A stretch of DNA of 32,000 nt, taken from positions 420,001 to 452,000 of the forward strand of contig NC_009925.1 of NCBI RefSeq assembly GCF_000018105.1. Reading direction: 5' to 3'. Shown here piece after piece: positions 1 through 32,000 of the stretch. Positions within the stretch are counted from its first letter, which is position 1. Each line of letters starts with the position of its first letter. Position numbers and translations under genes: made by a program. The notes beneath the pieces are model-generated. The model was not told the origin of the DNA, made no database searches, and saw nothing but the letters and a program-made list of their open reading frames with translations. The DNA comes from Acaryochloris marina MBIC11017. Lineage in GTDB: Bacteria; Cyanobacteriota; Cyanobacteriia; Thermosynechococcales; Thermosynechococcaceae.

Positions 1-2150
1 CCCTGATGCAGCATGCCGATATTAAGCTGATTCTGGCCACCGGTGGCCCCGGTATGGTCAAAGCAGCTTACTCGTCGGGGCATCCCTCCTTAGGGGTCGG
101 TGCTGGCAATACCCCTGCCGTGATTGATGAAACGGCGGATATCCAAGTTGCTGTCAGCTCCATCTTGCTCAGCAAAACCTTTGACAATGGCATGATCTGC
201 GCCTCTGAGCAGTCAGTTGTGGTGACAGAAGCCGTCTACGAGCAGGTCAAACAAGAGTTTCGCAAGCGAGGGGCTTACTTCCTTACCTCTGAAGAAAAGG
301 ATAAAGTCGCCCAGACCATCCTCAAGAACGGCAAGTTAAACCCGGCCATTGTGGGTCAACCCATTTCAGAGTTAGCCACTTTGGCAGGGATTGAGGGTCC
401 CCAGGATCATAAAGTCTTAATTGGTGAAGTCTCCACTATTGGTAGTAGCGAACCCTTTGCCTATGAGAAGCTATCCCCGATTTTGGCCATGTATCGGGCC
501 GCGGATTTTACCGATGCTGTGGATCAGGCCAAACAGTTGGTCAACTTTGGGGGTCGCGGCCATACCTCCGTGCTGTATACGGCGGCATCCAATTGCGATC
601 GCATCCGCATTTTCGAAACGGAACTCGCCACAGCCCGAGTCTTGATCAACACCCCCTCTTCCCAAGGGGCCATTGGCGACCTCTATAACTTCAAGCTAGA
701 TCCATCTTTGACCCTAGGCTGTGGCACCTGGGGCGGTAACTCCATCTCTGGCAATGTCAACGTTCAGCATCTGCTCAATATCAAAACTGTCACCGAGCGC
801 CGGGAAAATATGCTGTGGTTCCGGGTGCCGCCTAAAATCTACTTTAAATACGGCTGTATTCCCGTTGCTTTGAGAGATTTAGCCGAGAAAAAGCGAGCCT
901 TTATTATCACCGATCGTCCTCTGTTTGATCTGGGCTTGACTAAGGAAATTACCGAGACCTTAGATCAACTGGGCATCGAGCACCATCTATTTTTCGATGT
1001 CGAACCCGATCCAGACCTATCCACGGTGAAACGGGGCTTAGATGTAATTAATACCTTCCAACCGGACGTGATTATTGCTTTAGGCGGCGGTTCACCCATG
1101 GATGCAGCTAAGGTGATGTGGCTGATGTATGAACATCCCGAAGTCGAGTTTGACGGTCTAGCCATGCGGTTTATGGATATCCGAAAGCGCGTCTATGAAC
1201 TGCCTCCCTTGGGAAATAAAGCCATCCTGGTGGCTGTCCCCACCACCTCAGGCACCGGGTCGGAGGTCACCCCCTTTGCCGTGGTCACGGATGATCGGGT
1301 GGGCATTAAATATCCCTTGGCCGACTATGCCCTGACTCCGACGATGGCCATCGTTGATCCAGAGCTGGTCCTCAATATGCCCAAAAAGCTGACGGCCTAT
1401 GGTGGGGTTGATGCCCTGACCCATGCTCTGGAAGCCTATGTATCGGTCTTGGCAACGGAGTTCACGGATGGACTGGCCTTAGAAGCCATTAGTTTATTAA
1501 TGACTTACTTGCCCAGAGCCTATCATCAGGGCAGTGCTGATCCAGAAGCCCGAGAAAAGGTCCACTACGCGGCAACGATTGCTGGTTTGGCCTTTGCCAA
1601 CGCCTTCTTAGGAATTTGCCACTCTCTGGCCCACAAATTGGGATCTACCTTCCATGTCCCCCATGGGTTGGCGAATGCGTTGATGATTTCCCATGTGATT
1701 CGCTATAACGCCACGGATGCCCCCTTTAAGCAGGCTATTTTTCCCCAGTACGAATATCCCCAGGCTAAGGGTCGCTACGCTGCGATCGCAGATTCCCTCA
1801 ACTTAAGGGGAACCACCGCCGATGAAAAAGTAGAGCGCTTGATAACAGCCATCGAAAACCTGAAGCAAGAGTTGGATATTCCATCCTCGATTCGTGAAGT
1901 CTTATCCGTCGATGAGCAGACCTTTTTTGAGCACCTAGATCTGATGTCGGAACAAGCCTTTGACGATCAGTGCACAGGGGCCAATCCTCGCTATCCATTG
2001 ATTCGCGATTTAAAAGCCCTCTACCTTGAGGCTTACCAGAATTCTTCGCAGGCGACGACTTTAGCGACCGAAATTGCCCTAGAAGCGGCAGCACACAATC
2101 AGGCCCTGCTCGGTAAAAACATTAACTTCACATCTATAGAGAACAGTTGA
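1..2150 (+). CDS. adhE: Bifunctional acetaldehyde-CoA/alcohol dehydrogenase AdhE, 5'-truncated by the window edge (end of ALDH domain, linker and full Fe-ADH domain)
   Basis: The frame is open to base 1. The translation is nearly colinear with E. coli AdhE as I remember it: LILATGGPGMVKAAYSSG, GVGAGNTPAVIDETADI, ICASEQSVVV, NFKLDPSLTLGCGTWGGNSIS, GGGSPMDAAK, TTSGTGSEVTPFAVVTDD, CHSLAHKLG, DDQCTGANPRYPLI. Confidence 0.95.
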   Translation, partial: LMQHADIKLILATGGPGMVKAAYSSGHPSLGVGAGNTPAVIDETADIQVAVSSILLSKTFDNGMICASEQSVVVTEAVYEQVKQEFRKRGAYFLTSEEKDKVAQTILKNGKLNPAIVGQPISELATLAGIEGPQDHKVLIGEVSTIGSSEPFAYEKLSPILAMYRAADFTDAVDQAKQLVNFGGRGHTSVLYTAASNCDRIRIFETELATARVLINTPSSQGAIGDLYNFKLDPSLTLGCGTWGGNSISGNVNVQHLLNIKTVTERRENMLWFRVPPKIYFKYGCIPVALRDLAEKKRAFIITDRPLFDLGLTKEITETLDQLGIEHHLFFDVEPDPDLSTVKRGLDVINTFQPDVIIALGGGSPMDAAKVMWLMYEHPEVEFDGLAMRFMDIRKRVYELPPLGNKAILVAVPTTSGTGSEVTPFAVVTDDRVGIKYPLADYALTPTMAIVDPELVLNMPKKLTAYGGVDALTHALEAYVSVLATEFTDGLALEAISLLMTYLPRAYHQGSADPEAREKVHYAATIAGLAFANAFLGICHSLAHKLGSTFHVPHGLANALMISHVIRYNATDAPFKQAIFPQYEYPQAKGRYAAIADSLNLRGTTADEKVERLITAIENLKQELDIPSSIREVLSVDEQTFFEHLDLMSEQAFDDQCTGANPRYPLIRDLKALYLEAYQNSSQATTLATEIALEAAAHNQALLGKNINFTSIENS
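595..602. repeat. HIP1 octamer GCGATCGC
   Basis: Exact match read in the sequence. Confidence 0.95.
1782..1789. repeat. HIP1 octamer GCGATCGC
   Basis: Exact match read in the sequence. Confidence 0.95.
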
Positions 2151-2231
2151 GCCATCGAGGGGTGTCCCGCGCTGATGCCCCTGCTCAATCTGGGCCAACC
2201 CCTAACGTATTTCTCGGAGGATTCCAAGAAG

Positions 2232-4652
2232 ATGGTTCACACTCCTGTTGCCCCCACATCCAGACCCCTCAGCGAATTAGAGCTGCACAATATTGATGCC
2301 TACTGGCGAGCCTGCAACTATCTGGCCGTGGGCATGATCTACCTACGCGATAACCCCTTGTTGAAAGAACCGCTCCAATCTGCCCATGTCAAGCATCGCT
2401 TACTGGGACACTGGGGTGCCTCTCCAGCCCTGAGCTTTACCTATATTCACTGCAATCGACTGATTAAAAAATATGCTCTGGATATGATCTTTATGGCGGG
2501 TCCAGGCCACGGTGCACCGGGTGTCCTGGGGCCTGTCTACTTGGAAGGGACCTATTCAGAAATTTATCCCGATAAAAGCGAAGATTCAGAAGGGATGCGG
2601 CGGTTCTTTAAGCAATTTTCTTTCCCTGGCTTTATCGGCAGTCATGTCACCCCTGAAACCCCTGGTTCCATCCATGAGGGGGGAGAGCTGGGCTATAGTG
2701 TTTCCCATGCCTATGGTGCTGTCTTAGATAATCCCGATCTCATTGTGACTTGTGTAGTGGGGGATGGTGAAGCGGAGACCGGCCCCCTAGCAACGTCTTG
2801 GCATTCTAATAAATTTATCAATCCTGCTCGGGATGGGGCAGTGTTGCCTGTACTCAACCTCAATGGCTACAAGATTGCCAACCCCACCCTTTTGGCCCGC
2901 ATCTCCCATGAAGAGTTGGAATATTTATTCCGAGGCTACGGCTACACTCCTTATTTTGTCGAAGGCAAGAATCCAGCGGAAATGCATCAAAAGATGGCCG
3001 CCGTGATGGAGGAATGCATTCTCACGATTAAAAAGGTGCAGAGAGAGGCCCGTATCAACGGCACCCTGGAGCGCCCCCGCTGGCCGATGATTGTCCTACG
3101 CACCCCCAAGGGCTGGACCGGTCCCAAAGAAGTCGATGGTAAAAAAGTCGAAGATTTTTGGCGATCGCACCAGGTTCCCATGGGTGGTATGCAGGATAAC
3201 CCCGATCACCTGCAACAGCTGGAAGCTTGGATGCGCAGCTACAAGCCGGAGGAGCTGTTTGACGAACACGGAACCTTAATTCCTGAATTGAAAGCCCTAA
3301 CCCCGGTCGGTAATCGGCGCATGGGATCGAATCCCCATGCCAATGGGGGTTTATTGCGGAAGGCCCTAAAACTTCCCAGCTTCCAGGATCTAGCGATTGA
3401 TATTGGGGAGCAACATGGCACCGTCACCTTTGAAAACACCAAGGCTTTAGGGATATTTATGCGGGAAATTATCCGTAAGAATCCCAACAACTTTAGGTTG
3501 ATGGGTCCCGATGAAACGGCCTCCAATCGTCTCCAAGATGTGTATCAAGTCACGAAGAAAGTCTGGATGGCAGACCTATATCCAGAAGATGAAGATGGGA
3601 CCGAACTGTCTCGGGACGGTCGGGTGATGGAAATGCTCAGTGAGCATACGCTACAGGGCTGGCTAGAAACCTATTTATTAACGGGACGCCATGGTCTATT
3701 CCATACCTATGAAGCCTTTGCTCATGTCGTGGACTCGATGTTTAATCAACATGCGAAGTGGCTGGATATCTGCCGCAATCATGTCCCTTGGCGACGGTCG
3801 GTATCGTCGTTAAATATTTTGCTCTCCTCCCTGGTTTGGCGTCAGGACCATAATGGCTTTAGTCACCAGGATCCAGGCTATGTGGACTTGGTAACCAACA
3901 AAAGTCCAGATGTGGTGCGGCTTTACTTTCCACCGGATGCTAACTGTTTGCTGTCGGTCGCCGATCACTGTTTTCGGAGTGTGGACTATATCAATGTGAT
4001 CATTTCGGATAAACAAAAACATCTACAGTATCTGTCCATCGATGAGGCGGTTGCTCACTGCACTAAGGGCATCGGCATTTGGGACTGGGCCAGCAATGAT
4101 GACTGTGGCACTGAACCCGATGAACCCGATGTGGTGATGGCTTCCTGTGGCGATATTCCCACCATGGAGGCGTTAGCGGCAACGGCCATTCTGCGGGAAG
4201 AATTTCCTTGGCTGAAGGTCCGCTTTGTCAATGTAGTGGACCTATTTAAGTTAGTGTCTGAAGGCGAACATCCCCACGGGTTATCTGATCGGGACTTCGA
4301 TTCTCTGTTTACGCCCGATAAACCAATCATTTTTAACTTTCATGGCTATCCCTGGCTGATCCATAAGTTGGTCTATCGCCGTTCTCACCAAGAGCGCATT
4401 CATGTGCGGGGCTACAAGGAGCAGGGCAATATCAATACGCCCCTGGAGTTAGCGATTAAAAATGAGGTGGATCGCTTTAACCTGGTGATTGATGTGATTG
4501 ATCGGGTGCCAAAGCTGGGGTCGGCAGCGGGCCATGCCAAGGAACGGATGCGCAACAAGATCATCGAATGTCTCGCCTATGCCCATGAGCATGGTAAGGA
4601 TCAAGATGAGATTGTCAACTGGACCTGGCCCTATGTTGGAGTCTGTGAATAA
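2232..4652 (+). CDS. xfp: Xylulose-5-P/fructose-6-P phosphoketolase
   Basis: Carries the phosphoketolase signatures EGGELGY and GDGEAETGP and the HWG(A/T)SP-type N-terminal region. The product is about 806 aa. ATG 2232 is preceded by GGAGG at 2216-2220. The track start at 2175 is an unsupported longer extension. Confidence 0.95.
3161..3168. repeat. HIP1 octamer GCGATCGC
   Basis: Exact match read in the sequence. Confidence 0.95.
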
Positions 4653-6492
4653 TATCGATGCTCCGCGCATTGAGAGTGCCATTCGGGCGCTGGAGCAGCT
4701 CAAAGCGCGCGCCTTGGCCCTTGAGCAGGATTTCGAAATTGCTCTCCAGCGCACCGCTCCCTCTCATCGCAATAGTGCTCGTAATCTCCTCCACTATCTG
4801 GCACTGCGCCGCCATGATATCCGCGAGCTGCAGCTTGAACTCAGCCACCTGGGCCTGAGTTCCCTGGGGTTAACCGAACTGCACGTGATGGCCTCTCTCA
4901 ATGCCGTCCTGATTGCCTTGCATCGACTAGTAGAACGAGCGGTGCCTCCTCAACTTCAAGCCCCGACCCCTGTGACCTTTGCCAATGGTCAGGCTCTCCT
5001 GGTGGAACATACCCTCACAGCCCTAGGGCCTAAACCAGAACAGCGAGCCACTCGGATCATGGTGACGATGCCCACTACAGCAGCAGAGGATCCAGCTCTG
5101 ATTCGTCGGTTTTTGGCTGCTGGGATGGATATTATGCGGATTAACTGCGCCCATGATGGTCCTGATGCTTGGCTGCAAATGATTCAGCATCTGCGACAAG
5201 CGGAAGCGGAATTGGGACTATCCTGCAAAGTCTCTTTTGATTTGGCCGGTCCCAAACTGAGAACCGAGGCTTTGGCCCCTGATGTTGAAGTGATCAAATG
5301 GCAGCCCCACCGAGATCGTCTGGGGCACATCGTGCAACCGGCACGGCTCTGGTTGACCTCAACGTCCTCCCAGACTGCTGACTTAGATTGCACTACCATC
5401 CCGATTCAGTCTCCCATCTCAGTCCAAATGGGAGATATGATCCAGCTTACGGATGCCCGTCACCGTCGCCGCCGCTTATCAGTGGTGGAGGTGAGGGATA
5501 ATGGCTGTCTCTGTGAATGCGATCGCACCGGCTATATCACTTCAGGACTGCCCTTTGAGATTCAGCGTCATCAGGCCGTAGTAGGAACGGGCAAGATCGG
5601 TCAGCTTCCTGCCCTTGAAAACAACCTCACCCTCCAACCTGGAGATGTCCTGCGCATTCTTCGGGGTGATATTCTAGGCCAGCCCGCCATCTTAGATGCC
5701 ACCGGACAGGTTCTGCAGCCTGCCCACGTGGGCTGCACCTTGCCCCAAGTGTTCCAGGATGTGAAGCCAGGAGAGCGGATCTTTTTTGACGATGGCAAGA
5801 TTGAGGGGCTGATTCAAAAGGTTAGTGAGACTGAACTGAGGGTGGAAATTGTTTCTGCAGTCAAAGGAATCGCCAAGCTCAAGGGAGAAAAGGGTATCAA
5901 CCTGCCTGACACCCAACTTAACCTGCCAGCCCTCACCCCCAAGGATATTAGCGATCTCAGCTTTGTGGCCCAACAGGGAGACTTAGTGGCCCTCTCCTTT
6001 GTCCAATCCCCAGAGGATGTAGAACATCTGGTGCAAAAGCTCGATCAATTGGGGGCAACAGACTTAGGCATTATTCTCAAAATTGAAACCCGACTCGGGT
6101 TTGAGAATTTACCCAAACTATTGCTGGCTGCAATGCAGCATCGATCTGTAGCTGTGATGATTGCGCGGGGCGATTTGGGGGTTGAGGTGGGCTTTGAGCG
6201 GATGTCGGAGGTGCAGGAGCAAATTTTGCTGTTGTGCCAAGCGGCCCATGTTCCCGTTATCTGGGCAACTCAGGTCCTAGAGTCCCTGGCGAAGGGAGGC
6301 CTACCGTCACGGGCGGAGGTTACAGATGCAGCGATGGGCAGTCGAGCCGAATGCGTCATGCTCAACAAAGGCCCCTATATTGAGCGGGCGATGGAATTTC
6401 TCAACAATATTCTTCAGCGGATGCAGGAAAATGTGGCTAAGAATATGGCCACCCTTCGCAAACTCCGGGTTTCCGAGATTGAAGCGGAGTAG
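4633..6492 (+). CDS. Pyruvate-kinase-like protein with atypical architecture (N-terminal helical extension, enlarged B-domain region, no C-terminal regulatory domain)
   Basis: PK barrel motifs are present: [61 protein letters not shown]. The canonical MLSGETA is replaced by MLNKGPY. ATG 4633 (or GTG 4645) overlaps the last 20 nt of xfp. The track start at 4498 lies inside xfp in another frame. Confidence 0.75.
5519..5526. repeat. HIP1 octamer GCGATCGC
   Basis: Exact match read in the sequence. Confidence 0.95.
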
Positions 6493-6543
6493 TCTCGTCC
6501 TCAAGCCCTGTTTGCTCGTTACCAGCCATCTGTGGGCCAGATC

Positions 6544-7740
6544 ATGAAGATTTTAGTTCTCAATGCCGGTTCTAGCAGCCACAAATGTTGCCTTTACGCG
6601 ATTGAAGGGCCTCTCCCCGACCATCCAGCACCTCCGCTTTGGGAAGCTCAGCTGGATTGGCATGACCCCAATCATGCCTCGTTAAAAGTCAAAACCAAAC
6701 GAGAAAATCTGGAGGAAGACCTATCTGATGTATCACGCGCCGACGCGCTCTCTCATCTTTTAACCACCCTATGGCATGGGCCTACCCAAGTCATCCAAAT
6801 GGCACAGGAGATTAATGTTGTCGGTCATCGTGTGGTGCATGGGGGACAAGACTATCAGTCCAGTGTGGTGGTGACATCGGAGGTTAAAACTGCGATCGCA
6901 GATCTGATTCCTTTAGCCCCCAACCATAATCCAGCCAATTTAGAAGGCATTAAATTGATCGAACAATTGTTAGGAAATGTTCGCCAAGTAGCTGTCTTCG
7001 ATACTGCCTTTCACAGTCATCTTCCCGAAGTTGCGGCCATCTATCCCGGTCCCTATGATTGGCAACAACAAGGCATTCGTCGGTATGGGTTTCATGGCAT
7101 TAGTCATCAATATTGCACCCAGCGAACGGCAGAAATTCTGGGCCGAGGGGTGGACCGCCTGATTATTTGTCATTTGGGAAATGGAGCATCTCTGACAGCG
7201 GTTAAACAAGGTCAGAGTATCGACACCTCGATGGGCTTCACCCCCTTAGAAGGATTGATGATGGGTACGCGTTCAGGGTCGATTGATCCAGGCATTTTAA
7301 TTCATCTGATGCGGCAAGGATATGATGCCGATCAGCTAGATCACATGCTTAATAAAGCCTCTGGCTTAAAGGGGATCTCAGGGGTCTCCCATGATCTGCG
7401 GGAGATTGAGCAGGCCATTGCCCAAGACAATGCCCAAGCTAAGCTAGCGCGAGACTTATATCTCCATCGATTGAAAGCTTGTTTGGGGTCCATGCTGATG
7501 AGCTTAGGTGGAGTTGATGTCTTAGTGTTTACGGGTGGTATAGGGGAGCATTCTGCTTCAGTGAGAGCTGAGACCTGTGAAGCACTGGCTTTTTTGGGCC
7601 TTAAGCTTGATCCGATTCTGAATCGAAAGTCTCCTGTAGATCAGGATATTGCAGCAGTTGACTCTAAGGTGCGGGTATTAGTGATTAAGACCCAGGAAGA
7701 TTGGGCCATTGCTCAATCTTGTTATGAACAGTGTTGTTAG
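6544..7740 (+). CDS. ackA: Acetate kinase
   Basis: N-terminus MKILVLNAGSSSHK, plus VGHRVVHGG, FDTAFH, RRYGFHGISHQY and FTGGIGEH. The product is 398 aa and the gene starts 51 nt after the PK-like gene. Confidence 0.95.
   Translation: MKILVLNAGSSSHKCCLYAIEGPLPDHPAPPLWEAQLDWHDPNHASLKVKTKRENLEEDLSDVSRADALSHLLTTLWHGPTQVIQMAQEINVVGHRVVHGGQDYQSSVVVTSEVKTAIADLIPLAPNHNPANLEGIKLIEQLLGNVRQVAVFDTAFHSHLPEVAAIYPGPYDWQQQGIRRYGFHGISHQYCTQRTAEILGRGVDRLIICHLGNGASLTAVKQGQSIDTSMGFTPLEGLMMGTRSGSIDPGILIHLMRQGYDADQLDHMLNKASGLKGISGVSHDLREIEQAIAQDNAQAKLARDLYLHRLKACLGSMLMSLGGVDVLVFTGGIGEHSASVRAETCEALAFLGLKLDPILNRKSPVDQDIAAVDSKVRVLVIKTQEDWAIAQSCYEQCC
6892..6899. repeat. HIP1 octamer GCGATCGC
   Basis: Exact match read in the sequence. 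Confidence 0.95.
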
Positions 7741-7785
7741 GGCTGCAGAGGAATGTTGCCGATGCTAGAGAGCAAGATGAGAGGG

Positions 7786-7823
7786 GTTGCGATGGCGAAA
7801 GGCTGCTCTTTGAGCATCGCAAC
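7786..7823 (+). repeat. Perfect 9-bp inverted repeat (GTTGCGATG / CATCGCAAC, 20-nt loop) just downstream of ackA
   Basis: Read directly from the sequence. No U-tract follows, so a terminator function is uncertain. Confidence 0.3.
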
Positions 7824-7896
7824 TGCAATACCATCCCCTAGGCAAACTAGCTGAATCCTGAACCCAATCTAAATCAAAGCTTCTAGGCATTCACCA

Positions 7897-8295
7897 CTAA
7901 GAGACTAAATGCATCTTCGCCGTTTCGGGGTGAAATCCTGTGGGGAAATGAGTGTTGCGATCGTAATCGGCAGCAGCTAACCGAGCATCGCTTAATTCAG
8001 CTTCTCTCAGATCGGCCCCCATCAAATTAGCCCCTCGTAGATCCGCTCCTTTGAGATTGGCACTTTGCAAAAAAGCTCCGCCTAAGTCTGCACCTCTGAG
8101 GTTAGATCCTTGCAAATTGGCTTCGCCCAGATCCACAGACTCTAGATCTGCCCCTGCCAAGTAGACGTCTTGGAAGTTCACTGCACTCAAATCCATCTCA
8201 CTGAGGGCAATACCGCGTAAATTAGCCCCTGCAAAATCTCGCTTTCCTGAAGCGTATTGGGCAACAAAATCATCTCGATTCATCACTGTCATCAT
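7897..8295 (-). CDS. Pentapeptide-repeat protein
   Basis: Tandem A(D/N)LxG-type pentapeptides (ANLRGIALSEMDLSAVNF..ANLQGSNLRGADLGGAFLQSANLKGADLRGANLMGADLREAEL). The likely start is the ATG pair at 8295/8292 after an AGGGGTG Shine-Dalgarno-like sequence. The track start at 8370 is a longer extension. Confidence 0.8.
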   Translation of the reverse strand: MMTVMNRDDFVAQYASGKRDFAGANLRGIALSEMDLSAVNFQDVYLAGADLESVDLGEANLQGSNLRGADLGGAFLQSANLKGADLRGANLMGADLREAELSDARLAAADYDRNTHFPTGFHPETAKMHLVS

Positions 8296-8651
8296 GGCTT
8301 CACCCCTATCTAGATGGATCGAGTTCAAGGCAAAGTGATCTCTACTTTGATCATAGACCAGCAGTCGCATTTGAACAGAAAGTTACGCTTTTAATTTTCT
8401 GAATTAGTGTAAACCTTGCCAGCTTATAATTTTCGCTGTAGGTCATCAATGAAATATGTCACAGTCCATGCAAGGGTCACACTTTTCTTTGTGGACAAGT
8501 GCGGAGAGCTACTTTTAGGTAAGGGTTTAAGATTTTTTTAGCTGCCAGAAAGTGGCCTCTGGCATTGTTAAATAGATTGACTGTATTCTGGAGCCTAGAA
8601 GGAGATCGTTCAGCGGATTGAGGCTGAAGCAACCTCCTTTTCAACGTGCTC

Positions 8652-9743
8652 TTAGCTCGTCATTATCGGAATCGTAGGAATTTCCTTAGACTCGGTTGAA
8701 GCTAGCGTTAAGGAGAAGTGATGGGCATTAACTGAATGCATCACCTGTAGTCCCATCGTGGCCCGATTCAAGAGATCGGCTTCGGTGCGGATGGGTCGTC
8801 CACTGCTATCGAGCAGAGAGTGATTGAAATTAAACCCATTCAAATTGAATGCCATCGTGCCGATGCCTAAAGCGGCAAACCAGATACCGATCGTGGGCAG
8901 TACCGCCAATAGAAAATGAATGGAACGGCTATTACGAAAGGCAATATCAGGGATAAACAAGCGTCCTAGATATCCAGCATGTCCCGCGAGTAAATTATAG
9001 GTGGCTTCCTGTTGGCCAAATTTATACCCCGTATTAACAGATTTCAGGCTAGAGGTTTCCTGAACCAAGCTGGAGGTGACTAAAGAGCCATGCATGGCAC
9101 TGAGGAAGGCTCCACCAAAGACACCGACTACCCCCAACATATGAAACGGATGCATCAAGATATTATGTTCCGCTTGAACCGCCATCATAAAGTGGAAGGT
9201 GCCGGAAATTCCTAGGGGTAACCCTTCGGAGAAGCTTCCTTGTCCCATTGGGTACACCAATAGCACTGCCGTGGCAGCAGCAACTGGGGCAGAAAAAGCC
9301 ATAGCAATCCAGGGACGCATACCCAGACGATAGCTCAACTCCCACTGTCGCCCCAGATAGGTCCAAATAGCGATCAAAAAATGCAAGATGATCAGTTGAT
9401 AAGGCCCTCCGTTGTAGAGCCACTCATCCATCGATGTAGCTTCCCATAAGGGGTATAAGTGTAAACCTATTGCGGCTGAAGTAGGTATCACCGCAGCAGT
9501 AATCACATTACTTCCACCTAGAAGAGAACTGATAATAGGTTCACGAATACCTTCCATATCAACAGAAGGGGCCGCCACCCAGGCGAGCATGAAGGTTATG
9601 GCTGAAACGAATAGGGATGGAATCATCAGTAGGCCAAACCAACCAACATAGAGCCGATTGTGGGTACTGGTAATCCACTCACAAAATTGGTCCCAGGCGG
9701 AAACAGTGGGTAATCTCGATGGAGTTTGAAACGTAGTAGACAT
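8652..9743 (-). CDS. psbA: Photosystem II D1 paralog lacking Mn4CaO5 ligands (rogue/sentinel-type D1)
   Basis: Aligns over its full length with canonical D1 recalled from memory. Retained: Tyr161, Glu189, His190, His198, His215, His272, His332, His337, Ala344. Substituted: Asp170->Glu (GQGSFSEG), Glu333->Ser and Asp342->Thr ([15 protein letters not shown]). AGGAG lies 9 nt upstream of the ATG. Confidence 0.88.
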
Positions 9744-9777
9744 AGTTATTGCTCCTGTTAGCGTGATGGAGTTGAGA

Positions 9778-10209
9778 TTAAGTATTGGGTTTGGGCCCTA
9801 AATGTCCTGGAGTCGTAACTGTAAAGCCAGATGGATAACCCGAAATCGTGTTGAAACCGCACTGACGCCAATGCTGCATGCCACCCGATAAATTGAATAC
9901 CTGAGTGAACCCAGCCTTGAGCAATTGGGCTGCTGCCAGGGGACTACGATGGGATGTTAGACACACCACTACTATGGGCTGGTCCTTAGATAAGGCTTGA
10001 AACCAATCAGGAAGGACCCACCGGTTGATGATGGGGAGTTGGCCGATGAGCAGGCGTAATAAACTGAGATTGATGGCATTAGGGATATGTTCTGCTCGGT
10101 ATTCTCCGACACTGCGAACATCCAGTAGCAGTGGGGGTGGAATGAGTTTGGTGTAGGCCAACGGCGAAACCTGAGTCACCGAAGCGCGGTGTGAATGATA
10201 GTTATACAT
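9778..10209 (-). CDS. Single-domain rhodanese (thiosulfate/persulfide sulfurtransferase)
   Basis: Rhodanese fold motifs are present: [21 protein letters not shown], the active-site loop [10 protein letters not shown] (Cys-X4-Arg) and NLSGGMQHW. It starts 51 nt downstream of the Rieske fusion gene and ends 34 nt upstream of psbA. Confidence 0.85.
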
Positions 10210-10260
10210 AGTCGTAGAAATAGAATTGGGGTGAGAAATGAATGGTCAGTGGTGATGGCG

Positions 10261-11292
10261 CTAGGCCACGGTGCCGAGGGGTTGGGCGTCAACGTAGTCT
10301 TGGATAAAGTGCAGCAGTTGGGGGTGTGCGGCTAGGGGCAGGTCCAGTTTGTGAACTTGGGCCAATAGCTGGTCTGTGGTCCATTGCTGATGAACGGCTT
10401 CGTAGAGCAATGCCATCGCACCAGAGCGTAACCCTCCTTTGCAATGCAAGAGAATGGGTTTGGATAGCTGATCTATGATCGTCAACACTTGTTCAGCCGT
10501 GGCCTCTGAGAGGTCTGCTGGATTAATGGGTAGATTGGCATAGTTCATGCCTGCGCTGTGCACAAGTTGGGACTCATTGATGAGAAAGCCGTCTTCCTGA
10601 GGCGATCTCAAATTCAATACAGACTTAAACCCCAGTTGGGCCGCATCTTGAATCTGGTCAGGGGTTGGCTGGAGCATAGCGACGGAGAGCTGCTCATTGA
10701 TTTGAAGGGTATATTGCATGAGATTTTCCGGTGTAGGGTGGTCATCAAAGGTATCCGCCTTGACCCACCAGGGGCGGTCCCCGGTGCGTGGGTCAAGCTC
10801 GGTCCAAGGCAGAATCCAGATTTGTTCACCTTCAACTTGGACATGCACCAACTTGAGGGGTCGATCGGCAGGACCGCGCACCACGGAACCATCGGCTGCA
10901 AAGCGAGATCCGTGGCAAGGACATTGAAATTGATCGGCAGCACCATTCCAGGGAAATGTGCAGCCTAAATGGGTGCAGTTATCGACGATGCCCCGATCCT
11001 CAATTTGACCTGTGATCGTCAGGGTTAAATAGGTCGGTTCACTATCTAGTCCTGCCACGAGGGCACGAGTGCCAGGCGGTTCTGCCAAGAGTTGACTAGT
11101 GGGGATGGGGTTGCCCAGGGCATCCTTTGCTAGAACCCGCCCCGCCCCTCTGCTGGAGTTTGGGGGTACAAAAACACGACTGATGGGATAGAGGGTTGCA
11201 CCTGCCGTGATGGCTACCGCCGACCCGGTCAAGAAATTGAGAAACCGTCGCCGGGAGAGAGAGGGCTGAGAAATAGATAAACTCTCGTTCAT
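10261..11292 (-). CDS. Fusion protein: Tat-signal PetC-type (cytochrome b6f) Rieske iron-sulfur protein + C-terminal DUF442 (PTP-like sulfurtransferase) domain
   Basis: N-terminal half: [24 protein letters not shown] (twin-arginine signal plus TM helix), AKDALGNPI, Rieske boxes CTHLGC and [12 protein letters not shown], and [14 protein letters not shown], which is a b6f PetC-type C-terminus. C-terminal ~150 aa: [32 protein letters not shown] (DUF442-like HCxxGxRS loop). GGAGA lies upstream of the ATG. Confidence 0.85.
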
Positions 11293-11322
11293 AGAGATTC
11301 TCCGAGCTGAGGGTGGGTAGAG

Positions 11323-11535
11323 TTATTGGGAAAGTTGACGAGCATTAGTGTGAATCCCCAACAATCGATAAATCGGACAGAACCCCAGTAAGGCGGTAAA
11401 GGTTGGAATTGCGGCTGCGATCGCTAACCCCATACCGAGGGTTGAGCCGCTATAGGTGCCTAATCCTAAATAAAGTAGTAATCCACCCAAACCTATTCGA
11501 AACAGGCGATCCATTAAGCCCAGATTTTTGGTCAT
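11323..11535 (-). CDS. DUF2892 / YgaP-like small membrane protein
   Basis: 70 aa. The pattern GLMDRLFRIGLGGLLL...LLGFCPIYRLLGI is typical of the YgaP-like transmembrane domain. A strong AGGAGG lies upstream. This is the first gene of the minus-strand operon. Confidence 0.7.
   Translation of the reverse strand: MTKNLGLMDRLFRIGLGGLLLYLGLGTYSGSTLGMGLAIAAAIPTFTALLGFCPIYRLLGIHTNARQLSQ
11417..11424. repeat. HIP1 octamer GCGATCGC
   Basis: Exact match read in the sequence. Confidence 0.95.
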
Positions 11536-11584
11536 CTTTTTTGCCTCCTAGATTTGTAGAGTGATAAGCAAGATGATATTAATC

Positions 11585-11600
11585 ATTATATAACTATATA
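11585..11600 (-). promoter_or_regulatory. Candidate promoter/operator 16-mer TATATAGTTATATAAT (read on the minus strand) upstream of the DUF2892-Rieske-rhodanese-psbA operon
   Basis: Identical at 16/16 positions to 21262-21277 upstream of arsR, in the same orientation relative to the downstream gene. Its 3' hexamer is a consensus -10 TATAAT, 49 nt before ATG 11535. Confidence 0.5.
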
Positions 11601-11854
11601 GTAATTAAAGCAATATATTCTTTAAATGACATTCTGTAAGTCTTGCCAGCCCTATTCTTATTTAGCGGTTTAGACGTTGTATTTGACGACTGTTTGGACT
11701 AAATAAAATTCTCTAAAAGTATCTTTTATGTACTTCAAGACCTTTCTAAGTCTAGATCAGTCTCCTTCAGATTCATCAACAGTATCCTCTGGTGAAAGCG
11801 GAGTTGATGCTGCAAGCAGGAATGGCCTGATGAAATTAAATTTGACTATATTGC

Positions 11855-11870
11855 TATTTAGTTATATATT
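11855..11870 (+). promoter_or_regulatory. Related site TATTTAGTTATATATT on the sqr side of the divergent region
   Basis: Matches the shared 16-mer at 14/16 positions and is oriented toward sqr. It lies 196 nt upstream of ATG 12067. Confidence 0.3.
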
Positions 11871-12066
11871 GAAGATCAGCTTAAAATCGAATGATTAGTA
11901 TCAAAGCTCAGGTCTTGTTTTATCTCTAGTGCTGCTTGCAGTGACCTATCTAGTACAACCCGCTTGCTCCAAGCCTATGGAGATTTAGAAGAAGGCTAGC
12001 CCCCTTCAACCTGCGCAACTTAATTAATTGAAATCCTTTTCAGACCGACCTTTGAGAGGTTTATAT

Positions 12067-13377
12067 ATGGCTCATATTGTTGTCATTGGAGCAGGATTGG
12101 CAGGATTGCCGACTGCCTATGAGTTGAGGTACCTGTTACCTAGTCAGCATCAAATTACCCTGATCTCCAATACCTCTAAATTCACATTTATTCCATCCCT
12201 TCCTTGGGTCGCGCTAGGGCTGATCCCCTTGGCTAAGATTCAGTTAGAACTGGAGGAGTTGGTGATTCAACAGGGAATAAGATGGCTCCCTGAAGCGGTG
12301 GTTCACCTGAATCCTCGGACTCAAACTGTTTATACAGATTCTCAGTCTTTGGCCTATGACTACGTCGTCATTGCCACCGGAGCCGAGTTAGCCTTGGATA
12401 CGGTATCCGGCCTGGGACCAGAGCAGGGCTTTACCCAGTCGATTTGCAATCCTCACCATGCTTTAATGGCCAACAGTGCTTGGCAAAATTTTTTACAGAA
12501 TCCGGGTCCTTTAGTGGTGGGGGCAGTGCCCGGGGCAAGCTGTTTTGGCCCTGCCTATGAGTTTGCCTTATTAGCCGATTACACTCTTCGCCAGCAAGGG
12601 TTGCGGGATCAAGTTTCCCTTACATTTGTGACACCGGAACCCTATGCGGGGCATTTGGGGATTGGCGGCATGGCAAATTCTAGCCAGCTCGTGACGGAGT
12701 TGATGGCGGCCAGAGACGTGGCAGTTTTGGAGAATACCGCCATCGACTCCGTCACATCTCAGGAGATTATTTTGGCCAATGGCGACGCGGTGCCCTTCCA
12801 GTACGCTATGTTGCTGCCGCAGTTTCGAGGGCCTGGCTTTGTTCGTGAGACAGCGGGGTTAGGGGATACCAAGGGGTTTCTGCCCATATTGCCCACCTAT
12901 CAGCATCCTGTTTTTCCCTCAGTGTTTAGTGCAGGTGTTGTCACTCAATTAGCACCACCAGAGGTAACTCCGATAGCAATCGGGGTGCCAAAAACTGGAC
13001 AAATGGTTGAAGCAATGGGGATGGCAGTGGCTCACAATATTGCCCTGGCCTTAGGGGCCATCTCAGATCAGCCTGTTACCCCCACCTTAGAAGCCATCTG
13101 CTTTGCAGACTTTGGAGATACAGGATTACTCTTTTTGGCGGACCCCGTTCTGCCTGATCCAGTGACGGGACGGCGACGCCGCGCCATTACCCTAGGGGGG
13201 CGTTGGGTGGGTTGGTTGAAAACAGCATTTGAACGCTATTTTCTAGCCAAAATGCGCTGGGGAGCTGCCGTCCCTTGGTTTGAGCGCTTGGGGCTTCGGG
13301 CCGCGGGTTTTTCTTTGTTAGAGGCCGCTCCTTCGACGGAACCTGACTCGGTACGCGAGGACGTCCTGATTCATTGA
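12067..13377 (+). CDS. sqr: Sulfide:quinone oxidoreductase, type I
   Basis: MAHIVVIGAGLAG FAD fold. Colinear with Rhodobacter and Oscillatoria SQR as recalled, including the three conserved Cys contexts TQSIC, GASCFGPAYEF and AICFADFGD, plus GVPKTGQM and ERYFL. ATG 12067 follows GAGAGG. The track start at 12028 is a TTG extension. Confidence 0.93.
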   Translation: MAHIVVIGAGLAGLPTAYELRYLLPSQHQITLISNTSKFTFIPSLPWVALGLIPLAKIQLELEELVIQQGIRWLPEAVVHLNPRTQTVYTDSQSLAYDYVVIATGAELALDTVSGLGPEQGFTQSICNPHHALMANSAWQNFLQNPGPLVVGAVPGASCFGPAYEFALLADYTLRQQGLRDQVSLTFVTPEPYAGHLGIGGMANSSQLVTELMAARDVAVLENTAIDSVTSQEIILANGDAVPFQYAMLLPQFRGPGFVRETAGLGDTKGFLPILPTYQHPVFPSVFSAGVVTQLAPPEVTPIAIGVPKTGQMVEAMGMAVAHNIALALGAISDQPVTPTLEAICFADFGDTGLLFLADPVLPDPVTGRRRRAITLGGRWVGWLKTAFERYFLAKMRWGAAVPWFERLGLRAAGFSLLEAAPSTEPDSVREDVLIH

Positions 13378-13555
13378 GAGCTGACGCGTTCTTTCAATAG
13401 GCATACATGTTGATTCCCCTGCAATGGATCAACTTACTCTGCGAGCTAGCGCTTTATGCTTTTCAGTTGACCAAGGGATTTCTAGCACTATCTCAGAATC
13501 TAAGAAAGGTAGATTTTTTTACCAATACTGCTGATATGGAGGGTATGGAGTCATT

Positions 13556-14902
13556 GTGATCGATGTTTTGACTCAAAGAATAGGGGCGAGGCCGAGACTT
13601 CCACGCTGGAGTGCTTTAGCATTGCTCTTGGCGGTATCAAGTGGAGCAGCCTGGTGGGTTTTTAATCTACGTCTATCCCGAGAGACACCGACGGTTGCTG
13701 CGCATTCGCCGATGGTCGTGAAGACTGCGATCGCAACTCGGCAACCCATAGCCATAGATCGGATCCTTACAGGCACCGTTGAATCATCTGAAGCGGTCAC
13801 TCTGACCAGTCGAGTCATGGGCCAAATTCGGCAGCTGACGGTGCGCGAAGGAGATATCGTTCAAGCGGGACAACGGATCGCTGAAATCGATGTCCGCGAT
13901 ATTCAAGCCCAACAGCAGCAAGCAACTGCGGCGATTCCTCAAGCGCAATCAGCAGTCAGTATTGCCCACTCAGCGAAACTGACCGCCCAAGCGCAAAAAA
14001 GTCAGGCCCAAGCTCGTGTCCAAGAGGCTCAAGCTCAACTGACCGAAGCGCAAGCCGAACTCGCAGATGCCCAACTCCATCAACAAAGGATGGTGATGCT
14101 AAGGCGAGAAGGAGCGGTGAGCCAATCTCGTTTGGATGAGGCGAATACGCGCTTGTCGGTGATTCAGGCTCGTATCAGTCAAGCGAAAGCCGGACTGACT
14201 CAATCCCGCACGACGGTGAGGCAAGCCCAGGCTGCCGTGGTTCAGGCCCAAGCTCAAATCCGTCAAGCTCAAGCCCAAGTTGAACAAGCTCAGGCTCAAG
14301 TGAAACAAACTCAAGCCAACCTTGACTATGGGACTGTGATTGCCCCCTTCACAGGCGTGATCAGGCATAAATACACCGAAGTGGGGGCAATGGCAGGTCC
14401 CGGCGAATCAATTGTGAAGTTAGAACGCAGCGGTCATCTGAGACTGAGTGTTGATGCTCCTGAATCTCTGGTAGGCCAAATTCAACGAGGCAAATCCGTC
14501 TTAGTTCAAATCGACGCGCTTAATCGCCAGATCGCAGGCCGCATTAATCAAATCATCCCTGCTGCTGATCCCAGATCTCGAAACTTCACCGTTAAGATCG
14601 CCTTGAAGCCAAACCAAGACTTGCTACCAGGCATGTTTGGTCGATTACAGTTCAGCTCCATTACTCGTCAAAATGCTGCTGCTCGCCAGGGTCTCATGAT
14701 TCCTGAAGATGCGATAGTCAAGCAATTTGGCATCACAGGGGTCTTCAAAGTCGTAGGCCAGCAGGCTCAGTTTAATCCTATTACCACGGGACAGATTGAG
14801 GGCAAAACAGTGGAGGTCTATTCAGGACTAGAGAGGGGAGATCGCATCATTGTCAATCCCAGCCCCAAACTTGAGAACGGAACGGCTCTTCAAGTGAGTT
14901 AG
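13556..14902 (+). CDS. RND/HlyD-family periplasmic adaptor (membrane fusion protein)
   Basis: N-terminal TM anchor, a lipoyl-like segment (VREGDIVQAGQRIAEID), a long Q/A-rich coiled-coil hairpin, then APFTGVI and beta-barrel segments. GTG start after GGAG. Confidence 0.85.
   Translation: MIDVLTQRIGARPRLPRWSALALLLAVSSGAAWWVFNLRLSRETPTVAAHSPMVVKTAIATRQPIAIDRILTGTVESSEAVTLTSRVMGQIRQLTVREGDIVQAGQRIAEIDVRDIQAQQQQATAAIPQAQSAVSIAHSAKLTAQAQKSQAQARVQEAQAQLTEAQAELADAQLHQQRMVMLRREGAVSQSRLDEANTRLSVIQARISQAKAGLTQSRTTVRQAQAAVVQAQAQIRQAQAQVEQAQAQVKQTQANLDYGTVIAPFTGVIRHKYTEVGAMAGPGESIVKLERSGHLRLSVDAPESLVGQIQRGKSVLVQIDALNRQIAGRINQIIPAADPRSRNFTVKIALKPNQDLLPGMFGRLQFSSITRQNAAARQGLMIPEDAIVKQFGITGVFKVVGQQAQFNPITTGQIEGKTVEVYSGLERGDRIIVNPSPKLENGTALQVS
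13727..13734. repeat. HIP1 octamer GCGATCGC
   Basis: Exact match read in the sequence. Confidence 0.95.
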
Positions 14903-15181
14903 AGAGGGAGAAAGTGATGCACCCATCCCATCGAATTCTAGTCGGCAGCCTTATTGCCTTGTTAATGCTTAGTTTTTAGTCCCCATTAGCCCGAACTCAG
15001 ACCCATGCAACAGAAATCGCCCATGTAGTTATAGAAGTTGAGTCAATAGATATCCTACGTTCCCATCTGACGTCCACCTTAGAAAGACAGACTAAAGTAC
15101 CAACGCTGCGAACTTATAACACAATCATGTGGGTCGACCCCCACCCTGACAAACCATCTACTCCCAAAGGAGGTTATTCAA

Positions 15182-15634
15182 ATGAAGTGGATTCATTTGT
15201 TCATATCGATTGCCCTGTTGACTAGCACGATATTTATGGCTCCAGCCTATGCCCAAAACACGTCCTCCGACTCTGCTTCTGTCAATACTGTCAGCATCCG
15301 AAGACCTCGGCACTTCAACCCCGCCATTGTTGAAACTCTCAGTGGCAAAATTGTTCGGGTTGATCGGGTTGCTAGTCCAGGTCGTCGATCTGGAAAGGGG
15401 GTACATTTATCTCTGCAAACGTCTGAAGAAACTGTGGATGTTCATTTAGGACCCTCCTGGTATCTGGATGAACAGCAATTGAATCTCAAATCTGGCGATC
15501 CGGTCGAAGTCACTGGCTCCCGAGTCACTGATGCCAGCCCGCCCGCGATCATTGCCACCCAAGTGAAATCAGGGGATACCGTTCTCAACCTCAGAGATGA
15601 AAGCGGTCAGCCTACCTGGAGAGGTATGGAGTGA
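15182..15634 (+). CDS. Secreted hypothetical protein (cleavable signal peptide, small beta-rich domain)
   Basis: Signal peptide MKWIHLFISIALLTSTIFMAPAYA/QN. Strong AAGGAGG Shine-Dalgarno. The function is not recognisable with confidence; the fold may be OB-like. Confidence 0.55.
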   Translation: MKWIHLFISIALLTSTIFMAPAYAQNTSSDSASVNTVSIRRPRHFNPAIVETLSGKIVRVDRVASPGRRSGKGVHLSLQTSEETVDVHLGPSWYLDEQQLNLKSGDPVEVTGSRVTDASPPAIIATQVKSGDTVLNLRDESGQPTWRGME

Positions 15635-15681
15635 GGTAGGAACCTTTAAAAAAAATTATTTTACATGATGAGGTTAACCTA

Positions 15682-16089
15682 ATGAGCGACCTTTTTTCCC
15701 CTACATGGATGCAGGCTTATCTCAATCAATGGAATGCTGAACCCGAACTGGCCTCTGCCTTAGCAACCATTCATTTTAATTCCACAATTGCTTATGGGTT
15801 TAAGGATGTAGCTATGCCCAAAGGGGTGTTGACTAGCGAAAATGGACGGGCGATCAAAGCCAAGCCTTACATCGATCAACCTTTGAACTGGGACTTGCGA
15901 GCCACTCCAGAAGACTGGCAAAAATGGCAATCCAATGGCTTAAGCATGATGGGGCTAAGCATGGCCTATATGAGCGGCAAGCTCAAGTTTGAGGTGGGCG
16001 ATTATACCTCAATCATTAAAGATCCACGTATGGTGGGGCCTTTCCTGATGTCTTTCTCTGTTATGGGTCGGGTATTGAGCCACGCCTAA
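15682..16089 (+). CDS. SCP2 (sterol-carrier/lipid-binding) domain protein
   Basis: 135 aa. The SCP2-like pattern W..YLN.WN...., DW.KW..G.L....A...GKLKFEGD is degenerate here as GKLKFEVGD. Confidence 0.55.
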   Translation: MSDLFSPTWMQAYLNQWNAEPELASALATIHFNSTIAYGFKDVAMPKGVLTSENGRAIKAKPYIDQPLNWDLRATPEDWQKWQSNGLSMMGLSMAYMSGKLKFEVGDYTSIIKDPRMVGPFLMSFSVMGRVLSHA

Positions 16090-16138
16090 AGATACTTCTT
16101 AATTCTCATCGGTACTCATCTCTTCGAAATTAAAGTCA

Positions 16139-16762
16139 ATGAATACTCAGAATAACCTGCCACCAAAAGCTCTCTTGGATATTCCTCCCGGATATCTGAA
16201 CATCATGGGATATGTTGACGAATCTGAAGTGAATGGTCCCGGTTGTCGAGCTGTCATCTGGATGCAAGGGTGCCATCGGGCCTGCCCTGGTTGTTTCAAC
16301 CCTGACTCATGGTCGTTTGAAATTAACCAGTTAATCGACGTAAAATCTTTGGTCCAGAATGTTCTCAGCAATCCGCGCCATGAAGGCGTCACTTTTTCTG
16401 GTGGAGAGCCCTTCTGGCAAGCTCCTGCCCTCATTGAACTCGCTCATCAAGTCAAGGCTGCTGGATTAAATGTGATGTCATTTACGGGATTTACGTTGGC
16501 TCAGTTACAGGCAGACTCGGCACCCGTCGGTGCCCAAAATCTGCTGGACCAGTTGGATATCCTCATTGATGGCCCATATATCGAAGTTCTCAAAATTCAC
16601 TCCCCAGATTCGCCTGTTGCATCCAGCAATCAGCAGGTTCATATCTTCAATCCATCTCTCCAAGACAAAATCACGTGGGCGAGTGACCAGCTGGAGATTC
16701 ATATTCAACCAGACGGAAGCCGAACCTTTACGGGGTATCACGGCCAGTTGCTCGGGTCTTAA
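16139..16762 (+). CDS. NrdG-like radical-SAM glycyl-radical activating enzyme (anaerobic RNR activase family)
   Basis: Motifs VNGPGCRAVIWMQGCHRACPGCFNPDSW (CX3CX2C), GVTFSGGEPF and the C-terminal LIDGPYI....SSNQ, which is typical of NrdG. No NrdD or other glycyl-radical enzyme is present in the window. Confidence 0.78.
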   Translation: MNTQNNLPPKALLDIPPGYLNIMGYVDESEVNGPGCRAVIWMQGCHRACPGCFNPDSWSFEINQLIDVKSLVQNVLSNPRHEGVTFSGGEPFWQAPALIELAHQVKAAGLNVMSFTGFTLAQLQADSAPVGAQNLLDQLDILIDGPYIEVLKIHSPDSPVASSNQQVHIFNPSLQDKITWASDQLEIHIQPDGSRTFTGYHGQLLGS

Positions 16763-17129
16763 TGAATATCCTGACAGTATCTCTGGGAACAGAAATCTCA
16801 CTCTAGGAGGACAAAGAGTGCTGCCGAGTATTCCATTGAAATGATTGCTACGACCGTCCAACCTGACCATCCAGTCCACCACTATTAATGTCCATCGCTT
16901 ATTAGAAGACTTAACGGGGACTCAGCAGATAGCTCGAGATCTCGTCCTTCAAGAGACCAGATGTGGCCATCATTTATGCTTCAGCACTCAAGTGACTCAA
17001 TAGCCAGCAACGCAAAGCTATCAAAAAGTCTATCGCCCTTAAGAAAGGCAAATGACACACGATTCGTTCGAATTTAGGTTCCAACCCTAGAAACGGCGCA
17101 CTTACTTCTGAACTGATTTGGAAAAAGAC

Positions 17130-18230
17130 ATGAATACACTTCCCCCCCTTCGCATTGGTCAACATATAGCTCGCTATCCCATTATCCAAGGAGGGATGGG
17201 CATCCGTATCTCTGGGGCTAAACTGGCGGCTGCTGTCGCCAATGCAGGTGGTATCGGTATTATCTCTGCCGTGGGTTTAGGACTAAATTCCCCCTACTTT
17301 GACCCCAGCCAGAAAGCAGGACGGCAACGACGAGAGCAATTTTTTACAGCTAATCGATTGGCCCTTATTGACGAATTAAACCTCGCCCGTTCCCTCAGCC
17401 CAGAAGGCATCATTGGCATCAACATTATGGTTGCTGCCAATGATTATGAGACTTTGGTTCGCACCGCTGTCGAACATGGAGTCAACTTAATTATTGCGGG
17501 CGCAGGATTGCCCCTCGGATTGCCTGCTTATACTCAGGCTCACCCCGAAGTGGCGCTGGTGCCAATTGTGTCCACTACACGAGCCGCTAAACTCATCTGT
17601 CAAAAGTGGCAGCGCCAACATCACCGCTTGCCCGATGCCTTCATTGTTGAAAATCCCCAGACGGCAGGGGGGCACCTCGGGGCCAAACTAGAAGATCTCA
17701 ATAGCCCTCGCTTAGCAGCGAAACAGGTGATTCCTGAACTTACAAATTATCTCCAATCGGAAATTAGTGAAGAGATTCCCGTAATTGCAGCGGGTGGTGT
17801 CTGGGACCGAACGGATATTGACTGGATGCTAGCGTTGGGGGCCAGTGGTGTGCAGATGGGGACGCGTTTTATTACCACTAATGAATGCGATGCCGATCGC
17901 CGCTACAAAGAGTTTCACCTTCACGCTCACCCTGAAGATGTAGTCTTAGTGCCTAGCCCCGTAGGAATGCCGGGACGAGCGTTGCGAAATTCTTTTGCTG
18001 AACGAGCAATAGCCAATTCTCCTGATTTAGAGAAGCGTTGTCTGACCAGTTGTTTGCATGTTTGCCGCTGTCGAGATACCCAAGAGACCTACTGCATTGT
18101 GAGGGCATTAGATAGGGCTTCCCAGGGCGATGTCGAAAATGGCTTGATTTTTGCTGGATCCAATGCCGGACGTGCTCAGCAGATCATTCCCGTCGCTGAG
18201 TTGATGCAAGAGCTAACAGCATCCCTTTAA
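17130..18230 (+). CDS. Nitronate monooxygenase / FabK-like FMN oxidoreductase (NMO family) with a Cys-rich C-terminal segment
   Basis: Motifs YPIIQGGMGIRISGAKLAAAVANAGGIGIIS, AGGHLG, AAGGVWD and GVQMGTRF. The C-terminal segment is CLTSCLHVCRCRDTQETYCI. ATG 17130; the track start at 17118 is TTG. Confidence 0.85.
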   Translation: MNTLPPLRIGQHIARYPIIQGGMGIRISGAKLAAAVANAGGIGIISAVGLGLNSPYFDPSQKAGRQRREQFFTANRLALIDELNLARSLSPEGIIGINIMVAANDYETLVRTAVEHGVNLIIAGAGLPLGLPAYTQAHPEVALVPIVSTTRAAKLICQKWQRQHHRLPDAFIVENPQTAGGHLGAKLEDLNSPRLAAKQVIPELTNYLQSEISEEIPVIAAGGVWDRTDIDWMLALGASGVQMGTRFITTNECDADRRYKEFHLHAHPEDVVLVPSPVGMPGRALRNSFAERAIANSPDLEKRCLTSCLHVCRCRDTQETYCIVRALDRASQGDVENGLIFAGSNAGRAQQIIPVAELMQELTASL

Positions 18231-18278
18231 CTCCGTTCCTTATCCTTAGTCCGATTGCACTCATAACTAAAGAGACCG

Positions 18279-19277
18279 ATGAAGCTCAATAGAACCAACC
18301 TTGAACAACGTTTAGACCATCTCTATGATGTCATTGTCGTGGGGGGTGGGGCAGGCGGTCTATCTGCAGGAATCTATCTACAGCGATTTCGCCTCTCCAG
18401 TCTGATTATTGACAAAGGTAAGGCTCGTTCATCCTGGATGCAGTCATTACACAACTATTTGGGACTGCCACCGGATACGTCCGGTCGAAAACTACTGCAA
18501 CAGGGAAAAAAACACTATGACTCCTTGGCGGGAGACTTCCTCGATGGTTATGTCGAAGAGGTCACTGACGCGGAGAACATCTTTGAGATCCAAGTTAAGG
18601 TGGGTCGTCAAAACAGCCGCAACGTCAAGTTTTATTCTAAATATTTGATCGTCGCCAGCGGCATTATTGATCATCTGCTGCCTTTGGAAGATATGCAAAA
18701 TGTTTATGACTATGCGGGGTATAACCTTCATGTCTGCATGGTTTGTGATGGCTATGAAATGACCGACAAACTTTGTGGCTTCTTTGCAGGTAGTGAAGCC
18801 AGCATTGAAGAAATGGTGTTTAACCTCAGTTGGTTTACGCCCAAGATCACCATCTTTACCCATGGCCTATTTGAGGTGAGTGGTCAGATGCGCAGCCAAT
18901 TACAAGAGTATGGATATCGTTTGGTAGAAACCCCCATCCAGAAATTTTTAGGTGAGAACCACCAAATGACGGGTGTAGAGTTGGTGAACGGTTCAGTCAT
19001 TGAATTGGAAACGGGGCTAATCTCAATGGGGGCTCGCTATCACAACACCTATCTTCAGGAATTGAGCTTAGAGATGAAAGGCGGTAACTTAGTCACTGAT
19101 AAATTGGGTCGCACCTCCCATCCTCGGATTTTTGCGATCGGAGATTTAAAGGTTGGTCTGAATCAAGTGGTAGTCGCAGCAGGGGATGGTGCTTTGGCCG
19201 CCACTCAGATTTGGAGAGAGATTCGCAAAGATATTGGTCCTAGAAAATGGCTGATGAATCTCAAGCTTCCGACATAG
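18279..19277 (+). CDS. Thioredoxin-reductase-like flavoprotein with CxxC but without recognisable NADPH-binding motifs
   Basis: Has the FAD motif VVGGGAGGLSAG, the redox motif CMVCDG (TrxR has CATCDG) and the C-terminal FAIGD. The position of GGGxxA reads FAGSEA and no HRRxxxR is present. Confidence 0.8.
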   Translation: MKLNRTNLEQRLDHLYDVIVVGGGAGGLSAGIYLQRFRLSSLIIDKGKARSSWMQSLHNYLGLPPDTSGRKLLQQGKKHYDSLAGDFLDGYVEEVTDAENIFEIQVKVGRQNSRNVKFYSKYLIVASGIIDHLLPLEDMQNVYDYAGYNLHVCMVCDGYEMTDKLCGFFAGSEASIEEMVFNLSWFTPKITIFTHGLFEVSGQMRSQLQEYGYRLVETPIQKFLGENHQMTGVELVNGSVIELETGLISMGARYHNTYLQELSLEMKGGNLVTDKLGRTSHPRIFAIGDLKVGLNQVVVAAGDGALAATQIWREIRKDIGPRKWLMNLKLPT

Positions 19278-19413
19278 ATGGCTTGAATAAATTGTCGTCT
19301 CAAGGTACTGGTTAAGGCCATACTGGTTGAACCAAGACTCATTTATCGATTTTGACAGGCGAGCAATGATTAATCTGAATAAACGAGTGAAATTCTCCAA
19401 TGCCATCGCCTAG

Positions 19414-19728
19414 GTTCAACATCTCCAGGTAGTAAAACAGCAGCTTCAACTCCCAGTGACTCTGGCCCGAATTGACCGCTTTGATTTACTTTTTCTTGAT
19501 AATGTTGGCGATGTCAAAAAGTTGGATTTTGAAACCTCAGTGCTGTTTGAGTAGATTGCTCATCAGTATAAGCGGTGCTCATTTCTGATTATCGCTAACT
19601 ATCCTTTCTCGGAGTGGGACATTATCTTCCGTGACTCAATGATGATGGTAGTTGCTGTAGATCGCCTTGTTCATCATGCCTTAATTATTGAGATCAAGGC
19701 TGAGAGCTATCATGTCAGATACAGATGA
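19414..19728 (+). pseudogene. Remnant of an IS21-family IstB helper ATPase (C-terminal ~100 codons, in-frame TAG)
   Basis: The translation reads ..LARIDRFDLLFLDNVGDVKKLDFETSVLFE*IAHQYKRCSFLIIANYPFSEWDIIFRDSMMMVVAVDRLVHHALIIEIKAESYH. This matches the IstB Walker-B-to-C-terminus pattern (DLLILDELG...LFE.I..RYE..S.IITSN.PF.EW..F.D......A..DRL.HH..I....G.SYR). There is no N-terminal part and no istA. Confidence 0.7.
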
Positions 19729-20188
19729 TCGGTATGAAACATTCCAAGACTTCGTTAGAGTAGGGAGCATCACCCAAATCAGCGACTACCTGGCCAGAGG
19801 AGAAATTGATATCAATAAAACAATCTGGCCTAACAGTGAAACCCCTTTAGAGATTGCTGCAGAGAAAGGGAGAGATAAAATTGTTCCTATCCTTCTCTCC
19901 GCAGGGTTTTCGCCAGATTCAGGGAATACAGATCCGCCACTCTATTGCGCAGCAGGAGAGGGTTTCTTGGAAATTGTACAATTGCTGATTGAAGCAGGCG
20001 CTGATGTCAATATCAGAAGTTCTGATGGACTGACTCCACTTATGTCTGCCGCCGCTGGGGGATACTTGGATGTGGTTAGGCTGCTAGTTGAGTCTGGAGC
20101 TGGTGTGCAGTTTGAAACAGAAGATGAAGAAACGGCATTAAGCTGTGTTGAAATGAACCAGCATTTTCAGAGGCTGTTTGAGAAGTGA
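19712..20188 (+). CDS. Ankyrin-repeat protein, 3' end replaced by IS insertion (5' end abuts or overlaps the IstB remnant)
   Basis: Four ANK repeats are visible: TPLEIAAEKGRDKIVPILLSAG, PPLYCAAGEGFLEIVQLLIEAGADVN, LTPLMSAAAGGYLDVVRLLVESGAGV and ETALSCVEMNQHFQ. The reading frame enters the IS at 20170 and stops 19 nt later. Confidence 0.8.
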   Translation: MSDTDDRYETFQDFVRVGSITQISDYLARGEIDINKTIWPNSETPLEIAAEKGRDKIVPILLSAGFSPDSGNTDPPLYCAAGEGFLEIVQLLIEAGADVNIRSSDGLTPLMSAAAGGYLDVVRLLVESGAGVQFETEDEETALSCVEMNQHFQRLFEK

Positions 20189-21067
20189 GTAAAGCTCTCA
20201 AGGTACTAATCTGTCAATACACAAACACTGGACAGGACCTAGAGAGCAATGCCTACAGCATATGATAGCGACCTCACCACCCTGCAATGGGAATTACTTG
20301 AGCCTTTGATTCCTGCTGCTAAACCTGGAGGTAGACCTCGCACCACTGATATGCTCAGTGTTCTCAATGCCATTTTTTATCTCGTGGTTACAGGTTGTCA
20401 GTGGAGACAACTACCTCATGATTTTCCCTGTTGGTCAACGGTCTATAGCTATTTTCGAAGGTGGCGCGATGATGGGACTTGGAGTCAAATCAATGAACAT
20501 CTACGCATGCAAGTGCGGGTGAGTGAAGACCGTCATCCCAGTCCCAGTGCCGCTATCTGCGATGCTCAATCGGTCAAAGTCGGCAATCCTCGGTGTCACT
20601 TGATTGGGTTTGATGGTGGGAAAATGGTCAAAGGTCGTAAACGTCATGTGCTCGTTGATACTTTAGGGCTGGTTTTGATGGTGATGGTCACTGCTGCCAA
20701 TATCTCTGACCAACGAGGGGCCAAAATACTGTTTTGGAAAGCTCGACGCCAAGGTGCGAGTTTGTCCCGTCTAGTTCGGATATGGGCCGATGCTGGCTAT
20801 CAAGGACAAGCTTTGATGAAGTGGGTAATGGACCGTTCTCAATATGTCTTGGAAGTGATCAAACGCTCAGATAATCTAGCGGGGTTTCAGGTTGTTTCCA
20901 AACGATGGATTGTAGAACGGACGTTTGGATGGTTGTTGTGGTCTCGACGTCTTAATAAAGATTATGAGGTGCTGACTAGGACGGCTGAAGCGCTTGTTTA
21001 TGTGGCGATGATTCGACTCATGGTTCGAAGGCTAGCGCAGGAGCACTAAAACTTCTCAAACAGCCTC
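20170..21067 (+). mobile_element. Intact IS5-family (IS1031-group-like) insertion sequence, 898 bp
   Basis: Perfect 17-bp terminal inverted repeats GAGGCTGTTTGAGAAGT (20170-20186, and the reverse complement of 21051-21067). A 3-bp direct duplication TCA flanks it (20167-20169 and 21068-20170 side: 21068-21070). It carries a single transposase ORF. Size, GAG ends and the 3-bp DR fit my recollection of the IS1031 subgroup. Confidence 0.85.
20249..21049 (+). CDS. IS5-family DDE transposase
   Basis: 266 aa. N-terminal DLT..QWELLEPLIP...GGRPR..D.....NAIFY...TGCQWR.LP..FP.W.TVY.YF.RW..DG.W. DDE region VDTLG..., IWADAGYQG, VERTFGWL..RRL.KDYE. Confidence 0.9.
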   Translation: MPTAYDSDLTTLQWELLEPLIPAAKPGGRPRTTDMLSVLNAIFYLVVTGCQWRQLPHDFPCWSTVYSYFRRWRDDGTWSQINEHLRMQVRVSEDRHPSPSAAICDAQSVKVGNPRCHLIGFDGGKMVKGRKRHVLVDTLGLVLMVMVTAANISDQRGAKILFWKARRQGASLSRLVRIWADAGYQGQALMKWVMDRSQYVLEVIKRSDNLAGFQVVSKRWIVERTFGWLLWSRRLNKDYEVLTRTAEALVYVAMIRLMVRRLAQEH

Positions 21068-21101
21068 TCAGATTGTGAGCTATTTGAATGGGCAAAGATG
21101 A
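21068..21101 (+). other. Displaced original 3' end of the ankyrin gene (TSD copy, 10 codons and stop)
   Basis: Removing 20170-21070 in silico joins ..EMNQHF to Q-IVSYLNGQR-stop (TGA 21099-21101). This restores an ANK-consensus helix (compare GHLEIVKLL). Confidence 0.6.
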
Positions 21102-21261
21102 CAATTACAATCGCTCTCAATTGGTGACCAGAATACAGATGAGATGCCTTCAAATGACTCTGAATCCTTCCTCGGGCGTGAAAGGGGCAGGGGCGGATCG
21201 AGAATCGACAAAGATCCAAATACTGATCATCACCTGAGAGGAAGATTCATCTATGAAAGGT

Positions 21262-21277
21262 TATATAGTTATATAAT
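21262..21277 (+). promoter_or_regulatory. Candidate autoregulatory promoter/operator TATATAGTTATATAAT upstream of arsR
   Basis: Lies within the palindrome TTATAT-AGTT-ATATAA (21261-21276). It is identical at 16/16 positions to the minus-strand site at 11585-11600. It ends in a consensus -10 TATAAT (21272-21277), 35 nt before ATG 21313. Confidence 0.5.
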
Positions 21278-21312
21278 TGTACTGATAGCCTTCTTTTTAG
21301 TTTAATTTCCTC

Positions 21313-21675
21313 ATGTCCGACATTGTTGATAAACAAGTTTCTCCAGAAGTACTCGTAGCTGTGGCTGACTATTTTAAGGTTCTTTCAGAGGTCAGCCGCT
21401 TGCAGATCCTCAGCAACCTTAGATCAGGCCCCATGACGGTTAATGATCTGGTGGATGCGACAGGTCTTGGACAGGCCAATCTTTCCAAACATTTAAAGGT
21501 GTTGACTCAGGCGGGTCTTCTCTCCCGCACCCCCAGTGGCGTCAGTGCTTACTATGAGATTGTCGATCCACTGGTGTTTGAACTGTGTGAATCAGTGTGT
21601 GATTCCATTAGCGATCGCTTATTGCAGCAGGCACAGAAATTTAATCAATTCAAATCCTTCAGCAAATCGTCATAG
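21313..21675 (+). CDS. ArsR/SmtB-family winged-helix transcriptional regulator
   Basis: Motifs FKVLSEVSRLQILSNL....MTVNDLVDATGLGQANLSKHLKVLTQAGLL.R..G....Y. The only cysteines are Cys92 and Cys96 (ELCESVCD) in the predicted alpha5 helix. Confidence 0.9.
   Translation: MSDIVDKQVSPEVLVAVADYFKVLSEVSRLQILSNLRSGPMTVNDLVDATGLGQANLSKHLKVLTQAGLLSRTPSGVSAYYEIVDPLVFELCESVCDSISDRLLQQAQKFNQFKSFSKSS
21611..21618. repeat. HIP1 octamer GCGATCGC
   Basis: Exact match read in the sequence. Confidence 0.95.
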
Positions 21676-21707
21676 TACTGAACACGCAAGGGATTAACTG
21701 CGTCCAA

Positions 21708-21743
21708 CCCTCACGGTTTAAACTGTGAGGGCTTTCTCTTGTT
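21708..21743 (+). terminator. Rho-independent terminator candidate after arsR
   Basis: Stem CCCTCAC (21708-21714) / GTGAGGG (21725-21731), followed by CTTTCTCTTGTT. Confidence 0.6.
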
Positions 21744-21777
21744 GACCCGTTCGTGAAGCTCAGGAGAACCGTAATCG

Positions 21778-22494
21778 ATGCAGTCCCTTAACCAGCTGAT
21801 GGAGTCCTATGCTGCCGGACAGCGAGACTTTGCCCACAGCCAACTTCTCGAAGCAGAAATTGTGAAGGCTGATTTGGCAGGTATTGATCTGAGTCGGGCG
21901 GATCTGCGGCAAGCTCGGCTTGGACGTACCAATTTCAGTCATGGAACGTTTAGGGAGGCAGATTTAAGTGAAGCCCTGCTATGGGGGGCGGATTTAAGCG
22001 GGGCCGATCTTAGCAGCGCAGTATTGCGCGAAGCTGATTTGAGTGGGGCTAAATTAGTCCAGGTTAATCTGGCCAAGGCCAACCTCTACAAAGCCAGCCT
22101 GTGTGGGACTAATCTAAGGCAGGCCAATCTCACGGAGACCATTTTGTATGAGGTGGATTTAAGACCTTCCTTGGATCAGGGAACCGATTTGGGGGAGGCC
22201 GATCTGACCAATGCGGAGTTGAATTATGCCCATCTGAGTGGGGCAACGTTGGCCCACGCTATCTTAGTGGGGGCTAAACTTTGCCGCGCAAACTTGAGTC
22301 AGCAAGGATGGGGGGGACAGGTGCCGACGGATTTAAGGGGAGCTGACCTCCAACAGGCTGATTTGAGCTATGCAGATTTGCGTGGTGCTTGGTTACAAGA
22401 GGCCAACCTCCGCCGAGCGGATTTAACGGGGACCGATTTAGGGGGTGCCCAATTGACAGGGGCCATTATGCCGGATGGGCGGACTTATACCTAA
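21778..22494 (+). CDS. Pentapeptide-repeat protein
   Basis: 238 aa, almost entirely A(D/N)L(S/R)xA-type pentapeptide repeats (ADLSEALLWGADLSGADLSSAVLREADLSGAKL...). Confidence 0.85.
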   Translation: MQSLNQLMESYAAGQRDFAHSQLLEAEIVKADLAGIDLSRADLRQARLGRTNFSHGTFREADLSEALLWGADLSGADLSSAVLREADLSGAKLVQVNLAKANLYKASLCGTNLRQANLTETILYEVDLRPSLDQGTDLGEADLTNAELNYAHLSGATLAHAILVGAKLCRANLSQQGWGGQVPTDLRGADLQQADLSYADLRGAWLQEANLRRADLTGTDLGGAQLTGAIMPDGRTYT

Positions 22495-22513
22495 GCGCTG
22501 GAACGTTTGAGGT

Positions 22514-23581
22514 TTAGTGAATTTCGTCACGCAGGTGTTCCGCATTGAGGGGTGCAATCAGATAGAGACGTAGAAAATCTCCAATGATGCCTAATAGGTG
22601 GGGGGCTTTACGTAGCCACTTGAGTAGTTTGGGGGGATTCGCTGCGTCAATGGCTTTGAGTTGAAGGTTGCGATCGCTACAACGATGCAGTCGAGGAAAA
22701 AACTGAGGATGGTCCACGTTGAGGTACACCGGGAAGGCTCGCGCGGCGGTTTCATTGGTTTTTCGAATCACTTCCGTATCAAAGTCCGTGGGGTCGAGGC
22801 CCAACATTTCATAGAAGGTATGGCGCTCCTGCACGGTCAAAGAATGGGTGACAAACACCGTGAGTAGAAAGAAGCGACTCCACAATCTCGATTTCCAGGT
22901 ATTCCACAGTTGGGGTTGAGATCGCACCAATGCCTTAAAGATATCGCCATGACGATTTTCATCCTGACACCAGCTTTCGAAGTAGTTAAACAAGGGATAA
23001 AAGTGATGTTCGGGGTGCTGTTCTAAATGCCGATAAATAATGATGTAGCGCCAATAACCAATTTTTTCAGAGAGATAAACCGTATAGAGCACCCATTCAA
23101 TGGGGAAAAAGGTGTAAGTCCGCTGTTTCGTAAGCTTGCCTAAATCCAGTGAGAGCTTAAAATCCCCCATGGACTTATTGAGAAAGCCTGCATGACGCGC
23201 TTCATCCCGTGCCATTAAGCTAAAAATCTCTGCCAGTAACGGGCTTTTCCCTTTTAGTCGCCGGGATAATTCCTTAAAGAGTAAAAACCCTGAAAATTCA
23301 GAGACGCAGGATCGCTCCAGATAGTCTAAAAATGCTTCTCGCTCTTCACCTGTGATGTGATCCCAAGACTGCTCAAAGGCGTCATCTCGAACAAAGTGGA
23401 AACGGTTATAGTCGGCCTTCATCTCCGCCAACATCGCTTCTAAACCGTCTGCTTGGGCGGATAAATCTAACGCTGCGGCCTTTTCAAAATCGGTGATGTA
23501 GAAGCGAGGAGTCAAAATATTCTCTTGAACATCCTGCTTGACAACAGACGGTGAGCTGGGTTGAGGGGCGGTTTGAACCAT
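22514..23581 (-). CDS. acsF: Mg-protoporphyrin IX monomethyl ester oxidative cyclase (AcsF/ChlA family di-iron enzyme)
   Basis: Motifs ILTPRFYITDF, SCVSEFSGFLLFKEL, ARDEARHAGFLN, YLSEKIGYWRYI and CQDENRHGDF (two ExxH di-iron motifs). 355 aa. Confidence 0.95.
   Translation of the reverse strand: MVQTAPQPSSPSVVKQDVQENILTPRFYITDFEKAAALDLSAQADGLEAMLAEMKADYNRFHFVRDDAFEQSWDHITGEEREAFLDYLERSCVSEFSGFLLFKELSRRLKGKSPLLAEIFSLMARDEARHAGFLNKSMGDFKLSLDLGKLTKQRTYTFFPIEWVLYTVYLSEKIGYWRYIIIYRHLEQHPEHHFYPLFNYFESWCQDENRHGDIFKALVRSQPQLWNTWKSRLWSRFFLLTVFVTHSLTVQERHTFYEMLGLDPTDFDTEVIRKTNETAARAFPVYLNVDHPQFFPRLHRCSDRNLQLKAIDAANPPKLLKWLRKAPHLLGIIGDFLRLYLIAPLNAEHLRDEIH
22670..22677. repeat. HIP1 octamer GCGATCGC
   Basis: Exact match read in the sequence. 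Confidence 0.95.
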
Positions 23582-23798
23582 GGGGATCTGCTCTCTTATG
23601 CTCTAAAGTGGAGTGCTAAATAATTTTATAGCCATGAAGTAGTTTAAAGGGGTATTTACAAGAAACACCTTGCATTATGGTTTTTTAATAAAAAGAGACA
23701 TGGCTTAAAAGTCCTTTAAACAGAACTTATGGTGTGGGTAGACAATATTTCGGTAAAAATTTTTGCTATTTCAATTAAACAACCATATAGTTATTATT

Positions 23799-23833
23799 AA
23801 ATTACTCTTATTGAACTGTTCCTTGAGTAATTT
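23799..23833. promoter_or_regulatory. 9-bp perfect inverted repeat AAATTACTC-N17-GAGTAATTT in the acsF/heme-oxygenase divergent region
   Basis: Read directly from the sequence. It lies about 70 nt upstream of the heme oxygenase ATG (23903). It could be an operator or a 5'-UTR hairpin. Confidence 0.3.
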
Positions 23834-23902
23834 AGGTCTCAAACCTTTGTGATGACAGGAGTGCCTAGTGCACACCCATTTGCCCAGGAGGTCAAATTCG
23901 TT

Positions 23903-24631
23903 ATGAGCTGTAATTTAGCCTGTGCCCTCCGTCAAGGGACCCAGCATGCCCACGTTCTTGCTGAGAACACAGCCCTGATGAAGGCCTGGATGAAGGGCAT
24001 GGTCGCCTTAGACGCGTTTCGAGAGCTACTGGTGAACCTCTATTTTGTCTATGGCAGTTTGGAGCAGCAGCTCTATTCCCATCAAACTCATCCAGTCTTG
24101 GGTCAGATTTACTGGCCTTCTCTGAATCGTCAGGATAATCTGCGTCAGGACTTGGTGTATTTTTACGGCCAGGATTGGCAGCAGCATATCCGTCCTCGGA
24201 CAGCGGGTTTGCAATATGCGGCTCGCATTGGCGTTGTAGGTCTTACGGCTCCAGAACGGTTGGTTGCTCATGCCTATGTTCGCTATATGGGAGATTTATC
24301 GGGAGGACAACAGCTTCAAAGAATTGCTCGAACCGCCTTATCGTTACCCCTCAAACAAGGGACACGATTATACGATTTTGAGGATTTGCCTTCCGTAGAG
24401 GCCAAAAAGCGATTTAAACAGCGCTATCGGGATGCTTTAAATCATTTACCCATTGGACCAGAGACAGTTCAGCAGATTGTGGAGGAAGCGAATCTCGCCT
24501 TTCGGCTGACTTGCGACTTGATGCAGTCCCTAGAAGCCGATTTGCAAGCAGCTCTGGGAGAAGAAGCGTTCCAGTCCATTCTTCAAGGGAATCGTCCTCC
24601 CCTCCATCCTGCCCGCCCCTCCGTGGCCTGA
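23903..24631 (+). CDS. Heme oxygenase (context suggests the low-oxygen HO2-type isoform)
   Basis: Motifs LRQGTQHAHVLAEN (proximal His region), YVRYMGDLSGGQ and the general HO fold pattern. ATG 23903 follows AGGAGG. The track start at 23849 is an extension. Confidence 0.88.
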   Translation: MSCNLACALRQGTQHAHVLAENTALMKAWMKGMVALDAFRELLVNLYFVYGSLEQQLYSHQTHPVLGQIYWPSLNRQDNLRQDLVYFYGQDWQQHIRPRTAGLQYAARIGVVGLTAPERLVAHAYVRYMGDLSGGQQLQRIARTALSLPLKQGTRLYDFEDLPSVEAKKRFKQRYRDALNHLPIGPETVQQIVEEANLAFRLTCDLMQSLEADLQAALGEEAFQSILQGNRPPLHPARPSVA

Positions 24632-24728
24632 TTGACAGGAAGCAAACCGTGACATACCAGACCCGCCGCCCATTGTTGGGAGAGGTGGGCTACCATCCCC
24701 CACTATTACTGAATAAGGTCAGTCCCCT

Positions 24729-26123
24729 ATGGAATTACTGTCTACAGTTCGCTGCGATCTCGGATTACTGAATAAGTATGATCAACCCTTGCCGCGCTAT
24801 ACCAGCTATCCACCCGCCACAGAATTTAGCTCCGAATTGACCCCTGAGCGGTTCCAGCAAGCCCTGGCAAAGGGAAATGATCAGCAAATTCCCCTATCCC
24901 TTTATTGCCATATTCCTTTTTGCGAAACCCCTTGCTTTTTTTGTGGGTGCAATACGGTGATCACTCAGCGTAAACAGGTGGCCGATCCCTATCTGCAATA
25001 CCTGATCCGGAATATTCGGCAAGTGGCTGAACAAGTGGGAAGCGATCGCAACGTTCACCAACTCCACTGGGGGGGAGGAACGCCTAATTATTTAAGTTGG
25101 CCCCAAATTGAGCTGCTCTGGAATGCCTTGCAAGATGCCTTCTCTTTCGATCCGGCGGCAGAAATATCTATTGAGGTGAATCCCTGCTATATCGATCGCA
25201 ACACGGTATTTTTTCTGCGAGAGCTGGGGTTCAACCGGATTAGCTTTGGCATTCAAGATTTTGATCCGCAGGTTCAGATTGCTGTCAACCGGATTCAGTC
25301 TGAGGAACTGCTGTTTAACGTGATCAGCTGGATTCAAGAAGCGGACTTTGACAGTGTAAATGTGGACTTAATCTATGGCTTGCCCCATCAGACGGTGACG
25401 ACCTTTGCCAACACAGTACAAAAAACGATTCAGCTTAATCCTGACCGGATTGCTGTGTTCAACTTTGCTTATATGCCCCAGTTAATCCCCGTCCAGCGCC
25501 AATTGCCTGCCCATGCCCTTCCCCACAAAGCAGAAAAGCTAGAGATGTTGCAGCAGACCATCGACCAGCTGGAGGGCAATGGATATCGCTTTATTGGGAT
25601 GGATCATTTTGCTAAACCCAAGGATGAGTTGGCTTTAGCCCAAACAGCAGGACAGCTACACCGAAACTTTCAGGGATATACGACTAAACCGGAGTCGGAT
25701 TTACTGGGTTTTGGGCTCTCGGCCATCAGTATGCTCCAGGATGTTTATACCCAAAACCATAAACGCCTCAAGGATTATTACCATGCCTTAGACACCACCC
25801 CATTCCCCATTGCCAAAGGGGTGGGGTTAAGTGAGGATGATCAGGTGCGTCGAGCTGTGATTATGGAACTGATGTGCCAGTTTCAGCTGTCGCAGGTAGC
25901 GCTTGAAGAAAAGTACCAGTTGAAATTTGACCCAGATTTTGAGCAATATTTCGCATCTGAAAAGACTGCCCTGCAAGCGTTGGCAGCAGATGGTCTGGTG
26001 GAGTTATCTCCTAATCAGATTCAGGTGACACCCACTGGACGCTTACTGATTCGCAATATTGCAGCGGTATTCGATATCTATTTACAATCTCACGCTGATC
26101 AACGTTTCTCACAATCGATTTAG
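24729..26123 (+). CDS. hemN: Oxygen-independent coproporphyrinogen III oxidase (radical SAM)
   Basis: Motifs PRYTSYPPA, LSLYCHIPFCETPCFFCGCN (CX3CX2CXC), HWGGGTPN and ISFGIQDFD. 464 aa. Confidence 0.95.
   Translation: MELLSTVRCDLGLLNKYDQPLPRYTSYPPATEFSSELTPERFQQALAKGNDQQIPLSLYCHIPFCETPCFFCGCNTVITQRKQVADPYLQYLIRNIRQVAEQVGSDRNVHQLHWGGGTPNYLSWPQIELLWNALQDAFSFDPAAEISIEVNPCYIDRNTVFFLRELGFNRISFGIQDFDPQVQIAVNRIQSEELLFNVISWIQEADFDSVNVDLIYGLPHQTVTTFANTVQKTIQLNPDRIAVFNFAYMPQLIPVQRQLPAHALPHKAEKLEMLQQTIDQLEGNGYRFIGMDHFAKPKDELALAQTAGQLHRNFQGYTTKPESDLLGFGLSAISMLQDVYTQNHKRLKDYYHALDTTPFPIAKGVGLSEDDQVRRAVIMELMCQFQLSQVALEEKYQLKFDPDFEQYFASEKTALQALAADGLVELSPNQIQVTPTGRLLIRNIAAVFDIYLQSHADQRFSQSI
25042..25049. repeat. 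HIP1 octamer GCGATCGC
   Basis: Exact match read in the sequence. Confidence 0.95.
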
Positions 26124-26212
26124 CGAACTATACCGATTGGATTTCAGAGAGGCTGGTGCTTTCAGGAGACATGGCGCTAATATGAGCTGATCCAGCGTTT
26201 GGACCCTCATAA

Positions 26213-26755
26213 ATGGCATCTCAAGATTGGCAGGTTTGCGATCGCATCTTGGAATTGCGATCTAAATGGCTCACCCTGATCAGCGAACAATGGCAAACTG
26301 ACCAGGGACAACGACTCGAATATTGGCGGGTTGAAAAAGCAGATTCAGTCATTGTGTTGCCCTTGCTGAATCAGCAGCTGATTTTGGCATCGCCGATGTA
26401 TCGCCCAGGGGTGCACACTCAGACCCTAGATTTTCCTGGAGGACGGCTTGCTGAGGGGCAGTCGCCGAAGGATGCAGCGATGGTTATTCTCCAACGAGAG
26501 TTGGGAATTGATGCCCACGATTTAAGGTCTATCACGCCTGTGAATCACCAGGGATGGGCAATCAATAGTTCTTTCTCGAATCAATATCTCTATGGGGTTG
26601 TGGCTGAACTGCATCCCCAAACTCAGCTGGATCCTGAGTATGTGGGGGCCACTTATGATGTTTCCCGTGCAGGTCTGCAGTCGTTGCTAGATGTTCTGCT
26701 TTGCCTCCAATGTCGGGCTATTCACCTAGAGTGGTCCCTGTATCAGCCGATATAA
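26213..26755 (+). CDS. Nudix-fold (ADP-ribose pyrophosphatase-like) protein with a degenerate Nudix box
   Basis: The layout W..L.....YWRVEK.DSVIVLP....YRPGV...LDFPGGRL..GQSP..AA...LQRELGI resembles NudF. The box glutamates are mostly substituted. Confidence 0.55.
   Translation: MASQDWQVCDRILELRSKWLTLISEQWQTDQGQRLEYWRVEKADSVIVLPLLNQQLILASPMYRPGVHTQTLDFPGGRLAEGQSPKDAAMVILQRELGIDAHDLRSITPVNHQGWAINSSFSNQYLYGVVAELHPQTQLDPEYVGATYDVSRAGLQSLLDVLLCLQCRAIHLEWSLYQPI
26238..26245. repeat. HIP1 octamer GCGATCGC
   Basis: Exact match read in the sequence. Confidence 0.95.
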
Positions 26756-27138
26756 GAATCCATAAAAAACTGGAATAAACCATTGAATGCACTTGGATAG
26801 TTGGAAAGAATCAACTTAATGCAGGACACTATACTGACCTATGCCTTGCCCTCCTAAAATAGCTGCCATATAAATCATCTATTTCATCAAAAAAAATAAA
26901 ATTGTTAAATATGTGAGATTACACTTATTCCAAAAATATTTGAAAGATCTAATATGTAGAACTTTTGCATAATAGATAGATAGCGGCCTGTCAATAAATC
27001 TACCTATTTTGTGCTTGCAGCTTATTGAGATATCAATTTCAGCTGCCTCAACCTCACAAAAGATTGGAAAATCATAAGGTATAGGAATAGCTCAATGACT
27101 GTCCATTCGCATCTCTAGAGAAGGGCAAGGTTGAAGAT

Positions 27139-29445
27139 ATGACTGAAGACTTTGTAACCTCATCGCCTCAGCATTCACAGTCCTGGCAGCAAGCCATTCT
27201 AGATAGTGCCGATTTCGTTATTGTTTCAACAGATATTAATGGGTTAATTCAAACCCTAAATGCAGGAGCATTAAAACAATTTGGCTATTCACCTGAGGAA
27301 ATCATTGATAGAGTCACCCCAATCATCTTTCATGACCCAGAAGAAGTCGAGCAGCGGGCGCAAGTCCTCTCCCATGAGTTGGGCCATGCCATTGAACCAG
27401 GTATGGAGACCCTTATCGTCAAAGCACGTATGGGGATGGTCGATGAAAATATCTGGACCTTGATTCGCAAAGATCACAGTCGGTTCCCCGTTCGCTTATC
27501 TGTTACAGCACTTAGGAATGATTTAGGCCATTTAACAGGGTTTCTCGGGATTGGCAAAGATATTACTGCGCAACAAGCTGCTGAAGCCTCTCTAGTCGAA
27601 AGCGAAGCGCGATTCTCAGCCGCGTTTCAAAATGCTCCTATAGGCATGGCTTTAGTGTCTCCCAGTGGTCAGTGCCTAAGAGTGAATCATGCCCTAGCTC
27701 ATTTACTGGGATATCCCCAAACCAAACTGATGGATCTCATCCTCACTGAGATGATCCATCCCAAAGATCGATCCATAGAAGAAACGAACCGACTACGACT
27801 TGTTGCAAGAGAGATTGGCAACTACTGCTTAGAGCTACGCTGTCTTCATCAGCAGGGGCATGAGGTATGGGTTTTGATGAATGTATCTCTGGTCAATGGC
27901 CAAGAGGTTTACCCTCCCTACTGCATTGTCCAAGTACAAGATATTACCAGGCGCAAACAAGCAGAAGCACAACTCCAGCGCCTCAACGCCAATCTGGAGC
28001 AACTGGTTGAGGAACGGACTCGCCAACTCAAAGAAGCGATTGAAACCACTGAAATCGCCAATCAAGCCAAAAGCCGATTTATCGCCAATATGAGCCATGA
28101 GTTTCGCACGCCTCTCAACGGCATCATGGGTTTTAGTCAACTCTTGCTTCAAGATCGTCGCATTACGTCAGATCAGCAATCTAACCTCAATGTCATCCTT
28201 CGCAGTGGTGAGCACTTACTCTCGCTGGTCAACGAAGTCATTACCCTCTCCAAGATTGAAGCAGGAATGCTTGCCTATGAGTCCAAAGATGTCAATCTGC
28301 ACCATCTTTGTGAGGGGGTGGAAGACTTATTATCCCTACAGGCGAATTCCAAAGACATTCAGTTTCAAATTCATATCGCTCCTGACGTTCCCCAATACGT
28401 GAGAACAGATGCTAAAAAACTACGGCAAATCTTGATTAACTTACTGGGTAATGCCTTGAAGTTTACGAAACGAGGCAGTGTCGTGTGTCAGGTGCAGTGG
28501 CGGCCTTCGGCACCGGAGCGCTCTGCCCATGAATTACATTTCATCATTCAAGATACAGGTCCAGGGATTCCTGGGCATTTACTACCTCAACTTTTTGAAC
28601 CCTTTGCTCAAGACCCGTTGAATCGTGAGACATTTGGTGGCATTGGCTTGGGGCTAACCATTTGCCAAAGATTTATCCATCTGATGAAGGGGGACATTTC
28701 CATTGAGAGTGTTGAGGGGCAAGGAACAACCGTTAGTTTTTACATTCAAGTTGAATCAGGTGAGCCTGTTCTAGAACCAGCAATATCTGAGACAACCGTT
28801 GAGGGTCTTGCAGAGAATACTCCCTCCTATCGCGTTTTAGTCGTAGAAGATTATCCTGATAACCGCGAGATTTTGCTCATGATGCTTGAAGTAGTGGGGT
28901 TTGAGGTCAAAGAGGCTGTGAATGGCCAAGAGGCAGTGGACCTTAACCGAACATGGCAACCCCATTTAATTTGGATGGATTTACAGCTGCCTGTATTAAA
29001 TGGCCTGGAGGCTACTCAATTAATCAAATCCCAGAATCCAAATCCACCTGTCATCATTGCCATCACCGCCCAGGCGCTGGAATCTGACGAAGTGAAAGCG
29101 CTCAAAGCTGGGTGCGATGACTATCTTCGTAAACCCTATCAAGCCGCTCAAGTTTTTGAGAAAATGGCTCAACATTTAGATATCACCTATCGTTATAAAA
29201 CGTCCAATTCATCTCATACTTCAGCAGATCCGATTTCTCTCTCGGCAGATGAGTTAGCCAACATGCCCCCTTCCTGGATACAGCTTCTGTATGATGCTGC
29301 CATTATGTTGGATGAAGATATGCTTGATCTCTTGCTTAGAGACATTCCTGATGACCAGCACTCCCTTAAATCTTCTTTGGAGTATCTAATGGCCACTTAT
29401 CAATATGACGTCATTATGGAGAAGGCTCAAGCGGTTTTGAGATAG
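27139..29445 (+). CDS. Hybrid sensor histidine kinase / response regulator (PAS-PAS-HisKA-HATPase-REC plus a C-terminal ~85-aa tail)
   Basis: Two PAS modules (each ending ..GIGKDITAQ and ..[11 protein letters not shown]), a coiled coil, the H-box [18 protein letters not shown], the N/G boxes [19 protein letters not shown] and GGIGLGLTI, and a receiver domain [12 protein letters not shown]...IWMDLQLP...KPY. Confidence 0.9.
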
Positions 29446-30110
29446 TTAACGACGTGCCAACCTTTGGTCAGGGACTACGCGGGTCAACAAAATCTAACAA
29501 TGGGAAAATCTGTGAGCATTGCTGAGCTGTTCTGGGTGTCAGAATATAGAATGCACAGAATACCCAACACTCAGTGAACCCGAATATCCTAGCGGCCTGG
29601 TAAAACGTTGAGACTTTCCTCAATGTCCGTTTGAGACATAATTATGATGGATCTGCTTTTGGATATGGCATGAGATCCAGCCACAGCTCCAAAGAAGATT
29701 GCTGTTTGGATGCTGACGACAGCCACTTGCATCTGTAACCTACTTTTTGCAGGTGCAATAAACGCCAAATGAGGGCTTAAAAAGGGCTTGAATTACATTG
29801 AATAATCATCAAAATACTGATCAAAGCCAGAAAACGGCTTTTTTCGGTTTATTCGAATTTATCGTTATTGATAATTACAGTGAGTGAAATTTCAAGATCT
29901 GGTGGCTAACGAAGTATCAGCCTTTGAGGTTTCATGCATTTGTCAGGCGTTGTCAAGTTCTAGCATCACGCTGTCTGGTTTATTCCCAAAACGTTGAGTA
30001 CCTGATTGCTCTGTAAACATTGATCAACTGCTCATTGTCTTCAAGCCGATGGTGCTTTGAATTATCCTACCTGCAGCCAACTCACTATCAGCCTGTGTGC
30101 ATAACGCTCT

Positions 30111-30142
30111 TTATATAGCTAAATAGATATATGGCTATATAA
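30111..30142. promoter_or_regulatory. Perfect 9-14-9 inverted repeat TTATATAGC-N14-GCTATATAA upstream of the RND pump gene
   Basis: Read directly from the sequence. The half-sites resemble the TATATAG / TATATAAT halves of the 16-mer shared by 11585-11600 and 21262-21277. The right arm overlaps a TATAAT (30138-30143), 32 nt before ATG 30176. Confidence 0.4.
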
Positions 30143-30175
30143 TTTAATTAGACTGAATTGCGATTCCTCTTCGTT

Positions 30176-32000
30176 ATGGTCCACTCCTCTGTTGTTGCTC
30201 CGTCGCATAAATTGAGCCTTGTGGGTCGGATTACGGCTTACTTTATCAACTCTCAAGTGACGGTTTTGCTGATTGCTGCCCTTGTTCTGTTTGGAGTTGG
30301 GGCAGCCGTCTTCACCCCGCAAGAAGAAAATCCTCAAATTGTGGTTCCAGCGGCTGAGGTTATCCTGCCTTATCCCGGTGTTTCTGCGGAGGTGGTAGAG
30401 AATATGGTCACTAACCCCATAGAGGCTAAGTTGCGAGAACTCACAGGAGTGGAGCATCTCTATTCCGTCTCCCAAAACTCAGGGGCCAAAATTACTGTGC
30501 AGTATTTTGTGGGGGAAGACTGGGAAGATTCTCTCTTCAAACTGCAAAATCATCTCTACAATCATCAAGATCTACTGCCCCCAGAGGCGTCCTATCTCGT
30601 CAAACCAGTGATTATCGATGATGTTCCTATTGTGACCCTGACGTTGACAGGGAAAGGCTATACCGATAACCAGCTTCGTCGAGTGGGAGAGCGACTTCTC
30701 AATGATTTACGTAGTATTCCAGACACCGCCAATTTGACGATGGTGGGTGGGAAACCCCGTGCCATTCGGGTGGACTTGGACCCCGATAAACTGGCTAGTT
30801 ATCGCCTCTCCCCTGCTCAGATTAGTCAGCAACTCCAGGTGGAGAATGTCCAACTGCCCACGGGGGATGTATCTGTTGGAGAAACCCGCCTATTTTTAGA
30901 AGGGGGCAATCTGTTTCAGTCTGCCGCAGATGTGGGGGAGATTATGGTGGGCTTTGGCACTGCCACGGATCAGGGCCATCCCCGTCCCATTTACCTCAAA
31001 GATGTGGCGGCGGTCGTGGATGATTTTGGCGATCTCACCACGGTATCGCGAATTCATTATCGACCAGACTGGGATATTGCCAATCCCTATCCAGACCCCA
31101 GCAGTCAGGCTCAAGGGGAATTTATCACCCAGCCTGCGATGACGATTGGAATCGCTAAGAAAAAAGGCACGAATGCGGTTACCGTTGCCCAGCAGATTTT
31201 TGATCGAGTGGATGATCTCCAATCCCAACTGCCACCGGGGGTGCAAATTGCCGTTACCCGGAATGATGGTCAGACCGCTGCCAGGGCCGTCGGCGATCTC
31301 TACCAAAGTTTGCTGATCGCCATTGCCACTGTCGTGGGGCTACTTGTGATGTTCCTGGGGTGGCGGGAAGCTGCCATTGTCGCCTTTGTGATTCCCCTGA
31401 CCTTAGCGGGGACACTAGCCGTAGGCTGGTTAGCGGGACAGACGATTAATCGTATTACCCTGTTTGCCCTGATCTTGGCCTTGGGGACGTTGGTGGATGA
31501 TGCGATCGCAGTTACCGAGAATATTCACCGCCACTTTGAATCTGTGCTGCCATCTGACCGACGGCAGAAAACGGCTGCCGCCATTAGCGCTGTTAATGAA
31601 CTGGGCACCCCGATCCTGTTATCGACAATCACCGTTATATTGGCCTTCTTACCGATGAGATTTGTGACGGGAATGATGGGACCATATATGGGACCGATTC
31701 CCTTTAATGTGCCGGTGGCGATGCTGATTAGCACAACCCTAGCCGTAACGGTGACGCCTTTTTTAGCCCTACGTTTAATTCAGCTACAGCCCCACTCAAA
31801 GACATTGCCCAGTATTCAACAGACCCGCATTTATCGCGGCTATCGCTGGGTGATGGCTCCCCTCCTTGACTCCGCGTCCCGACGACGATTTGTATTGCTG
31901 GGGGTGACGGGATTACTCTTAGCAACAATGATCTTACCCCTGACTCAGGCGGTGCGGTTTCGGATGCTGCCGAAAGCCGATAAAGATACCTTCCTGGTGC
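30176..32000 (+). CDS. RND efflux transporter permease (AcrB/CzcA superfamily), 3'-truncated by the window edge
   Basis: Not in the ORF track because no stop is reached. My manual translation from ATG 30176 is open for 608 codons: MVHSSVVAPSHKLSLVGRITAYFINSQVTVLLIAALVLFGVGAAVFTPQEENPQIVVP..., then a periplasmic porter region, then the TM cluster WREAAIVAFVIPLTLAG...INRITLFALILALGTLVDDAIAVTENI...ELGTPILLSTITVILAFLPM. Confidence 0.9.
   Translation, partial: MVHSSVVAPSHKLSLVGRITAYFINSQVTVLLIAALVLFGVGAAVFTPQEENPQIVVPAAEVILPYPGVSAEVVENMVTNPIEAKLRELTGVEHLYSVSQNSGAKITVQYFVGEDWEDSLFKLQNHLYNHQDLLPPEASYLVKPVIIDDVPIVTLTLTGKGYTDNQLRRVGERLLNDLRSIPDTANLTMVGGKPRAIRVDLDPDKLASYRLSPAQISQQLQVENVQLPTGDVSVGETRLFLEGGNLFQSAADVGEIMVGFGTATDQGHPRPIYLKDVAAVVDDFGDLTTVSRIHYRPDWDIANPYPDPSSQAQGEFITQPAMTIGIAKKKGTNAVTVAQQIFDRVDDLQSQLPPGVQIAVTRNDGQTAARAVGDLYQSLLIAIATVVGLLVMFLGWREAAIVAFVIPLTLAGTLAVGWLAGQTINRITLFALILALGTLVDDAIAVTENIHRHFESVLPSDRRQKTAAAISAVNELGTPILLSTITVILAFLPMRFVTGMMGPYMGPIPFNVPVAMLISTTLAVTVTPFLALRLIQLQPHSKTLPSIQQTRIYRGYRWVMAPLLDSASRRRFVLLGVTGLLLATMILPLTQAVRFRMLPKADKDTFLV
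31502..31509. repeat. HIP1 octamer GCGATCGC
   Basis: Exact match read in the sequence. Confidence 0.95.

Follow-up and report, generated by a model that had tools for sequence, protein, structure and literature searches.

Two papers of 2016 each gave half of the picture for the locus studied here, and the halves were left unconnected in both. Hernandez-Prieto, Lin and Chen (G3; PMC5295598) discussed the AM1_0448–AM1_0451 cluster of Acaryochloris marina MBIC11017, which is the same DNA. Their main text does not mention sqr or sulfide and does not name DUF442 as a fusion partner, neither an operator nor a synteny survey is reported, and in their Discussion the domains given for AM1_0449 and AM1_0451 are interchanged compared with their own tables. 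Grim and Dick (PMC5061849) found sqr, as here, at most five genes from low-O2/anoxygenic Group 2/3 psbA genes, observed arsR-like genes near sqr, and proposed linked regulation and a reformulation of photosystem II (PSII) during anoxygenic photosynthesis. The intervening Rieske, rhodanese and YgaP genes occur nowhere in that paper, and it contains neither expression data nor a cis element. The operon is thus already known and not a new system, and the view of an initial sequence-only reading of this DNA, that no such operon had been described, is contradicted by the first paper for the gene cluster and by the second for the proximity of sqr to psbA and the idea of anoxygenic photosynthesis.

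Related systems differ from this locus in several respects. In Synechocystis PCC 6803, the genes slr1181–slr1185 (psbA1, the rhodanese-like slr1184 and petC2, slr1185) are likewise clustered and induced at low O2 (Summerfield 2008). However, the Synechocystis D1 is a Group-3 D1' with all ligands, whereas AM1_0448 is of the Group-2 type; psbA1 is the first gene of that cluster, whereas psbA is the last of the A. marina operon; and the known activator is the MarR-type ChlR, whereas the candidate regulator in A. marina is of the ArsR type. As far as PetC2 and slr1184 can be compared by description, no fusion is reported for PetC2, unlike AM1_0450. The sentinel D1 (PsbA4) of Cyanothece ATCC 51142 is a Group-2 protein that has lost ligands of the oxygen-evolving complex and is made at times when O2 evolution has to be shut down (Wegener 2015). 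It is tied to night-time N2 fixation, whereas A. marina MBIC11017 is non-diazotrophic, and unlike AM1_0448 it is not known to share an operon with genes for a Rieske protein or for sulfur handling. On the sulfur side, the ArsR-family thiol-switch repressor BigR of Xylella and Agrobacterium similarly controls a DUF442 system for hypoxia and H2S stress (PMC5823870). In its target Blh, however, the partner of DUF442 is an ETHE1 persulfide dioxygenase instead of PetC, the protein is cytoplasmic and neither a photosystem nor cytochrome b6f is involved. In Cupriavidus pinatubonensis, DUF442 is tethered to a quinone-pool enzyme and limits the accumulation of sulfane sulfur (PMC9163753); its partner there is the sulfide:quinone reductase (SQR) itself, whereas in A. 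marina it is the b6f Rieske protein and SQR is encoded by a separate, divergent gene. Sulfurtransferase activity of DUF442 has been proven for two proteins only, Blh (PMC5823870) and the C. pinatubonensis DUF442–SQR fusion (PMC9163753).

Gene layout and expression

The window, that is, the whole stretch of 32,000 nt that was analysed, spans positions 420001–452000 of the A. marina MBIC11017 chromosome, and genome coordinates equal window coordinates plus 420000, in agreement with Table S3 of PMC5295598. It contains the AM1_0451–AM1_0448 operon and the divergent sqr gene, AM1_0452 (Table 1). The ORFs and domain matches agree with the earlier reading, which had described four same-strand genes with these products and a type-I sqr facing away from them across an AT-rich gap. 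The intergenic gaps are 30, 51 and 34 nt; with the GenBank start of the rhodanese gene, which Hernandez-Prieto et al. used, the second gap becomes 81 nt. Upstream of the psbA1 ATG, which follows the rhodanese stop at the last of these gaps, an AGGAG Shine-Dalgarno sequence lies at a distance of 9 nt. The four genes share one strand, short gaps and coordinated expression, and they lack internal promoter-like and terminator-like sites: a scan of positions 7800–12200 found no terminator-like site, and promoter-like sites in this range were confined to the intergenic region, although their number (4 versus 6.0 expected) is not above chance and is weak evidence alone.

Table 1. Features of the locus, in window coordinates.
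Feature	Position	Strand	Evidence
AM1_0448, psbA1, Group-2 (rogue/sentinel) type D1	8652..9743	-	363 aa ORF; ligand alignment; exact protein match ABW25504.1
AM1_0449, single-domain rhodanese	9778..10209 (annotated start may be 10179)	-	143 aa ORF; PF00581
AM1_0450, b6f PetC Rieske–DUF442 fusion	10261..11292	-	343 aa ORF; profile matches; exact protein match ABW25506.1
AM1_0451, YgaP-like/DUF2892 small membrane protein, first cistron	11323..11535	-	70 aa ORF; PF11127
Divergent control region, 531 bp, 35% GC	11536..12066	.	promoter-like hexamers both ways
Box CTATATAGTTATATA, candidate operator, between -10-like element and ygaP ATG	11587..11601	-	0 mismatches
Promoter-like hexamers of ygaP operon	CTTACA at 11640, TATATT ending 11612	-	
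Promoter-like hexamers of sqr	TTGACT at 11842, TATATT ending 11870	+	
Box CTATTTAGTTATATA, candidate operator, overlapping spacer and -10 of sqr promoter-like site	11854..11868	+	0 mismatches
AM1_0452, type-I sulfide:quinone reductase (sqr)	12067..13377	+	profile and structure-homologue matches
AM1_0454, RND membrane-fusion protein (MFP) downstream of sqr	13556..14902	+	domain matches; relatives' synteny with sqr; co-induced
IS4 transposase inside low-O2 island	20249–21049		
Box TTATATAGTTATATA, spanning -34 to -20 relative to published arsR transcription start (441295 = window 21295)	21261..21275	+	
AM1_0463, ArsR/SmtB-family regulator, C92xxxC96	21313..21675	+	profile matches
Tandem box units upstream of acrB-type RND pump AM1_0471 (ATG at 30176)	30111..30142	.	

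Published RNA-seq reads (PMC5295598) compare air, microoxic and hyperoxic cultures, where microoxia means flushing with N2 with no sulfide added. In this order, read counts were 1/1691/0 for AM1_0451, 5/604/7 for AM1_0450, 12/772/3 for AM1_0449 and 23/711/25 for AM1_0448, and sqr responded jointly (4/173/8). The four cistrons and sqr are therefore silent in air, and microoxia induces them strongly and together, by 30- to 800-fold. The counts support the proposal of Hernandez-Prieto et al. that AM1_0451 to AM1_0448 are co-transcribed, which was also the expectation of the sequence-only reading, and the view that they act as one transcription unit; the basis for this is their equal induction and close spacing rather than read-through between the genes. 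No single 5' end can be defined from the published Rockhopper boundary columns, which for the operon genes hold either no entry or the position of the start codon.

The response extends well beyond these genes (PMC5295598). AM1_0453–0460 (among them AM1_0454, 3 to 206 reads from air to microoxia), the arsR gene AM1_0463 (257 to 2635), acsF/ho/hemN (0465–0467) and the acrB-type pump AM1_0471 (14 to 396) are all microoxia-induced too. Co-induction covers the entire ~26 kb around the operon, including fermentation genes, nrdG and the low-O2 tetrapyrrole genes acsF/ho/hemN, so that the locus seems to belong to a general regulon for low O2 or over-reduction and not to be a toggle reserved for sulfide.

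Proteins of the module

AM1_0448 scores 297 bits against Photo_RC and 577 against the psbA model TIGR01151, under the cutoff of 596. In an alignment to T. elongatus PsbA2 and PsbA3, the Mn4CaO5 ligands D170, E333 and D342 are replaced by E, S and T, respectively, while the ligand-site residues E189, H332, H337 and A344 are kept, as are the reaction-centre cofactor ligands Y161, H190, H198 (the P680 ligand), H215 and H272. The protein also carries Q130 and a one-residue insertion after H252, and its QB pocket is altered (S264A, F255L, E244A). According to Cardona 2015, Group-2 D1 proteins have E333 replaced by A, S or G, D342 replaced, D170 usually changed to E and H332 kept, with retention of E189 less common. 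AM1_0448 has S333 (a non-ligand), T342, E170 and H332, its closest relatives in a set of 5.8 billion proteins, ~115 of them, carry this signature too, and Cardona 2015 counts the gene from A. marina under rD1/Group 2; identity to Group 3/4 D1 references is 67%. The rogue-type assignment, already made in the sequence-only reading, is thus supported by nearest-neighbour signatures and the literature classification. That reading had also counted three Mn4CaO5 ligands as missing. Two of these, E333 and D342, are lost outright, whereas the third change is conservative, and Synechocystis D170E mutants still evolve O2 (Cardona 2015). D170E could leave some metal binding possible in AM1_0448.

AM1_0450 has TM_PetC, Rieske and BLH_phosphatase/DUF442 domains, arranged as a full-length PetC (aa 1–177), a linker of ~12 aa and a DUF442 domain (aa ~190–336). 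The PetC half matches PF25471 (58.9 bits) and the PetC equivalog NF045928 (258.5, cutoff 250), and residues 5–176 align to 6–178 of the 179 residues of 2zt9_D. It has a single, N-terminal anchor with a twin-arginine motif (SRRRF) and the cluster boxes CTHLGC and CPCHGS. The second box reads CPCHGSRF instead of the canonical CPCHGSQY: of the conserved Ser and Tyr of CPCHGSxY, which form hydrogen bonds to the cluster, the Ser is kept, but Phe takes the place of the Tyr, as in most fused PetC–DUF442 homologues. In bc1 complexes a Tyr-to-Phe change at the cluster lowers the midpoint potential, which predicts a lower Rieske midpoint potential for AM1_0450. The DUF442 half matches PF04273 (35.8 bits, cutoff 26.1) and scores 43.9 against TIGR01244, under the cutoff of 85.85. 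Its PTP-like fold was matched by Foldseek to the DUF442 structure 3GXH (TM-score 0.76, probability 1.0), and 16 fused homologues all carry its active-site Cys loop, HC284xxGxRS, without variation. By these matches the fusion partner of PetC is a sulfurtransferase-type DUF442, an identification contributed by the present analysis, and because of the known topology of PetC this domain would lie on the lumenal (p) side. When GTDB genomes were scanned with the DUF442 half, the fusion turned up only in Acaryochloris and Thermosynechococcaceae genomes, among 80 loci that did not include the A. marina record itself. At most of the 80 the DUF442 gene was unfused and the locus irrelevant; these came from other cyanobacteria or from Acidobacteriota or Planctomycetota.

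The remaining proteins have clear family matches. AM1_0451 (YgaP-like_TM, PF11127, 66 bits) has a hydrophobic segment at residues 32–56 and one Cys, Cys53 in an FCPIY motif, and in AM1_0449 (Rhodanese, PF00581, 70 bits) Cys83 lies in a CLTSHR loop and a signal peptide is absent. The best solved homologue of AM1_0452 is the type-I Aquifex SQR 3HYV (325 bits over residues 2–408). AM1_0452 keeps the three catalytic Cys of that enzyme (Aquifex C124, C156 and C347) in the motifs SIC, SCFGPAYEF and AICFADFG, and it belongs to type I.

Recurrence of the module and a shared promoter box

The sequence-only reading had proposed that the neighbourhood be sought in other cyanobacterial genomes, and the module order was indeed found in distant ones. 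We found sqr divergent from ygaP–petC(+/-DUF442)–(rhodanese)–Group-2 psbA at loci L007, L009, L011, L012, L014, L015–L018, L020 and L022, and a petC–psbA pair alone at L013. The order recurs in lineages whose proteins are only 50–75% identical, and this recurrence, which is an addition of the present analysis, means that the arrangement is not a chance one. The module is not general to Group-2 D1: many of these genes are without such neighbours (L095, L096 and L097), psbA is solitary in Leptolyngbya hensonii, Synechococcus PCC 7336 and Planktothricoides, and Stanieria has only ygaP–psbA.

A conserved box, CTATWTAGYTATATA, built from tandem CTAWWTAG palindromes, is present at the promoters of the ygaP operon, sqr, arsR (AM1_0463) and acrB. 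It has 17 matches in the window versus 0.74 expected, a number reached in 0 of 100 shuffles, and in a footprint test the best 14-mer had a mismatch sum of 7, compared with 15–17 in shuffled controls. The box consists largely of A and T and overlaps with -10-like elements. In relatives it is kept upstream of ygaP or petC (L007, L009, L011, L013, L018, L022), near sqr (L007, L014, L018, L024) and upstream of the orthologous arsR (L009), and at L009 and L014 an AM1_0463 orthologue is located within the module or next to it. These observations, new in the present analysis, point to one ArsR-type regulon within the ~26-kb low-oxygen island, with AM1_0463 as the candidate repressor. In A. marina this gene is 9.4 kb from the operon, with the IS4 element between them, and no decayed sqr-adjacent arsR (type B) was found between sqr and the MFP gene.

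AM1_0463 is a generic ArsR/SmtB member (NF033788, 78.8, cutoff 55). We rejected it as a BigR/SqrR-type persulfide sensor: it scores 30.5 bits against NF040642 (cutoff 155), its matches to BigR and SqrR in the PDB are weak (27 bits), and its Cys pair is close to the C-terminus rather than at the positions of BigR C42/C108.

Proposed function of the module

We consider it somewhat probable, at a little better than an even chance, that the locus as a whole is a low-oxygen acclimation module comprising a repressor, SQR, sulfur handling and an alternative Rieske protein and D1. One ArsR-type, thiol-based repressor would probably keep the box-bearing set off and release it when the cell becomes anoxic or over-reduced, or when sulfide or sulfane sulfur accumulates. 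The induced SQR would oxidise sulfide and pass the electrons to plastoquinone, and three proteins would take over the sulfane sulfur: the rhodanese in the cytoplasm, the YgaP-like protein in the membrane and the lumenal, Rieske-tethered DUF442 sulfurtransferase. Cytochrome b6f would take up the alternative Rieske subunit AM1_0450, with its predicted lower potential, and PSII a D1 without two Mn4CaO5 ligands and with an altered QB pocket, such that O2 evolution and PSII-driven plastoquinone reduction would be stopped or minimised. Overall, the photosynthetic chain would become acclimated to an environment that is anoxic, reducing and in many cases sulfidic. At the least the module would detoxify sulfide, it may in addition support a flow of electrons from sulfide through PSI, and a sulfide-triggered switch to anoxygenic photosynthesis is plausible as a hypothesis.

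The sequence-only reading had gone further, with the hypothesis of a sulfide-responsive toggle from oxygenic to anoxygenic photosynthesis. In the strong version of this idea, the latter would be sulfide-driven and PSI-only, sulfide or persulfide would be the inducer and SQR would be the main electron input. The sqr gene and the rogue-D1 operon are indeed divergent, co-induced and provided with a common box, an ArsR-type gene accompanies sqr in relatives, Grim and Dick drew the same link from sqr–psbA proximity in 15 genomes (PMC5061849), and in Synechococcus 7002 one psbA and one petC gene respond to polysulfide with higher expression. However, sulfide as the trigger does not fit the full induction under N2 microoxia without sulfide, or the induction seen also with the b6f inhibitor DBMIB (Kiss 2012). 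Together with the fermentation and low-O2 tetrapyrrole genes among the co-induced neighbours, a regulator outside the characterised BigR/SqrR type and a literature search that gave no report of anoxygenic photosynthesis in Acaryochloris, this makes the toggle rather unlikely. Murray 2012 and Grim and Dick 2016 (PMC5061849) raised ideas of alternative electron donors. If the rogue D1 were catalytic in this sense and not a placeholder, PSII with AM1_0448, and/or the Rieske–DUF442 protein, would directly oxidise a reduced sulfur species on the lumenal side. The altered QB pocket argues for low turnover and the Cyanothece sentinel D1 forms an inactive PSII (Wegener 2015), and we find this idea most improbable even though only E333 and D342 are lost, Y161, H190, H198, E170, E189, H332 and H337 are kept, and the sulfurtransferase would be tethered on the same (p) side.

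It is just as hard to believe that the genes are neighbours only through a horizontally acquired low-O2 island, with D1 and Rieske functionally unrelated to the sulfur genes. The island does contain an IS4 transposase, sqr is often horizontally transferred within cyanobacteria and some Group-2 D1 genes are solitary, but this explanation is largely refuted because the synteny is conserved, with the same order even where the proteins have diverged so far. It is also at odds with the tight gaps, the equal induced transcript levels, the common box and the physical fusion of the Rieske gene to a sulfurtransferase domain.

The acclimation module that we favour joins the entry enzyme for sulfide, sulfane-sulfur carriers, an alternative b6f Rieske protein and a presumably non-water-oxidising D1 in one co-induced block, and it offers testable handles: a candidate operator and repressor, a predicted lumenal PetC-fused sulfurtransferase and a list of module-bearing genomes. 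A wider reading would have the repressor, acting through the CTAWWTAG-repeat operator, turn on, in response to anoxia or sulfide, a full alternative chain (SQR, a low-potential Rieske protein with a lumenal sulfurtransferase, and the non-water-oxidising D1), so that A. marina and its relatives would be facultative sulfide-driven anoxygenic phototrophs in which the b6f sulfurtransferase removes or relays SQR-derived sulfane sulfur. We regard this as improbable. If true, it would mean a b6f-tethered sulfur relay, not described in any organism, and an alternative chain in a chlorophyll-d organism. How water oxidation is shut off and sulfide used in cyanobacteria matters for modelling Proterozoic oxygen levels and for understanding microbial-mat physiology.

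The AM1_0448–0451 operon and its induction in microoxia

Four minus-strand ORFs, separated by 30, 51 and 34 nt, lie divergent from sqr across 531 bp of 35% GC. The ORFs, gaps, domain assignments and AT-rich region all agree with the sequence-only reading, which had proposed a four-gene operon with a divergent sqr. The start of the rhodanese gene is ambiguous: the longest ORF, also given by other gene callers, is the one tabulated here, and GenBank puts the start at 10179, 30 nt further downstream; with that start the second operon gap would be 81 nt. AM1_0450 scored 258.5 against the NCBIfam b6f PetC equivalog (cutoff 250), and AM1_0448 scored 577 bits against TIGR01151, slightly below the cutoff of 596. 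All three catalytic cysteines of the SQR are kept in comparison with the type-I Aquifex enzyme.

Features of the window, with published reads (air/microoxia/hyperoxia, or change in microoxia)
Feature	Position	Strand	Reads	Basis or remark
AM1_0447, pentapeptide-repeat protein, Alr5209-like	7897-8370	-	118 to 529 in microoxia	directly downstream of psbA1
AM1_0448 (ABW25504.1, 'D1 1'), psbA homologue, 363 aa	9743..8652	-	23/711/25	TIGR01151, exact protein match
AM1_0449, rhodanese, 143 aa	10209..9778	-	12/772/3	PF00581, 70 bits; ATG 10209
AM1_0450 (ABW25506.1), PetC anchor + Rieske + BLH_phosphatase/DUF442, 343 aa	11292..10261	-	5/604/7	Pfam, NCBIfam, exact protein match
AM1_0451, YgaP-like/DUF2892 membrane protein, 70 aa	11535..11323	-	1/1691/0	PF11127, 66 bits
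Box	11587-11601			between -10-like TATATT and ygaP ATG
Box	11854-11868			within sqr promoter-like TTGACT-17-TATATT
AM1_0452, sulfide:quinone reductase	12067..13377 (ATG)	+	4/173/8	best solved relative type-I Aquifex 3HYV, 325 bits
AM1_0453, 50-aa ORF	13407-13559	+	0 to 87 in microoxia	between sqr and membrane-fusion gene
RND membrane-fusion protein	13556-14902	+		adjoins sqr
AM1_0462, IS4-family transposase	20249-21049	+		between sqr-side block and arsR AM1_0463
Box	21261-21275			-34 to -20 of published arsR AM1_0463 transcription start
AM1_0464, pentapeptide-repeat protein	21778-22494	+	6 to 381 in microoxia	directly downstream of arsR
Weak box matches (3 mismatches)	23616-23630, 23776-23790			divergent acsF-heme oxygenase intergenic region
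Hybrid histidine kinase, 768 aa	27139-29445	+		2-3 PAS, HisKA, HATPase, receiver domain
Box, tandem units	30111-30142			upstream of acrB AM1_0471
AcrB-type pump	30176-32000	+		likely partner of the membrane-fusion protein

The exact protein matches are to Acaryochloris marina MBIC11017. The reads come from a published RNA-seq comparison of air, microoxia (N2, <0.2% O2, no sulfide) and hyperoxia (Hernandez-Prieto, Lin & Chen 2016, PMC5295598), whose Table S3 gene coordinates equal window coordinates plus 420000. By these counts, the tight four-gene unit and the divergent sqr are both silent in air and induced together in microoxia. AM1_0453-0460, the ArsR gene AM1_0463, acsF/ho/hemN (AM1_0465-0467) and acrB (AM1_0471) rose by 3 to 7 log2 in microoxia (PMC5295598). 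The authors placed AM1_0450 upstream of psbA1, considered co-transcription of both with the DUF2892 and rhodanese genes probable, and pointed to an analogous low-O2-induced Synechocystis cluster of slr1181 (psbA1), slr1184 (rhodanese-like) and slr1185 (petC2). Their Discussion gives DUF2892 to AM1_0449 and rhodanese to AM1_0451, the reverse of their own Table 2, Table S3 and the sequence.

As this 2016 paper treats the operon, and Grim & Dick 2016 (PMC5061849) covers the link between sqr and psbA, the impression in the sequence-only reading that no such operon had been described was wrong. The latter authors found Group 2/3 psbA no more than five genes from sqr in ~15 cyanobacterial genomes, noted arsR-like genes nearby, and suggested that regulation is linked and PSII reformulated during anoxygenic photosynthesis; the central hypothesis, too, had been put forward earlier. 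Neither sqr nor sulfide is discussed in PMC5295598, and the literature searched contained no paper that joined the operon half to the sqr half. After DBMIB, psbA1 rose to ~50% of A. marina psbA transcripts (Kiss 2012, as summarised in a later paper). The operon, genome and expression data had been published, and the link to sqr and anoxygenic photosynthesis had been hypothesised. New here are the identification of the PetC fusion partner as DUF442, with a predicted lumenal location, the Tyr to Phe change in its Rieske box, the synteny of alternative PetC and Group-2 D1 across lineages, and a candidate ArsR operator common to four promoters.

The rogue-type D1 and the Rieske-DUF442 fusion

Residues of AM1_0448 were read from an alignment to T. 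elongatus PsbA2 and PsbA3. The protein keeps Y161, H190, H198, H215, H272, E189, H332, H337 and A344, and its metal-cluster changes are E170, S333 and T342. Further changes are Q130, N181H, E244A, F255L, S264A, E329Q, R334V and a one-residue insertion after H252; identity to Group 3 and Group 4 references is 67%. Of its 120 nearest relatives in a collection of 5.8 billion proteins, ~115 show the same Group-2 signature. Group 2 (rogue) D1 usually has E in place of D170, always lacks E333 (with A, more rarely S, instead), has another residue for D342, in some cases T, and retains H332; D170E is conservative, and Synechocystis mutants that carry it still evolve O2 (Cardona et al. 2015). Judged by these residues, AM1_0448 fits the Group 2 pattern. 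The earlier claim that it lacks three Mn4CaO5 ligands was slightly overstated because of the conservative D170E; the other two are truly missing. The altered QB pocket points to a change in acceptor-side turnover too.

Over residues 5-176, AM1_0450 aligns from end to end with b6f PetC subunits of known crystal structure (2zt9_D, 170 bits). The cluster box reads CPCHGSRF versus the canonical CPCHGSQY (Tyr to Phe). In bc1, Tyr to Phe mutants have a lowered Rieske midpoint potential, and by analogy a lower potential is predicted for the AM1_0450 cluster. Whereas normal PetC stops at PWWV, the structure model of AM1_0450 extends via a ~12-residue linker, modelled with low confidence, into a 150-residue α/β domain (pLDDT 78-96). 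This C-terminal domain matches the DUF442 crystal structures 3GXH (TM-score 0.76) and 2F46, and its Cys284, in HCxxGxRS, is unchanged in 16/16 fused homologues. The Rieske subunit is fused to a sulfurtransferase-fold domain. As the sole hydrophobic segment of AM1_0450 is its N-terminal anchor, and the b6f Rieske head is located on the p-side, the DUF442 domain should face the lumen or periplasm, by analogy with PetC topology. A lumenal DUF442 fits the twin-arginine SRRRF motif, as a folded fusion can pass through Tat export. DUF442 sulfurtransferase activity has been demonstrated experimentally in Xylella Blh (PMC5823870) and in a DUF442-SQR fusion of Cupriavidus pinatubonensis (PMC9163753).

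Synteny in relatives and a shared promoter box

The PetC::DUF442 fusion is rare, with ~17 protein clusters at 54-92% identity; the nearest proteins beyond these are unfused PetC paralogues (55-67%). Among GTDB species representatives, the fusion was confined to MAGs of Acaryochloris and of Thermosynechococcaceae. Every Acaryochloris MAG contains two paralogous modules: IP29b_bin.137 (loci L015 and L018) and bin.176 (L016 and L017) carry two copies each of sqr divergent from ygaP-petC::DUF442. Between the two copies, the fusion proteins share only ~50-63% identity, so the module was either duplicated or acquired on two occasions.

Homologous loci were compared in relatives' genomes. L011 and L016 carry sqr-arsR-MFP (membrane-fusion protein) divergent from ygaP-petC::DUF442-(HSP20-like)-rhodanese-psbA, and L022 carries ygaP-petC::DUF442-rhodanese-psbA. 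Unfused petC is found in L012 (sqr-arsR divergent from DUF302-ygaP-petC-...-psbA-rhodanese) and L014 (sqr divergent from ygaP-petC-psbA), and L013 has petC-psbA with no nearby sqr. The conserved core is a Group-2 psbA that follows an alternative PetC; ygaP usually lies in front, and sqr is usually divergent. In L009 and L020 (a Thermosynechococcaceae/stromatolite MAG), the fusion gene is followed by a 122-aa psbA fragment (9139-9507 and 9271-9636), and in L007, which has sqr divergent from ygaP-petC::DUF442 without psbA, a Ser/Thr kinase takes its place. Loss of the D1 cistron can therefore leave sqr-ygaP-petC::DUF442 in place. Stanieria retains just ygaP-psbA; more distant, solitary Group-2 D1 genes occur in Leptolyngbya hensonii, Synechococcus PCC 7336 and Planktothricoides.

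Footprinting of the sqr-ygaP gap, with five orthologous regions for comparison, yielded two conserved 14-20-mers (best mismatch sum 7, versus 15-17 in shuffled controls). Both represent one box, CTATWTAGYTATATA, composed of tandem 8-bp palindromes CTAWWTAG, in the same orientation relative to each divergent gene. The window holds 17 matches (<=3 mismatches) against 0.74 expected, a count reached in 0/100 shuffles; the four best sites are tabulated. The box recurs at orthologous promoters in L007, L009, L011, L013, L014, L018, L022 and L024, and in L009 also upstream of the AM1_0463 orthologue. Such orthologues adjoin the module in L009 (58% identity) and L014 (50%). AM1_0463 bears C92xxxC96, and we infer that it controls the box-bearing set as a repressor via a thiol switch. 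It does not qualify as BigR/SqrR and is a generic ArsR/SmtB protein. As relatives have the orthologous arsR inside or beside the module, the IS4 insertion may have parted the regulator from its targets. The Synechocystis equivalents of the acsF and heme oxygenase genes, between which the weak matches lie, are under ChlR control.

The entire window (1-32000, genome 420001-452000) is a low-oxygen island of A. marina, in which nearly all genes rise by 2-7 log2 in microoxia (published data). One side carries adhE (partial), xfp phosphoketolase, pyk and ackA; the other carries nrdG, NMO, a pyridine-nucleotide disulfide oxidoreductase, arsR, acsF, heme oxygenase, hemN and acrB. The hybrid histidine kinase lies within the island and is missing from the published list of differentially expressed genes; it could sense O2 or redox state for the island. 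The two pentapeptide-repeat proteins flank the regulon. AM1_0453, at whose position relatives have an sqr-adjacent ArsR gene, gave no family match and no similarity to ArsR proteins. The RND membrane-fusion protein and its likely pump partner, 15 kb off, are co-induced. The box precedes the pump gene; for the membrane-fusion protein it lies at the sqr promoter further upstream. The membrane-fusion gene also lies in synteny with sqr in L009 and L011, and one may ask whether the pump exports a sulfur species.

Proposed acclimation to low oxygen and sulfide

We lean towards the view that the operon and sqr serve acclimation to low O2 and sulfide. That the genes are merely co-located is most improbable, as alternative PetC and Group-2 psbA recur in this order in several loci of relatives. 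We give equally little credence to PSII with AM1_0448 acting as a catalytic sulfur oxidiser. The stronger claim that sulfide itself switches the cell to anoxygenic photosynthesis is less far-fetched, and still doubtful.

In low-O2/sulfide acclimation, a single repressor would let the regulon go under anoxia, over-reduction or the appearance of sulfane sulfur. SQR would then remove sulfide and reduce plastoquinone, and sulfane sulfur would be handed among DUF442 on the p-side, the YgaP-like protein in the membrane and the rhodanese in the cytoplasm, with the RND components possibly exporting it. The alternative Rieske subunit would enter b6f, and PSII would receive a D1 unable to build the normal Mn4CaO5 cluster.

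Follow-up and report, generated by a model that had tools for sequence, protein, structure and literature searches.

The window analysed here, a 32,000-nucleotide stretch of the Acaryochloris marina MBIC11017 chromosome that published gene coordinates set at 420,001-452,000, carries psbA1 (AM1_0448), which encodes a D1 protein of Group 2, the type known as 'rogue' (rD1) or 'sentinel' (sD1) D1 (Murray 2012; Cardona et al. 2015). Its most likely role is in a photosystem II (PSII) without O2 evolution, for low-oxygen or reduced conditions, and this explanation in full, a Group 2 D1 that gives a low-O2 PSII without O2 evolution, we hold to be probable. The residue calls of the original prediction are right but not new, each of the traits it lists having been described for Group 2 before. 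The psbA1 product is an exact match to ABW25504.1, WP_012161111.1 and UniProt B0CB14, named 'Photosystem II protein D1 1, A. marina MBIC11017', and A. marina PsbA1 with Glu170/Ser333/Thr342 was already reported as a protein that 'belongs to rogue D1' (PMC10889353). The bearing of Group 2 D1 on the shutting off of oxygen evolution and on the origin of water oxidation has been in print since 2012-2015, this protein included, so our psbA1 finding adds no new knowledge. The original prediction did not recognise the residue pattern as the published 'rogue D1'.

psbA1 lies on the minus strand, which the original prediction had left unstated. Its start codon is preceded, 8 nt on its 5' side, by a Shine-Dalgarno-like AGGAG (coordinates of all features are given in Table 1). 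When the product was compared with the PDB by phmmer, the best-scoring solved structure was T. elongatus PsbA2 (E = 9e-166, 68 % identity). The Pfam PF00124 Photo_RC match scored 297 bits (cut-off 27), whereas the score with the NCBIfam TIGR01151 psbA equivalog, 577.1 bits, fell below the cut-off of 596.05. The ORF is intact and does not differ between strains. Over its whole length the window shares 99.985 % identity with the chromosome of strain MBIC10699.

Table 1. Features of the psbA1 region and of the candidate regulator gene (positions in the window).
Feature	Position	Strand	Basis and details
psbA1 (AM1_0448), Group 2 'rogue' D1	8652..9743	-	ORF and translation; 363 aa + stop; ATG start
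C-terminal extension of 15 residues after Ala344	8655..8699	-	sequence mapping
Leu-Thr-Leu-Ala, canonical LDLA 341-344	8700..8711	-	alignment; D342T (Mn1/Mn2 ligand lost), A344 kept
His336-Ser337-Val338	8730..8738	-	alignment; H332 kept, E333S (Mn3/Mn4 ligand lost), R334V
Remodelled QB loop	8922..8987	-	inserted Ala256 (8976-8978) after His255 (= H252); S264A codon 8940-8942
Glu173 codon, canonical D170E, Mn4/Ca ligand position	9225..9227	-	alignment
Rhodanese-domain protein (AM1_0449)	9778..10209	-	Pfam/NCBIfam; 34 nt upstream of psbA1, same strand; active-site Cys loop CLTSHR
PetC-type Rieske + C-terminal DUF442/TIGR01244 sulfurtransferase-like domain (AM1_0450)	10261..11292	-	NCBIfam
DUF2892 / YgaP-like small membrane protein (AM1_0451)	11323..11535	-	Pfam PF11127; first operon gene
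TATATAACTATATA operator-like near-palindrome	11587..11600		psbA1-operon promoter region
Second operator-like copy	11855..11868		overlaps promoter-like site upstream of sqr
Sulfide:quinone oxidoreductase sqr (AM1_0452)	12028..13377 (annotated start 12067)	+	divergent from operon
ArsR-family regulator (AM1_0463)	21313..21675	+	Pfam HTH_5; operator-like element 40 nt upstream (21262-21275)

The residue numbering was taken from the phmmer alignment to PDB D1, in which the query is canonical + 3 through His252 and + 4 beyond; this register is unambiguous. The original prediction had been made by eye, and the formal alignment, as a check on it, left its register standing and reproduced every residue call. 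TyrZ (Y161), H190, E189, H198, H215, H272, H332, H337 and A344 are kept, together with H118, Y246, H252 and F265, and no ligand is missing for P680, pheophytin, the non-haem iron, QB (His215) or TyrZ with His190. At the Mn-cluster site the predicted D61E, D170E, E333S and D342T were all recovered. The full Mn4CaO5 ligand set (D170, E189, H332, E333, D342, A344) is absent in PsbA1: E333S and D342T leave it without the carboxylates that bridge Mn3/Mn4 and Mn1/Mn2, and D170E is conservative. In the QB loop, F255L, Y262D, S264A, N266R and a one-residue insertion were found as predicted. Further changes, beyond those listed originally, were N87A, N181H, V185A, F211L, A251G, E329Q, R334V and N338H, and also E244A, by which a bicarbonate ligand is gone. 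The predicted tail after Ala344 is present, and its processing by CtpA is plausible, as had been suggested: the site reads L-T-L-A/S, and about 90 % of the family share A344, L343 and a tail at the C-terminus. An AlphaFold2 model built from a 51-sequence Group 2 alignment was unusable (mean pLDDT 50, pTM 0.36) because that alignment was too shallow in diversity; given the 68 % identity alignment to solved D1, a structure model was unnecessary for residue mapping.

Group 2 has been described by D170E, the loss of E333 in all members, a variable D342 and a universal insertion at G253, and furthermore by a kept H252, S264A/G, the loss of E244, E329Q and a changed R334 (PMC4408414). PsbA1 has a single extra Ala256 directly after the conserved His252 (HMMER alignment), Ser337 and not Glu at position 333, and D342T and D170E with Y161, H190, H198, H215 and H272 present. 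On the acceptor side it has both S264A and E244A; in Group 2, S264A/G makes the acceptor side resemble that of herbicide-resistant mutants, and Glu244 is lost (PMC4408414). The A. marina protein was among the founding examples of this group, whose experimentally studied member is PsbA4 of Cyanothece sp. ATCC 51142 (Wegener et al. 2015). PsbA1 shares with the group D170E, the missing Glu333 and Asp342, the insertion, S264A, the lost Glu244, Gln130 and E329Q, the retention of TyrZ/His190 and of all electron-transfer ligands, and, in published data, expression under conditions in which the cell has no use for O2 evolution (dark, micro-oxic, reduced plastoquinone pool). However, PsbA1 keeps Glu189 where Asp or Gln is the rule in the group, it carries Ser333/Val334/Thr342 in place of the commoner Ala333/Pro334/Leu or Val342, and it keeps an L-x-L-A/S processing site, whereas Cyanothece PsbA4 is described as having no LDLA motif. 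PsbA1 is thus less degenerate than the majority of the group.

Of the 120 top-scoring database homologs, 106 had the insertion and lacked E333. Among 107 family members, position 333 was Ala in 73, Ser in 30 and Gly in 2, so that 105 had no Glu. On the donor side, E170 was present in 99, H181 in 82, H338 in 86, H332 in 100 and A344 in 93 of these 107 sequences, and tails of 8-20 residues in 97; Glu189, which PsbA1 keeps, was retained in 19. The substitutions of PsbA1 are shared by 75-100 % of the family, and dN/dS against the nearest relative was 0.06 at a dS of about 1.0, so psbA1 is under strong purifying selection and its substitutions are due neither to chance nor to sequence decay. A neighbour-joining tree (Kimura distances, 335 columns, indel column excluded) of the 120 top-scoring hits, with T. 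elongatus PsbA2 (G3) and PsbA3 (G4) as references and no G0 or G1 sequences, separated Group 2-like from standard D1 in 200/200 bootstraps. Of the placement against groups G0-G4 proposed with the original prediction, this tree covers the part concerning G3 and G4, with PsbA1 in the Group 2 clade and apart from both.

The original prediction held that the protein could support charge separation and TyrZ oxidation but not Mn4CaO5 assembly, and that its QB site was altered; the sequence supports this reading, and the literature infers the same for Group 2 D1 (PMC4408414) and for PsbA1 (PMC10889353). However, the four donor-side changes are not of equal weight. In mutants with D170E the cluster still forms and O2 is evolved (Nixon & Diner 1992, cited by PMC4408414), whereas E333A and most D342 mutants show no cluster assembly (PMC4408414). 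Neither D170E nor D61E is disabling on its own, and the case against Mn4CaO5 therefore rests on E333S plus D342T. Since E189 is kept, Ser333 and Thr342 are polar and the LTLA/S site seems undamaged, PsbA1 may still bind metal to some extent or have residual activity. We propose that under low oxygen, or with an over-reduced plastoquinone pool, PsbA1 would replace standard D1 in PSII repair or assembly. Such a reaction centre would still separate charge and oxidise TyrZ, would be unable to photo-assemble Mn4CaO5 and hence would evolve no O2, and its QB site would bind and exchange quinone weakly, like the S264A herbicide-resistant mutant. PSII could in this way be held safe without O2 evolution while the cell ferments (AdhE, phosphoketolase, acetate kinase) and sulfide:quinone oxidoreductase (SQR) feeds quinone.

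Functional data for Group 2 D1, as far as the published accounts cited here go, come only from Cyanothece PsbA4 expressed in Synechocystis: as sole D1 it allowed PSII to assemble but gave no photoautotrophy, and PSII containing it did not evolve O2 (PMC4408414 and later summaries). Deletion of psbA4 in Cyanothece is described as giving mild phenotypes only, with PSII regulation largely independent of psbA4, and a 'sentinel' or placeholder role is therefore not established even in that organism. Furthermore, A. marina MBIC11017 is not an N2 fixer (PMC4408414), and nitrogenase protection cannot be the reason for its psbA1. Group 2 D1 bears on how cyanobacteria turn off oxygen evolution and, since it branches before standard D1 in published trees, on the origin of water oxidation.

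Published expression data agree with a low-oxygen role. The psbA1 gene is almost silent in standard culture (PMC10889353; PMC5295598), with 23-40 RPKM in normal aerobic growth (PMC5295598), and under micro-oxia it rose from 23 to 711 RPKM, a log2FC of 4.9 (PMC5295598, text and supplement) within a reported range of 2.6-4.9 (PMC5295598). Its neighbours responded likewise in the same RNA-seq study: log2FC was 5.9 for the rhodanese gene AM1_0449, 6.7 for the PetC fusion AM1_0450, 9.7 for AM1_0451 (from 1 to 1691 RPKM) and 5.1 for sqr, while acsF, ho and hemN were up by 6-7 and ackA by 2.5, and the genes of the island of about 30 kb around psbA1 were all micro-oxically induced (PMC5295598). The gene is also induced by DBMIB (Kiss 2012, as cited in PMC4408414).

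Four genes with short gaps between them (DUF2892 protein, PetC-sulfurtransferase fusion, rhodanese and psbA1) form a unit that ends with psbA1, and spacing and co-induction suggest that AM1_0451 to AM1_0448 are co-transcribed. The unit lies beside sqr within the island, whose genes include those for fermentation (AdhE, phosphoketolase, acetate kinase), sulfur transfer, SQR and low-O2 tetrapyrrole synthesis. In AM1_0450, residues 1-176 matched the NCBIfam PetC equivalog (258 bits, cut-off 250) and residues 197-321 matched Blh/TIGR01244; its CTHLGC and CPCH boxes and its twin-Arg SRRRF are intact, and because of this twin-Arg signal the Rieske and sulfurtransferase domains should both face the lumen. 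AM1_0452 matched the Aquifex SQR 3hyv in the PDB (phmmer, E = 5.8e-96). Among Group 2 loci, the distal position of psbA1 in a sulfur-transfer/PetC-like operon is common only to its closest relatives; four of six sampled Group 2 psbA loci had unrelated neighbours, and the operon does not generally accompany Group 2 psbA.

These neighbours invite a different reading, in which the PsbA1 PSII is a working photo-oxidoreductase whose reduced metal site or TyrZ oxidises a donor other than water. The original prediction had offered an alternative lumenal donor purely as speculation, and speculation it is; a similar idea, that PsbA4 complexes might have some enzymatic function yet to be identified, has been published before. 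The metal, for example one or two Mn or a different ion, might sit on E170, E189, H332, H337, the carboxylate of A344 and His181/His338, which are specific to the family, and Mn2+ or reduced sulfur species might be the donor, which would tie in with the lumen-facing sulfurtransferase domain, the rhodanese and SQR. The donor side is indeed not randomly degraded, as the conserved alternative residues (E170, H181, H338, H332, A344, tails) and the dN/dS of 0.06 indicate; the operon partners of psbA1 are sulfur-transfer proteins; and a module of SQR, YgaP-TM, PetC paralog, low-O2 psbA and rhodanese recurs in distant cyanobacteria, a recurrence also tied to Grim & Dick (2016). However, 5 of 12 loci with this module carry a full-ligand psbA, so that the module tracks low O2 and sulfide, not specifically the loss of water oxidation, and most of the sampled Group 2 psbA genes, as noted, lie among unrelated genes. 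Moreover, sulfide is known to inhibit PSII on its donor side, the accepted route of sulfide electrons in cyanobacteria runs from SQR through plastoquinone to PSI (Grim & Dick 2016), and the conserved donor-side residues could equally be needed for the protein to fold and to assemble with CP43 and extrinsic subunits. We therefore regard such a photo-oxidoreductase as unlikely. Quite improbable, in our estimate, is its extended form, in which the rogue-D1 PSII would be more than a switched-off placeholder, would belong to a sulfide-adapted chain under ArsR-type control through TATATA-RY-TATATA shared with sqr and would oxidise a non-water donor that the Rieske-fused sulfurtransferase domain might handle in the lumen; the same slender chance applies to a donor side in that chain made of E170, E189, H181, H332, H337, H338 and the A344 carboxylate and acting on, for example, Mn2+ or reduced sulfur.

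The remaining explanations were measured against known D1 types. Standard D1 (Group 4; A. marina PsbA2/PsbA3, T. vulcanus PsbA1, PDB 3wu2) has the same fold and cofactor ligands as our PsbA1 at about 66-68 % identity, but PsbA1 differs from it by the missing E333 and D342, the QB-loop insertion and a score below the psbA equivalog threshold. The micro-aerobic D1' of Group 3 (Synechocystis PsbA1 slr1181; T. elongatus PsbA2, PDB 7yq2) is low-oxygen-induced like psbA1 and also has a rhodanese and a petC paralog in its neighbourhood (PMC5295598). That A. marina PsbA1 is an equivalent, water-oxidising low-oxygen D1 would fit this induction, this neighbourhood, which resembles that of Synechocystis psbA1, the tolerated D170E and the presence of E189, H332 and A344. 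However, Group 3 D1' has all six Mn4CaO5 ligands and no insertion at His252, and it evolves O2. In PsbA1 both E333 and D342 are replaced by residues without a carboxylate, at positions where E333A and D342 mutants fail to assemble the cluster; the Group 2 insertion is present, the split from T. elongatus PsbA2 appeared in 200/200 bootstraps, and the equivalog score is too low. We consider the Group 3 reading very improbable and rejected it on the strength of E333S/D342T, the insertion and the tree. ChlF (Group 1, 'super-rogue') provides a precedent for a D1 paralog without Mn-cluster ligands that keeps its charge-separation residues, assembles into a PSII-like complex and acts as a chlorophyll-modifying photo-oxidoreductase, and chlorophyll (Chl) d synthase is still without a known gene, so that PsbA1 could be imagined as that pigment-modifying enzyme. 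ChlF is marked by Q127-D128 and H252Q and is far-red-light induced from the FaRLiP cluster, none of which holds for PsbA1: Leu130-Gly131 stand at positions 127/128 of the published motif (PMC10535343), His252 is kept and is not Gln (or Arg), and no FaRLiP genes lie near psbA1. Furthermore, Chl d is made in full darkness and in normal aerobic growth, in which psbA1 is hardly expressed (23-40 RPKM), and Group 2 D1 occurs widely among cyanobacteria that make no Chl d. The Chl d synthase reading was rejected as exceedingly improbable, ChlF itself being excluded by the published signature residues. Near-silence in standard culture might also suggest a decaying, functionless paralog, to which we give practically no credence: the intact ORF, identical between strains, the dN/dS value, the signature kept over 107 homologs and the 30-fold micro-oxic induction refute it on grounds of selection and expression.

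For the low-O2 PSII without O2 evolution, which we prefer, the sulfur-transfer/PetC operon, the adjacent sqr and an operator-like element common to an ArsR-family gene are testable handles on the role of the rogue D1. In the promoter and terminator scan of 7700-12100, no terminator was found after psbA1, and the promoter-like sites, 4 against 5.9 expected, were not above chance and serve as positional context only. A strict ChlR box (TTMCC-N3/4-GGWAA) was absent from the entire window. The operator-like element of the operon lies just downstream of the sole minus-strand promoter-like site in the scan (11640-11612). Besides the copies in Table 1, such an element lies at 30112-30141. Judging from the copy upstream of its own gene, AM1_0463 is a candidate, putatively autoregulated regulator of the psbA1 operon, and its matches in the PDB were ArsR, SmtB, BigR and SqrR.

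The psbA1 reading frame, of 363 codons plus a stop, starts with ATG and has a Shine-Dalgarno-like AGGAG 8 nt 5' of the start. Its product matched Photo_RC (Pfam) with 297 bits, and in a phmmer search of all PDB chains the best match was T. elongatus PsbA2 (7yq2, E = 9e-166), with about 50 further D1 chains scoring comparably and D2 far lower (1e-48). The NCBIfam psbA equivalog model gave 577 bits, slightly below the curated cut-off of 596, an early hint that this D1 is atypical. An exact-sequence look-up returned ABW25504.1, WP_012161111.1 and UniProt B0CB14, with the record name 'Photosystem II protein D1 1, Acaryochloris marina MBIC 11017' (ABW25504.1/B0CB14). In excerpts of the PMC5295598 supplement a psbA lies at 428652..429743, so the gene is AM1_0448, psbA1, and the window corresponds to 420,001-452,000 of the MBIC11017 chromosome. 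The same protein is encoded on AP026075.1, the chromosome of A. marina MBIC10699 (PMC9324425), to which the window was 99.985 % identical across 19.7 kb (3 substitutions); it matched several sequencing-run assemblies at 100 % identity. In MBIC10699 the corresponding region (locus L002, 16-153) has an extra IstB_IS21 fragment call. The Acaryochloris sp. CCMEE 5410 ortholog (P0122, WP_010476048.1, 363 aa, in a common 90 % cluster with PsbA1) bears the name 'photosystem I reaction center subunit IX' in both NCBI and UniRef, clearly a wrong annotation for a D1 paralog.

In the HMMER alignment of PsbA1 to D1 of the PDB, the sole gap was one inserted residue immediately after His252, so that the register is canonical + 3 before the insertion and + 4 beyond it (canonical numbering is used here unless stated otherwise). 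The original prediction, made by eye, had PsbA1 keeping Y161, H190, E189, H198, H215, H272, H332, H337 and A344, carrying D61E, D170E, E333S and D342T, and ending in a 15-residue tail beyond Ala344, with a 22-residue QB loop changed by a one-residue insertion, F255L, Y262D, S264A and N266R; every one of these statements held in the formal alignment. Further changes that it had not listed were N87A, N181H, V185A, F211L, E244A, A251G, E329Q, R334V and N338H. E244 is a bicarbonate ligand of D1. At the sequence level, PsbA1 has every ligand of P680, ChlZ, pheophytin, the non-haem iron and QB (His215, Phe265 backbone), as well as the TyrZ-His190 pair. Of the six Mn4CaO5 ligands, E333 and D342 have given way to non-carboxylate residues, N181, N338, E329 and R334 of the chloride site and channel are altered, and the QB pocket combines S264A, F255L, the loss of Glu244 and the insertion adjoining the protonation residue His252.

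Group 2 of Cardona et al. 2015 (PMC4408414), which is Murray's rogue D1, explicitly includes Acaryochloris. In this group D170 is mostly Glu, E333 is missing throughout (Ala, more rarely Ser), D342 is replaced (N, S or T in a few), A344 is often retained, and all members share a unique one-residue insertion at G253 with H252 retained; S264 becomes Ala or Gly, 'like herbicide-resistant mutants', E244 is lost in 30/36 members, position 130 is Q/L/M, E329 is changed to Gln or Arg, and R334 is mostly Pro and Val in a few (PMC4408414). A known class had been rediscovered correctly by eye, and the feature was already known down to individual residues of PsbA1. Among the 120 best matches in a search of 5.8 billion proteins, 106 had the insertion and a residue other than Glu at 333; the remainder were standard D1 sequences, the majority of them chimeric gene calls of excessive length. 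The phylogeny proposed in the original prediction was drawn from these matches by neighbour-joining (335 columns, indel column left out, 200 bootstraps) with standard D1 including T. elongatus PsbA2 (Group 3) and PsbA3 (Group 4); it separated Group 2-like from standard D1 in 200/200 bootstraps, in a tree restricted to Group 2-like sequences and standard D1 of Groups 3 and 4. PsbA1 formed a sub-clade with the homologs P0004, P0009 and P0014 (195/200 bootstraps), all four having the signature E170/E189/S333/V334/T342.

Where Group 2 departs from standard D1, an alignment of 107 of its sequences showed a conserved alternative state. Y161, H190, H252, H272, H337 and N335 were invariant, and high counts were obtained for A87 (106/107), E170 (99/107), L255 (98/107), G251 and P334 (96/107 each), A344 (93/107), R266 and Q329 (92/107 each), H338 (86/107), H181 (82/107, Tyr in 20) and A185 (75/107). 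PsbA1 was unusual within Group 2 in retaining Glu189 (19/107; Asp or Gln in most) and in having Val334 (8/107), Thr342 (13/107) and Asp262, which was outside the seven commonest residues at that position. Both chloride-site asparagines are substituted in Group 2 (N181H and N338H; His184 and His342 in PsbA1 numbering), which adds two histidines next to the former Mn site. Cardona et al. 2015 (PMC4408414) do not mention positions 87, 181, 266 and 338 in their main text. The top-scoring matches P0001-P0011, P0015 and P0020 were over-long 'D1' gene calls of 430-545 aa with duplicated D1 segments, from metagenomes and plant assemblies, which beat true relatives on bit score at only about 67 % identity, a homolog-ranking artefact.

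psbA1 closes a run of four genes on one strand, with intergenic gaps of 30, 51 and 34 nt. Residues 1-176 of the Rieske protein cleared the PetC equivalog cut-off, with an intact twin-arginine motif and both Rieske (2Fe-2S) boxes, while its C-terminal 125 residues matched the Blh sulfurtransferase domain (DUF442/TIGR01244) with an HCKGGLRS loop; PetC topology should place this domain on the lumenal side. Such a fusion occurred in 18/80 related loci of several cyanobacterial orders. Divergently upstream of the operon lies sqr, whose product (E = 5.8e-96 to Aquifex SQR) is a bona fide sulfide:quinone oxidoreductase. Elsewhere in the window, one side carries the genes for AdhE, phosphoketolase, pyruvate kinase and acetate kinase; on the other side lie an NrdG-like activase gene, a regulator gene of the ArsR family and the cluster of AcsF(ChlAII)-like, heme oxygenase and HemN genes. 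The whole window (1-32000, AM1_0442 to AM1_0471) is a low-oxygen island. In the excerpted RNA-seq data of PMC5295598, the genes checked from AM1_0445 to AM1_0471, AM1_0469 not among them, had micro-oxic log2FC of 2 to 9.7. Co-transcription of AM1_0451 to 0448 was already suggested there, as was a parallel with the Synechocystis psbA1-rhodanese-petC2 cluster (PMC5295598). psbA1 was also reported to be induced by DBMIB (Kiss 2012, as cited in excerpts of PMC4408414). The island also holds an RND adaptor, NMO, a TrxR-like gene, NUDIX and a PAS hybrid histidine kinase. Next to psbA1, the pentapeptide-repeat gene product scored slightly below the cut-off of the Alr5209 family.

Features of the psbA1 region (window positions) with published RNA-seq values, RPKM and micro-oxic log2FC, from excerpts of PMC5295598 and its supplement
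Feature	Position	Strand	RPKM, control to micro-oxic	log2FC
Pentapeptide-repeat gene, directly downstream of psbA1	7897-8370	minus		2.2
psbA1 (AM1_0448)	8652-9743	minus	23 to 711	4.9
psbA1 codon of His342 (N338H)	8718-8720
psbA1 codon of His184 (N181H)	9192-9194
Rhodanese (AM1_0449)	9778-10209	minus	12 to 772	5.9
PetC-type Rieske protein, Rieske fusion (AM1_0450)	10261-11292	minus	5 to 604	6.7
DUF2892/YgaP-like membrane protein (AM1_0451)	11323-11535	minus	1 to 1691	9.7
TATATA-RY-TATATA, psbA1-operon promoter region	11587-11600
TATATA-RY-TATATA, over promoter-like site of sqr	11847/11855-11868
sqr (AM1_0452)				5.1
IS4/IS5-family transposase AM1_0462, between TrxR-like/ankyrin genes and ArsR gene	20249-21049	plus
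TATATA-RY-TATATA, 40 nt upstream of ArsR-family gene AM1_0463	21262-21275
Second pentapeptide-repeat gene	21778-22494	plus		5.8
TATATA-RY-TATATA	23617
PAS histidine kinase by coordinates (AM1_0469)	27139-29445
TATATA-RY-TATATA, two tandem copies upstream of AcrB-like gene	30112-30141
acsF				6.8
ho				6.0
hemN				7.1
ackA				2.5

The complete operon was found again only in close relatives, namely L007 (88 % identity), L013 (an Acaryochloris MAG) and L014 (a Thermosynechococcaceae MAG). The Stanieria Group 2 locus retained only the YgaP-like gene, and four other Group 2 loci had unrelated neighbours. A psbA gene lay within 6 kb of a PetC-paralog gene in 12/80 loci (7 Group 2, 5 with the full ligand set), often alongside SQR, the YgaP-like gene and rhodanese. 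The full-ligand, insertion-free psbA genes in a PetC-paralog/rhodanese arrangement were those of L026, L030 (Cyanothece sp. BG0011), L033 (Crocosphaera chwakensis CCY0110, with SQR too), L059 and L091, and are presumably Group 3 D1'. In agreement with this, Grim & Dick 2016 reported 15 genomes in which sqr lies close to a psbA of Group 2 or Group 3. The PetC-paralog module tracks low-O2 psbA genes of both kinds, indicating linkage with low-oxygen/sulfidic conditions and not with loss of water oxidation as such.

According to mutagenesis summarised in excerpts of PMC4408414, E333A and most D342 mutants assemble no cluster, D170E mutants can assemble it, and S264A/G weakens QB binding. Together with the retained cofactor ligands, the E333, D342 and S264 results suggest that PsbA1-PSII would separate charge and oxidise TyrZ, evolve no O2 and pass electrons slowly to plastoquinone, in support of the predicted charge separation and TyrZ oxidation without Mn4CaO5 and with altered QB. 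Furthermore, Cyanothece PsbA4 (Group 2) assembled into PSII in Synechocystis without supporting photosynthesis (excerpts of PMC4408414). Under micro-oxia or an over-reduced quinone pool, PsbA1 is probably inserted to hold PSII without O2 evolution, while fermentation and SQR take over. Weak points of this role are the mild phenotype of the Cyanothece psbA4 knockout in the excerpted source, the lack of N2 fixation in A. marina MBIC11017 (PMC4408414), and the PsbA1 donor-side residues, which are conserved and not drifting; a residual or different metal site may exist. The conserved donor-side residue set, the predicted lumenal sulfurtransferase fusion and the sulfur-gene module also speak for photochemistry with an alternative donor or metal, the only competing reading with some support, which we consider improbable.

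A PSII silent for O2 is also preferred over the other roles considered for PsbA1. A functional D1' (Group 3) is contradicted by E333S/D342T and by the phylogeny. The ChlF (Group 1) determinants are Q127-D128 and H252Q (PMC10535343); PsbA1 lacks the QD motif and has L127-G128 and H252, and no FaRLiP cluster lies near psbA1 within the window. The missing QD motif and the near-silence of psbA1 in normal growth contradict a ChlF-like or Chl d synthase role, and Chl d synthesis in darkness (PMC9003380) contradicts the latter. A decaying paralog is excluded because dN/dS was low (0.06 against the nearest relative, dS about 1.0) and psbA1 expression is regulated.

The near-palindrome TATATA-RY-TATATA gave 9 strand-matches in the window vs 0.05 expected. 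It differs from the ChlR box (TTMCC-N3/4-GGWAA), of which no strict copy occurs within the window, and we found no discussion of it in the literature examined. Across the 80 PetC-paralog loci it was 11-fold enriched in the 300 bp that precede the operon (0.82 vs 0.076 per kb, p = 9e-13), and it was also present in L007, L013, L016, L020-L025, L031, L038, L041, L056, L076, L078, L079 and L092. We read the element as the probable operator of an autoregulated regulator of ArsR type that would tie the psbA1 operon to sqr; almost every ortholog of the ArsR gene had it just upstream of its own start.

Follow-up and report, generated by a model that had tools for sequence, protein, structure and literature searches.

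A PetC-type Rieske protein fused to a DUF442 sulfurtransferase-like domain in a low-oxygen-induced gene cluster of Acaryochloris marina

The switch between oxygenic and sulfide-tolerant or sulfide-driven photosynthesis in cyanobacteria is a long-standing question that bears on the history of Proterozoic oxygen, and the parts of this switch known so far are the sulfide:quinone reductase (SQR), its regulators and variant D1 proteins. PetC2 of Synechocystis (slr1185) is a PetC paralog that is encoded away from petA, within a gene cluster that also contains psbA1 and a rhodanese gene (slr1181...slr1184, slr1185; PMC5295598), and is induced by low oxygen, as the original, sequence-based prediction for the locus described here had also stated (Summerfield 2008, as cited in PMC5295598 and PMC11304991). 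PetC2 is able to replace PetC1 in Synechocystis (PMC7823997, PMC11304991) and, as reported, is of ordinary length, with no C-terminal domain; in Thermostichales MAGs, petC2 adjoins type I sqr (PMC11304991). The DUF442 domain, in turn, is known from Blh, a product of the BigR operon of Xylella and Agrobacterium, in which it is located N-terminal to a sulfide-oxidation enzyme, an ETHE1-type persulfide dioxygenase. Blh is a cytoplasmic protein that works with glutathione and O2 and is encoded within a sulfide- and hypoxia-responsive cluster, and its DUF442 domain has been shown experimentally to be a sulfurtransferase (thiosulfate:cyanide and thiosulfate:GSH; PMC5823870). The SQR of Cupriavidus pinatubonensis contains an N-terminal DUF442 domain that is joined through a flexible linker to the membrane-bound, sulfide-to-quinone component on the cytoplasmic side; this domain also is an experimentally demonstrated sulfurtransferase that limits sulfane-sulfur accumulation and modulates its partner (PMC9163753).

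The gene AM1_0450 of Acaryochloris marina MBIC11017, which we analysed within a 32,000-nucleotide stretch of the chromosome (hereafter, the window), shares features with each of these systems. Like PetC2, it encodes a PetC paralog, lies away from petA, is induced by low oxygen and is clustered with psbA1 and a rhodanese gene, but the protein carries 166 additional residues including the DUF442 domain, and the psbA partner, unlike that in the Synechocystis cluster, encodes a rogue (Group 2-like) D1 without Mn ligands. By its low-oxygen induction and its linkage to psbA1, rhodanese and sqr, AM1_0450 fits the PetC2 type, with slr1185 compared by its published descriptions. In contrast to the arrangement in Blh, the DUF442 domain of AM1_0450 is C-terminal to a putatively Tat-exported Rieske protein, is predicted to reside on the opposite side of the membrane and is encoded in a cluster that lacks a dioxygenase; standalone cyanobacterial proteins related to this domain, however, are encoded in an unfused equivalent of the Blh operon. 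The domain is tethered much as in the Cupriavidus protein, where the partner is SQR itself, whereas in A. marina SQR is the product of a separate, divergent gene and the partner is a quinol-oxidising Rieske protein. The original prediction considered this architecture to be undescribed, which is not wholly so, given that AM1_0450 has already been published (coordinates 430261..431292; PMC5295598), but the fused domain, sulfide and sqr are all absent from that paper. In the literature we searched, we found no identification of the fused domain and no connection of it with sulfide, no combination of DUF442 with a Rieske protein in cyanobacteria and no description of a cyanobacterial sulfane-sulfur enzyme at the quinol-oxidising face of the membrane.

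Anatomy of the fusion protein

AM1_0450 is an intact open reading frame with an ATG start on the minus strand (the strand was absent from the original prediction), and its product is identical to ABW25506.1 / WP_012161113.1 from the finished 6,503,724-bp chromosome of A. marina MBIC11017. It contains a full Rieske protein of the b6f type (aa 1-177), with a Tat signal and transmembrane (TM) anchor that is the only hydrophobic segment; a flexible linker of some 13 aa connects this part to a DUF442 (PF04273) domain (Table 1). The claim that a PetC-like protein is joined here to a DUF442 domain is borne out by the domain search, in which both halves scored above the respective cut-offs, and the HCKGGLRS Cys loop and all other motifs cited in support of it are found in the translation. 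A frameshift or an assembly artefact can be rejected, given the exact match to the finished chromosome, the 343-aa proteins of two other strains, A. marina NIES-2412 and Acaryochloris sp. CCMEE 5410, which cluster with AM1_0450 at 90% identity, and the open linkers in 17 sequence clusters with the same fusion.

Table 1. Features of the AM1_0450 locus (positions in the window)
Feature	Position	Strand	Description and basis
Type I sulfide:quinone reductase AM1_0452, divergent	12028..13377	+	Annotated start 12067; structure and sequence matches
DUF2892 / YgaP-like 2-TM protein AM1_0451, upstream partner	11323..11535	-	PF11127, 66 bits; conserved synteny
AM1_0450, whole fusion gene	10261..11292	-	343 aa + stop; ORF listing, exact match to ABW25506.1
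N-terminal twin-arginine signal and TM anchor, SRRRFLN	11137..11271	-	aa 8-52; PF25471; AF2 helix aa 12-41
Rieske head domain	10762..11136	-	aa 53-177; ends at the canonical PetC C-terminus, PWW(V)
Cluster-binding box I, CTHLGC (C106-C111), then clade-specific TF	10960..10977	-	Invariant in alignment
Cluster-binding box II, CPCHGS (C124-S129), then R-F (Tyr to Phe)	10906..10923	-	Alignments
Linker	10723..10761	-	aa 178-190; pLDDT ~62; variable length and sequence
DUF442 / PF04273, PTP-fold sulfurtransferase-like domain	10264..10722	-	aa 191-343; Pfam, Foldseek, pLDDT 90-98
Active-site loop H283-C284-K-G-G287-L-R289-S290 (CX4R)	10423..10446	-	H, C, G, R, S invariant, n=18
Single-domain rhodanese AM1_0449, downstream partner	9778..10209	-	PF00581, 70 bits
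Rogue (Group 2-like) D1, psbA1 AM1_0448, downstream partner	8652..9743	-	Alignment to 7yq2_A

The b6f type of the Rieske half, as well as the claim that canonical PetC ends where the additional domain begins, are upheld by profile and structure comparisons. The N-terminal region matches PF25471 (TM_PetC; 58.9 bits vs a cut-off of 37.1), PF00355 (Rieske) is detected as well, and aa 1-176 cover the PetC equivalog profile NF045928 along its entire length (positions 1-179/179), with a score only slightly above the cut-off (258.5 vs 250 bits). The PetC chains of solved b6f structures, 2zt9_D, 2e74_D and 7zxy_D, align to their last residue within aa 5-177 and end in PWW(V) (for 2zt9_D, aa 5-176 vs chain residues 6-178, E = 3e-48). 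Up to residue 177, AM1_0450 and these canonical PetC1 proteins have the same length and order of elements and share the RR/TM anchor, the hinge, CTHLGC and CPCHGS, the disulfide cysteines and the C-terminal b6f extension, at 44-46% identity. Canonical PetC1, however, has VV after box I and Q-Y after box II where AM1_0450 has TF and R-F, and AM1_0450 is encoded outside the petCA context and continues with a whole additional domain past the canonical end. The Rieske half falls into a distinct clade of PetC paralogs with its own box I signature, compared with the canonical CTHLGCVVPW; the closest unfused PetC (P0019), with 67% identity, is located in the same type of gene cluster. Across 18 fused sequences, C106, H108, C111, C124, C126 and H127 are invariant, and the RR motif is present in 17 of the 18.

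The C-terminal half is recognized by PF04273 (DUF442/BLH_phosphatase) over aa 198-293 (35.8 bits vs a cut-off of 26.1), and the same family is assigned by precomputed annotation to 17/17 relatives. In a Foldseek search with an AF2 model built from 18 sequences, the best matches were DUF442 structures (3gxh_A, target-normalised TM-score 0.81, rmsd 2.5 A; 2f46_A, 0.77), and the loop Cys and Arg align with those of 3gxg and 2f46; within the loop, the residues H283, C284, G287, R289 and S290 (HCxxGxRS) are invariant in all 18 fused sequences. The domain falls short of the cut-offs of both the sulfur transferase subfamily TIGR01244 (43.9 vs 85.85 bits) and the Blh equivalog NF040641 (50.2 vs 625 bits) and, judging by these scores, is a divergent branch of DUF442 outside either model. 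Its nearest relatives are cytoplasmic DUF442 proteins of 150 aa that lack signal peptides and are encoded in operons of the type ArsR | DUF442 - Lactamase_B+rhodanese (persulfide-dioxygenase/rhodanese). Most of these standalone proteins contain a second conserved Cys (GFDC) that is gone from every fused copy, such that the C-terminal domain has a single Cys in 18/18 sequences. By analogy with the characterised DUF442 domains, we infer a sulfane-sulfur transfer activity for AM1_0450.

In the 18-sequence AF2 model, the DUF442 domain was predicted well (pLDDT ~80-95) and the Rieske half poorly (<50). A model built from 84 sequences has a mean pLDDT of 89.9 and a pTM of 0.59, with pLDDT >90 in the Rieske head, 90-98 in the DUF442 domain and ~62 in the linker, and includes the anchor helix (aa 12-41).

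Gene neighbourhood and expression under low oxygen

AM1_0450 is embedded in a conserved operon that consists of genes for the DUF2892 protein, the PetC-DUF442 fusion, the rhodanese and the rogue D1, with the type I SQR gene in divergent orientation; this synteny is found in the related loci L001-L005, L010-L014, L016, L018 and L025. A sulfide-related role is supported most strongly by this operon context, which was overlooked in the original prediction. SQR (AM1_0452) has strong matches to 3hyv_A (E = 5.8e-96) and to the A. ferrooxidans SQR (~1e-89). The DUF2892 protein AM1_0451 contains an invariant Cys in a G-x-C motif, and the rhodanese AM1_0449 has a CLTSHR loop and is without a signal peptide. 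Compared with 7yq2_A, the D1 protein AM1_0448 carries the substitutions D170E, E333S and D342T, and its score against TIGR01151 (577 bits) is under the cut-off of 596; Group 2 D1 proteins have been defined previously (PMC4408414). Within the window, neither petA nor any other pet gene is adjacent to AM1_0450.

The published transcriptome data show that the whole cluster is up-regulated about 30- to 1000-fold in microoxia (PMC5295598). For AM1_0450, the expression values rise from 5 in the control to 604 under microoxic conditions (PMC5295598, supplement file 8), with a log2FC of 4.03 (PMC5295598, Table 2), and the same dataset gives 23 to 711 for the rogue D1, 12 to 772 for the rhodanese, 1 to 1691 for the DUF2892 protein and 4 to 173 for sqr (PMC5295598). 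Because this induction was seen in microoxia without added sulfide (PMC5295598), a sulfide-specific role is suggested by the neighbouring genes only.

Comparison of the ygaP|sqr and acsF|ho intergenic regions yielded, as a shared regulatory motif, one AT-rich 10-mer only, which probably occurs by chance; the promoter scan found 4 promoter-like sites vs 5.4 expected, and the terminator scan found no terminator-like sites between the operon genes. In related loci, sqr is followed by an ArsR regulator, of which we detected no remnant between sqr and the MFP gene in A. marina. A reading of the locus in terms of arsenic redox chemistry, to which ArsA/ArsR neighbours and the PTP fold might point, was set aside: ArsA is absent from the window, PF04273 is not the LMW-PTP ArsC family, and ArsR-type regulators are established sulfide sensors (PMC5823870).

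Origin and spread of the fusion

The architecture search recovered the same fusion in 17 sequence clusters with 53-92% identity, and the fusion is known only from Acaryochloris/Thermosynechococcaceae. When genomes were scanned with the DUF442 half, Rieske fusions were present at 7/78 loci, all in Acaryochloris/Thermosynechococcaceae MAGs, and the other loci encode standalone domains or different fusions. A phmmer search against 1.84 billion representatives detected no independent Rieske+DUF442 fusions elsewhere among the best 150 matches, in a library where the fused family is subsumed under an unfused 178-aa representative and which is thus unfit for counting this family; the matches with more than one aligned stretch were tandem DUF442, dioxygenase-DUF442 or multi-Rieske proteins.

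Both halves are under purifying selection: in comparison with a 95%-identical MAG copy, the Rieske half has a dN/dS of 0.18 and the DUF442 core one of 0.09. The linker varies in both length and sequence and is nevertheless open in all fused sequences. In one MAG (L011, IP29b_bin.137), a TGG>TAG change at W176, exactly at the domain boundary, cuts the gene into two, for which PGAP calls two proteins, which shows that the two halves are separable in at least one population or assembly; another locus (L010) encodes a split version of 238 aa + 101 aa. The fusion apparently originated in the clade of SQR/psbA-linked PetC paralogs when petC lost its stop codon and was read through into a downstream gene for a cytoplasmic DUF442 protein, given that M191 coincides in the alignment with the initiator Met of the standalone cytoplasmic proteins and that the TAG at W176 in L011 restores two genes. 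The linker, then, probably is a former intergenic spacer.

Membrane topology, b6f assembly and possible roles

The original prediction placed the Cys-loop domain on the p-side of the membrane, and this location does follow logically from the features of the protein: because the Rieske head would be exported folded by Tat, and a second TM segment is absent, the DUF442 domain is predicted to land on the lumenal/periplasmic (p) side, on a short flexible tether. The reading that we favour, with moderate confidence, is that AM1_0450 is a low-oxygen-induced, PetC2-type alternative Rieske protein with a captured p-side DUF442 sulfurtransferase, whereby the Rieske half most likely substitutes for PetC1 in cytochrome b6f. 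SQR would feed electrons from sulfide into plastoquinone while the rogue D1 shuts down water oxidation, and Cys284 would take up sulfane sulfur, as persulfide or polysulfide, at the p-side surface of the membrane and pass it on to an acceptor, for which sulfite is one candidate and the DUF2892 protein, through its invariant Cys and followed by the cytoplasmic rhodanese, another. Less sulfane sulfur would thereby build up near the high-potential end of the chain, at which quinol is oxidised. By analogy with the Y-to-F mutants of bc1, the exchange of the cluster-proximal Tyr for Phe is expected to make the midpoint potential of the AM1_0450 Rieske cluster somewhat lower than that of PetC1, by about 50 mV.

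Ancestrally, DUF442 is a cytoplasmic domain that works with glutathione and an O2-dependent persulfide dioxygenase, and we know of no thiol acceptor on the p-side. The title of Schutz et al. 1999 describes the type I SQR of R. capsulatus as periplasmic, and the cyanobacterial type I enzymes may share this orientation. It is improbable, in our estimate, that AM1_0450 is a genuine b6f subunit with a lumenal sulfur site that takes part in a full relay from the SQR product via Cys284 and the DUF2892 Cys to the rhodanese and, together with the rogue D1, forms a sulfide-driven non-oxygenic chain. In a more radical version, the Cys284 persulfide would donate electrons straight to the Rieske cluster, so that sulfide would enter at the donor side of PSI, bypassing the quinone pool.

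The original prediction further proposed that the domain would be attached to the high-potential chain of b6f. Assembly of a C-terminally extended PetC into b6f is not to be assumed, however, because in Synechocystis all PetC1-GFP that is detected is free in the thylakoids and none of it migrates together with b6f (PMC7823997); by the same token, the 150-aa C-terminal addition may prevent b6f assembly. AM1_0450 might then be a free, membrane-anchored p-side Rieske-sulfurtransferase outside b6f, partnered by SQR, the DUF2892 protein or none, with the cluster sensing redox state or draining electrons locally instead of accepting them at the Qo site, a possibility that we consider unlikely but serious. 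The isolation of the gene from petA and other pet genes in the window, the NF045928 score barely above the cut-off and a hinge poorer in glycine than that of canonical PetC all are compatible with such a role, but the protein keeps the TM anchor, the position of the hinge, the cluster boxes, the disulfide cysteines and the b6f-specific C-terminal extension, its unfused sisters are ordinary PetC proteins of 177-189 aa, and PetC2 functionally replaces PetC1 in Synechocystis (PMC11304991, PMC7823997). Moreover, GFP is bigger than DUF442 and is not an evolved partner. Somewhat less probable is a regulatory role in which Cys284 would be a sensor of persulfidation or sulfide that alters the mobility or docking of the Rieske head and so throttles or re-routes b6f, without being a catalytic carrier. 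The one conserved reactive Cys, which a flexible tether connects straight to the mobile Rieske head, would suit a sensor, the DUF442 domain of the Cupriavidus SQR modulates the activity of its partner in a manner that is not simply additive (PMC9163753), and in Synechococcus 7002 polysulfide up-regulates psbA and petC, a cross-talk between sulfane sulfur and photosynthesis (PMC12466478). However, the catalytic loop is preserved in full (H, C, G, R, S), as is a large part of the DUF442 core, in the manner of active relatives, and the model, with its pTM of 0.59 and low linker pLDDT, gives no evidence that the two domains touch.

The split genes and the correspondence of M191 to the start of the standalone proteins could also indicate that the fusion is a tolerated accident, in which the relevant DUF442 protein is cytoplasmic (made from the M191 start or from split alleles) and the exported copy has little or no function. 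This appears quite improbable, given that the fused frame is kept with always-open linkers in 17 clusters down to 53% identity, that the DUF442 half has a dN/dS of 0.09 and that the loss of the second Cys of most cytoplasmic relatives from all fused copies suggests adaptation to a new setting; both split cases, furthermore, come from MAGs, in which a minor allele or an error at one base might account for the split. A PTP/DSP-like phosphatase that acts on proteins or small molecules on the lumenal or periplasmic side would fit the PTP fold, the weaker Foldseek matches to TpbA, PFA-DSP and Cdc14, the sub-threshold Pfam matches to PTP-NADK, Tc-R-P and PTP-SAK, and the PGAP name of the split version, 'protein tyrosine phosphatase family protein'. 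We nonetheless regard this activity as highly improbable: the P-loop of PTPs, CX5R, has one residue more than the CX4R loop found here, the target-normalised TM-scores are higher for DUF442 structures (0.77-0.81) than for phosphatases (0.6-0.75), the characterised DUF442 domains are sulfurtransferases (PMC5823870, PMC9163753), and both the fused and the standalone relatives occur in sulfur-metabolism gene neighbourhoods.

To the known parts of the photosynthetic switch, the locus adds a b6f-type Rieske protein with its own sulfurtransferase-like domain, which is induced in a cultured organism along with SQR and a rogue D1. If the captured DUF442 domain works in the lumen or periplasm, sulfane-sulfur chemistry would be handled at the quinol-oxidising face of the photosynthetic membrane, and sulfide oxidation would be directly and physically linked to b6f. 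This hypothesis is testable now, the strain, the inducing condition (microoxia) and transcript data being at hand. Should the protein function outside b6f, it would still show that a Rieske protein bearing an enzyme domain can occur in nature in free, membrane-anchored form.

The anatomy and conservation of AM1_0450

All motifs quoted in the original prediction of a Rieske-DUF442 fusion are present in the translation of AM1_0450, and the domains it led us to expect were detected with Pfam: the PetC transmembrane anchor (PF25471, aa 8–52; 58.9 bits, cut-off 37.1), the Rieske domain (PF00355), and DUF442, currently named BLH_phosphatase (PF04273, aa 198–293; 35.8 bits, cut-off 26.1). The NCBIfam equivalog of the b6f iron-sulfur subunit matches over its full length (aa 1–176; 258.5 bits, cut-off 250), and the solved b6f PetC chains of Nostoc (2zt9_D, E = 3e-48), M. 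laminosus (2e74_D), Synechocystis (7zxy_D), and spinach (6rqf) align with aa 5–177 and stop there, so that the last 166 residues are a genuine extension. An AlphaFold model from an 84-sequence alignment (mean pLDDT 89.9) consists of a transmembrane helix (12–41), a low-confidence hinge (41–50), a confident Rieske head, a low-confidence linker (~181–190, pLDDT ~62), and a confident alpha/beta domain (191–336). In a PDB structure search with the first AlphaFold model (C-terminal domain pLDDT ~80–95), the predicted C-terminal fold resembled the DUF442 crystal structures 3gxh_A (target-normalised TM-score 0.81, rmsd 2.5 A) and 2f46_A (NMA1982; 0.77), with PTP/DSP phosphatases of the ordinary type scoring below both; the loop Cys and Arg of the two structures align with Cys284 and Arg289.

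The ORF is intact and the identical protein (ABW25506.1, WP_012161113.1, UniRef100_B0CB16) is encoded in the finished genome of A. marina MBIC11017 (6,503,724-bp contig), which disposes of the frameshift considered in the original prediction; the published coordinates of AM1_0450, 430261..431292, place the window at chromosome positions 420,001–452,000 (PMC5295598). A search of 5.8 billion protein clusters yielded 17 with the same three-domain architecture (53–92% identity, 342–378 aa), and the 90%-identity cluster of AM1_0450 includes 343-aa members from A. marina NIES-2412 and Acaryochloris sp. CCMEE 5410. In the alignment of the fused clusters, the four cluster ligands and the disulfide cysteines of the Rieske part are invariant, as is H283-C284-x-x-G287-x-R289-S290; the linker varies in length and sequence, and the reading frame is open in all. 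Comparison with the L011 copy from a metagenome-assembled genome (MAG) gives dN/dS values of 0.18 (Rieske half) and 0.09 (DUF442 core), from small counts (12 synonymous and 4 non-synonymous changes in the core).

Features of the AM1_0450 cluster and of compared loci (positions in the window unless a locus is named)
Feature	Position	Strand or orientation	Remarks
psbA1, D1 paralog (AM1_0448)	8652–9743	minus	alignment to standard D1
Single-domain rhodanese (AM1_0449)	9778–10209	minus	CLTSHR loop intact; without signal peptide
PetC-DUF442 fusion gene (AM1_0450)	10261..11292	minus	one ATG-initiated ORF, 343 aa
DUF2892/YgaP-like transmembrane protein (AM1_0451)	11323–11535	minus	
sqr, SQR (AM1_0452)	12028–13377	divergent from fusion operon	solved type I relatives
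L011 copy of fusion gene	L011:3306–4337		MAG Acaryochloris sp. IP29b_bin.137; 95% nucleotide identity
DUF442 - (metallo-beta-lactamase + two rhodanese domains) operon with ArsR	L019:7568–9906	opposed ArsR	
DUF442 - (metallo-beta-lactamase + two rhodanese domains) operon with ArsR	L036:7562–9940	opposed ArsR	

Origin of the two halves

In a neighbour-joining tree of the Rieske halves, all fused proteins cluster with a set of unfused PetC proteins (P0018–P0031; 55–67% identical, most of 177–220 aa) from Pseudanabaenales, Planktothricoides, Zarconia, and others, apart from the canonical PetC of Nostoc, Mastigocladus, plastids, and marine sequences. The signature of this clade is [11 protein letters not shown], as opposed to CTHLGCVVPW(N/Y) in canonical PetC, and the canonical CPCHGS(Q/R)Y is replaced by CPCHGSRF in most fused members. 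Because one unfused member, P0019, sits in the same gene cluster as the fusion (SQR and ArsR, opposed to DUF302 - YgaP-like - PetC - BON - ArsA - psbA - rhodanese), the PetC paralog that gained DUF442 had already been dedicated to this cluster. A PetC paralog adjoining sqr or psbA1 is denoted petC2 in the literature (PMC11304991, PMC5295598). In an unfused cluster on Pseudanabaenales-like metagenome contigs (L006:7257–12665), DUF302, BON-domain, and ArsA/Get3-like genes lie between SQR and psbA; ArsA is present in loci L005 and L010 and absent from the A. marina window.

Scanning one genome per GTDB species with the DUF442 half as the query, we recovered 78 loci, just 7 of which (L011–L014, L016, L018, L025) have an in-frame Rieske domain immediately 5' of DUF442, all in Acaryochloris or Thermosynechococcaceae MAGs. 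The fusion is restricted to a single lineage of cyanobacteria, and a cultured strain allows it to be tested directly. Three MAGs (bins.137 and.176 and Thermosynechococcaceae bin10) carry two fused loci each. L012, L013, and L014 show a second, divergent fused paralog (~63% identity in the Rieske half, ~50% in DUF442), with its own sqr and MFP (RND membrane-fusion protein) cluster in L012 and L014, the L013 contig beginning at petC; the second, divergent copy in Acaryochloris sp. CCMEE 5410 is plasmid-borne (KAI9129473.1, cluster of P0013).

About 25 further cyanobacterial genomes in the scan, including Capilliphycus, Leptothermofonsia, Coleofasciculus, Microcoleus, Chamaesiphon, Gloeocapsopsis, and Halothece, encode a standalone DUF442 protein (146–154 aa, 40–50% identity) that starts at the domain itself (MENVKKIN...), without a signal peptide; most have a second conserved Cys (GFDC) that is lost from every fused copy. 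L019 and L036, the two loci examined for context, encode the nearest standalone relatives of the fused domain, and their operons are the unfused cyanobacterial counterpart of the BigR-Blh sulfide-detoxification system (PMC5823870). The start Met of the standalone proteins corresponds in the alignment to Met191 of the fusion, and in L011 a single TGG>TAG at Trp176, exactly where canonical PetC ends, recreates two genes, which PGAP calls as a 175-aa PetC and a "protein tyrosine phosphatase family protein" of 152 aa. This change may reflect natural separation of the two halves, an allele of low frequency, or an error in one base. Given these two observations, the simplest history would be loss of the petC stop codon and read-through over a short spacer into a downstream duf442 gene.

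Gene neighbourhood and induction under microoxia

Intergenic gaps in the minus-strand operon are 30–51 nt. The psbA1 product carries D170E, E333S, and D342T, thus lacking two Mn4CaO5 ligands, and retains E189, H332, and A344; its TIGR01151 score (577) is slightly under the cut-off (596). It fits the description of rogue or Group 2 D1 (PMC4408414) and, judging from these residues, should not bind a normal Mn4CaO5 cluster. Among solved structures, the SQR is closest to the type I enzymes from Aquifex (E = 5.8e-96) and Acidithiobacillus, and the MFP gene follows sqr. The core, SQR opposed to YgaP-like - PetC-DUF442, recurs in most fused loci recovered, followed by rhodanese and psbA where the contig reaches far enough. 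The YgaP-like proteins of the window and L001–L025 (66–72 aa), encoded directly upstream of every fused or unfused cluster PetC, share a G-x-C-[P/A]-[L/I]-Y motif with an invariant Cys at the end of the second hydrophobic stretch.

The ArsR-type regulator directly after sqr in L003, L005, and L010 is absent from the window, with no remnant found by tblastn. The region 3' of sqr (13378–13555) is occupied only by a 50-aa ORF, AM1_0453 (13407–13559), reported as induced (0 to 87; PMC5295598). The sole ArsR-type gene of the window (21313–21675), 37–41% identical to the sqr-linked regulators, adjoins an IS4/5 transposase (20249–21049), which suggests rearrangement.

Hernandez-Prieto et al. (PMC5295598) found AM1_0450 to be the only microoxia-induced gene among three petC genes (log2FC 4.03). 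From control to microoxic conditions, the values rise from 23 to 711 for psbA1, 12 to 772 for the rhodanese, 5 to 604 for the fusion, and 1 to 1691 for DUF2892, the strongest induction in the cluster, and on the divergent side from 4 to 173 for sqr and 3 to 206 for MFP. These authors propose co-transcription, citing the Synechocystis slr1181-slr1185 cluster; the fused domain is not identified in their paper, from which the words sulfide and sqr are absent. Its discussion text names DUF2892 as AM1_0449 and the rhodanese as AM1_0451, whereas its own tables and coordinates (AM1_0449, 429778–430179; AM1_0451, 431323–431535) show the reverse.

AM1_0445 to AM1_0456, AcsF, and heme oxygenase are microoxia-induced (PMC5295598), and the window as a whole encodes AdhE, phosphoketolase, pyruvate kinase, acetate kinase, NMO, an anaerobic RNR activase-like radical SAM protein, an AcsF-like cyclase, heme oxygenase, and HemN; it is a low-oxygen island that includes the psbA1/petC/sqr cluster. 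Mechanical ORF starts differ from the annotation for sqr (TTG at 12028 versus 12067) and the rhodanese (ATG at 10209 versus 10179), and because the 664-aa "pyruvate kinase" ORF (4498–6492, TTG at 4498) and the end of the phosphoketolase gene overlap, the true start of this ORF is probably further downstream.

The PetC-DUF442 architecture is real, conserved, and expressed. That it was undescribed, as originally supposed, would hold only for the added domain, which is not identified in the literature searched; the databases already list the gene, with a flag as a fusion, and its induction under microoxia is published. Literature searches found the AM1_0450 locus tag in PMC5295598 alone and no paper on DUF442, Rieske, and cyanobacteria in combination. 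What appears to be new is that the added domain is assigned to the DUF442 sulfurtransferases and traced to a gene for sulfide detoxification in the cytoplasm, that it is predicted to have moved to the p-side, and that it forms part of a conserved module together with SQR, DUF2892, rhodanese, and rogue D1.

Predicted role and alternatives

The Rieske head of PetC leaves folded via Tat, the uncleaved signal serving as the anchor (cf. the title of Aldridge et al. 2008). None of 18 fused proteins has a second hydrophobic segment (19-residue windows, Kyte-Doolittle mean >1.6, anchor excluded; C-terminal maxima 0.8–1.5), and hence the DUF442 domain is predicted to end up, with the head, in the lumen or periplasm. 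That all fused copies have lost the second Cys is consistent with, albeit short of proof for, a more oxidising compartment. The type I SQR of R. capsulatus is periplasmic (title of Schutz et al. 1999), and the cyanobacterial enzyme may be as well.

The fused domain keeps the whole catalytic loop of characterised DUF442 domains. In Blh and the Cupriavidus SQR, the loop Cys moves sulfane sulfur among thiosulfate, polysulfide, GSH, and sulfite, and the tethered domain limits sulfane-sulfur accumulation and modulates its partner enzyme (PMC5823870, PMC9163753). By analogy, the fused DUF442 is a putative sulfane-sulfur transferase acting via Cys284. Under microoxia or sulfide, SQR would reduce plastoquinone, rogue D1 would disable water oxidation, and AM1_0450, as the alternative Rieske protein, would oxidise plastoquinol. 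Tethered by ~13 residues, Cys284 would pick up persulfide or polysulfide from the p-side surface of the membrane and transfer it, with sulfite as one candidate acceptor and the invariant Cys of DUF2892, followed by the cytoplasmic rhodanese, as the other. The Tyr-to-Phe change beside the cluster is expected, by comparison with bc1 mutants, to bring the midpoint potential down by a few tens of millivolts.

Assembly of AM1_0450 into b6f cannot be assumed. In Synechocystis, PetC1-GFP accumulates as a free, fast-diffusing thylakoid protein, and PetC2 takes over (Kana et al., PMC7823997), which makes a free, membrane-anchored Rieske-sulfurtransferase outside b6f a substantial rival reading, although a 17-kDa domain that occurs naturally at the C-terminus, behind a linker that has evolved, may differ from GFP. 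A regulatory persulfidation sensor mounted on the Rieske head is a minor possibility, and we consider it quite improbable that the fusion is simply tolerated, with a cytoplasmic product as the relevant form of DUF442. Despite the PGAP call in L011, the C-terminal domain is unlikely to be a phosphatase, given its CX4R loop and the sulfur-metabolism gene context.

As a candidate sulfur-transferring Rieske protein, the fusion is a variant within two groups already known: Rieske paralogs of the PetC2 type, and fusions of DUF442 to enzymes of sulfide oxidation. Among the best 150 matches of an exhaustive phmmer search (1.84 billion representatives), there was no independent Rieske-DUF442 architecture; other fusions there are tandem DUF442 and dioxygenase-DUF442. 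The genome scan added a GST/glutaredoxin-like N-terminal domain joined to DUF442 in Nostoc sp. 106C (L039:7344–8423) and a TauE/SafE-like multi-TM domain joined to DUF442 in a Verrucomicrobiota MAG (L042:26–1045).

What the first reader, a model, noticed from the sequence alone, without database searches (positions are those of the whole stretch)
21262..21277. An exact 16-mer shared by the arsR promoter and the rD1/sulfur operon promoter suggests one regulon
TATATAGTTATATAAT occurs upstream of arsR (21262-21277), embedded in the palindrome TTATAT-AGTT-ATATAA. The identical sequence occurs on the minus strand upstream of the DUF2892-Rieske-rhodanese-psbA operon (11585-11600). Both copies have the same orientation relative to the downstream gene. 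Both end in TATAAT, at 35 and 49 nt from the start codon. ArsR/SmtB repressors typically autoregulate through inverted repeats that overlap their promoters. By my rough estimate a perfect 16-mer shared between two promoter regions is unlikely but not impossible in AT-rich DNA. The matching position and orientation add weight.
Basis: seen in the sequence. Interest (0 to 1): 0.65.

Follow-up and report, generated by a model that had tools for sequence, protein, structure and literature searches.

The report
Shared operator of a low-oxygen/sulfide regulon
The repeated 16-base sequence is real and is the core of a conserved binding site for an ArsR-type repressor that appears to switch on, together, a cyanobacterium's sulfide-oxidation genes, an unusual photosystem II protein and its low-oxygen pigment-synthesis genes.

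Summary
TATATAGTTATATAAT occurs exactly twice, at the stated coordinates and in the same orientation. Each copy ends in TATAAT, 35 and 49 nt from the start codon. The flanks are unrelated.

The window is Acaryochloris marina MBIC11017, chromosome 420001-452000. The arsR gene is AM1_0463.

It is the inverted repeat ATAACTA-WW-TAGTTAT, whose axis lies 4 bp upstream.

A matrix trained on the upstream regions of arsR orthologues picks five promoters in the window: DUF2892-Rieske-rhodanese-psbA, sqr, acsF/ho-hemN, acrB and, more weakly, arsR itself. Published RNA-seq shows all five are induced 10- to 800-fold under microoxia.

Across the 80 fetched loci the site precedes arsR, psbA, hemF, acsF, sqr, persulfide-dioxygenase-like genes and Rieske-DUF442 genes. 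It is almost never found inside genes.

The same palindrome lies in the Synechocystis suoS/suoC promoter, which reportedly binds the ArsR-type repressor SuoR. It also lies directly upstream of ArsR genes on GC-rich metagenome contigs.

Best reading: AM1_0463 is an autoregulated, SuoR-like repressor with invariant Cys92-x3-Cys96. The signal it senses is unresolved: reactive sulfur, O2 or redox state. I found no paper that describes this subfamily or its regulon.

The parts
21262..21277 (+). Exact 16-mer TATATAGTTATATAAT in the arsR (AM1_0463) promoter. It holds the right half-site TAGTTAT and the -10-like TATAAT (21272-21277).
21256..21273 (.). Operator as defined by the family matrix at the arsR promoter (AAAGGTTATATAGTTATA, 14.4 bits). 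The right half matches 7/7 and the left half only 3/7, so this is a weak site. A second overlapping weak hit lies at 21264-21281 (11.7 bits).
21313..21675 (+). ArsR/SmtB-family regulator AM1_0463, 120 aa. The recognition helix is GQANLSKHLKVL. Cys92-x3-Cys96 lies in helix alpha5. Position 35 is Asn, where 80% of relatives have Cys.
21778..22494 (+). HetL-type pentapeptide-repeat gene (AM1_0464) just downstream of arsR, probably co-transcribed. This family is present within 10 kb of arsR in 45 of 80 loci.
11585..11600 (-). Second exact copy of the 16-mer, in the promoter of the DUF2892-Rieske-rhodanese-psbA operon.
11589..11606 (.). Best operator in the window (TATAACTATATAGTAATT, 25.7 bits). 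It matches 15 of 16 positions of ATAACTATATAGTTAT.
8652..11535 (-). Target operon AM1_0451-0448: DUF2892/YgaP-like TM protein, PetC-type Rieske fused to a DUF442 sulfurtransferase domain, rhodanese, and rogue D1 psbA.
   Evidence: expression
11849..11866 (.). Operator (TATTGCTATTTAGTTATA, 22.5 bits) in the spacer of a predicted TTGACT-17-TATATT promoter (11842-11870) upstream of sqr.
12067..13377 (+). Sulfide:quinone oxidoreductase gene AM1_0452, using the annotated start. It is followed by a co-induced run of genes to about 19277.
23778..23795 (.). Operator (AACAACCATATAGTTATT, 19.7 bits) in the divergent acsF / ho-hemN promoter region.
22514..26123 (.). Low-O2 tetrapyrrole genes: acsF (22514-23581, minus strand), heme oxygenase (23903-24631, plus) and hemN (24729-26123, plus).
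   Evidence: expression
30114..30143 (.). Two or three overlapping operators, 8 bp apart, upstream of acrB: 30114-30131 (19.5 bits), 30122-30139 (14.4) and 30130-30147 (9.4). TATATGGCTATATAAT (30128-30143) is a 2-mismatch copy of the 16-mer and ends in TATAAT.
30176..32000 (+). AcrB-type RND transporter gene AM1_0471. It runs off the end of the window.

Best explanation
The 16-mer is the promoter-proximal half of an operator plus the -10 box. The operator has the consensus ATAACTA-WW-TAGTTAT.

Inferred mechanism: a dimer of the ArsR-family protein AM1_0463 binds this operator through its invariant recognition helix, (G/S)QAN-x-SKHL. The operator sits over the -10 box and spacer of at least five promoters in this 32-kb island:
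- its own promoter (weak site, leaky expression);
- the DUF2892-Rieske/DUF442-rhodanese-rD1 psbA operon (strongest site);
- sqr;
- acsF / ho-hemN;
- acrB.

In air the protein occludes RNA polymerase. Under microoxic or sulfidic conditions its sensor is modified, the protein leaves the DNA, and the whole set is derepressed, arsR included. The sensor is most likely the invariant Cys92-x3-Cys96 pair in helix alpha5, joined in most relatives by Cys35 in helix alpha2.

What is shown: the sequence element, its conservation, its position, its gene associations and the co-induction. What is inferred: that this protein binds it, that binding represses, and what the signal is.

My preferred signal is reactive sulfur species or thiol oxidation state, by analogy with SuoR, SqrR and BigR.
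For: 1. The element is conserved. TAGTTAT-type 8-mers occur in 27-30 of 80 arsR upstream regions, against about 1 expected. Expectation-maximisation without a palindrome constraint still recovers both half-sites.

2. The matrix was trained almost wholly on other species (the 68 training regions may include up to 3 from Acaryochloris MAGs). It still finds 7 sites at >=14 bits in the window, against at most 0.32 expected (the shuffle mean at the lower 12-bit threshold). Six of the 7 are intergenic, in five promoter regions.

3. Across the 80 loci plus the window there are 121 intergenic sites, against 3.75 in shuffled intergenic DNA. At >=18 bits the figures are 53 against 0.3. Only 6 sites fall inside ORFs.

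4. The site lies within 400 nt upstream of psbA in 13/17 cases, hemF 12/14, acsF 13/27, sqr 7/11, Rieske-DUF442 7/11, metallo-beta-lactamase/PDO-like 6/7 and NMO 6/10. It lies upstream of 0 members of unrelated neighbouring gene families.

5. Published RNA-seq gives control versus microoxic RPKM of: AM1_0451 1 to 1691; sqr 4 to 173; acsF 9 to 1078; ho 17 to 1132; acrB 14 to 396; ArsR 257 to 2635 (PMC5295598 Table S3). Operator score ranks with fold induction and inversely with basal level (Spearman about 0.9, my own hand calculation, n=5).

6. Geometry fits repression. The right half-site abuts a -10-like hexamer that faces the gene in all five promoters. At sqr the site fills the -35/-10 spacer.

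7. There is evidence that an ArsR protein is the binder. Of 120 metagenome contigs carrying the perfect palindrome, at least 6 have an ArsR-family gene starting within 30 nt of it. Five of these have 57-70% G+C. A seventh contig has a partial ArsR-like match about 10 nt from the site.

8. The best matrix hit in 35 kb of Synechocystis pSYSM (17.0 bits) is in the suoS/suoC promoter. SuoR is reported to bind and repress that promoter (PMC4307280). SuoR is 34% identical to AM1_0463 and has the same recognition helix.

9. The recognition-helix residues Q54, A55, N56, S58, K59 and H60 are invariant in 121/121 relatives. C96 is present in 121/121 and C92 in 120/121.
Against: - No binding or genetic data exist for AM1_0463 or any member of its subfamily.
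- The arsR promoter's own site is weak (14.4 bits, left half 3/7).
- The RNA-seq 5' end for arsR (window 21295) is 18 nt downstream of the TATAAT, so the -10 assignment is unverified.
- A. marina-group genomes encode a 63%-identical paralogue (P0039) that could bind the same sites.
- ChlR (AM1_1552) may account for some or all of the acsF-ho-hemN induction.
- The island was induced by N2 sparging without sulfide. This fits an O2 or redox signal at least as well as a sulfur signal.
- The window protein lacks the alpha2 cysteine used by SqrR and BigR.
- All 80 loci were chosen around arsR, so members of the regulon elsewhere in genomes were not sampled.
Confidence: 0.72

Rival explanations
1. 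The site and the regulator are as described, but the sensor is different. The four alpha5 cysteines of the dimer (Cys92 and Cys96 from each protomer) hold an O2-labile Fe-S cluster or metal ion. The protein would then be a direct oxygen or redox sensor rather than a reactive-sulfur sensor.
For: The island is induced under <0.2% O2 with N2 bubbling and no added sulfide. In Nostocales the regulon near arsR consists of psbA (D1'), hemF, acsF and NMO, without sqr. C92 and C96 are invariant while the alpha2 Cys is dispensable. The pair lies in helix alpha5, where the alpha5 metal ligands lie in SmtB. I take alpha5 to be the dimer-interface helix from general knowledge of the family.
Against: No cofactor evidence exists. 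A Cx3C pair on one helix face can equally form an intra-helix di- or polysulfide. Non-cyanobacterial relatives with the same operator sit beside persulfide dioxygenase, DUF442, rhodanese-YgaP and RND genes, which is a sulfur-stress context. The homologue SuoR reportedly responds to sulfide and arsenite.
Confidence: 0.25
2. The palindrome is bound by another factor, such as ChlR, the 63%-identical ArsR paralogue or an unknown low-O2 regulator. In this reading arsR is merely one more target gene.
For: ChlR is the established activator of chlAII-ho2-hemN and psbA1 in Synechocystis, and A. marina has a ChlR gene (AM1_1552) that is induced 3.8-fold in microoxia. Paralogues exist (P0039; a second arsR in L070 and L072).
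Against: The ChlR motif TTMCC-N3/4-GGWAA has no match with <=1 mismatch in any of the four intergenic regions, and it is unrelated to ATAACTA-WW-TAGTTAT. The palindrome lies directly upstream of ArsR genes in distant, GC-rich, non-cyanobacterial contigs that lack the rest of the regulon. It also lies in the promoter reported to bind SuoR. A paralogue with the same recognition helix would be cross-talk, not a different mechanism.
Confidence: 0.1
3. The shared 16-mer is a coincidence of AT-rich promoter sequence (TATA-like -10 boxes) and has no regulatory meaning.
For: The sequence is low in complexity (TATATA repeats) and contains a consensus -10 box. Intergenic DNA is more AT-rich than the window average.
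Against: There are 8 matches with <=3 mismatches against 0.15 expected. The element is conserved across orders of cyanobacteria and beyond. There are 121 intergenic sites against 3.75 in dinucleotide-shuffled intergenic DNA. The site is specifically associated with a small set of gene families.
Confidence: 0.02
4. AM1_0463 is a conventional arsenic- or metal-sensing ArsR/SmtB repressor, and the island is a metal(loid) resistance regulon.
For: The protein passes the generic 'metalloregulator ArsR/SmtB' model (NF033788, 78.8 bits against a cut-off of 55). An RND efflux pump is in the regulon. SuoR reportedly also responds to arsenite.
Against: There is no alpha3 Cys-x-Cys As(III) site and no alpha5 D-x-H-x10-H-x2-E ligand set (sequence; alignment to SmtB). 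No ars genes are in the window. The targets are photosynthesis, tetrapyrrole and sulfide-oxidation genes. Induction was by microoxia without added metal.
Confidence: 0.05

Closest known systems
SuoR (Sll5035), the ArsR-type repressor of suoS (sqr)-suoR and suoC-suoT on Synechocystis PCC 6803 plasmid pSYSM (Nagy et al. 2014, as summarised in PMC4307280)
   Same: Both are ArsR-family winged-helix proteins with a near-identical recognition helix (SQANVSKHLQIL versus GQANLSKHLKVL). They are 34% identical over 88 residues (E 3e-18). Both have a cysteine at the position of C92, and SuoR also has a cysteine at position 35. The promoter reported to bind SuoR contains ACAACTATGTAGTTAT, the same dyad, and this is the top matrix hit in 35 kb. 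Both have sqr as a target.
   Different: SuoR lacks the second alpha5 cysteine (C96). The window protein lacks the alpha2 cysteine. The regulon here is much larger: rogue D1, PetC-DUF442, rhodanese, acsF/ho/hemN and an RND pump. The documented inducer here is microoxia. SuoR was not among the 40 plasmid records listed out of 50 matches at E<=1e-8, so it is a distant paralogue and not an orthologue.
BigR (Xylella/Agrobacterium), SqrR (Rhodobacter capsulatus) and YgaV (E. coli): ArsR-family persulfide-sensing repressors
   Same: They share the fold (Foldseek TM-score normalised to the target 0.74-0.79). They share the regulon logic: SQR, persulfide dioxygenase, DUF442, rhodanese and YgaP-type membrane domains. 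All are thiol-based, autoregulated repressors linked to hypoxia and sulfide.
   Different: The BigR equivalog model scores 30.5 bits against a cut-off of 155. PDB profile scores are lower than for SmtB and ArsR (37-40 against 52-55 bits). The sensor pair in SqrR is alpha2 Cys41 plus alpha5 Cys107. Here the invariant pair is Cx3C within alpha5, and the alpha2 Cys is absent from the window protein. I did not compare the operators.
ChlR (Sll1512 / AM1_1552), the MarR-type [4Fe-4S] activator of the cyanobacterial low-O2 genes
   Same: The target sets overlap: chlAII/acsF, ho2, hemN and low-O2 psbA. The physiological condition, microoxia, is the same.
   Different: ChlR belongs to a different protein family, is encoded by a different gene, acts as an activator rather than a repressor, and has a different motif (TTMCC-N3/4-GGWAA, absent here).
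SmtB/CzrA-type alpha5 metal sensors with 12-2-12 inverted-repeat operators
   Same: These are the closest solved structures (SmtB 1r23, E 1.5e-6). Both use a dimeric repressor on an inverted repeat that overlaps the promoter. In both, the sensing residues lie in helix alpha5.
   Different: The alpha5 ligands D-x-H-x10-H-x2-E are replaced by C-x3-C. Nothing in the regulon suggests metal homeostasis.

Membership tests
ArsR/SmtB family of winged-helix repressors | alpha1-alpha2-alpha3-alpha4-beta1-beta2-alpha5 fold with an HTH_5 domain | tested here: met
   Pfam HTH_5 E 2.4e-13. NF033788 scores 78.8 against a cut-off of 55. The AF2 model (pLDDT 88.7) has exactly this topology. The top Foldseek hits are SmtB, Rv0081, ArsR and CzrA.
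ArsR/SmtB family of winged-helix repressors | Inverted-repeat operator at or near the regulator's own promoter (autoregulation) | tested here: met
   ATAACTA-WW-TAGTTAT lies upstream of arsR in 55 of 80 loci. In the window the site is 21256-21273, overlapping TATAAT. arsR mRNA rises 10-fold together with its targets.
ArsR/SmtB family of winged-helix repressors | The protein binds the operator, and the inducer lowers its affinity | not testable with these tools
   This needs EMSA, footprinting or ChIP.
Canonical As(III)/metal-sensing ArsR/SmtB | alpha3 Cys-x-Cys (ArsR), alpha3N, or alpha5 D-x-H-x10-H-x2-E ligand sets | tested here: not met
   The only cysteines are C92 and C96. In the alignment to SmtB, D85 aligns with D104, but the positions of H106 and H117 are Leu and Arg.
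SuoR-type sqr repressors (Synechocystis Sll5035) | Homology to SuoR | tested here: inconclusive
   34% identity over 88 residues, E 3e-18, with the same recognition helix. This is a paralogue-level similarity, not orthology.
SuoR-type sqr repressors (Synechocystis Sll5035) | The same operator in the regulated sqr promoter | tested here: met
   The suoS/suoC intergenic region contains TACAACTATGTAGTTATA (17.0 bits), the best hit in 35 kb. The window's sqr promoter has a 22.5-bit site.
SuoR-type sqr repressors (Synechocystis Sll5035) | Derepression by sulfide or arsenite | not testable with these tools
   Only microoxic and hyperoxic RNA-seq data exist for A. marina.
BigR/SqrR persulfide sensors | Family-specific sequence model | tested here: not met
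   NF040642 (BigR) scores 30.5 bits against a cut-off of 155.
BigR/SqrR persulfide sensors | Conserved dithiol pair, one Cys in alpha2 and one in alpha5 | tested here: not met
   The window protein has Asn35 in alpha2. Across the family, C35 is present in 97/121 members, and C92 and C96 in 120-121/121. I could not check positional equivalence of C35 with SqrR Cys41 residue by residue.
BigR/SqrR persulfide sensors | Regulon of sulfide-oxidation genes (SQR, persulfide dioxygenase, DUF442, rhodanese) | tested here: met
   Sites lie upstream of sqr, Rieske-DUF442, rhodanese-containing operons and PDO-like genes.
ChlR low-oxygen activator system | MarR/HxlR-type protein and the palindrome TTMCC-N3/4-GGWAA | tested here: not met
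   ChlR is a different gene, AM1_1552. The motif has no match with <=1 mismatch in the four intergenic regions.

The most novel reading that the evidence does not exclude
The All3743/AM1_0463 subfamily may be the missing general low-oxygen switch of cyanobacteria. In this reading a dimer holds an O2-labile cofactor, or a redox-active tetrathiol site, built from the invariant alpha5 Cx3C pairs. It directly represses the microaerobic D1 isoform, the low-O2 tetrapyrrole isoenzymes and, where present, the machinery of sulfide-driven anoxygenic photosynthesis (SQR, a PetC variant and rogue D1). It would act in parallel with, or instead of, ChlR in most lineages.
Probability: 0.2. Interest if true: 0.8.

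Novelty: new variant of a known kind. Interest (0 to 1): 0.62.

Why it matters
How cyanobacteria switch between oxygenic and sulfide-tolerant or anoxygenic modes is poorly understood. So is the control of the microaerobic D1' and rogue D1 isoforms outside Synechocystis. A 2016 genome paper could only remark that the proximity of psbA, sqr and arsR 'hints at linked transcriptional regulation' (PMC5061849). A 2026 review lists only ChlR for low-O2 control and RexT as an ArsR-type redox regulator (PMC13421787).

This analysis supplies three concrete things:
- a cis-element, ATAACTA-WW-TAGTTAT;
- a candidate regulator family (AM1_0463; all3743 in Anabaena PCC 7120, beside psbA0 alr3742 and near hetL);
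- a predicted regulon that ties SQR, persulfide handling, a PetC-sulfurtransferase fusion, D1 variants and the O2-sparing tetrapyrrole enzymes to one switch.

All of it can be tested directly by EMSA and by a single knockout in genetically tractable strains.

Tried and rejected
I rejected it as the functional symmetry.
- The ChlR motif gave no match in the relevant intergenic regions.
- The sigma-70 scan found no -35/-10 pair for the arsR or DUF2892 promoters, only a perfect TATAAT. It found a good pair for sqr.
- Rfam found nothing in the window, so no RNA element explains the repeat.
- Duplicated promoter: rejected, because the flanks do not align.
- Literature searches on SuoR/sll5035, AM1_0463, all3743 and alr3742 found no study of this regulator. 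The primary SuoR paper (PMC4187677) is not held, so whether its authors defined the operator is unknown.
Offsets suggest that C35 lies about 2 residues from SqrR Cys41, but I treat this as unverified.
- In the metagenome scan for the perfect palindrome, about 112 of 120 contigs showed no ArsR-family gene beside the site and no regulon homologue. They appear to be chance or unrelated occurrences. Only the ArsR-adjacent contigs are informative.
- A 14.5-bit hit inside the histidine kinase gene (27272-27289) is probably chance. That gene is absent from the published differential-expression list.

Full report
**Observation.** The 16-mer TATATAGTTATATAAT occurs exactly at 21262-21277 (+) and 11585-11600 (-). 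With up to three mismatches there are eight matches, against 0.15 expected from dinucleotide shuffles. The window is about 49% G+C. Both copies face the downstream gene and end in TATAAT. They lie 35 and 49 nt from the start codons of arsR (21313) and the DUF2892 gene (11535). Outside an 16-18 bp core the two promoters do not align, so this is a discrete shared element. The near-copies lie upstream of sqr (11855-11870), upstream of an AcrB gene (30110-30143, two adjacent copies) and between acsF and a heme oxygenase gene (23774-23789).

**Where the window comes from.** Coordinates in Table S3 of PMC5295598 equal window coordinates plus 420000. For example, AM1_0463 ArsR is at 441313-441675, sqr AM1_0452 ends at 433377 and AcrB AM1_0471 starts at 450176. 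The window is therefore Acaryochloris marina MBIC11017, chromosome 420001-452000.

**Gene content.**
- adhE, phosphoketolase, pyruvate kinase and ackA.
- On the minus strand: pentapeptide protein, psbA, rhodanese, PetC-type Rieske fused to a DUF442/TIGR01244 sulfurtransferase domain, and a DUF2892/YgaP-like membrane protein.
- On the plus strand: sqr, an RND membrane-fusion protein, two unknown genes, an nrdG-like radical-SAM gene, an NMO-type oxidoreductase, a thioredoxin-reductase-like flavoprotein and an ankyrin protein.
- An IS4 transposase.
- arsR, followed by a pentapeptide protein that passes the HetL equivalog model.
- acsF (minus strand), then heme oxygenase, hemN and NUDIX.
- A PAS hybrid histidine kinase.
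- acrB.

The psbA product has D170E, E333S and D342T, so it is a 'rogue' D1.

**What the element is.** ArsR homologues at 60-80% identity are widespread in cyanobacteria. I fetched 80 genomic loci around them. Upstream of arsR, TAGTTAT-type words occur in 27-30 of 80 regions, against about 1 expected. Expectation-maximisation on 68 non-redundant upstream regions gives the inverted repeat ATAACTA-WW-TAGTTAT. Both halves are recovered even without a palindrome constraint.

The 16-mer contains the right half-site and the -10 box.

The DUF2892-operon copy extends into a near-perfect operator (11589-11606, 15 of 16 positions, 25.7 bits). The arsR copy has a poor left half (14.4 bits).

**The regulon in the window.** At >=14 bits the matrix finds 7 sites, all above the 12-bit level at which shuffles give 0.32 (largest 3). 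They are: 11589 (25.7 bits), 11849 (sqr, 22.5), 23778 (acsF/ho, 19.7), 30114 and 30122 (acrB, 19.5 and 14.4), 21256 (arsR, 14.4), and one probably spurious hit inside the kinase gene. In each promoter the TAGTTAT half abuts a -10-like hexamer that faces the gene. At sqr the site fills the spacer of a TTGACT-17-TATATT promoter.

**The regulon across genomes.** In 1.39 Mb (80 loci plus the window), 127 sites score >=14 bits. Only 6 are inside ORFs, although ORFs cover 81% of the sequence. Shuffled intergenic DNA gives 3.75 against 121 observed. At >=18 bits the figures are 0.3 against 53.

Genes with a site within 400 nt upstream:

| Gene family | With site / total |
|---|---|
| arsR | 55/82 |
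| psbA | 13/17 |
| hemF | 12/14 |
| acsF | 13/27 |
| sqr | 7/11 |
| Rieske-DUF442 | 7/11 |
| metallo-beta-lactamase (persulfide-dioxygenase-like) | 6/7 |
| NMO | 6/10 |
| unrelated neighbouring families | 0 |

The psbA genes next to arsR in other species keep the Mn-cluster ligands and are D1'-like. The Anabaena PCC 7120 orthologue is BAB75442.1. I infer this to be all3743 from accession arithmetic and a microarray table, which would place it beside alr3742, the low-O2 psbA0.

**Expression.** In published RNA-seq (control / microoxic RPKM), every motif-bearing unit is induced:

| Gene | Control | Microoxic |
|---|---|---|
| AM1_0451 | 1 | 1691 |
| AM1_0450 | 5 | 604 |
| AM1_0449 | 12 | 772 |
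| psbA | 23 | 711 |
| sqr | 4 | 173 |
| ArsR | 257 | 2635 |
| AM1_0464 | 6 | 381 |
| acsF | 9 | 1078 |
| ho | 17 | 1132 |
| hemN | 4 | 685 |
| acrB | 14 | 396 |

The kinase gene with the intragenic hit is not in the differential list. Operator score ranks with fold induction and inversely with basal level (Spearman about 0.9 by my own hand calculation, n=5). That pattern is expected for a repressor with a leaky autoregulatory site. Microoxia was produced by evacuation and N2 bubbling, without sulfide.

**Who binds it.** Three lines of evidence point to the ArsR protein.

1. Both partners are invariant. Recognition-helix residues Q54, A55, N56, S58, K59 and H60 are identical in 121/121 relatives.

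2. I made an unbiased metagenome scan for the perfect palindrome. At least 6 of the 120 contigs returned have an ArsR-family gene starting within 30 nt of the site, and a seventh has a partial ArsR-like match about 10 nt away. Five of the six are from organisms with 57-70% G+C, where an all-A/T 16-mer is very unlikely by chance. The neighbouring genes are a persulfide dioxygenase with a DUF442 fusion, an MFP-AcrB pair, and a rhodanese-YgaP gene.

3. In Synechocystis pSYSM the best matrix hit in 35 kb (TACAACTATGTAGTTATA, 17.0 bits) lies in the suoS/suoC divergent promoter. The ArsR-type repressor SuoR is reported to bind and repress that promoter (PMC4307280). SuoR is 34% identical to AM1_0463 and has the same recognition helix.

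**The protein.** The AF2 model (pLDDT 88.7) has the canonical ArsR fold, with position 35 at the end of alpha2 and C92 and C96 in alpha5. The nearest solved structures are SmtB, Rv0081, ArsR and CzrA. SqrR and BigR are no closer. Only the generic ArsR/SmtB model is passed. The BigR equivalog fails, at 30.5 bits against a cut-off of 155. The canonical metal and As(III) ligands are absent. C96 is present in 121/121 relatives, C92 in 120/121 and C35 in 97/121. The window protein has Asn35.

**Comparison with what is known.** The system works like SuoR, BigR and SqrR: a thiol-bearing ArsR-type repressor on a promoter-overlapping dyad that controls sulfide-oxidation genes and is linked to hypoxia. 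It is not a member of the BigR/SqrR equivalog. It lacks their alpha2/alpha5 dithiol and has an alpha5 Cx3C pair instead.

It is distinct from ChlR, which is a MarR-type activator with the motif TTMCC-N3/4-GGWAA. That motif is absent here.

I found no paper describing this subfamily, its operator or its regulon. A 2016 paper only speculated about linked regulation of psbA, sqr and arsR.

**Verdict.** The cis-element and its regulon are well supported (about 0.9). Binding by AM1_0463 and repression are probable (about 0.75). The signal is open. My preference is reactive sulfur or thiol redox (about 0.45) over a direct O2 or cofactor sensor (about 0.25).

Noticed in passing
window 21778-22494 (AM1_0464); this pentapeptide family is present in 45 of 80 loci (L001-L080): The pentapeptide-repeat gene just downstream of arsR passes NCBI's HetL equivalog model (319 bits against a cut-off of 260), although Acaryochloris forms no heterocysts. 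This arsR-linked family is widespread. It has its own operator in 9 loci and is induced 55-fold in microoxia. From memory, hetL in Anabaena PCC 7120 is all3740, which would put it close to all3743 and alr3742.
   Followed up: partly
window 10261-11292 (-), AM1_0450: A PetC-equivalog Rieske subunit, with its membrane anchor, is fused at the C-terminus to a DUF442/TIGR01244 sulfurtransferase (Blh N-terminal-like) domain. The fusion recurs next to sqr in other loci. Shorter, Rieske-only forms of 177 aa also occur.
   Followed up: partly
window 8652-9743 (-), AM1_0448: The psbA product has D170E, E333S and D342T, so it lacks Mn4CaO5 ligands (a rogue D1). The psbA genes beside arsR orthologues in other cyanobacteria keep HERNAHNFPLDLA and look like D1'. 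The same operator therefore controls different D1 classes in different lineages.
   Followed up: partly
window 11581/11589, 11841/11849, 21256/21264, 30114/30122/30130: At four of the five promoters (not acsF/ho), secondary matrix hits lie exactly 8 bp from the main site. This may be an effect of the internal TATA periodicity, or it may reflect overlapping sites for two dimers. It is unexplained.
   Followed up: no
L125 (site 1253) and L193 (site 389), metagenome contigs with 63% G+C: Much more distant ArsR proteins (33-36 bits to the family profile, recognition helix SQPxVSKHLxVL) also have the perfect palindrome ATAACTATATAGTTAT within 12 nt of their start codon. This dyad may therefore be an operator shared by a broader slice of the ArsR family.
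   Followed up: partly
L201 16393-16435 (Synechocystis pSYSM, suoS/suoC intergenic region): TTGACG is followed by ACAACTATGTAGTTAT and then TATAAT. The SuoR-regulated divergent promoter carries the same dyad. I could not check whether the original authors mapped it.
   Followed up: partly
window 6-7740: A fermentation-type cluster (adhE, phosphoketolase, a long pyruvate-kinase-like ORF, ackA) sits just upstream of the island. ackA is induced about 6-fold in microoxia. adhE, xfp and pyk were not found in the differential list. The 664-aa pyk ORF (TTG start, overlapping the end of xfp) matches the PK barrel only from residue 409 onward.
   Followed up: no
window 20249-21049 (AM1_0462): An IS4/IS5-family transposase is inserted between the ankyrin gene and arsR. 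It is barely induced (2.2-fold), so it interrupts the otherwise co-induced run. This implies that arsR has its own promoter.
   Followed up: no
window 16139-16762 (AM1_0457): An nrdG-like radical-SAM activase (Fer4_12) is co-induced, but there is no nrdD in the window. Its partner enzyme is unknown.
   Followed up: no
L070 16604-17020 and L072 12244-12585: Some genomes carry two paralogous ArsR genes in the same island. One is of the All3743 type, next to psbA. The other lies next to sqr: in L070 a Cx3C type with the alpha2 Cys shifted by one residue, and in L072 a SuoR-like protein. This suggests subfunctionalisation between low-O2 and sulfide targets.
   Followed up: no
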